From Eledone cirrhosa (lineage: Eukaryota), in NCBI GenBank assembly GCA_964016885.1, contig OZ024759.1, positions 21,514,001-21,578,000 on the forward strand: a stretch of 64,000 bases of DNA, given 5' to 3'. Of the stretch, positions 1-64,000 are shown in pieces. Both the position numbers and the translations under genes were made by a program. The notes under the pieces were generated by a model. The model was given only the letters and a program-made list of their open reading frames with translations. It searched no databases and was not told where the DNA came from. Each line of letters begins with the position of its first letter. Position 1 is the first letter of the stretch.

Positions 1-290
1 ATGTGTCTGAAGTTCGAATCGTTACGAGGTCTTCGTGGCTTATTCAGCTGGGACTGTTTGCAGGATGGCTACTTGCTGGCCTGCGTTCCCGGACCTCGCG
101 AACAACCATACACATACATTTTATGTCAATAAACCTCACATGCATTTTGGATATTGTGTTTATGTGAAGGGATTTTTATGTGGCTTTCTGGCACATCTTA
201 ATATTAACCAGAATCTTTTGGATCTGTCATCTTTGATCATAGTCAATATTATACCTGTCTAGTTTTGAACGAAATTTTTTTTTTTTAGAT

Positions 291-328
<38 letters not shown>

Positions 329-1503
329 AATCAAAGATTAACTGTTGGTCAGTATTAACTAGATCGATAGCATTTTAACCTAGGTAGCATAGAACCATTT
401 AGATTCTTCTTACGAAACTTCATTTACTTTCTTTGTTCGTTTTCAACACTTCATTTACATTCTTAGTTTAGTTACCTCCCTCGATGTAGGAAGGGTTTTC
501 TTGTTTCCTCTATTTAAATCTATATATAATAAAAGACGAAATAGAAAGAATTTAATACAGTTTAATATTCGTTTTATTGATAACGTATGTAAATGACATT
601 CATTTCCTTTTACAGATGTCCAGCCTTCAAGGTCATATGCTGTGTTATTTGTCGTAACAAGTGGGAATGGCGAAGTTTCTGTAAATAAAAAAGGTTACAT
701 TTTATATACAAATCATGTTCAGTTTATTTTGACAAAAATGAATAAAGAAATCAAGTAGAGGTTTACCAGTTGCCTCAAAAGGTAGATGGCCTCCGTAGTA
801 CTTTTACCTGTCACAAATCCAAACTATAGAGGTATGTAATGTTTTCTTTGCCCTATACACATACATGTTATTAGATGCATACTTTATGTCAACAACTCTC
901 ACACTTTGGATCTTGTGTTCATGTGGCTTTCTGGCACATCGTCACTCACTCAACATGCTTTCTTTGAAATTAAAACATAATTTACATACAAATAGTGTTA
1001 GCCCTTCTAAGAAACTAAACTAAACCATCTCGACACTATAGACATACTTTCTAACTCAAATTTCTCTCTATAAACCTCATTCTGTAGATCTTTCTTTAGA
1101 GACATACATATAAAACTATATACTCTCAACTAAGAAAAATATATAAACCTTCTTCTCTATACCTTTCCTTTTTTCTTCTAATAAACCTCTATACACAGCT
1201 ACATTTTATTATTTTCTCTATTTCTTTCACACGTGTCCTCTTCTATGTAGAGAGAAACCTTTGTGAGAATCGAACTCTCGATTGTAAAGTCCGACAACTT
1301 TACATAAATACTTTGCGCATTGATGTCCAATTATTTCGGCGCATGCGTACTTTAGTGAAAATTAAATGGTCGCATGAAGAACTACATGTTTTACAACGTG
1401 AATTTAAAAAAACGTTAAAAACTTGGATTTTACTAATTTTACGGAGGTAAACTAAAGCTTTATTTTATGTTGATCAATTTTATTGAAACACTTTCTGTTT
1501 ATT

Positions 1504-1614
1504 TCCCTCCATAATTGTTTCTACATTTGGCACAAGGCCAGCAAATTACCCAGTGCATTACTGGTACTTTATTTTATCGACCCCGTAAGGATGAAAGGCA
1601 AATCCCTCCATAAT
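1504..1614 (-). mobile_element. 5'-truncated tRNA-derived SINE inserted in the left palindrome arm, with 12-bp TSD
   Basis: 1516-1602 matches the 3' half of the SINE seen at 47105-47290. It is flanked by TCCCTCCATAAT at 1504-1515 and 1603-1614 and is absent from the mirror site near 5330. Confidence 0.85.
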
Positions 1615-2961
1615 GTCAGAAATAATTATTTAAACATTAGTTTTGTTTAGCCACATCTACATTCTAATGTAATACAACACCCTCCTCATACATATTTCTT
1701 GCTCATACGAAATAGTGTATTTTGTTAATTATTATTTAAGCTTGTAAATAATATATTTCTATTTCCCTTCGTGATATCCTCGTATTTTGTAATCAGAGGT
1801 TAACTGTTGATCCGTGTTAACTAGATCGATATCGCTTTAACTTTTAACCTACAATCATTTATATTCTTAGTTTCTTTCGTTAGAAACTTTATTTACATTT
1901 TCAGTTTCTTATTTTCCCACCAACAATATTATGTAGACGATAGTTTTGTTTAAGCTACTGCCACATTTCTAGGTCATATGAAATAGAATTTAGCTTATTT
2001 TCTATATTATTTAAATAATATATTTCTAGTTCCCTTCATGATATCCTCGTGTTTTGTTGTAAATTCGTTTTGGAGGACTTGCTCCTGTCACATATGATGT
2101 TGGTTGCTATATATTCTGGTTATTAATATTAACCAGGATCTGTTGTCTTTGGTCAGGGTGAATATTACACCCGTCACGTTTTGGCCATAAAACTTAAGTT
2201 TTGTACCCATTTTTTTTTTTTTAGATATCATGATCGTAATCAAAGATTAACTGTTGATTAATTTAGATATCATGATCGTATTCAAAGATTAACTGTTGGT
2301 CAGTGTTAACTAGATCGATATCACTTTAACCCTTTACATTCTTAGCTTCTTCTCACGAAACTTTATTTACGTTCTTTGTTCCTTTTCAACACTTCATTTA
2401 CATTCTTAGTTTCTTTTCTCGTCATTGAAAACAACTAAGAATGTAGATGAAGTTTCTAAAGAAAGAAATTTAGTTGTGTTTTTTTTTTTAGACATCATCA
2501 TCGTAATCGTAATCAGATCGATATTATTAACCAGATCGATACCGCTTTAACTTTTAATCTACGTAACAAGTAACCGTTTACAATCCTCTTTATGCATTTT
2601 ATACACTTCATCTACCTTCTTATTTCCTTTCTTTAAGAAACTTCATATAGATTCTTAGTTTCCTCTATTTAAATGTTTTTTTATAATAAAAGACAAAATT
2701 GGATGAATTTTATAAAGTTTAACATTCTTTTTATTGACAACGTCTGTAAATGACTTTTATTTCTTTTACAGATGTCCAATCATCGAGGTCATATGCTGTG
2801 TTGTTTGCCGTAACAAGTAGGAATGTCGTAGTTTTTGTTAATAAAGAAAGTTTACATCTTATATACGAATTGTGTTCAGTTTATTTTGCCAAAAATGAAT
2901 AAAGAAATCAAGAGTCTACAAGAAACTGAGTAAGACGCGCTATAAAGAACGTAAGTGTATA

Positions 2962-3240
2962 TGAAGTTTCTAAATAAAGAAACTAAGAGGTAGATAAAGT
3001 TTCTTGAAAGAAACTAAGAATGATGAAGTTTCTAAATAAAGAAACTAAGAGGTAGATAAAGTTTCTTGAAAGAAACTAAGAATGATGAAGTTTCTAAATA
3101 AAGAAACTAAGAGGTAGATAAAGTTTCTTGAAAGAAACTAAGAATGATGAAGTTTCTAAATAAAGAAACTAAGAGGTAGATAAAGTTTCTTGAAAGAAAC
3201 TGAGAATGATAAATTTTTTAAATAAAGAAACTAAGAATGT
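2962..3240. repeat. 62-bp tandem repeat (4 full copies; the mirror at ~3850-3975 has 2)
   Basis: Unit TGAAGTTTCTAAATAAAGAAACTAAGAGGTAGATAAAGTTTCTTGAAAGAAACTAAGAATGA starts at 2962, 3024, 3086 and 3148. Confidence 0.9.
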
Positions 3241-3300
3241 TTTTGAAATTGTCGAAAAATAGATCTATGAAACGTACCCTCTTTTTAAAATTTTTTTATT

Positions 3301-3760
3301 AAAGGGAGGTAACTCTGTAATATTTTTGAGAGAATTACCTCCCTTTGAAACACCTTCGTCACCGTCGTTACCACCGTCGGCACCTTCGTAACCGTCGTCA
3401 CCATTACCGCCGCCACCTGGTGGCGGAGGTAAAGATACCGACGACGACGAAGTTGCACCGCCGTCTTCGTCGGTATCTTTACCGCCGCCACCTGGTGGCG
3501 GAGGAAAAGATACCGACGAAGACGAAGGTGCACCGCCGTCTTCGTCGGTATCTTTTCCTCCGCCACCAGGTGGCGGCGGTAAAGATACCGACGAAGACGG
3601 CGGTGCAACTTCGTCGTCGTCGGTATCTTTACCTCCGCCACCAGGTGGCGGCGGTAATGGTGACGACGGTTACGAAGGTGCCGACGGTGGTAACGACGGT
3701 GACGAAGGTGTTTCAAAGGGAGGTAATTCTCTCAAAAATATTACAGAGTTACCTCCCTTT
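3301..3760. repeat. GC-rich nested-palindrome core, 75-bp period
   Basis: CCGCCACC-W-GGTGGCGG hairpins are centred at 3418, 3493, 3568 and 3643. They alternate with AAAGATACCGACG...CGTCGGTATCTTT hairpins. Flanking AAAGGGAGGTAA...TTACCTCCCTTT hairpins lie at 3301-3346 and 3715-3760. Confidence 0.9.
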
Positions 3761-6289
3761 AATAAAAAAATTTTAAAAAGAGGGTACGTTTCATAGATCT
3801 ATTTTTCGACAATTTCAAAAACATTCTTAGTTTCTTTATTTAAAAAATTTATCATTCTCAGTTTCTTTCAAGACACTTTATCTACCTCTTAGTTTCTTTA
3901 TTTAGAAACTTCATCATTCTTAGTTTCTTTCAAGAAACTTTATCTACCTCTTAGTTTCTTTATTTAGAAACTTCATATACACTTACGTTCTTTATAGCGC
4001 GTCTTACTCAGTTTCTTGTAGACTCTTGATTTCTTTATTCATTTTTGGCAAAATAAACTGAACACAATTCGTATATAAGATGTAAACTTTCTTTATTAAC
4101 AAAAACTACGACATTCCTACTTGTTACGGCAAACAACACAGCATATGACCTCGATGATTGGACATCTGTAAAAGAAATAAAAGTCATTTACAGACGTTGT
4201 CAATAAAAAGAATGTTAAACTTTATAAAATTCATCCAATTTTGTCTTTTATTATAAAAAAACATTTAAATAGAGGAAACTAAGAATCTATATGAAGTTTC
4301 TTAAAGAAAGGAAATAAGAAGGTAGATGAAGTGTATAAAGAAAGAAACTAGGAATGTACATAAAATGCATAAAGAGGATTGTAAACGGTTACTTGTTACG
4401 TAGATTAAAAGTTAAAGCGGTATCGATCTGATTACGATTACGATGATGATGTCTAAAAAAAAAACACAACTAAATTTCTTTCTTTAGAAACTTCATCTAC
4501 ATTCTTAGTTAGTTTCTTTTTTCGTCATTGAAAACAAGAAAGTAAATGAAGTGTTGAAAGGGAACAAAGAACGTAAATAAAGTTTCGTGAGAAGAAACTA
4601 AGAATGTAAAGGGTTAAAGTGTTATCGATCTAGTTAACACTGACCAACAGTTAATCTTTGAATACGATCATGATATCTAAATTAATCAACAGTTAATCTT
4701 TGATTACGATCATGATATCTAAAAAAAAAAAAATGGGTACAAAACTTAAGTTTTATGGCCAAAACGTGACGGGTGTAATATTCACCCTGACCAAAGACAA
4801 CAGATCCTGGTTAATATTAATAACCAGAATATATAGCAACCAACATCATGTGTGACAGGAGCAAGTCCTCCAAAACGAATTTACAACAAAACACGAGGAT
4901 ATCATGAAGGGAACTAGAAATATATTATTTAAATAATATAGAAAATAAGCTAAATTCTATTTCATATGACCTAGAAATGTGGCAGTAGCTTAAACAAAAC
5001 TATCGTCTACATAATATTGTTGGTGGGAAAATAAGAAACTGAAAATGTAAATGAAGTTTCTAACGAAAGAAACTAAGAATATAAATGATTGTAGGTTAAA
5101 AGTTAAAGCGATATCGATCTAGTTAACACGGATCAACAGTTAACCTCTGATTACAAAATACGAGGATGTCATGAAGGGAAATAGAAATATATTATTTACC
5201 AGCTTAAATAATAATTAACAAAATACACTATTTCGTATGAGCAAGAAATATGTATGAGGAGGGTGTTGTATTACATTAGAATGTAGATGTGGCTAAACAA
5301 AACTAATGTTTAAATAATTATTTCTGACATTATGGAGGGGAAATAAACAGAAAATGTTTCAATAAAACTGATCAACATAAAATAAAGCTTTAGTTTACCT
5401 CCGTAAAATTAGTAAAATCCAAGTTTTTAACGTTTTTTTAATTCACGTTGTAAAACATGTAGTTCTTCATGCGGCCATTTAATTTTCACTAAAGTACGCA
5501 TGCGCCGAAATAATTGGACATCAATGCGCAAAGTATTTATGTAAAGTTGTCGGACTTTACAATCGTGAGTTCGATTCTCACAAAGGTTTCTCTCTACATA
5601 GAAGAGGACACGTGTGAAAGAAATAGAGAAAATAATAAAATGTAGCTGTGTATAGAGGTTTATTAGAAGAAAAAAGGAAAGGTATAGAGAAGAAGGTTTA
5701 TATATTTTTCTTAGTTGAGAGTATATAGTTTTATATGTATGTCTCTAAAGAAAGATCTACAGAATGAGGTTTATAGAGAGAAATTTGAGTTAGAAAGTAT
5801 GTATATAGTGTCGAGATGGTTTAGTTTAGTTTCTTAGAAGGGCTAACACTATTTGTATGTGTATTATTTTTTTAATTTCAAAGAAAGCATGTTGAGTGAG
5901 TGACGATGTGCCAGAAAGCCACATGAACACAAGATCCAAAGTGTGAGAGTTGTTGACATAAAGTATGCATCTAATAACATGTATGTGTATAGAGCAAAGA
6001 AAACATTACATACCTCTATAGTTTGGATTTGTGACAGGTAAAAGTACTACGGAGGCCATCTACCTTTTGAGGCAACTGGTAAACCTCTACTTGATTTCTT
6101 TATTCAATTTTGTCAAAATAAACTGAACATGATTTGTATATAAAATGTAACCTTTTTTATTTACAGAAACTTCGCCATTCCCACGTGTTACGACAAATAA
6201 CACCGCATATGACCTTGAAGGCTGGACATCTGTAAAAGGAAATGAGTCATTTACATACGTTATCAATAAAAAGGATGAACCATTTTTAT

Positions 6290-6870
6290 GGAAGAGTGGC
6301 CCAATCTTACAGTGTACCAAAGCAGTTTCTTTTGCAAATTTAAAGGTTTGTTTTAATATTTTCTATGGCTTCTCCCATCCTTCTCATAGAAAAGTTTGAG
6401 TGTCATTTCAATTTCAAGTAGTGCCTATTTCAGATAGGGTTCCTTATTGTTTTTTCTGTTGTGCATTTAACTGTTTTGAGATCTGGGAATAAGATTTTTG
6501 TCTGTTGTTCTGGCACATGGTTTGTATTGTAATCATATTGAAAATGTGACTCTCTCAGACCACATGTCATTAGTTCTACTAAGTTATGGTCCGAGAAAAT
6601 CGTTAGTGTAACCTTTACATTGCGGATGAGCACTGTGTTATCTGTAAATCAGTTCCATAACATTCTCGCCTCTTGTTGGGAGGAGTACTGCTTGTTCCTG
6701 TGTCTTAGGGCCAGTATGGACTCCATCTGTCTCTGTTCGAGTGATGTCATTCCAGGGACGAGGTGGCCATAGGTAGGTTAAAAGTCTCACAGCAGCAGAA
6801 TGTTGAGACCCTGGTCGACTTTGTCAAGGACTTCTTCCATCCTTCTGAGGCTATCCTCAAACTTACCTTC
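6290..6870 (-). mobile_element. Degraded LINE APE-endonuclease fragment
   Basis: Minus-strand peptide ...TIFSDHNLVEL carries the SDH motif of LINE endonucleases. It abuts the right palindrome arm. Confidence 0.5.
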
Positions 6871-8689
6871 ATAACTTATATTTATCTCCATAACAATTGT
6901 TGTGTGTACAACAACCCCATCTTCACAACACCACCAATAATTGTCTTATGTATATACATAAGACAATTATTAATGCGTTAATAATTTTCTATATACATAC
7001 ATTCTATTAGATATACACCTTTCACAAAACACCAATTTCATGTAGATTTCCTTTTTCGACTTTTCAGAAAACATATATACATAAGACAATTATTAATGCG
7101 TTAATAATTGTCTTATGTATATAATAAGACAACCCACACATATGTGTACATATATTTATCTCCATAATAATTGTTCTGCATATATGTACAAAATACTAGT
7201 AGATTCTAAATTAATTTAAATATAGAAACGGAATAAGAGTGAGATAACACACTAAATATATTTTGAGACGTGTTACCTCCCTTTCCGTTTCTATATTTTT
7301 TTTTAAAAAATGAATAAAATTTTACCTATAAGTATACTAATTCTACTTAGTAGAATTGCAGCTTTGCGCGGCGATGCGCGTAGCGGTTCCGACTTTGTCG
7401 TCTACCTATGTATGGCGTGACCATTCTATGTGTCTGAAGTTCGAATCGTTACGAGGTCTTCGTGGCTTATGCAGCTGGGACTATTTCGCAGGCTGGCTAC
7501 TTGTCTGGCCTGCGTCTCGATTTTTGCTTAAAATTTTATTAGAATTATTTCCCCTTTTTTAAACTCTTCTTTTTTTGAAGTGACTTTTTTTCAAGTAACT
7601 TCCGGTTCTTTGGAAGAGAACCATTTTGGATATTACTTTCATGTAGAGAGGTATGTAATGTTTGCTTTGCTCTATACTAGGACTAATATATACACTTCAT
7701 GTCAATAACGCTCACATTTTGGATATTGTTTTCTATATACATACATTCTATTAGATATACACCTTACACAAAACACTAATTTCATGTAGATTTCATTTTT
7801 CGACTTTTCAGAAAACATACGTTTCATATAGAATTTTTCTCGACATTTCAAAATCACTAGTTTCATATAGATTTTTTTTCTACTCTTCAGAAAACATACA
7901 TTTCATTAGATACACACTTTGGTTATTGTGTTCATATTTTATTTTCTGTGGCTTTCTTTGAAATTTAAAACAAAATACACACAAATAGTGTTACCTCTTC
8001 TAAGAAACTAAATTAAGCCATCTCGACACTGTATACATGCTTTCGAAGAAATATTCACCTAATGAATCTTGATTTCTCGCACACGTGTCCCCTTAAACCT
8101 TGGATTAGAACCTTAGATACTTTCTTTACGTTCTTGGAAGACAGTTGGATGAGATACTTCTTGCTACATTCTTTGATACTCTTAGTTTCTTTCGTTAGAA
8201 ACTTCATTTACAATTTTCGTTTCTTTTTTCAACACTCTTAGTTTCCATCCAACAATATTATTTCTAGTTCATGATATCCTCGTGTATTGTTGTAAATTCT
8301 GGTTATTACTAATAACCTTTTGAGATCTGTCGTCTTAGGTCAGGGTGAATATTACACCCAAGGTTTTAATCTACGTAACTTTGATGTAGGAAAGGGTTTC
8401 CACTTTTTAAATGTATATATAATAAAAGAACAAAATTGGAAGAATTTTATAAAGTTTAATGTTCTTTTTATTTCCTTTTACAGATGTCCAGCCTTCGAGG
8501 TCATATGCTGTGTTGCCGTAAAAAATGTCGAACATCTTATACGAATCGTGTTCAGTTTATTTGACAAAAATGAATAAAGTTTACATATTATATACTATAC
8601 GAATTGTGTTCCGTTTATTTTGACAAAAAAAAAAAAAATAATAATGTATAGACAGTATTACCAGTGTAACAGTCGTCCAAAAGTGTCAT

Positions 8690-9430
8690 TAAGGGTTCGA
8701 ATCCAACAGTCGTCCAAGAATGGAGTCACCATCAAGGTTCCAAGTTTCAAGAACTTTTAAGTATGTAAAGAAAGCATCGAAGGTTCGAATCAAACTGTCT
8801 TCCAAGAATGAACCTTGAAGTATCAAAGGTTCGAATTTAAGTAAGTCAAAAATGTGGTAAGAATGTAATAAGAACCTTGAAGTATGTAAAGAAAGTATCA
8901 AAGGTTCGAATCTAAGTAAGTCAAAAATGTGGTAAGAAGTATCAAGGGTTAGAATGTAATAAGAACCTTGAACCATGTAAAGAAAGTATCAAAGGTTCGA
9001 ATCTAAGTCAAGAATGTAGTAAGAAGTATCAAGGGTTAGAATGTAATAAGAACCTTGAACTATGTAAAGAAAGTATCAAAGGTTCGAATCTAAGTCAAGA
9101 ATGTAGTAAGAAGTATCAAGGGTTAGAATGTAATAAGAACCTTGAACCATGTAAAGAAAGTATCAAAGGTTCGAATCTAAGTCAAGAATGTAGTAAGAAG
9201 TATCAAGGGTTAGAATGTAATTTGAACCATGTAAAGAAAGTATCAAAGGTTCGAATCTAAGTCAAGAATGTAGTAAGAAGTATCAAGGGTTAGAATGTAA
9301 TAAGAACCTTGAACCATGTAAAGAAAGTATCAAAGGTTCGAATTTAAGTCAAGAATCTAGTAAGAAGTATCAAGGGTTAGAATCTAAGATTCTAAGTTTA
9401 GTTAAAAAGGTTCGAATCTAACTGTCTTCC
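8690..9430. repeat. 87-bp minisatellite with GGTTCGAATC motifs
   Basis: Units start at 8976, 9063 and 9150. A shorter array is at ~13310-13560 and an inverted piece at ~17310-17440. Confidence 0.9.
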
Positions 9431-9504
9431 AAGAATGTTAATAACCTTCAAGGGTTTTAAGAATCTAGAAACTTCAAAAATATCATATTACAAAAAATTT
9501 CTAA

Positions 9505-9790
9505 TATGCAAATTAGAAATTATATTAAAAGAAATTTTTTCTAATATAATTTCCAAATTAGCATATTAGATATGCAAATTAGAAATTATATTAAAAGAAA
9601 TTTCTTCTAATATAATTTCCAAATTAGCATATTAGATATGCAAATTAGAAATTGTATTAAAAGAAATTTCTTCTAATATAATTTCCAAATTAGCATATTA
9701 GATATGCAAATTAGAAATTATATTTAAATAAATTTCTTCTAATATAATTTCCAAATTAGCATATTAAATTTCCAAATTAGCATATTAGAT
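9505..9790. repeat. 66-bp tandem repeat of quasi-palindromic units
   Basis: TATGCAAATTAG starts at 9505, 9571, 9637 and 9703. Each unit is nearly its own reverse complement. Confidence 0.9.
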
Positions 9791-9946
9791 TAAATCTTCG
9801 ACAAGTCTCACTATATATATATATGTCGACATATATATATATATACTATGTCGACATAGTAAATATATATATATATATATTTACTATGTCAAAGATTTTT
9901 TTTTCTTCTTTTTTTTTTTATCTAATTTGCATATTAAAAAAATTTC

Positions 9947-10103
9947 AAAAAAAAAGCTTCACGGTGGTCAGGGACGGGCCTTGCATCTATGTGCCGGCCC
10001 AGAATAGTCCCAGGCCGATGCAGTCGCACGCCACCACGAATAGAACGCCAGCCAGGGAGACTGGTAGTCCGAGACGCAGTTCGCACGCCACCGCGAAGGC
10101 CGC
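9947..10103 (-). ncRNA. Candidate ~150-nt structured Pol III-like RNA
   Basis: TATAAGTA lies ~31 nt upstream. A terminal stem CTTCGCGGTGG/CCACCGTGAAG is followed by a T9 run. An internal hairpin folds with G-U pairs only on the minus strand. No known family recognised. Confidence 0.3.
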
Positions 10104-11124
10104 AATTCTACTGAGTTAGATAGTGGTACTTATACGTACTTTTGAAAGATTTTGTTGAAAAAAAAATTAATATATGCAAACGGAACAAAGGGAAGTAATT
10201 TTGGATTTAAATATTTTTTTCATAAGACAATTATTAACGCATTGGTGGTGCTATGAAGATGGGGTTTTCGATGTCTGCCAACGGAGTGTTTAGGGAGTTT
10301 AATTGTGGTGGTTTATCTAAGTTCGATGTCTACGATGGAGAAGGAAGTTAGACATGTCTTTAAACCGCTTTGTTTACCCTCCCGCGAGAGGGTTTAAACA
10401 TGTTTACAGTCAAGCGATACTCATAGAAGATTATACAGCTTAGACATGTCTCTTTTAACCGTTTTCTTTTTTTTTGTCGACATTATGTACATGCCTTTGG
10501 CCCTCTAACCAAGCGTTGGCCACAGCGAAAGTCTTAGAAGCCAGACAGGGCACTGAGCTTTCGAGGGGGAGGAGGTATAGACTGACATATGTACAATCAC
10601 CAAATGATCCACAATTGAAGAACAAGACAGTCACCATCGGTTTTCGATCGACAACCATAAGTGCACCCCGTAACAATACACATATATCACCACATGACCA
10701 GCAACGCATTAACAATTTTGAAATGAAAAATATATTCACACCTGGATTACTTCCATTTATGCCGTTTACATATATCATTTTATCAACGAATAATTAAAAA
10801 AATCGATGTGACTAATACGTACCTTGATGGATTCCAGGTTTAAGGGTGTGCGATTGACACATGTTCTTGGGATGTTAAAAGACAGGTCAACCTTTTATAA
10901 GCTGCAAATGTGGGCCGTATGGAGGGACAGCAGACCTCACCTTATATCAGATGTGACACCTCTCAGTATGGAGAGATCGCTATCACAATATACTGTTAAA
11001 AGACAGGCCCAACCTTATATTAGATTTGACAGTGGGCCGTATCGAGGGGCAGCTACCTTAATATACTAATATACCTAATATCAGGGACGTTAAAAGACAA
11101 ACACAACCTTAGATGTAACAGTAG

Positions 11125-11935
11125 AAATGTAGCAGTAGCTTAAACAAAACTATCGTCTACATAATATTGTTGGTGGGAAAATAAGAAACTAAAAATGTAA
11201 ATAAAGTTTCTAACGAAAGAAACTAAGAATATAAATGATTGTAGGTTAATAGTTAAAGCGATATCGATCTAGTTAACACGGATCAACACTTAACCTCTGA
11301 TTACAAAATACGAGGATATCATGAAGGGAAATAGAAATATATTATTTACAAGCTTAAATAATAATTAACAAAATACACTATTTCGTATGAGCAAGAACTA
11401 TTTATGAGGGGGGTGTTGTATTACATTAGAATGTAAGATGTGGCTAAACAAAACTAATGTTTAAATAATTATTTCTGACATTATGGAGGGGAAATAAACA
11501 GAAAATGTTTCAATAAAACTGATCAACATAAAATAAAGCTTTAGTTTACCTCCGTAAATTAGTAAAATCCAAGTTTTTAACGTTTTTTTAATTCACGTTG
11601 TAAAACATGAAGTTCTTCATGCGGCCATTTAATTTTCACTAAAGTACGCATGCGCTGAGATAATTGGACATCAATGCGCAAAGTATTTATGTAAAGTTGT
11701 CGGACTTTACAATCGTGAGTTCGATTCTCACAAAGGTTTCTCTCTACATAGAAGAGGACACGTGTGAAAGATATAGAGAAGATAATAAAATGTAGCTGTG
11801 TATAGAGGTTTATTAGAAGAAAAAAGGAAAGGTATAGAGAAGAAGGTTTATATATTTTTCTTAGTTGAGAGTATATAGTTTTATATGTATGTCTCTAAGG
11901 AAAGATCTACAGAATGAGGTTTATAGAGAGAAATA
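11125..11935. repeat. Third copy of palindrome arm sequence
   Basis: Near-identical to ~4973-5783 in the same orientation. Confidence 0.9.
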
Positions 11936-14650
11936 CATATATTTATCTCCATAATAATTGTTCTGCATATATGTACAAAATACTAAAATTTTACCTATAA
12001 GTATACTAATTTTACTTAGTAGAATTGCAGCTTTGCGCGTAGCGGTTCTAACTTTGTCGTCTACCTATGTATGGCGTGACCATTCTATGTGTCTGAAGTT
12101 CGAATCGTTACGAGGTCTTCGTAGTTTATGCAGCTGGGACTATTTCGCAGGCTGGCTACTTGTCTGACCTGCATCCCGGACCTCGCGAACAATCGATTTT
12201 TGCTCAAAATTTTATTAGAATTATCTCCCCTTTTTTAAACTCTTCTTTTTTTGAAGTGACTTTTTTTCAAGTAACTTCCGGTTCTTTGGAAGAGAACCAT
12301 TTTGGATATTACTTTCATGTAGAGAGGTATGTAATGTTTGCTTTGCTCTATACTAGGACTAATATATACACTTCATGTCAATAACGCTCACATTTTGGAT
12401 ATTGTTTTCTATATACATACATTCTATTAGATATACACCTTTCACAAAACACCAATTTCATGTAGATTTCCTTTTTCGACTTTTCAGAAAACATACGTTT
12501 CATATAGATTTTGTTTCTACTCTTCAGAAAACATACATTTCATTAGATACACACTTTGGTTATTGTGTTCATATTTTATTTTCTGTGGCTTTCTTTGAAA
12601 TTTAAAACTAAATACACACACAAATAGTGTTACCTCTTCTAAGAAACTAAATTAAGCCATCTCGACACTGTATACATGCTTTCGAAGAAATATTCACCCA
12701 ATGAATCTTGATTTCTCGCACACGTGTCCCCTTAAACCTTGGATTAGAACCTTAGATACTTTCTTTACATTCTTGGAAGACAGTTGGATGAGATACTTCT
12801 TGCTACGTTCTTTGATACTCTTAGTTTCTTTCGTTAGAAACTTCATTTACAATTTTCGTTTCTTTTTTCAACACTCTTAGTTTCCATCCAACAATATTAT
12901 TTCTAGTTCCCTTCATGATATCCTCGTGTATTGTTGTAAATTCTGGTTATTATTAATAACCTTTTGAGATCTGTCGTCTTAGGTCATGGTGAATATTACA
13001 CCCTAGGTTTTAATCTACGTAACTTTAATGTAGGAAAAGGTTTCCTCTTTTTAAATGTATATATAATAAAAGAACAAAATTGGAAGAATTTTATAAAGTT
13101 TAATGTTCCTTTTATAGATGTCCAGCCTTCGAGGTCATATGCTGTGTTGCCGTAAAAAATGTCGAACATCTTATACGAATCGTGTTCAGTTTATTTGACA
13201 AAAATGAATAAAGTTTACATATTATATACGAATTGTGTTCCGTTTATTTTGACAAAAAAAAAAAAATGTATAGACAGTATTACCAATGTAACAGTCGTCC
13301 AAAAGTGTCATTAAGGGTTCGAATCCAAGAATGGAGTAACCATCAAGGTTCCAAGTCTCAAGTATGTAAAGAAAGCATCGAATCAAACTGTCTTCCAAGA
13401 ATGAACCTTGAAGTATCGAAGGTTCGAATCTAAGTAAGTCAAAAATGTGGTAAGAAGTATCAAGGGTAAGAATGTAATAAGAACCTTGAACCATGTAAAG
13501 AAAGTATCAAAGGTTCGAATCTCAGTCAAGAATGTAGTAAGAAGTATCAAGGGTTAGAATCTGTCTTCCAAGAATGTTAATAACCTTCAAGGGTTTTAAG
13601 AATCTAGAAACTTCAAAAATATCATATTAAGAGAAATTTCTTCTAGTATAATTTCCAAATTAGCATATTAAAAGAAATTGCGAAAAAAAGTTCTTCGCGG
13701 TGGTCAGGGACGGGCCTTGCATCGATGCGAAGGCCGCAATTCTAGTGAGTTAAATAGTGGTACTTTTGAAAGATTTTGTTGAAAAATAAATTAATATATG
13801 CAAACGGAACAAAGGGAAGTAATTTTGGATTTAAATATTTTTTTCATAAGACAATTATTAACGCATTGGTGGTGCTATGAAGATGGGGTTTTCGATGTCT
13901 GCCAACGGAGTGTTTAATTGTGGTGGTTTATCGAAGTTCGATGCTGACCCTGTGATGACTGCAAGACGACGGGACGCAAATTAGACATGTCTCTAAATCT
14001 TTGTTTACAGTCACGCGATATCCATAGAAGATTATTTAACCGCTCTTTTGGCGTACATGCGTTGGCCACAAAGTCTTACAGGACATTGAGCCTTCGAGAG
14101 GGAAAGAGACTGAGGTGTGAAATACTGCCCGTACAGTCACCAAAGGAGGTATAGACTGATATTGACAACCATAAGTGCACCCCCGTAACAACACACACAT
14201 ATCACCAGCAATGCATTAACAATTTACAAATTAAAAATATATTAACACCTGAATTACTTCCATTTATGCCGTTTACATATATCATTTTAGCAACGAATAT
14301 TTAAAAAGATCGATACAAATGTGACTAATACGTACCTTGATGGATTCCAGGTTTAAGGACACATGACCCCCAGTTCTTGGGATGTTAAAATACAAGTCAA
14401 CCTTTTATAAGCTGCCTTAGATCTAGACGGTAAGGAGGCAGTGTATATCCTTTCATATAATTGTGCGCCGTATGGAGGTATAGCTACCATAATAGACTAT
14501 AAAGGGACGTTAGATGTAACTGTAGGCCGCGTGGAAGGACAGAATACTGTATATCAGTGACGTCAAAAGACAGACCCATCCTTAGATGTAACTGTGGATG
14601 GTAAGGAGGGACAGCTACCACAATATACTGGAAGACAAACACAACCTTAC
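11935..14650. repeat. Segmental repeat unit A, second copy (with internal deletions)
   Basis: Collinear with ~7140-11120. Confidence 0.85.
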
Positions 14651-14869
14651 ATATAACAGCTGCCGTGTTATAGGAATACGGTAAGAGACTTCCCCTGGAT
14701 AGGACGCCAGTCGATAGCAAGATTAAAGTCTGTCTCAAATTCGGAGGTTCATTAGACCGGTGTTTATCCGAGTCGGTCGGCTGAAAATACAAGAACCTCA
14801 CCTGGACAGAACGCCAGTCTATCACAGAGTTACACCCCGTGATACTACGTGGGGAAAGTTAATCGATAT

Positions 14870-15505
14870 CCAGAATACAAGACTGACTCAATTACAGATA
14901 CAGGCTTCCAGAATAGATGCTGTCTACTAAATTTCCCTCATGGGTCAACTGAAGTTTATGATGACCCTTGTCCAAGATGTCACTCTCTCACCTCATGATT
15001 GAGAATTCACGTGGGGAAAGTTAATCGATATCGAACTATTAACACTGATCAATACTTCAACCATGATTACCAGAAAAACAGACGTACACTGTTCTCGGAC
15101 GATTAAAGATGAAAACAAAACTTAGGTGTATAGAACTAAATTTACGACATTACAAGACGGAAGATAAGATTCCCCCGTCGACAAAGTCAAATGGGAGAAA
15201 AAGGGTTTAAAACATAGATGGTGAACAGCTGGACTTATTGTGTATAACTCGGAAAGATCACAAGAGGTGGGCAACATTCGAAACGACCACGTTCGATTAG
15301 TAATTGGGAATGAGTTAGAATACGTAAACAAGAGAACAACTACGAAGGTGTAAATAGTATATCATACGAAAGAGACTAAGAGGGAAAGATTTACAAAAAT
15401 ACCTCAACATAGTATAGAAATCTACGTTACCTTTCAGAAAGCTGCTATTGTCCATAGTTAAACCATTTAGCAAGAGTTTTTGTAAAGCTTGTAAAATTCT
15501 ACAAG
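14870..15505. repeat. ~630-bp direct duplication (second copy ~16472-17105)
   Basis: Identical ORFs at 15122..15331 and 16724..16933, offset 1602 bp. Confidence 0.92.
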
Positions 15506-15719
15506 GGGGGGGGGGGGGGGCATCTACCACAGTATACTGTATAACAGGGACGTTAAAAGACAGACCCAAACTTATATTACATTTTTTTTATTACGTTTAA
15601 CTGTGGTTCTTATGGAGGGAGAGCTACCACAATATGCTGTAAATAAGGGACGTTTAAAGGACAAACACATCCTTAGATGTAACAGTATATCATGTTAAAA
15701 GGCAGACCCAGCTCTCTAG

Positions 15720-16200
15720 ACTGTAAGTAAACACCCCATATCACCATTGGCGAGACTAAACTGAACAGTCCATCATATCAGCTTCCTGGGTGCATCTTCA
15801 CATCAGATGCCAACATTGAGAGGGAAATCCGCAACAGAATGGCAAAGGTGACCAGTGAATTTGATAGATGTACTAACGTGTGGAAGATTAAACATAAAGC
15901 TGGACAGGGCATATCTCTAGGATAAAGGATCATCGCCTGCCCAGGATCACTCTCAAATCTCTATAGGCGTTCGTGACAAGAAGGCCAAATATTAAGAAGT
16001 TGTGCAGGAGAAAGGTTCGTAGGTATGGTTATTTCCAGTCGAGGTGGGCTGCAGGGAATCATCGGCTTAATCAGTATGGAGGATGCTCACAATCAATGGA
16101 ATGACAGGACGAGAGAAGAAGGCTGCAGTTCGCAGGATGAGGGGGGCAACAGAAAAGGCTTTGGAGAAGGAGAGAGGGGATTGAGGGTAAACATTCCCAA
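15720..16200 (+). mobile_element. Degraded RTE/BovB-like LINE fragment
   Basis: Peptide LGCIFTSDANIEREIRNRMAK resembles the region after the RT YLG motif in RTE elements. Confidence 0.55.
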
Positions 16201-17659
16201 TTAACGAAGGACATGGACATCATCATCAACGTTTAACGTCTATCTTCCACGCTAGCATGGATTAGACGAGTCTGTCCCATTTAGAGGCAAGTTCGGTGGG
16301 GTGACCGGTCATATATATCTAAGCAGGATCGAAGTCAATTGCAGCATATATATAAACTTTATTGGCATATTGCAATCGTATCAATATCGATCATCTCAGG
16401 GTAACGTAACATATGTGTGTGGGAGTGGCGATTGAATAACTGCAATCGTTAAAACACCCGAGTAAACCTCTCCAGAATACAAGACTGACTCAATTACAGA
16501 TACAGGCTTCCAGAATAGATGCTGTCTACTAAATTTCCCTCATGGGTCAACTGAAGTTTATGATGACCCTTGTCCAAGATGTCACTCTCTCACCTAATGA
16601 TTGAGAATTCACGTGGGGAAAGTTAATCGATATCGAACTATTAACACTGATCAATACTTCAACCATGATTACCAGAAAAACAGACGTACACTGTTCTCGG
16701 ACTATTAAAGATGAAAACAAAACTTAGGTGTATAGAACTAAATTTACGACATTACAAGACGGAAGATAAGATTCCCCCGTCGACAAAGTCAAATGGGAGA
16801 AAAAGGGTTTAAAACATAGATGGTGAACAGCTGGACTTATTGTGTATAACTCAGAAAGATCACAAGAGGTGGGCAACATTCGAAACGACCACGTTCGATT
16901 GGTAATTGGGAATGAGTTAGAATACGTAAACAAGAGAACAACTACGAAGGTGTAAATAGTATATCATACGAAAGAGACTAAGAGGGAAAGATTTGCAAAA
17001 ATACCTCAACATAGTATAGAAATCTACCTTACCTTTCAGAAAACTGCTATTGTCCATTGTTAAACTATTTAGCAAGAGTTTTTATAAAGCTTGTAAAATT
17101 CTACAAAATGACGGCCATGTTTTTTTTCTTGATTTGGATGTAGTAGAATGCGCAAGCGCAAGATTTAGAAACTCAGTGCGCATGTTCCAAGTATCCTGGC
17201 CATGCTACAGCACCATCTAAACAGCCTGGCCATGTTACAGCATTATCTAAACAGCCCGGCCATGCTACAGCACTAGAAGTTAATCTATAATTACGAATAT
17301 ATGTAATTCTTGGAAGGCAGTTAGATTCGAACCTTCGATACTTTCTTTACATACTTGAAGGTTCTTATTACATTCTTGATACTTAGAACCCTTGATGGTT
17401 ACTACATTCTTGGATGAGTGTTGGATTTGAACTCTCAATGATTTTTGTTCAAAAATTAAAAAAAACACTTTTTCCACATTATTTAGAAACTTCCTATACA
17501 TTCTTAGTTTCTTTCTTAATCTACATTCCTGAGTTTCTTTCTTTAGAAACTTCATATACATTCTCAGTTTCTTTCTTGAAGAATGACATGATGCTGAATG
17601 AAAACTAAAGCAATATATACAAACACACGCCGACCACAACTAAATATGGAATGATACGG

Positions 17660-18660
17660 TGGTCAGAATAGAGACTGCGTTTCCCCGGAGGATAGCAAGG
17701 GAGACGCGTTGGAAAAGCCACTCCAACTCGCGGCTGGCCAGCTCAGCGCCTATGGTGGTGAGTAGGGAGGTATCCCTAGAGCCAAGGACACCAGAAGTCT
17801 CCACTGCCAGGGGTACAACCGCAAACCTGTCGGAAAGCGACCGGTATTTGAGGAGTTTAGCCTCCTCAGCCCAAAGTGCAGCAGAACCCGGGTAAATCGC
17901 AAACTGCGGCTGCAGAAAGTGTCGGTGTAAGTGGCATCCCAGACGAGGGGTTTGCCACCGCAGAACGGGAAGATGGTCATGCCATCTAGCCTTTTGCCGT
18001 CCCCTCGGTCCAGCTGGGAATGGAAGCCTGCAGCGTCCAAGCCATGCTTTATGACCTCGTTGAGGGCAGCATGGCGTGGAAGGCGGCCGGCACTGTGGCG
18101 ACAGGAAAGCGGGTGGAGGCCGAAAGGATCAACATTGGTGTGGCTGGCAGATCCGGAGGCTGAGCCTCAAGGAAACGCCAACGCGCGTTTATTACTGTCT
18201 AGCTGTGTGCCAGTGGAGGAGGGCAGGGCATGGAGCCAGGCACCACTGTGGGGTTTGGAGCCCGCACGAAAACAGGCATCCCAAGTGCTTTTGGGGGACT
18301 TGACGTCAACAGGGAGAGGAGGAGGGACATCTACTGGGCTGAGCCCCACGTCTCTCGTTCTCTGAACATAGAGGGTTCTATTGTGTTTAGAAGAACCCTG
18401 CTGACGAGAATGCGGCTACCGACGAAAGATACGCCGGCAAAGCCAGTGCGATCGGGGACCGGAGGCCAAGGCCGCCATACCTGACAGATAAAGTGGCCCG
18501 TTGCCATCCAATGTCGTCAAACTTAACGTTGCATATCACCCCGGCTGCTTCTCGGATACAAGTATCGAGGTCAGCGAGGAGAGATGGGTGAGTGTAGTAC
18601 GGAGCGCTGCGAAGGGTATAGAGGAGCTTCGGCATGGCGAAGCAGTTCCTCAACAGTACG
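17660..18660 (-). mobile_element. CRE-like (restriction-like endonuclease) non-LTR retrotransposon fragment
   Basis: Frameshifted peptides PKLLYTLRSAP, GGLGLRS, SGAWLHALPS and DGKRLDGMTIFPFCGGKPLVWDAT (R-x-DG...WD-x-T RLE motif). Confidence 0.7.
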
Positions 18661-18819
18661 TCTTGCTCAGTTTCTTGATTTTTTTAAATTCATTTTTGTC
18701 AAAATAAACTGAACACAATTCGTATATAAAATGTAAACTTTATTCATTTTTGTCAAAATAAACTGAACACGATTCATATATGTTAACTTTCTTTATTAAC
18801 AGAAACTTCGCCATTCCAA

Positions 18820-19740
18820 CGTTGATGTGTAAGCCAGACTCCAGCGAATGTTTGGTCAGTACATTAAGAAAGTCTTGCAGATCAGTTCTAGAGTAACTCA
18901 TGATGGCCAGATCGTCTGCATAGCTAAGATTTGTTATGATTTTACCTCCTATTTGTTAGCCAGAGGACCATTCTTCTTCAGTTTGGTAGATAAGTACAAC
19001 TATAACTATACAGGAAAGAAGTGTTAATAGTACCCCCCTCTCCCCCGTTTAACTCGCTTTAAGATGTCTATACAGCGTGTAGTTCCCAAGTCTGTTTTGA
19101 TATATGCTGTTGAGTTGGTGTAAGTTTCTTTGAACGCTGGGCTAAATTCTATGAAGAACTGTACTTCAGCAACTCAGAACAAACTACCATTCATGATTCG
19201 ACATCAGATATCATTCCATTATCTTAGCTAGTAAGATATCTCATGCCATCAAACATTTGAAGCGAGGAAAAAGCCCTGGGCTGGACAACTTATATTCTCA
19301 ATTCATTAAAGCTGGAGGTGAACCAATTATCAAAGCACTTCAACATCTCTTTAACTGTATTACCACTACAGTACAGGGAAAAGCCGAGTCATGTTCAAGA
19401 AAGCATTGATAGTTGTACTCTACAAAAAAGGTAGCAGACTTGATTGTGGGAACTATCAGCTTACCGAGTCACGTTTACAAGCTTTTCATGAGTATCATTG
19501 CAGCACGAGTGAAGTCAGACCTTTACGCCTCATTTCCTGAAACACACACTAGAAGAGGCTCCACTGAGCAGATCCTAGCTATTGAGAAATCAAAAGAATT
19601 CAACAACCCTATGCACATTATTCATTGATTTCACAAAAGCTTTTGACAACGTGAAACTACCCAGCTTGTGGCAACTTTTAAACAAGATCTCAATTAACAA
19701 AAAATACACCAACCTATTGTAAGAAGCTTACACCAACTCA
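18820..19740. mobile_element. Rearranged LINE RT fragments
   Basis: Minus strand gives NLSYADDL near 18910-18940. Plus strand gives KSPGLD, ISLPSHVYKLF and FIDFTKAFD at 19250-19650. Confidence 0.7.
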
Positions 19741-20279
19741 ACAGCATAGCTTAAAATGTATGTCTCTAAGAAGAGAAGATCGTATTTTTGTGTCTCTAGG
19801 ATATCTGCCAGTGTTGACAGAATGTATTCAATAAAGAATGAAAGAGAAATGTGAGTTATATTTCTTAGATGTATAGAGTCGAGATAATTTAGAATGATTT
19901 GTATGTGTAGTTTTTTTTAGTTTAAAAGAAAGTATGTGTCGAATGGGTGAAGTGTGCCAGAAAGCCACAGTAAATAAAACATAAAATACCTCTTCACATG
20001 AACATAATATTGAGAGTTATTGACATAGAGTGTGTATTTAATAAAATGTATAGTTTCTTAGATAGTATACAGCAAAGAAAACATTACATACCTTTTTAAA
20101 TAAAAACGATATCCAAAATGATTTTTTCGTAAAACCGGAAGTAAACAAAAAAGTTTTACGAAGGGGAAATAACTCTAAATAAAGGGAGATAACTCTAATC
20201 AAATTTAGATAAAAATACGATTGCTCGCAAGGTCCAGCATACAAATGTTTCGCCCTCGCAACAATTCCATCTTTCAACA

Positions 20280-20520
20280 CATGTATCCATGCTCAGTAAA
20301 CTAGGGCGTTCATAGTATGGTAGATGCCTGATGGAGGGTATTCCCTTGGTTGCACGTCTCTGAACAGTTTCCAGGAGGTCAATGTTCGGAGCAAGATAGG
20401 GTGTCCAGACTGCTGATGCAAATTGTATGTTGCTGAAGAGCAGCTGACAATGGTTTTGCCAAATCACCCTCGGCCTTCTTGAAAATGCAAATCGCTGTTG
20501 ACAGTAATGCCCAGCTCAGG
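20280..20520 (-). mobile_element. CR1/L2-like LINE 3' fragment
   Basis: Peptide FASAVWTPYL...LLETVQRRATK is typical of the CR1-clade ORF2 C-terminus. Related 3' ends occur at ~22420-22650, ~25070-25560 and ~59710-60000. Confidence 0.7.
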
Positions 20521-20611
20521 TCACGTTCACAAGAAGACTTCTTGATATTAGTGTTGTGGACGCTGGGTTTTTCCTTCCATATGTATACATATAAATAAAT
20601 ATATATATATT

Positions 20612-20942
20612 TCATTTCATTTTACGTCCGCTTTTCCCTGCTTGCAAGGGTGGGACGGGAACTGATTCTGGCTTGATTTCTACAGCTGGATGCCCTTCCT
20701 AACACCAACCTCATTTACAGTGAGTGCTGGGTGCTTTTTTGCCGTGGCACCTCCACGACCACTTTGCAGTGGAATGATAGGGACCCCAGTCCCTATCATC
20801 TCATTTCTACAGCTGAGTAAACTGGAGCAATGTGAAATAAAGTGTCTTGCTCAAGGAAACAACACATCACCCGGTCTGAGAATTGAACTCACAACCTTTC
20901 GATTGCAAGGCCAATGCTCTAACCACTAAGCCATGTGCCTCC
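20612..20942 (-). mobile_element. tRNA-derived CORE-type SINE with RTE-like tail
   Basis: Reverse-complement copy of 31918-32261. Confidence 0.8.
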
Positions 20943-21029
20943 ATATATACATACATATTTGTATCTACATCCATATATATATATATATATGGATTTATAT
21001 ACATATATGTAAGTGTATATACATCCAAG

Positions 21030-22400
21030 GACGTTGGGGATCCGATGAGCTAGATTCTGCAGGAGTTAGACCCTAGTTTCTGGGCAAAAGTATAATGCAC
21101 TAGATTGGCAGCAGAGGCACAACTCTGTTCTACTCCGGACACCAAGAGAAGCACGTTCGTGGTGTTGGACTTGTGTTTAGCGCCCAAAAAACTTGAGCAT
21201 TGATCAGATGGGAGCCAGTCAGCGAATGTTTCATAACCTCTTCTTTTTCAGAGTAGGTATGCGAAAATCAGTTGTTCAGGCCTACGCACCTATTGATGAA
21301 TGGCTGCAGGGCACATTCAACAACTTGCCCAGCCAGGATATCAAACTACTGATCGGGGATTTCAATGCTCAGATTGACTGCAACATATGCCCATACCAAC
21401 ACAGCCTTCTTTGTTGCACACAACTTCGAATTCTTCTTAAACTCAGCTTCTCCCTCATTTCATTCAAGTTCTGCCTTACTCTCACATTTACATTGCACAT
21501 CCAATGAAGAATGGTCACTTCATTTCTCTCCATTCTACACATCTCTGCAGTCACTGTCCATGTTTCACTACCATGCAGCATTGCACTTCACACACAGCCA
21601 TCCTTTTGTACGTAGAGAGAAACCTTTTGTTGTTAACAGTGGGAGTAGCTTTCTAAACTGCTTATCCTTATTCTAGGTATTATGCCCTCAGAAAACACTT
21701 CTCTGCTGCCAATTAAGTCACCCACATAGTAGAAAGTATCAACTACTTCTATGGATCTTTCCTATGACTGAAAAACGTTTATATTGCTGTTGCTCTTCCC
21801 ATCAATTAACTCTGTGCATCTTTTACATACTTGTTCTTTCTCTGGATTCATTAGTCTCACATAGTAACATTTCCAGGCCTCCTTCTTTTTAGCATCAGTG
21901 GTGCTAAGTGCACGAATGTCATTTCTAACATACATTTCCCCAACAGCATCCCGATTCACACTGACAAACTGCCTTGTGATGGCTGAGCACTTCATGTTTC
22001 TGATCCTCACATCACAAGACATTGGCAAATTTTCTTTTTTCAGCCTCTCTCTGAGCTGTGTATACTTGTCATCTAGCTTCTCTCTTAGCTACATGGTACC
22101 AGTCTCTGCTACTCTCATTTTTCCAGTCTTTCCATGCCTGTTTCTTGTCTTTAATGACTCTATCCACTGTGCTGTTCCACCACCAGATCACCCCCCGTCT
22201 GGCTGGTGCTTTACTCAAGCTAAATGTCCCATCAGTAGTTCGCAAAAGGTTGTCACACAAGAATTTCCAGATACATTATATGTATCTAACTCATCACCCC
22301 TCTCATCAAATACATCTTCTTAGACCTTTCTAAACCTATATTTAACTGGAAGGTCCTTTAGCTTCTAAATCCTCTAATCTCCATATTTTCCTGCATATCT
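21030..22400. mobile_element. Degraded RTE LINE fragments
   Basis: VVQAYAP and LIGDFNA (endonuclease, + strand). MLHGSETW, RLCWYGH and VIWWWNS (- strand) match the RTE elements at 48-54 kb. Confidence 0.75.
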
Positions 22401-23310
22401 TGCATTTAATCTGATAACAGTACAGCTCCCATGACTTTCAGAAACCTTTTTTCATGCTCAGATTTGCTGAAGCATGGAACAAACTAAATGCATTAGTTGT
22501 TAGATGTCGGGACACTGCATCCTTGAAATTCGTCAACACTACACCTGATATTGCCCCCTCCATGCATGCGCATGTGTGTATGTATCATGACTCATACACT
22601 GTTCACTTTCCTGACCTTTGCACAGTACACAATTTTCATTATTATCATTAACTGACTTGTGTTGTGTGGCCCATTATTACTGTATCAATATGAATCACTT
22701 AACAATAATATTTCACTGGAGATAGATTGGCAAAATTTCATAAGCGGGGAGTGGTGAGGAAAAAATCTGAAAAATTAAAAAGTAGGAGGAGGGGACAATT
22801 ATTCAAGACCTGAGAGGAATTGATAGCAGTTATATATCTCTGTAGTATTAGACTCCACAAATATACATCCATTCTGTGGTTGGTTTACTCTCAGAATAAA
22901 TGGTTCTGGAACTTTATTTAAAAGATAAAAACAGTACAGGTTAAAAGGCTCTAGAGATAGACAGGGTAGCCAAATAAAAAATGAAAAATATCTAAAAAAT
23001 TAAAACAATGAAGTGAAAAAATAAAGAATAAATAAATAAACAGATAGAGTAACAGATGAAAGAAATGTTTTACACATACATACACACAGATAGTGACACA
23101 TACATACACAGACACAACACACATACAGACATATAATAGTAGCCCAACATGTATGTCAGATCAGTAGAGAAAGGGGTTACTATGAAAACATAAAATGATT
23201 AGCTCCTCACAGCAACTTACTTCAACACATACACCTGCAATTACCAGTAATTGGCCACATAAGGACAGTTACAATGGTTTTTCTGGTTCTTTCTTCCAGG
23301 GACCATCCAT

Positions 23311-26300
23311 TTATTTGGTTTTCACCTGGCTTAAGTTCTCTGTAAAGGGAGAAATATATAGTATAGATTTTAAGTTTTTGAAAGTAGGTTTGCTTATTTT
23401 AACTATTTGGGCATATTACACCTAAGGTTGCTTTATTCGATGTGGAATGTGAATGGGAGAGAAAGGCAGAGCTTGGATGCACTGTGGGAGGGAGAAACTG
23501 GCTTTAAAAGGAATCAGAAGTAGTGTGCAAGAGAGAAGACTGCATTAGTAGAAACATTGGAAAGATTGTCTGACCAATGAGTGACTGTATGGAAACCTCT
23601 GTCCAGTATCACACATCATCAAAAAGCATAGAGTGAGATTGGCAGGGCAATGATGGAGAGCTGAAGATGAAATAGTTGATGAAGTTCTTTTGTAGGAGCC
23701 TACACAAGGAAGAGCTAAGACCTATATTAAGCAGATTTGTGATGACATAAACTGTAATCTCTCTTTTGTGGAAGCCTACACAAGGTAGAGCTATCAGAGA
23801 ACACCAAGACCTATATCAAGCAGATTTGTGATAGCATAAACTTTTGGCACAAGGTCAGCAATTATCCAAGTACATTACTGGTGCTTTATTTTATCGACCC
23901 CGTAAGGATGAAAGGCAAAGTTAACCTTGGCGGGATTGGAACTCAAACCATAAAGGGGCGTAACTCTATGCTACAAAGCATGGCGCCCAACCCTCTACCG
24001 ATACTGCTGAATATAATTGCTTCTACTTTTGGCACAAGGCCAGCAATTATCCAGTGTATTACTGGTACTTTATTTTATCGACCCCATAAGGATGAAAGGC
24101 AAAGTTAACCTTGGCGGGATTTGAACTCAGAATGGCAAGGGCTGTAACTCTATGCATCAAAGCATGGCGTCCGACCCTCTACCGATACTGCTGAATATAA
24201 TGAACAATAGAATTAGATGGTAACACAGTGTCAAGGGAAACAGTGCAAGCAGTACGACCTATTGATTGAGATCCATATATGCAACTGGGAGGAATTCTAA
24301 GCACTCATCCAGTATATATGTTGAACAGTCTGTTCTGGTGAGCCCCACAAGCAAGCTGTTGATAGAAACAGCTGCCCTCCCCTCTGGTGGTGCATGGTTG
24401 TATTGAATCAGCTGACACCTGTGCATAGCTGATTCAGGGGCACATACTCCCTCCGAGAAGGGCCATATTGAGGATGACATTCAATTGGGCAGGTTGAATC
24501 AGACGAAATGCCTTAGGGTATTTGATACATTCTGAGTTCAAATCCTGCTCTGGCCTACTTGGATAGTAAACTTAATCTGTCACCTCCTTTAACACTGCCA
24601 TCTTACTCCTTAGGCTGCAAGTATTTGGGTCAAGTCACCTTTCGAGGAAACCTTCCTCCATTGTTGGTCTTGACAAGGGTCATGTGTTTGCCCCTTCCCT
24701 AATTAAACAGTCAACAAAAAAGAAAATAAATGTAAGAAAGAGAAAGTGAAGTGAGTGTAAGTGAGAGAGAGCAAGAGAGAGTGAGTGAGTGAGAGAGAGT
24801 GAGTGTGAGTGAAAGAGAGTGAATGTGAGTGAATACTTACCAAGAACTTTCTGATAGACAGTTCTAATATTTTCATAAGAATTCATGTCCTTCCTGTTGC
24901 CTGGGGCAACGGTGAGCTCATAGTCCGGGCCGTATGTTAAATAATACTAAGGTAAGAAGACAGAGAGTATATATATATATGTGTGTGTGGGTATATATAT
25001 TTGTGTGTATGTGTGTGTGTGTATATATGAGTCTAGAACTCCTAACTTGCTCAGAATATTGATCTCCTGGAAACTGAGATGGTCAACCAAACAAATGACC
25101 TTCATCAAGCATCTACCATACTCAGAACGCTTTGCTTCCCTGGGCATGGATGAATTAAAGCTCCGACAACTGGCAACTGAGAACCTTTTTAAATTCCATG
25201 TGTCTAGCACCTGTGGACATGCTTACAAAATCAGAAAACAGTATAGCTCCCATGACTTTCGGAAACATTTTTTCATGCTCAGAATTACTGAAGCATGGAG
25301 GAAATTACCTGCATCAGCTGTTAGCTGTCAGGACACTACACCTTACAAAACTTCCATGCTTCTCGAAATTTCCCAACACTATGCGTGATATTCCCCCTCC
25401 ATACATACGTGTGTGTGTGTGTGTGTGTGTGTGTGTCTGTGTGTATATCATGACTCATACACTATTCACTTTCCTGACATTTGTAATTATTCTATGTACT
25501 GTACATGTACCTTTGATGAGTTGTAATGTAACTGAGCACTGTACACAATAATTTTCATTATTATTGTTATAGTTAAAAAATAAACAAGACAGAGATGCAA
25601 AAACACGAAGGTGTTAATAGTATATTACTAATAAAATAAACAATAAGAGATTTGTAATACCAGCAGAAACATTATCAACAATACCTTATGGTCTGGTATA
25701 ATTTCAGAAAGCTTCTTGCCAAGAACTGTAGCAGTTATTAAAGTCCAGGTTTTTGCTGTGTTACAAAAATTGTAACCCCCTGCAATTTGATGAAATAATA
25801 ATGATGATGATGATAATAATAATAATTGTTTCTACTTAAGGCACAAGGCCAGCAATTTAAAGGGGAGGGGAAAGTCGATCAAATCGACCCCAGTGTATTA
25901 CTGGGGCTTTATTTTATCGACCCTGTAAGGATGAAAGGTAAAGCTAACATTTGAACTCAGAACGCAAAGGTGCATAACTCTATGCTGTGAAGCATGTAGA
26001 TGATGATAATAATAATGGTTTCTTTATCCACACAGGGCCTACATTAAGAGGACAATAAAGATGGTATAGGAATGTACAGCATGGCTTTTTTTGTGTGAAA
26101 GAAACTTTTATAACAAAAACTAAAGACATAAACATTTAAAAAAGTCAAACATTACAAATTCCCGTAAAGTAGGGAGACCTCCTAGGGTCACTTGTGAAGA
26201 AAGCCCACAAAAAAAACCATTCTAATCTTTACAGTTAGGGCATATGCCCTCTTTCAGTTGTCCTCCTCCAATTTACTGGTGCATAATCAGAGCAAGACCA

Positions 26301-29300
26301 TTCATTCAGACCATGCTTGCCTCTCTCACCCACCTTTCAACCAACTGGCTAGAAGGCAAATAATAAAACACATTAACATGAAGATCAGAATAGCAAAAAT
26401 GTGGTAATGCTACCTAACAACATTAAGGTAAATCTAGTTGTCCTTTGGGCTTTGGTCTGAATACCTTTAAAACTGAGATGGGTGTCTTGTGAAAATAGAT
26501 CTCAACACACAAAAGACTATCCTGTTGGTCACTGTAGTTATACTCACTAATGTGTGTCTAAGGTCCCTCTCCTACAAAAGACTGCCCTGTTGGTCACTGC
26601 AGTTATACTCAGTAATGTAAGTCTAAGGTCCCTCTCCTACAAAAGACTGTCCTGTTGGTCACTGTAGATATACTCAGAAAAGTATTGTCTAAGAGCCCTC
26701 TCCTACAAAAGACTGTCTTGTTGGTCACTGTAGATATACTCAGAAAGTATTGTCTTAGAGCCCTCTCGTACAAAAGATTGCCTTGTTGGGGAATTTAGAT
26801 ATACCCCGGAAAGTACTGTCAATCTAAGGTCCCTCTCTTACAAAAGACTGCCTTGTTGGTGAATTTAGATATACTCAGTAATGTGTGTCTAAGGTCCCTC
26901 TCCTACAAAAGACTGCCTTGTTGGTCACTGTAGATATACTCAGAAAATATTGTCTAAGAGCCCTCTCCTACAAAAGATTGCCTTATTGGGGAATTTAGAT
27001 ATACCCCGGAAAGTACTGTCAATCTAAGGTCCCTCTCCTACAAAAGACTGCCCTGTTGGTCAATGTAGATATACTCAGTACTGTTTATGTAAGGTCCCCC
27101 TCATACAAAAGACTGCCCAGTTGGTAATAATAATTGTTTCTACAGTTGGCACCAGGCCAGCAATATGAAGGGAAAGTCAACTAAATCAACCCCAGTGTGT
27201 TACTGGTACTTTATTTTATTGACCCTGTAAAAATGAAAGGCAAAGCTAACCTCAGCAGAATTTGAATGCAGAATGTAAAAAGGTCAGAATTATATGCTGC
27301 AAAGCATAATGTCCGATGCTCTACCGATTACTGTCCTGGATGTATTTTATTGTTGCATCACATCAACACTAAAGAGGTTGTTAGTTGTGTAAACTGAAAC
27401 AGAAAAGTAAGTCTAAAGATTACTAGCTTAACCACTCAGCTAACATTAAACCAAAAAACCAGAAATTTCAAATGAAATGAAACTAACCTCCACCAAGAAT
27501 CAACAGGGGAACTTTAAGTGAGATGAAATAACGTACACAGCTGGCTAGACTTAGTGGAGTGAGGTTAAATGAGTTCATTGGATCACCTGCAATTCCATCA
27601 GCTCCACATTGGCACACTATTGCCTCTGGTGAAAACACATTTATCACTTTAGATATTATCCTGTAATAGAAATAAATACATTTCTAATTTAGGCACGAGG
27701 TCAGTAAATTTGTGGGGAAGGGCAAAGTTGATTAAATCAACCCCAGTACTTAATTGGTACTTTAAAATAGTGTGGAACCTCGGTTCACAAACTTAATTCG
27801 TTCATGAAAGCCATTTGTAAACCAAAACTATTAATCCCATACAAAATCTTGAGAGAGAGACTGCATGAAAGAGAGATAGATCTCATCATAGTAATTAACT
27901 TTATAGCAAGTGACAATTTCTCACCAATACTCCCAGCTTGTCATCAACCGTTGTTGTCAGCTTGCATGTTGATTACTCGAAACACCGTTTGTCAACAGAA
28001 ACCTTTTGTATTCGTGAACCGATTTGTTCATGATGAGAGGTTCCACTGTATAATAAATTGATTTCTAATTTAGGTACAAGGCTAGCAAATTTGGGGTTGG
28101 AAGAGTAAAGTTGGATAAATCAGCCGAGCTCATGGATATTATCCAACCATCTTGCTAAGGGTCTACCCCTGCGTTTTGCTCATAAAATCTCTCCAGCAAC
28201 TCTTTCCTGAGACATTCTAACCACATGATCATAATATTGGAACTGGGATCTCTCAATTCAGAGAAGAAACGCCACTACCTGGAGGGATTTTCTGATCTTC
28301 GAGTTACGCACTCTACTGAGTAACATTATTCCAAAAACCCTGTGGGGGAACCCTATTTCAGCCACTTGTATTCTAACCACATGCCCATAATATCAGAGCT
28401 GTGATCTCTCAATTCGGAGAAGTAACAGTTCTACCTGGAGTGATTCCTTGATTTCCAAGCTACGTACTCTATCATAGATCATTACAAATTTAATTCATGT
28501 CGTTTGCGTTTTATACAGAGAAAGGAAATTTTAAAAGAATACATTCCTGCTAACCTTTTGAAGAGGGCCACAAATTCTACATCCTTTATGCCATCTTTAA
28601 ACGGAACATTTATACAATGGTGAATACCTTTACCAAAACCCACATCTTCTAAGCTGCCAGTTCCTGGTTATTAAACAGAGACATATATAATATAAATATA
28701 GTTCATAAAAGATCGTTTTCAAATGAGAAAACAGACAAATATAGGTGAAGAATTTATTACAGCTCAAAATATAAGATTTATCACAATAAACTCCTCAGAA
28801 GGCTAAATGCAATTCTGTTTGAGTTGTATGAAATTCTTGTTTGAAGGTGTTTAAGTAAACTCATAGAGCAAATTTTACAATAACACACACTAAATCTAAC
28901 ATCAATATAATTTTGCGAGGTACTAATTTCTTTATATTTTCGTTTTATTAATTTTGATGATTCCAATTTTTTGCTCATATACTTAATTATGGATTTGCTT
29001 AAAATTTGAAAGAAATGTGCGATAATTTATTAAAATGTAATATAATTAACCGTCTTGGTCTTGTTTATCATTGTAAATATATATATATATACATAGAAAG
29101 CCACATTGGACACTGGAATAGTTCCTTTATTTTCCTCAGAAGAGGAGATATTAATCTCAAAATATAAGGACATATGAATAAATAAGAAATAAAAAGACAA
29201 GCCCTGTTTCTTACGATTTAATTATTCTCTGTCCAAACTTGCATTGTTGTGGCTTTCAAACTTCAAATTCTTTATACATATATATATATAAGACAAACAT

Positions 29301-30048
29301 TTAACCTTTCCATTATCATATTTCTAATAAAAGATAAAAAATGCTGCTTACAGTTTTCAAATATTGTATTTTAAGGTAATCAAGAATTTAAAAAGATATA
29401 GTAATAAAACTAACTTCCTCCTAGGAACATAACTCTATTTTCTAAATCTGAGGGTGCACGATTGAAAACACACATAGACACATGCACGCACATCCACATA
29501 GACTCAGACACACAAACACAAGCACGCAGAGAGACACATGCATTCACATCCACACACAGAGACATTCATCCACAAATACACACACATGCATGCAGAGAGG
29601 AGTCAGAGCAATACAAAAATGGTAATGGAAAGAATGTGAAAAATCTTACCAGGAAAGAATCCAGGTAACAATTTATGAAATGATACAGTAAACACTTTGG
29701 GTGTCGCAGCAAATGCTTCTTCTACACCTGTGGAAATAATATTAACAGGTAAAACTCAGGTGAGAAGGGTATCATCATCATCATCATCATTTAACGTCTA
29801 TCTTCCATGCTAGCATGGATTAGATGGGTTTGTCCCATTTAGAGGCAAGTTGGGTCGGGTGACTGTGTTTTGCTCATATTGGACTGTTTCTGGCTGGTTT
29901 TCTATGGTCGGATGCCCTTCCTAGCGCCAACCACATTTACAAGGTGTGCTGGGTGCTTTTTGTCAAGACACTTACACAACCACTTCACAGAGTGGGCTGG
30001 ATGTTTTGTGGTACCAACATAACACACATAGATATATACATTATATAA

Positions 30049-30079
<31 letters not shown>

Positions 30080-33000
30080 TTATATATATATATCACGATA
30101 TATATAGAAAATAATGTGGTACTATTTCTTCATTATCATCATCGCTGTTTAACATTTATTTTCCATGCATGAGTTATCATCTCCTGAGGCTAAACTGGTC
30201 ATGTGACCATGTCTTGATCATACAATCTGTTCTTGGTTTGGTTTCTACAGTTGGACATCCTTCCTAACACTTTACTGGATAGACTGGGAGAATTTTGTTG
30301 TGGTAACAGCACTACCACCTTACAGGGTGTACTGGGTGTTTTTTTTCATATCGCCAACAGTATCACTTTACAGGGTGGACTGGGAGAATGTTGTTGTGGT
30401 ACCAGCACTACCACCTTACAGGGTGGATTGGGTGCTTTTTTGTCATGCTACCAGAACTACCACCTTACAGGGTGAACTGGGTACTCTTTTGTTCTGGTAC
30501 CAGCACTACCACTTCACAGGGTCGACCGGTACTTTATTTTATTGTCCCCGTAAGGACGATAGGCAATCTAAGATAGGTGGGATTTGAACTCAGAGACATA
30601 AAGGGCCATAACTATCTGCTGCAAAGCATACTGTCCAACGCTCTACTGATTACTGCCAATCCAGTAATAGTAATAATAATAAACAAATATTTACCATCTC
30701 CATGATGCAAATCTAAATCAACATAGAGGACACGGCTGAAGGTTTTTTTCAACTGTAGAATTCCTAGTACACAGTCATTAATGTAGCAGAAGCCTGAGGC
30801 TGAGCTCCTATAATAGACACACACACACATATATATATATATATAAAGAGAGACAGACATATACAGGGTGTAACAGGGAAACTGGGAACATTTAAATATC
30901 TTTATTATAATTGGTAAAACTTGGAAAAATCAAACACTGCAAATTTTATGCCAATTTATTGTGGAGTGTTTAGCACAGTTCAATGTGACCACCATTTGTT
31001 TTCTTTACCAGTTCAATCTGTTTACGAAATGATGTGCATGCCTTAACTATTTCTACCTTTTTCATTTTACCGAAAGCTCACTTGATCAAAGCTTTCAGTG
31101 AAGATGCACAGTTATGAGAAGTTGCCTTCTCGATGCATAACAAATGACCCATTTATAGTTAAAGAAATACATCAACTACTTAACGATGGAATCATATCTA
31201 AGAGTCAAAGTCCTTGGCATGTTTAGTGTTTTGTTGTACAAGGAAAGGAATCCCCCAAAAGAAAAGATTGGTAGATAACTACTTGAAAACTATAAATCTT
31301 CATACATCACTCAATTCCTATCCCCCCGCAAATATCAATCATATCCTTCAACAAGTGCGATGTAATAAAGTCTTTAGCAAGATGGTTGGATAACATCTAT
31401 GAGCTTGGCTGGTCTTGCTTGGGGATCCAGCTGGATCAGTTGGAGATGGTTGCTTCTGAGATGACCTGCTGGAAGGAGTGTTTGAGGACTCAGCCCCCAC
31501 AACCCTCTCAGGAATAAGTGAGCGAAGAAGCACTTTGAGGATTTACTAAAATTATTAATTATTTCATTACTAAGATAGTAACTTAATGAAAGGTTCTTAT
31601 ATAAAATTATGTTGGAAACCTTTAATGAAGAAGAGAAAGGAACTCACCTGTGAGCATGATGCCATCCTCCAAACCAATTAATAACCACCTGGCAAGGTTT
31701 CTCTTTATCAATAAGACAATTGGCTGCCTCAATGGTGCTCCCAGCGATGTGACAAACATAGTCAAAGATACCCTTCTCTGTGGGGCAATCATAACCTACA
31801 TTCATGGAAAATAGAAAATAACAACAACTCTACCTTATATTCTTAAGAAGTTCATATAATTGTTGATGTTAAATGTATATGTGGTGTGGTAAATAAATAT
31901 ATACATATATATATTAGGAGGCACATGGCTTAGTGGTTAGAGCATTGGCCTTGCAATCAAAAGGTTGTGAGTTCAATTCTCAGACTGGGTGATGTGTTGT
32001 TTCCTTGAGCAAGACACTTTATTTCACATTGCTCCAGTTTACTCAGCTGTAGAAATGAGATGATAGGGACTGGGGTCCCTATCATTCCACTGTAAAGTGG
32101 TCGTGGAGGTGCCACGGCAAAAAAGCACCCAGCACTCACTGTAAATGAGGTTGGTGTTAGGAAGGGCATCCAGCTGTAGAAATCAAGCCAGAATCGGTTC
32201 CCGTCCCACCCTTGCAAGCAGGGAAAAGCGGACGTAAAATGAAATGATGATGATGATGATTAGGTCTGAACATAATGGAATCGAATTCCCATTGTCACTG
32301 TGTCTGTCTCTATCACCCTCCTCATATCTCACTATTATAAGCAAATGGGGACCCATGCACTGGCTACCCTGCAACCCCACCGGACAGAATAGAGAAGACA
32401 TTTCCCCAAGAGGATGGTGAGGGAGACACATTGGAAGAGCCATTCCAGCTCGCGAGGCTCGTACCTGCAGATATTGAACTCTGTGCCGATGGTGGTGAGT
32501 AGGGAGGTGACACGAAGGCCAAGGACACCAGAAGTCTCCACTGCTACAAGCCGACCGAAGAGTGACCAATATTTAGAGAGTTTACCTTCCTCAACCCAAA
32601 GTGCAGCAGAGCTAAGGTTAGTTGCAGACTGCATCAGGTTGCCGCCCAAGAAAGTGTTGCTGCATGTGGGATACCAGATGAAGGGGTTACCAATGCGGAG
32701 TGGGAAGAAGTCAAAGGCTGAAACACATGCTTGATGGGGAGGTGGGGTTCTCTATAGTTGGATGTCCTCCTCATCACCAGCCACTTTACAGCATGTACTG
32801 GATGCATTTATAATGTAGATCACAAACACTAGGGAGGCTGTTATGCCCTTGACTAAACTGAAGGGTCCTCCAACCCCTTGTTTGGCTAGATGCCCTTCCT
32901 AATACTAATCATGTAGATCACCAACACAAGGGAGGCTGTCATGCCCTTGATATGACTGAGGGATCCTCCCAGCCCTTTATTTAGCAAGCATATAAAGATA

Positions 33001-35825
33001 AAATAACATAGTATCTTACCTAGTCCATACTGTTCTGCTTCTTCATTGCACTTTTCTTCATCATCCAATGTATTGATTGATTCCAAAAACTGCAGGTAAT
33101 TGCGACAGTGAAAATCAGCTAGTTCATCTAATGTTGCTTTTCTTGGAGACACAATCCTTGAAAATATAATATAGATAGGTACAACTGGTCCTTTTTTAGG
33201 GGACACAATCCTTTAAAATATAATATAGGTAGGTACAATTGGTCCTTATTTTTGGAGATACAATCCTTTCAAATATAATATAGGTAGGTACAACTGGTCC
33301 TTTTTTTGGGAGACACAATCCTTTAAAATATAATGTAGATCGGTACAACTGGTCCCTTTTTTGTGGGGACACAATCCTTTAAAATATAATGTTGCTTTTT
33401 TTTCAGAGACAGAATGTATTTAAATTTGAAGGAATGAGAATGTAGAACAAAATAATGGTTTCTGATTTAGGCAAAAAGCCAACAATTTGGGAGGGGAAAG
33501 TCGATCATATCAACCCAGGTGCATTACTGGTATTTTATTTTGTTGACCCCATAAATATAAAATGCAAAGATAACCCCGGCAGGATTTGAACTCAGAACAT
33601 AAAGAGCCGTAGCTACATGCAACAAAGCATGTTGTCCGATGCTTTACTGATACTGCCAATCCACCAATCCCACTTTACACACAAGGCCAGCAAATTTTAA
33701 GGGGAAGAGCAAGTTGATTTTCTCAACCCCAGTACGTAAGTGTTACTTTTTTTTATCAACTCCGAAAGGATGAAATTCAAAGATGATTTCAGCAGGATTC
33801 GAACAGAGAACGGTGTAACTAAACACCACAAAACATTGCGTCTGATGCTCTACCGATTCTACCAATTCACTGCGGTTATAAGACAAAATGATAAAAAGTA
33901 TTAATATTTAAAAAAAACAAAAAAAAATCACAGTAACATGAAGTACCAGTAATGCATCGGTGTAAATTTAATTGACTGTCCTCTCCCTGAAAATGTTGGT
34001 CTCGTGCCTAAATCAGAAATCCTTATATTCAAATAACCAAATTACCTCATTTGTTTTGTTAAGCCGTATGCTTCAATCAAACCATGAACCAGTTTACCCT
34101 GGAAGTAAAGAACCAAAATATGATATTCAGACATTAGATACGGGAGACAATGAAGGACGAGACATGTGATGATTACACTTATATATATATTTAATATAGA
34201 AATGGCTTCTACAGGACTAGAACTGTTTCATTCAGGAGAAATCATCAGGAAAGCCATTTCTATATTAAATATTTATACTCTGCTATGTATTGAGTACCTT
34301 ACTTACTGTGGTTACCTCTGATTGAACCCGGGATAAACATATATATATATATATATGTGGCAACATGAATGGAACCGTTTTTTTTCTCTAAAAGCATTTT
34401 TTCCGATTCTGCCCCGCCTATCCCTCATTCTTTCTTCTGAAGAAGGACTAGCATCCGAAATGTTAAGACCCTCTTCCTGCTATTTTAAGCGTTAACCTAA
34501 TATATTCCTTCCAAATACTGTACCAATTGGGTTGTTATTTCTGTTTACCTTTTACATACATATATATATATATAATGTGTGAGTGTATTTATACAGGGGT
34601 TAGCTAAAAAGTCCATAGGTTGACCCAGATACTCTCATGGAATGACTAAATGAGGTTTATTTTTCAACATAGTTCCTGGAAAGAAACAATGCAGTTATTA
34701 ATAAGAGTTGAAATTAATGCATGTAAGATTTCACAGATCTAGCATCACTCTTTTATAGCCAGCCTATGAACTTAGAACCAACATATATTCGCGGAATCGT
34801 AAATATCTTCCGCGATTTTTTAATGAATCTTTTTCATGGCAATATATATTTTTTTACACTTTTTAATACTAAATTATTAATAACAATATACCGTATTTGC
34901 TGGCCTATACTTTGTTATGTTTTGACATTTATAGGCACTTTTATGGACCACGTCCAATATTTGTGGTTTTTCACTCTTTGCAGGTGCTCTAGGAATGTAA
35001 CCTTCGCGAATACTGGGAGACAACTGTATATATTATATGTGTGTGTGTGTGTCCCACTTCCATACATGCATCCAGTGAAGCCTCCAAAAAGTGCCTCCTG
35101 AAAAGTGGTTGTAAAGTGGGCGTGTAGGTGTCCCAACAAAAAGCACCCAGTACTCACTGTAAACGAGGTTGGCACTAGGAAGGGCATCCAGCTGTAGAAA
35201 CCAAGCCAAATCAGTTCTGTATGAGCATGACATGGTCACTTGACCTAGCATTGCTCACAACAGGATAACTCGTCTAACCCATGCTAGCGTAAAAATGTAA
35301 AGCTGTGCTAGAACTCTTTCTGTTACTTTCATGACCTAGTCCATCAGCTTTATACCTCTATAGTTTCCTCTATCTAGCGCATCTCCTTTACCCTTGTAGC
35401 AGTTGACAATGACACTGCTATGTCAATCATTTGGTGTGACTCCATCTAGTGTTACTTGATTAACAATATGCGTTGTTATGGTGACCCAGATGCTCGGCAC
35501 CTATACCTGATGGACCAGTTGCTTTCCCAGTCTTCATATCCTTAATTGCTTTACTTACTACACTGCTGCTGACTTGTATTGCTGGGCCCTCTATAGGGTC
35601 CACTTGGGGTAGGGTCTCTCTCTCCCATGCATTCTCCTCATTTGGTAATCTTTCATAATGGCTCTTCCATGCAGATTTCTTCTCGGCGCATGTGAGGCCA
35701 AGCGCATATATACATATAAATACATACATACATATATATATACACACACACACACATATATATACATATATACACACACATATATATATGTGTGTTATAT
35801 ATATATATAACACACATATATATAT

Positions 35826-35868
<43 letters not shown>

Positions 35869-36823
35869 CACATATATACACACACATACACATATATACA
35901 CACACATACACATATATATATATACATACATATATATATATACACACACATATTTATACATATACACATACACATATTTATACATATATACATACACATA
36001 TTTATATATATATACATACACATATTTATATATATATACATACACATATTTATATATATATACATACACATATTTATATATATATACATACACATATTTA
36101 TATATATACACATACACATATATATATATACACATACACATATATATACACACACATATATATACACACACATATATATACACACACATATATATACACA
36201 CACATATATATATATACACACATATATATATATACACACATATATATATATATATACACACATATATATATATACACACATATATATATATACACACATA
36301 TATATATATACACACACACATATATATACACACATATATATATATACACACACACATATATATACACACATATATATATATATACACACACACACATATA
36401 TATATATATACACACATATATATATATACACACACATATATATATATATACACACATATATATATATATACACACATATATATATATATACACACATATA
36501 TATATATATACACACATATATATATATATACACACATATATATATATATACACACATATATATATATACACATATATATATATATATATACACATATATA
36601 TATATATATATACACACATATATATATATACACATATATATATATATATATATACACACACATATATATATACACACATATATATATATATATATACACA
36701 CATATATACACACACATATATATATATATACACACATATATATACACACATATATATATACACATATATACACACATATATATATACACATATATATATA
36801 CACATATATATATACACATATAT

Positions 36824-36868
<45 letters not shown>

Positions 36869-37771
36869 TATATACACACATATATATATACACACATATA
36901 TATATACACATATATACATATACACATATATATATACACATATATACATATACACATATATATATACACATATATACATATACACATATACACATATATA
37001 CACACACATATATATATATATATACATATATACACACACATATATATATATACACATATATATACACACACACACACATATATTATACACACACATATAT
37101 ATATATACACACACACACATATATATAGTTTAATAAATAAACAAAGAACAAAAAACAGAAAAACGAAGAGGCAGTACAAATGATATTAGTATATATATAT
37201 ATAATATATATATACACACACACACATGAAAAGAAGGTACATGGGCGTGTCACGATCAAAGTCTACTAAATGAGGAGACTGAATGGGATGAAGATAGTTT
37301 CCCCAACAGAGGGAACGGCTGTGCAAGTTACTAGTAGTATAGTAAGGCAACCAAAGATATGAAGAAAGTAAAATGTAGCCGGACCTTCGGGGATAGATGC
37401 TGAAAGCGTCTGGAATGGTGGGACACACCCTAGCCATCCGTATTGTAAACGAAGTAATACAAAATGGGGTCATACACAATGACTGGTGGAAATGAAAAAT
37501 AAAATGTGGAAAGAAAAACAGAAGAGAAAAAAAATCCTTCGTTTGTCTCGCTTACTCGTTGTCGAACTTTTAGACAGAAGTTGGACCATTGTAGCAGATG
37601 ATCACTGAAAATATAGGCAACCTTATGAGGAATCTCATCAATTTTCTGTGAATTCTTTTCGTTGCAACATTCTTTCAGTACATTGGACGAATGAGGGTTG
37701 TTCTCAAGACCAGATTCCGTTGTTGATATTGTTGTTGTTGTCGTGTTGAAATCAAAGTTCACAGTAGCCAT
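23311..37771 (-). CDS. HDAC8: Histone deacetylase 8 (class I HDAC), 11 exons, 418 aa
   Basis: Exons 37771-37556, 34098-34046, 33156-33020, 31795-31648, 30807-30695, 29727-29650, 28663-28555, 27660-27488, 25779-25685, 24946-24841 and 23339-23311. All introns are GT-AG, phases are consistent, and the total is 1257 nt. Motifs [41 protein letters not shown] and GGGGY are intact, and the intron positions match vertebrate HDAC8. Confidence 0.95.
23845..24195 (-). mobile_element. Two tandem tRNA-derived SINEs (Nin/Deu-like central domain)
   Basis: The reverse complement has an A box, a GAGTTCAAATCC B box and GCCTTTCATCCTTACGGGGTCGATAAAA. Further copies lie near 25822, 27127, 30527, 33454, 33678, 40795, 44680, 45143 and 46560. 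Confidence 0.75.
26510..27125. repeat. ~63-bp minisatellite in HDAC8 intron 8
   Basis: Recurring AAGGTCCCTCTCCTACAAAAGACTGCCCTGTTGGTCACTGTAGATATACTCAG units, ~9-10 copies. Confidence 0.9.
27768..28050. mobile_element. pogo/Tigger-like MITE
   Basis: Terminal inverted repeats GTGGAACCTC...GAGGTTCCACTG|TA. A homologous copy is at 62766-63077. Confidence 0.65.
31918..32261 (+). mobile_element. Full-length tRNA-derived CORE-type SINE
   Basis: A box TGGCTTAGTGG and B box GAGTTCAATTC. CORE-like GTGTTGTTTCCTTGAGCAAGACACTT. The 3' part is shared with the RTE LINE 3' UTR and ends in a (GAT)n tail. Confidence 0.8.
32300..32735 (-). mobile_element. CRE-like retrotransposon fragment
   Basis: Homologous to 17660-17990 ([17 protein letters not shown]). 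Confidence 0.65.
33143..33400. repeat. 54-56-bp tandem repeat derived from the HDAC8 exon-3 acceptor
   Basis: GACACAATCC motif at 33148, 33202, 33257, 33312 and 33368. Confidence 0.85.
34187..34272 (-). ncRNA. Type I hammerhead ribozyme-like motif in HDAC8 intron 1
   Basis: Minus strand reads stem I - CUGAUGA - stem II (UUC/GAA) - GAAA - stem III (CAG/CUG) - UA - stem I'. Position 10.1-11.1 is U.U instead of G-C. Confidence 0.5.
35460..35700 (-). mobile_element. RTE LINE fragment
   Basis: [39 protein letters not shown] closely matches the ORF at 48366..50726. Confidence 0.85.
35706..37126. repeat. ~1.4-kb compound (TA)n/(CA)n microsatellite
   Basis: Almost pure alternating purine-pyrimidine tract; it is the source of the long spurious Y/I/C/V/H/T ORFs. 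Confidence 0.97.
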
Positions 37772-38514
37772 TTTTTGTTCTCACTCCCTTTTTTCAAAAT
37801 TACCGCAAAATAACAAGGGAGATAACTGTGTATATATTTCTGTACGTTTAACAAATTTATATTTATATTAATTGGAATATTCTTCAAAGTAAATTCTAAT
37901 AAAAGCTGAATTGCTAAAATGTATTAATAAAATAATCAGATTTAAAATAAATATATATGCAATTAAGGTAAATATAAGGAAATTCCATCAAAATAATAAA
38001 AAAAATGTTTTAGGTGAGCTTTTAAAGCTCTTGCTTAAACGAAACGAAATATTTACTGCGAGTAAAGTTTAGAAATTAAATGCGAAAGAGATTTTATTGT
38101 ATTTTAAGCCGAAAATTAAGTATTAGGTTTTCTTTAAAATAAATAGAGTTAATAAAGTTAATAAATGAGTACTATATAATTCAATAATCAACTTTTGTGC
38201 GACACAACCCGGCAGCGTTGTAATTCCGTTCCAATTTTTTGTAAGAACTTACAACTTCGCATGTCAGGTTTCACAGTGAAAAGTTTAACGAGTTTTATCT
38301 TCAATATCATCATGATTTATTTGTTTAATAAGCACATCTACTAACTCAGAAGTATCTTGTGAAGGATAAAAATTAAAAAAAAGTATTTTAAAAAGCGTGG
38401 GGATTTTGTGAGACCAAAGTTTTCCTTTGTGGTTTGAACCTTTTGTTTTTCGCCCTCAATGTGGTTATAGCATCATCTTAAATTTCATCAAGAAGCATTT
38501 AAAAACAACTCAAC
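37772..38514. promoter_or_regulatory. Putative bidirectional promoter between HDAC8 and the eIF3e-like copy
   Basis: Divergent ATGs at 37771(-) and 38515(+). AAGGGAGATAACT motif near 37815. Confidence 0.4.
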
Positions 38515-39283
38515 ATGGCAGTCTTTGATTTAACTAATCGTCTGTCACAATATTTTGACCAGCATCTCATTTTACCGTTTATGGAATTCTTGTCAGACAA
38601 TAGCGTGTACGATAATGAAGAATTAATTCGTGGTAAACTGGAGATTATTAGCAAAACTAAGATAACCCGTTACGCTATAAGTCTCCACCGCTATTTATAC
38701 CCAAATCAAGAAACTCCAAAACGTTATCACAAGAACTTGGATCGTGTTTTGGCTGAAGATAAAAAACTGAAGGAACGTGTTGAAAAGATCGCCGAAGTTT
38801 TGAACGAGCCTGAGGTAATGAAAACCATCAGTAATTTCAGAGATGGTAGCCAGTTATACGATTACCTGACCACTCACCATGATATCATTAAAGATATTAC
38901 GGAAGACGTATAACTACGCCAGATTCCAGTTTGAATGCGGTAATTATGAATTTACCAGCCAATATCTCTATTTCGTTCGCCTCCTTCTGCCGATCAATGA
39001 TAAATTTTACCTCAACACTTTATAGGGCATCTTGGCATACAGACCCTACAATAGAGCACTTGGTTTGTTCACTGGTCGTTGTTCGTTTTCTTTAACAATC
39101 TGAACGGATTGGATCTACTCGTGGATTTATTTCTTTACCAATCACCATACCTGAATACCATCTGTTTTATGGTTTTTTTTCTTCTATTTCCAGGTTCTCA
39201 AGGATTTGGTGAAAGTGATTCAACAGGAGAGCTATTCCTATAGGAACCCCATCACTGAATTTGTTGAATGTCCCTCCGTCAAC
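38515..39283 (+). pseudogene. EIF3E: Divergent, disrupted eIF3 subunit E (INT6) copy
   Basis: MAVFDLTNRLSQYFDQHLILPFMEFLS aligns to the eIF3e N-terminus. After a frameshift at ~38910 it continues YNYARFQFECGNY, then [22 protein letters not shown] and [12 protein letters not shown]. After an acceptor at 39193 it reads [26 protein letters not shown]. Confidence 0.85.
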
Positions 39284-39570
39284 CAACACATGCACGCAGT
39301 CACACATGAATGTACAGACATACACATTCACACAGACACACACATGCATTCAGACACATATAGAAAGGAGTCGGAGCAATACAAAAATGGTAAAGGAAAG
39401 AATGTTAAAAATCTTACCAGGAAAGAATCCAGGTAACAATTTATGAAAAGAAACAGTAAACACTTTGGGTGTGGCAGCAAATGCTTCTACACATGTGGAA
39501 ATAATATTAACAGGTAAAACTCAGGTGAGAAGGGGGCAGAAAATAATATGCAGTACTATTTCTTCAAAAT
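39284..39570 (-). pseudogene. HDAC8: Duplicate of HDAC8 exon 6 with flanking introns
   Basis: Matches ~29480-29770. The exon copy 39492-39418 has a 3-nt deletion and its acceptor is changed from CAG to CAT. Confidence 0.85.
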
Positions 39571-40175
39571 TACCACCTTACAGGGTGAACTGAATGCTTT
39601 TTTGTTGTGGCACCAGCACTACCACCTTACAGGGTGAACTGAATGCTTTTTTGTTGTGGCACCAGCACTACCACCTTACAGGGTGAACTGAATGTTTTTT
39701 GTCGTGGCACCAGCACTACCACCTTACAGGGTGAACTGAATGCTTTTTTGTTGTGGCACCAGCACTACCACCTTACAAGGTTAACTGAATGCTTTTTTGT
39801 CGTGGCACCAGCACTACCACCTTACAAGTTAACTGAATGCTTTTTTGTCGTGGCATCAGCACTACCACCTTACAGGGTGAACTGAATGCTTTTTTGTTGT
39901 GGCACCAGCACTACCACCTTACAGGGTGAACTGAATGTTTTTTTTGTCGTGGCACCAGCACTACCACCTTACAAGGTTAACTGAATGCTTTTTTGTCGTG
40001 GCACCAGCACTACCACCTTACAGGGTGAACTGAATGTCTTTTTTGTCGTGGCACCAGCACTACCACCTTACAAGGTTAACTGAATGCTTTTTTGTTGTGG
40101 CACCAGCACTACCACCTTACAGGGTGAACTGAATGCTTTTTTGTCGTGGCACAAGCACTACCACCTTACAGGGTG
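39570..40175. repeat. 49-bp minisatellite (~12 copies)
   Basis: Unit GGCACCAGCACTACCACCTTACAGGGTGAACTGAATGCTTTTTTGTTGT. A degenerate version lies at 30280-30520. Confidence 0.92.
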
Positions 40176-40196
40176 ATAATAATAATAAACAAATAC

Positions 40197-40310
40197 CATC
40201 TCCATGATGCAAATCTAAATCAACATAGAGGACATTGGCTGAAAGTTTTTCTCAAATGCAGAATTCCAAGTACACAGTCATTAACATATCAGAGGGTTGA
40301 GGCTGAGCTC
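40197..40310 (-). pseudogene. HDAC8: Duplicate HDAC8 exon 5 (stop and frameshift)
   Basis: Homologous to 30695-30807, with an in-frame TGA and a 1-nt insertion. A truncated copy lies at 40966-41047. Confidence 0.85.
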
Positions 40311-41209
40311 CTGTGACAGGCACACATATATACATATTACTGTCATCATTGTTTAACGTCCATTTCCACGCTAGCATGGGTAAGATGAGCTGGCTCTTTG
40401 GGAGAGAATCAGGTCAGAGGACCATGTTTCGCTCACCGGGAGCTGATTTTGGCTTGTTTTCTACAGCTGGAAGCCCTTCCTAATGCCAATCACATTTACA
40501 GTGTGTGCTGGGTGCTTTTTGCCCTGTCACCTATTCGTGACAGCATGGTCTGGGCACTTTTTGTTTTAGCACCAGCACTACCTCTTTACAGAGTGAACTG
40601 AATGCTTTTTTATTGACACCAGTACTAACCACCTTACAGGGTGTATTGGGTAGTTTTCTTTTCCATGTCACCAGCACTACCACATTACAGGGTGAACTGA
40701 ATGCTTTTTGTTGTGGCACCAGCATTACCACATTACAGGGTATACTGGGTGGGCTTTTTTCATGTCACCAACACTACCACATTATAGGGTATATTGGTAC
40801 TTTATTTTATTGAAACCGTAAGCACAGAAGGCAAAGCTAACATAGGTGGGATTTGAACCCAGAACATAAAGGGCCATAACTGGTGCAAAGCATACTGTCC
40901 AAGGCTTTACCGGTTACTGCCAATCCAGTAATAAGTAATAGTAATAATAATAAACAAATAATTACCGTCTCCATGATGCAAATCTAAATCAACATAGAGG
41001 ACATGGCTGAAGGTTTTTCTCAACTGTAGAATTCCTAGTACAGTCATCATCATTGTTTAATGTCCATTTTACACGCTAGAATGGCTAGAATGGGCTGACC
41101 TTTTGGCAGAGGACTGTTTAGCTCACGGGGGCTGATTTTGGCTTGGTTTCTACAGCTAGATGCCCTTCCTAATTCCAACCACATTTACAGTGTGTGCTGT
41201 AAATATTCA

Positions 41210-42240
41210 CAATGGACTCGGTTGATAACCAAATTTGTCTTAAATGTGACAGCAGTGTTCAACATAAACCCTCAAGTCAACAATGCTCTGCAGGACGGTT
41301 TTGTTGTCCTGTACACATCTCTGACAGGCCGGGCTGACGGCACTTCCATGTCTATAGAGTTTATCTCAAACTGGCAAAGCTCAGTAGCACTGCCATGTCA
41401 GGGATTTCTGGAAATTATCCATGTGCCTTGGACTGAAAGACCTTCCGTAAATAGTGGCTAGTTGATTTTTATCGATATTTAGTGTTTCCCTAAGAATGTT
41501 GTCGCTTTTATCTGCCACTAACCCTTTATAGAACGCCAAGGTGGTGTTTCCACTGATCATATTGACCAATTGTTGAAAGGCAATGAGCACCTGGAGACAT
41601 TCCAGTTTCCAAGCTCTCTCCCTCGGTCTTCGCTTGACCCAGGACTGTAGCTCCATTAAGGATAGGAGCTGGGGAAACATGTATCTGGTGAACGGCAACC
41701 ATACCTGTTCACCATTAAGGAAGAGATAGAGATGTCGTAGCCTCAGCGCTTCATTAGCCACAACATTCCCAGTCCTCCACGCAGGGGCTGTTGACAGCAG
41801 ATGGACCGCCTTGCCATCGGAACGCGTCCTTTCCACAAGAAGTGGAAGAGTAAACGCTCCAGTGCAGTTAGAGAGGGGGGGGGGCAAGGCATGACAGTCA
41901 AGCGGTAGTAGATTATGGACATGAATGCGTTTGCCACCTCTGCCCTACCTTTCAGGGACAGCTTTCTCTCTGCCCATTTCTGGGTGAGATTGGCTACTCT
42001 GTTCATCACCTCATCCCAATTTCTGTTCATCTGGAGGTCAGGGCCAAACCAGACCCTGAATAATTTAACCAGCCCGTCCCTCCAACACTGTTAGACGGCA
42101 TGGACCTGCACCTCCATGTGCCGAGTTGTAGGCCCACAATATTTTTCCCAGTTGATTGTCGCTCCTGTCAGCGCTTTGTATTCCTACAGAGCAGTGCTGA
42201 TCACCTTAATGGGTTTGGTGTTCGACACTATGAATGTGAC
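41210..42240 (-). mobile_element. L1/Tx1-clade LINE fragment
   Basis: NWDEVMNRVANLTQKWAERKLSLKGRAEVAN...FLWKG...PLRGGLG is typical of the region after the RT in Tx1/L1 ORF2. Confidence 0.8.
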
Positions 42241-42571
42241 ATTGTTGAACTGTTGACATCTTCCTCTTTCTCTGTTGTCTTACAGCGCTCGCTCTCTCTG
42301 TAGTGGTATCCATGTTTGAAATAATGATTGAACAAATTTTTCTCAGTGAAATTTTACAAAAGACAACACCCCATAACTGGGTGTTGTGTTATTTACGAGT
42401 GAACCCCCTGTGTTAAGTGGGTCACTTGCTCTAAACTCTTATCAAGTTTAAAACTTGAAGGAAGCGTTAGAAGCAGTCAAAATAAATGTACAGTTGAAAA
42501 AAACCTGGAGCTGATATGAAGCATGGCTTCACCTTAAGTAATAATAATAATAATTATAAACAAATATTTAC

Positions 42572-42678
42572 CATCTCCATGATGTAAATCTAAATCGACA
42601 TAGAAGACACGGCTGAAAGCTTTTCTCAACTGTAGAATTCCAATTACATTGTCATTAACATAGCAGAAGCCTGAGTCC
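42572..42678 (-). pseudogene. HDAC8: Duplicate HDAC8 exon 5, frame and splice sites intact
   Basis: ttacag|[37 protein letters not shown]|gtaaat; 107 nt, i.e. an in-frame 6-nt deletion. Confidence 0.8.
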
Positions 42679-44470
42679 CTGTAACAGACACACATATATA
42701 TATATAATATCATCAACATCATAATCATCATTGTTTAACATCCATTTTCCACGCTCGCATTTTGGGACAGAATCAGGTCAGAGGATCGTATTTCGCTCAC
42801 CCAGAGCTGATTTTGGCTTGGTTTCTACACCTGGATGCCCTTCCTAATGCCAGCCACATTTACAGTGTGTGCTGGGTGCCTTTTGTCATGTCACCTACAC
42901 GACCACTTTTCAGCATGGACTGGGCACTTTTTGTTGTGACTCCTATACAACCACATTACAGTTTGGATTGACCGTTTTTGTCTTGACACATACATGACCG
43001 CTATACAGTAAGGGCTGGGAACTTTTGCTCATAGCTCCAGTGGGGGCCACTTCATGGTGTGGGATTGCACATCCATTGAAGCATGAAGGCTCCATTGCTT
43101 TCCAATCTTTGTTGGTCCTCAGTACACTGTCCCCAGGTCTTGCTGCTGTTTGTAAACATGCATCATACAGTCTGCCTTTCATTTTGAGGGAAAAATCTTT
43201 TGTAGTTAGCAGTGGTACTTTCTCCAACTGGATTTCACTCTGGTTACTGTGCTTTCAGAACACCCTCCCCCACTACTCATTTGGTCACCCAGGTAACATC
43301 GCATATTAAACACAGACTCCAGCATACCACAGAAGCCTTTTTTGAACACTACATTCATTTGTGAATACTACAATCAAACTTTATATTTATGATTTGAAGT
43401 AATCACATTTTTTCCCTGTTTGCTGAAGTGAAATAAAGTTATATTCAATAGAATTATTGGTATTTATCATGTTTATCATCCTCTTCTACAACAATCAAAA
43501 ACTTCGCTTCAACTGGTGACCAGACATTTTACTGCGGAACATGCTGCAAGCTCGAGCAATTGCTTCATCATTTTTGTCAACAACACCTAATTTCCTTCAA
43601 TCCATGATGATAGTTGCTAATACTGCACCAGGAAAACCAGGGCAACCTACTATTGTTATCAATCACCCAGAACACACACCCAAACTACTACATATACCAA
43701 ACATCAACAACAGACAACACTGCTGATTTCACAGCAATGAACAGTGTCATGACAACATACCCCAAAAAATACCCACCACCAAAAAAAAAAGGCACTGACT
43801 CACAAAAAGACAGCTCTTAATTATTTCTTCTTTTTTATGTTATATATGAATGTTGACTGTACTATTTGTTTTCAAGATTTTACTTCTGCATGCACTTTCA
43901 TGTTTTGCATTTTTTGATGCACCCTATATTAAATATCTGCATGCACACGCACACACACAAACTTCAGTCATGTAGGGATATTGTGAGATTTTCTAACTTG
44001 ACTAGTTGAAGTAATGAAATTGCTTTTGGATTACAACAGCCTAGACTGAAAAAGGCTCACAAATTAAAATGAATTAGAGGATGCATATGCTACTTGCAAA
44101 TGCATACAACGCCACTAGCTACATTTCAGTCTAGTCACACATTACCAACTCACTACGGAATGCAGTTTGGTGTTAAAAAATCTCAGACTTGATACAAAAT
44201 ATTTAATCAATTCATTAAAGTTTTTAAAGCACAAAAAAATTAATTGATAAATCAAAGAAATTCTATAAAGAAATGATCATCTTGATGTATTATCGTGTTA
44301 ATGTTTCAGTTTGCATTGTGTGATATTGGCTGATTCTCGCAGGTCAAGTTGTTTGACACTGATAGGTCAAACTGGTTGACATTGGTGGCTCAAGTTGGTT
44401 GACACTGATAGGTCAAACTGGTTGACACTGGTGAGTCAAGTCAGTTGACAGCAGTGGAACGTATTAGTTG

Positions 44471-63340
<18,870 letters not shown>

Positions 63341-63794
63341 CTAAGAAAATGTTTTTAAGAAGTCATTAAATGTTTTTAATATAAGATTTAACCCTTTAGC
63401 ATTTACATTACTCTATATGTACTATAGTATTTTTGTGGTAAAGGCTTTATTTTACATAAATATCTCACATAATATCGAATCTACAAGATTTTGATATTAT
63501 TTATTTTGAGAACAATACCTTAACATCAGTGTGTGCAGCAAATACGGCCAGTTTGAACAGAAAGAGGTGAGAGAATTCTGGCTGGATATAGCAGGTTTAA
63601 ATGCTAAAGGGTTAAAGAAACAGTGCAGATGATCTACATGATGAAAGCACTCAATACATATTGTAAAGTGGTTGGTGTTAGGAAGGGCCCAAACAAGGGG
63701 TTGGAAGGACCCTTCAGTTTGTGTTGGAAGACACAACAACTCCTTTGGACTCAACAGAATGTATGACCATCTTATGTGAGATGCAAACCTGTTG

Positions 63795-64000
63795 GGGCCT
63801 GTCAGGGAGGTCAGTATCCCTACTTCAGTACTGACTTGGCCTTTGTAGATCTGTCCAACCCTTGGCCTGTCAGGGAGGTCAGTAGCCCCGCTTCAGTACT
63901 GACTTGGTCTTTGTAGATCTGTCCAACCCTTGGCCTGTCAGGGGGGGGGGGGGGGTCAGTAGTCCCGCTTCAGTACAGACTCGGTCTTTGTAGACCTGTC
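63795..64000. repeat. ~70-bp tandem repeat running off the window end
   Basis: GGCCTGTCAGGGAGGTCAGTA...CTTCAGTACTGACTTGG...TTTGTAGATCTGTCC occurs three times. Confidence 0.85.

Follow-up and report, generated by a model that had tools for sequence, protein, structure and literature searches.

A 5.7-kb palindrome centred in a GC-rich hairpin ladder and its likely origin and renewal by fold-back repair

One expects a long spacer-less palindrome either to disappear or to become asymmetric at its centre. The locus described here lies near the start of the window (the whole 64,000-nucleotide stretch of Eledone cirrhosa DNA that was analysed) and raises the question of how such a palindrome was made and how it could persist. 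Our working hypothesis, held with moderate confidence, takes it to be an inverted duplication of 5.7 kb around a GC-rich hairpin ladder, with fold-back (snap-back) repair as the likely source of both its formation and its later renewal.

The palindrome is present in the sequence as assembled. A sequence-only reading had proposed two inverted arms of ~2.9 kb and ~2.7 kb, and BLAST and global alignment agree on this, giving a left arm of 2959 nt and a right arm of 2741 nt (Table 1). The arms are inverted copies in three BLAST blocks with 98.2%, 95.2%, and 99.3% identity; exact inverted matches reach 465 nt, compared to at most 20 nt in 50 shuffles, and the global alignment contains 25 substitutions in 2705 aligned columns as well as 12 gaps within 572-6271. 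The arms are near-identical starting at the axis, with three mismatches in the first 446 pairs outward. The ApaLI site proposed for the centre was found as GTGCAC at 3528 and is the only ApaLI site before 10661. Mirror symmetry ends at 572/6271; position 572 falls within a repeat module (498-755 matches 2652-2912) and is not the end of an element, and left-arm family sequence continues beyond it to the start of the window. The repeat family occupies 1-20300 and is absent from the rest of the window, and the related copies at 7304-11120 and 11974-14633 have arm modules in common with the palindrome but are not mirror elements. We conclude that the palindrome is non-coding, and nothing here suggests a host function.

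Table 1 Features of the palindrome and its surroundings (window coordinates)
Feature	Position	Strand	Description
Left arm	572-3530	+	AT-rich (30% GC over 572-3347), non-coding repeat-family sequence with internally duplicated modules
Right arm	3531-6271	-	Inverted copy of 572-3530; outer end cut short
Truncated SINE piece	1516-1602	.	Left arm only; 87 nt; 11-bp target duplication (1505-1515, 1604-1614)
62-bp tandem repeat	2961-3236	+	4.5 copies; right-arm counterpart at 3825-3976 with 2.5 copies
Short sub-central hairpin	3301-3346	+	Predicted -12.5 kcal/mol as DNA; mirrored at about 3715-3760
Central ladder	3381-3680	.	Eight 37-nt half-units (h0-h7) in alternating orientation; seven symmetry axes; 60% GC
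Axis with two mismatched pairs	3525-3536	.	Axis at 3530/3531; mismatches 5-6 nt out; putative remnant of a priming hairpin
Hybrid half-unit h4	3531-3567	-	Axis-side columns in the parent-ladder state, distal columns a copy of h3; switch between 3537 and 3555
LINE fragment	6272-6912	-	AP-endonuclease region of ORF2; cut before the reverse-transcriptase region
Patchwork past junction	6936-7198	.	Palindromes of 36 nt (perfect, 6936-6971) and 50 nt (7074-7123) plus templated pieces
Third copy of arm part	11122-11934	-	Right-arm orientation; 97.8% alike; empty SINE site; outgroup

That the palindrome is not a simple mirrored read, as had been argued, is borne out by private changes in both arms. 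Over 812 columns, the left arm carries 5 private changes, the right arm 3, and the third copy 13; the arms differ from each other at 8 of the 812 columns, and each is farther from the third copy. The two larger differences between the arms also stand. A left-only alignment gap of 98 nt corresponds to the 87-nt SINE piece and its 11-nt target duplication, the right arm has the empty site near 5337, and the piece is 90-97% alike to longer copies at 23840, 24013, 46910, 47106, and 58831. Because the right arm and the third copy are both empty at this site, the insertion is the derived state. The 62-bp repeat, in turn, differs between the arms by exactly two units. With the central pair excluded, substitutions by thirds from the centre outward number 1, 12, and 10 (KS versus uniform, p=0.017). 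An inner zone has 1 substitution in 798 columns versus 22 in 1897 in the outer zone (Fisher p=0.005, with the boundary picked after looking at the data), and this inner zone still differs between the arms by the two repeat units in addition to the one substitution.

The earlier claim that the arms meet without a spacer holds in that there is no foreign DNA at the axis, but the fifth and sixth pairs from it (3526/3535 and 3525/3536) are mismatched, so that the mirror is imperfect and the central 12 nt form a quasi-palindrome; 14 of the central 20 bases are G or C. We note that the axis sits within a self-complementary tandem array, which the sequence-only reading had overlooked and part of which (3404-3657) is called by TRF as a 75-bp tandem repeat with 3.4 copies. 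A 134-aa Gly/Pro/Asp frame across the centre was rejected as a gene; it has no Pfam match and is taken to be a side effect of triplet-like symmetric DNA. Half-unit h4 is identical to h3 at columns 9 and 12 but to h2 at columns 32-33, and the mismatched axis pairs match the h2 state, the asymmetry of the hairpin-forming sequence being retained at the centre. Simple mirroring of the left arm would not produce this pattern, so h4 counts for fold-back priming, and the fold-back origin that had been proposed fits this hybrid, mismatched centre. Moving inward, the differences across successive ladder axes fall from 9 to 5, 4, and 2 of 37, a gradient based on 37-nt units with few differences, while h1 and h3 differ at 3 positions, indicating that slippage also shaped the ladder. 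The near-identical inner third together with the inward-falling axis differences suggests repeated re-folding.

We suggest the following course of events, the number and order of which are reconstructed. The ladder would need about three nested fold-backs and one slippage, with the outermost being the oldest; because the ladder needs nested fold-backs, the latest fold-back would not have been the first, and an earlier palindrome would already have existed here. After breakage immediately to the right of the axis, the free 3' end (between 3537 and 3555) would have folded back on the neighbouring left half-unit and started synthesis that copied the left side, with hybrid h4 as the presumed trace. 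The latest event may have re-copied only the inner 0.8-0.95 kb, followed by re-annealing to the old right arm; alternatively, equivalent arm-to-arm conversion could have produced the inner zone. The outer arms would meanwhile have drifted by about 1.2% and the left arm would have gained the SINE. Finally, the GC-rich, slightly asymmetric tip may extrude cruciforms poorly, allowing the palindrome to persist. Renewal by re-folding at the hairpins would account for the survival of an otherwise unstable structure.

The right outer end is joined to the broken 3' side of a LINE, with the breakpoint at 6271-6277. ORF2 of this LINE is cut mid-ORF and matches an endonuclease-RT protein (tblastn E 4e-18); in a HMMER scan, three of five matches had endonuclease-RT domains and one of five had no family. 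The top-scoring HMMER match for this piece, a repetitive bacterial Ig-domain protein, was rejected because tblastn back to the window failed to recover it. The 1 kb next to the right junction also holds smaller palindromes of snap-back type and patches of 100% identity, the patchwork containing pieces of 91 nt identical to 12405-12495 and of 52 nt identical to 11934-11985. In the assembly, the distal end of the right arm is joined to a secondary rearrangement, with no confirming contig for the junction among those listed. We propose that this join to a broken LINE beside templated patches may be a secondary join that healed or truncated the arm.

Processes of this kind are described in other organisms. 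In Saccharomyces cerevisiae, ssDNA hairpins prime fold-back inversions, which a secondary rearrangement then fixes (PMC7467729); these inversions resemble the present locus in a pre-existing hairpin-forming centre with a short loop, a long-stem hotspot, and the distal secondary rearrangement, whereas the palindrome here is apparently heritable in an animal, spans kilobases only, and has a nested ladder, aged arms, and a centre common to other copies. In Drosophila snap-back synthesis-dependent microhomology-mediated end joining, priming by a 3' end at an inverted repeat close by is followed by copying, unwinding, and re-annealing (PMC5728401); the short palindromes and templated patches at the junctions are like those at 6936-7198, but the tracts described there are short and near the break while the tract here would be about 0.8 kb or more. 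Cruciform instability needs central AT-richness and symmetry (PMC1851657), and the human PATRR11/17/22 treated there are likewise nearly spacer-less germ-line palindromes whose stability is set by the centre; they are 0.2-0.6 kb long with 1-3 G/C in the central 20 bp, in contrast to 5.7 kb, 14 G/C, and two mismatched pairs here.

An assembly mis-join, which the sequence-only reading had named as its refuting case, would have brought two haplotypes or paralogs head-to-head via the self-complementary ladder or a fold-back read, the inner zone being the chimeric or collapsed part. About 1% arm divergence together with a SINE that is present or absent is a plausible allele pattern. Moreover, among short-read contigs (X1-X3) from one sample, possibly the source of the assembly, in which variants are dropped and some records filtered, none of the records listed (16 of 77 and 23 of about 2990) matches the exact centre or crosses 6271/6272. 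RAD-seq runs X4-X6 gave no reads over the centre, with 1 and 2 partial reads from X5 and X6, respectively, on a T-rich stretch. Exact arm contigs have a depth of 47-88 versus 23-30 in the flank, a ratio of about 2-3; we rejected this ratio as support for the palindrome because two mis-joined haplotypes would give the same ratio, and 2:1 fits a mis-join. However, a mis-join requires the real ladder to continue elsewhere, and none of the four loose ends among 77 aligned contigs leaves the ladder for unrelated DNA (records partly aligned on 3240-3575 were 2 of 31 in X1 and 2 of 46 in X3). In the contigs, the ladder opens only into the arm type of the palindrome, in at least two sequence types, and a second arm type (contig depth 93) likewise leads only into the ladder. 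A 121-nt contig (depth 24.5), with 6 differences, crosses the axis position and half-units of alternating orientation, and the sample allele at 4329-4504 matches neither arm, a paralog and another individual both being possible sources. Fold-back reads make up about 0.55-0.6% of ONT genomic reads and are almost absent from HiFi reads (PMC12870357). A fold-back read would give a perfect mirror with identical arms, but the centre is a hybrid rather than a mirror, the arms differ by the SINE and substitutions, the inner zone differs by two repeat units, and the mirror stops at 572/6271 rather than continuing. The contig loose ends and the hybrid centre thus weaken the mis-join, which we consider unlikely; if correct, it would be a useful warning about self-complementary minisatellites in this assembly.

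The remaining alternatives accept the palindrome and differ on its making. A decayed non-autonomous foldback (Mutator-like) transposon, with the ladder as its middle domain and its termini lost here, would account for long modular arms, a variable tandem repeat, absence of coding capacity, and several copies, as seen in Tetris (PMC4079207), a foldback transposon like FB and Galileo; the duplicated modules and the unequal 62-bp repeat are indeed of this type. Against it, there are no matched termini, middle domain distinct from the arms, or 8-10-bp target duplication as in those elements; no 5-mer or longer sequence is shared across the outer ends, the tandem repeats adjoin the centre rather than an outer domain, the related copies lack mirror structure, and none of the 10 frames searched, covering part of the region, matches a transposase. 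With the left arm running past 572 and the right arm ending on a broken LINE, the foldback element of the sequence-only reading is unsupported at this copy, and we regard it as quite improbable. Still less probable is a single fold-back in a pre-existing ladder without later resetting, in which the gradient would reflect chance or a local difference in mutation rate. One event would account for both hybrid h4 and the broken outer join, and the gradient is moderate in the boundary-free test (p=0.017); yet the ladder itself appears to consist of nested fold-backs of different ages, and the second arm type also enters only the ladder, so that other loci probably have mirror arms as well. We would give least credence of all to the idea that a linear replicon with hairpin ends, for example a large DNA virus or a plasmid-like element, left an integrated replication (dimer) junction here, the mismatches being a flip/flop bubble and the 20-kb region the decayed body. 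The incompletely paired tip, the near-axis tandem repeats flanked by inverted arms, and an axis common to copies resemble poxvirus concatemer junctions (PMC8956199), one variant contig is also mismatched at the 3526/3535 pair with different bases, and the family has a bounded extent. Unlike those AT-rich hairpins, however, the tip here is GC-rich and belongs to a multi-axis ladder; no viral or replicon protein (polymerase, resolvase, capsid) was found in the pieces searched, with partial coverage and low sensitivity for decayed frames, exact patterns had no match in viral or metagenome contigs, and the other snap-back scars of the region are unrelated to any terminus. With a GC-rich tip and no replicon genes in the pieces searched, the hairpin-junction relic of the earlier reading is not supported at this copy.

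If real, the locus would preserve, layer upon layer, several fold-back repairs that took place at a single site, along with a gradient of arm identity. It would offer a natural test of whether a GC-rich, slightly mismatched tip suffices for a multi-kilobase palindrome to be heritable, and of arm upkeep by break-and-snap-back copying from the centre versus ordinary gene conversion. Sex-chromosome palindromes have arms kept alike by arm-to-arm gene conversion, and have kilobase spacers, much longer arms, and genes; arm similarity by mutual copying would be common to them and the present palindrome, which differs in spacer, arm length, and gene content. More speculatively, and at a level of confidence that we regard as low, the GC-rich ladder could be a heritable palindrome-centre module, such that kilobase-armed spacer-less palindromes survive in the animal germ line, are renewed by snap-back at the axis nearest a break, and have spread as palindromes to several loci (contig depth suggests roughly 3-4 centres); in its extreme form, it would be a fossil telomere junction left by an unknown hairpin-ended replicon. 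Such a module would define a family of self-renewing palindromes distinct both from transposons with termini and from the gene-bearing palindromes of sex chromosomes, and several copies would permit comparison both within and between loci.

The suggestion of an undescribed family is upheld in part: the contigs carry the array with its adjoining arm in at least two sequence types, and no match was found in the collections searched (viral contigs, metagenome contigs, and Rfam). Exact-pattern scans gave 0 loci in viral contigs and 0 loci in metagenome contigs, and a literature search that covered few subscription papers listed neither an account of this repeat nor any cephalopod example of a nested fold-back ladder. 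Pfam searches of 10 frames (1000-1700, 3392-3793, 6272-6960, and 14650-15550) gave one sub-threshold match (DUF4894) and none that was relevant, word-index protein searches with the LINE piece and 14843-15106 found nothing, a PDB match with E 1.3 was attributed to chance, and the best ESM Atlas scores, 0.79, are a lead at most. Rfam matches over 1-21000 (16 up to E 0.1) were all under gathering scores, and those of miRNA type on the ladder were rejected as merely reflecting hairpin shape. A hairpin similar to the short sub-central one was observed at 7218-7298.

The window contains an inverted duplication whose arms meet without a spacer between 3530 and 3531, with exact inverted identity over as many as 465 nt, as compared to a maximum of 20 nt in 50 shuffles of the sequence. 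The arms differ by 25 substitutions in 2705 aligned columns and by 12 gaps, small ones included. Specifically, the left arm contains two more 62-bp units than the right arm and has left-only gaps of 98 nt and 18 nt, while a 25-nt piece is present only in the right arm. The 98-nt gap consists of an 87-nt SINE piece (1516–1602) and an 11-bp target duplication, and longer copies of this SINE, 90–97% alike, are present elsewhere in the window. As an outgroup, we used a third, partial copy of the arm. Over 812 columns, the left arm has five private changes, the right arm three, and the third copy 13; among these three sequences, only the left arm carries the SINE. Thus, both arms have changed since they split, although alleles would show the same. 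The substitutions are unevenly spread (1, 12, and 10 in the inner, middle, and outer thirds, respectively; KS p=0.017), and an inner tract with a boundary picked post hoc has 1 in 798 columns versus 22 in 1897 outside (p=0.005). We read this inner tract as younger and probably re-copied from the other arm.

The axis lies within a core of 60% GC, surrounded by arms of 30% GC. Written in one direction, this core is a ladder of eight 37-nt half-units (h0 to h7) in alternating orientation, in which h5 equals h2, h6 equals h1, and h7 equals h0; h0 is the beginning of ordinary flanking sequence. The ladder motif has eight matches in the window, all inside 3404–3657. Across successive axes, the differences decrease inwards (9, 5, 4, and 2 per 37). 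The central axis falls inside an ApaLI site (3528) that is unique within the palindrome. At this axis, the pairs at 5 and 6 are mismatched, with no further mismatch until pair 344; 14 of the 20 bases of the tip are G or C. The half-unit immediately right of the axis, h4 (3531–3567), is a hybrid: its two variable columns nearest the axis carry the bases of h2 and the two farther out carry those of h3, a pattern that fold-back priming predicts. From these small numbers and a reconstructed order, we infer approximately three nested fold-backs and one slippage, the outermost being the oldest.

Our best reading of the origin of this anatomy is hairpin-primed fold-back repair. A strand would have continued into the next half-unit and stopped within 3537–3555; its 3' end would then have folded back and been extended with h3 as the template; the ladder would offer a long stem at each axis, and fold-back could be repeated there. 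Similarly, the parts of PMC7467729 considered here describe yeast fold-back inversions that begin at hairpins in single-stranded DNA and become fixed through a secondary rearrangement. With both arms presumably on one molecule, the palindrome behaves like a fold-back inversion, and it has the sequence features of that kind. As far as PMC1851657 was covered, cruciform-driven instability requires an AT-rich, symmetric centre; because the tip here is GC-rich and has two mismatches, it plausibly explains the persistence of the palindrome.

Six sequencing runs were available, i.e. three short-read contig sets from one sample, possibly the source of the assembly, and three RAD-seq runs. It is important to note that contigs drop variants and that a filter removed records. 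Contigs exactly matching the right arm have depths of 47–88 compared to 23–30 for the LINE flank beyond it, a ratio that fits two arms per flank and two haplotypes equally. In total, 31 (X1) and 46 (X3) contigs aligned to 3240–3575, two in each set only partially. Of the four loose ends, one is a short poly-T stretch, two belong to a diverged arm type, and the last comprises nine nucleotides of a ladder variant; among these 77 contigs, none of the four exits the ladder into unrelated DNA. Because all exits seen lead into the same arm, each ladder is likely bordered by inverted arms on both sides. The depth is 156–157 at the ladder entrance, 63 for a further variant (X1), and 93 for a second arm type, corresponding to roughly 5–8 arm copies per flank unit, depth being a poor copy count. 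A 121-nt contig (depth 24.5) has six differences over a stretch of alternating half-units that includes the axis position; two of these are at 3526 and 3535, and the pair is still mismatched. Neither an exact match to this centre (16 of the 77 records were listed) nor a contig across 6271/6272 was found among the records listed, and the sample has an allele at 4329–4504 that matches neither arm.

These data bear on four alternatives. An assembly mis-join at the ladder is unlikely, because it requires a ladder continuation and none was seen, and because a read or contig merely mirrored at 3530 would be expected to give a symmetric centre rather than the hybrid h4. According to the portion of PMC12870357 considered, fold-back reads make up ~0.6% of ONT genomic reads and are nearly absent in HiFi. 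We regard a foldback transposon as rather improbable: modular arms are common to such elements and the palindrome, but this copy does not have their termini, and the 8–9-bp target duplications and middle domain described for complete Tetris copies in the sections of PMC4079207 covered are both absent here. A single fold-back without renewal would leave the gradients unexplained and is very improbable. Least probable of all is the junction of a hairpin-ended replicon; a mismatched tip would be common to both, but the part of PMC8956199 covered describes AT-rich hairpins for poxviruses, unlike the tip here, and searches with partial coverage yielded neither replicon genes nor matches in the collections. 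Returning to hairpin-primed fold-back repair, we found no description of a nested ladder common to several copies in the main texts of the literature searched, which included few subscription journals and no repeat databases.

The outer ends differ. Position 572 is internal to a module also present at 2652–2912, and on this side family sequence continues to the window start. The right arm ends at 6271–6277 on a minus-strand LINE piece with endonuclease–RT domains in three of five HMMER hits and protein hits at 6912–6553 in tblastn (best E 4e-18). By eye, its frames, followed along the closest hit, extend as far as the junction and end before the RT-domain position of another hit, and in contigs and reads the LINE repeat usually runs on past the junction point. 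Because LINE insertions are usually truncated at the 5' end, this boundary would be a join made by rearrangement. Across the two outer ends, we found no direct repeat of at least 5 nt. The kilobase past the junction holds two palindromes, one perfect and 36 nt long and the other of 50 nt, which extends a motif also present at 10222, as well as pieces with full identity to 12405–12495 and 11934–11985; a similar pattern is described for snap-back and templated repair in the portion of PMC5728401 considered.

Features of the palindrome and of neighbouring sequence in the window
Feature	Position	Strand	Description
Left arm	572–3530		
Right arm	3531–6271		inverted copy
GC core	3348–3713	both	triplet-like pattern, rich in Gly/Asp on one strand; each strand has an open frame of 134 codons
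Third copy	11122–11934		partial arm copy
Related element	7304–11120; 11974–14633		direct copies, about 85–90% alike
87-bp repeat	8856–9387		six copies, within related element
Hairpin array	9495–9794		second self-complementary tandem array; 66-bp AT-rich imperfect hairpin unit, 4.4 copies
Single hairpin unit	~13620–13680		66-bp unit in sister copy
TA-rich tract	9812–9890		alternating inverted pieces about two SalI-type axes
Direct duplication	14869–15504; 16471–17106		636 nt, 98.4%; coding-like but stop-broken frames
Decayed frames	17640–18683	-	GC-richer
Microsatellite	35706–37125		AT/AC, strand-biased, 1.4 kb; GC skew -1.0 in 36001–37000
RT-like frame	48186–50723	+	open, 846 codons
RT-like frame	51951–54476	-	open, 842 codons; 75% identity to the former

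Rearranged copies of the repeat family containing the arms occupy 1–20300, and none was found beyond 20300 in the window. The related element has arm modules in common with the palindrome, yet no mirror arms around its hairpin. The TA-rich tract may be another, snap-back-like scar. The open frame of the GC core had no Pfam match, and this core may have arisen by capture of a coding fragment. A homolog search with the 636-nt duplication found none, and the decayed frames presumably resemble the C-terminal region of a non-LTR retrotransposon. The two reverse-transcriptase-like frames, which we take to be RTE-type, lie face-to-face; two independent insertions are a more likely origin for them than a single palindrome.
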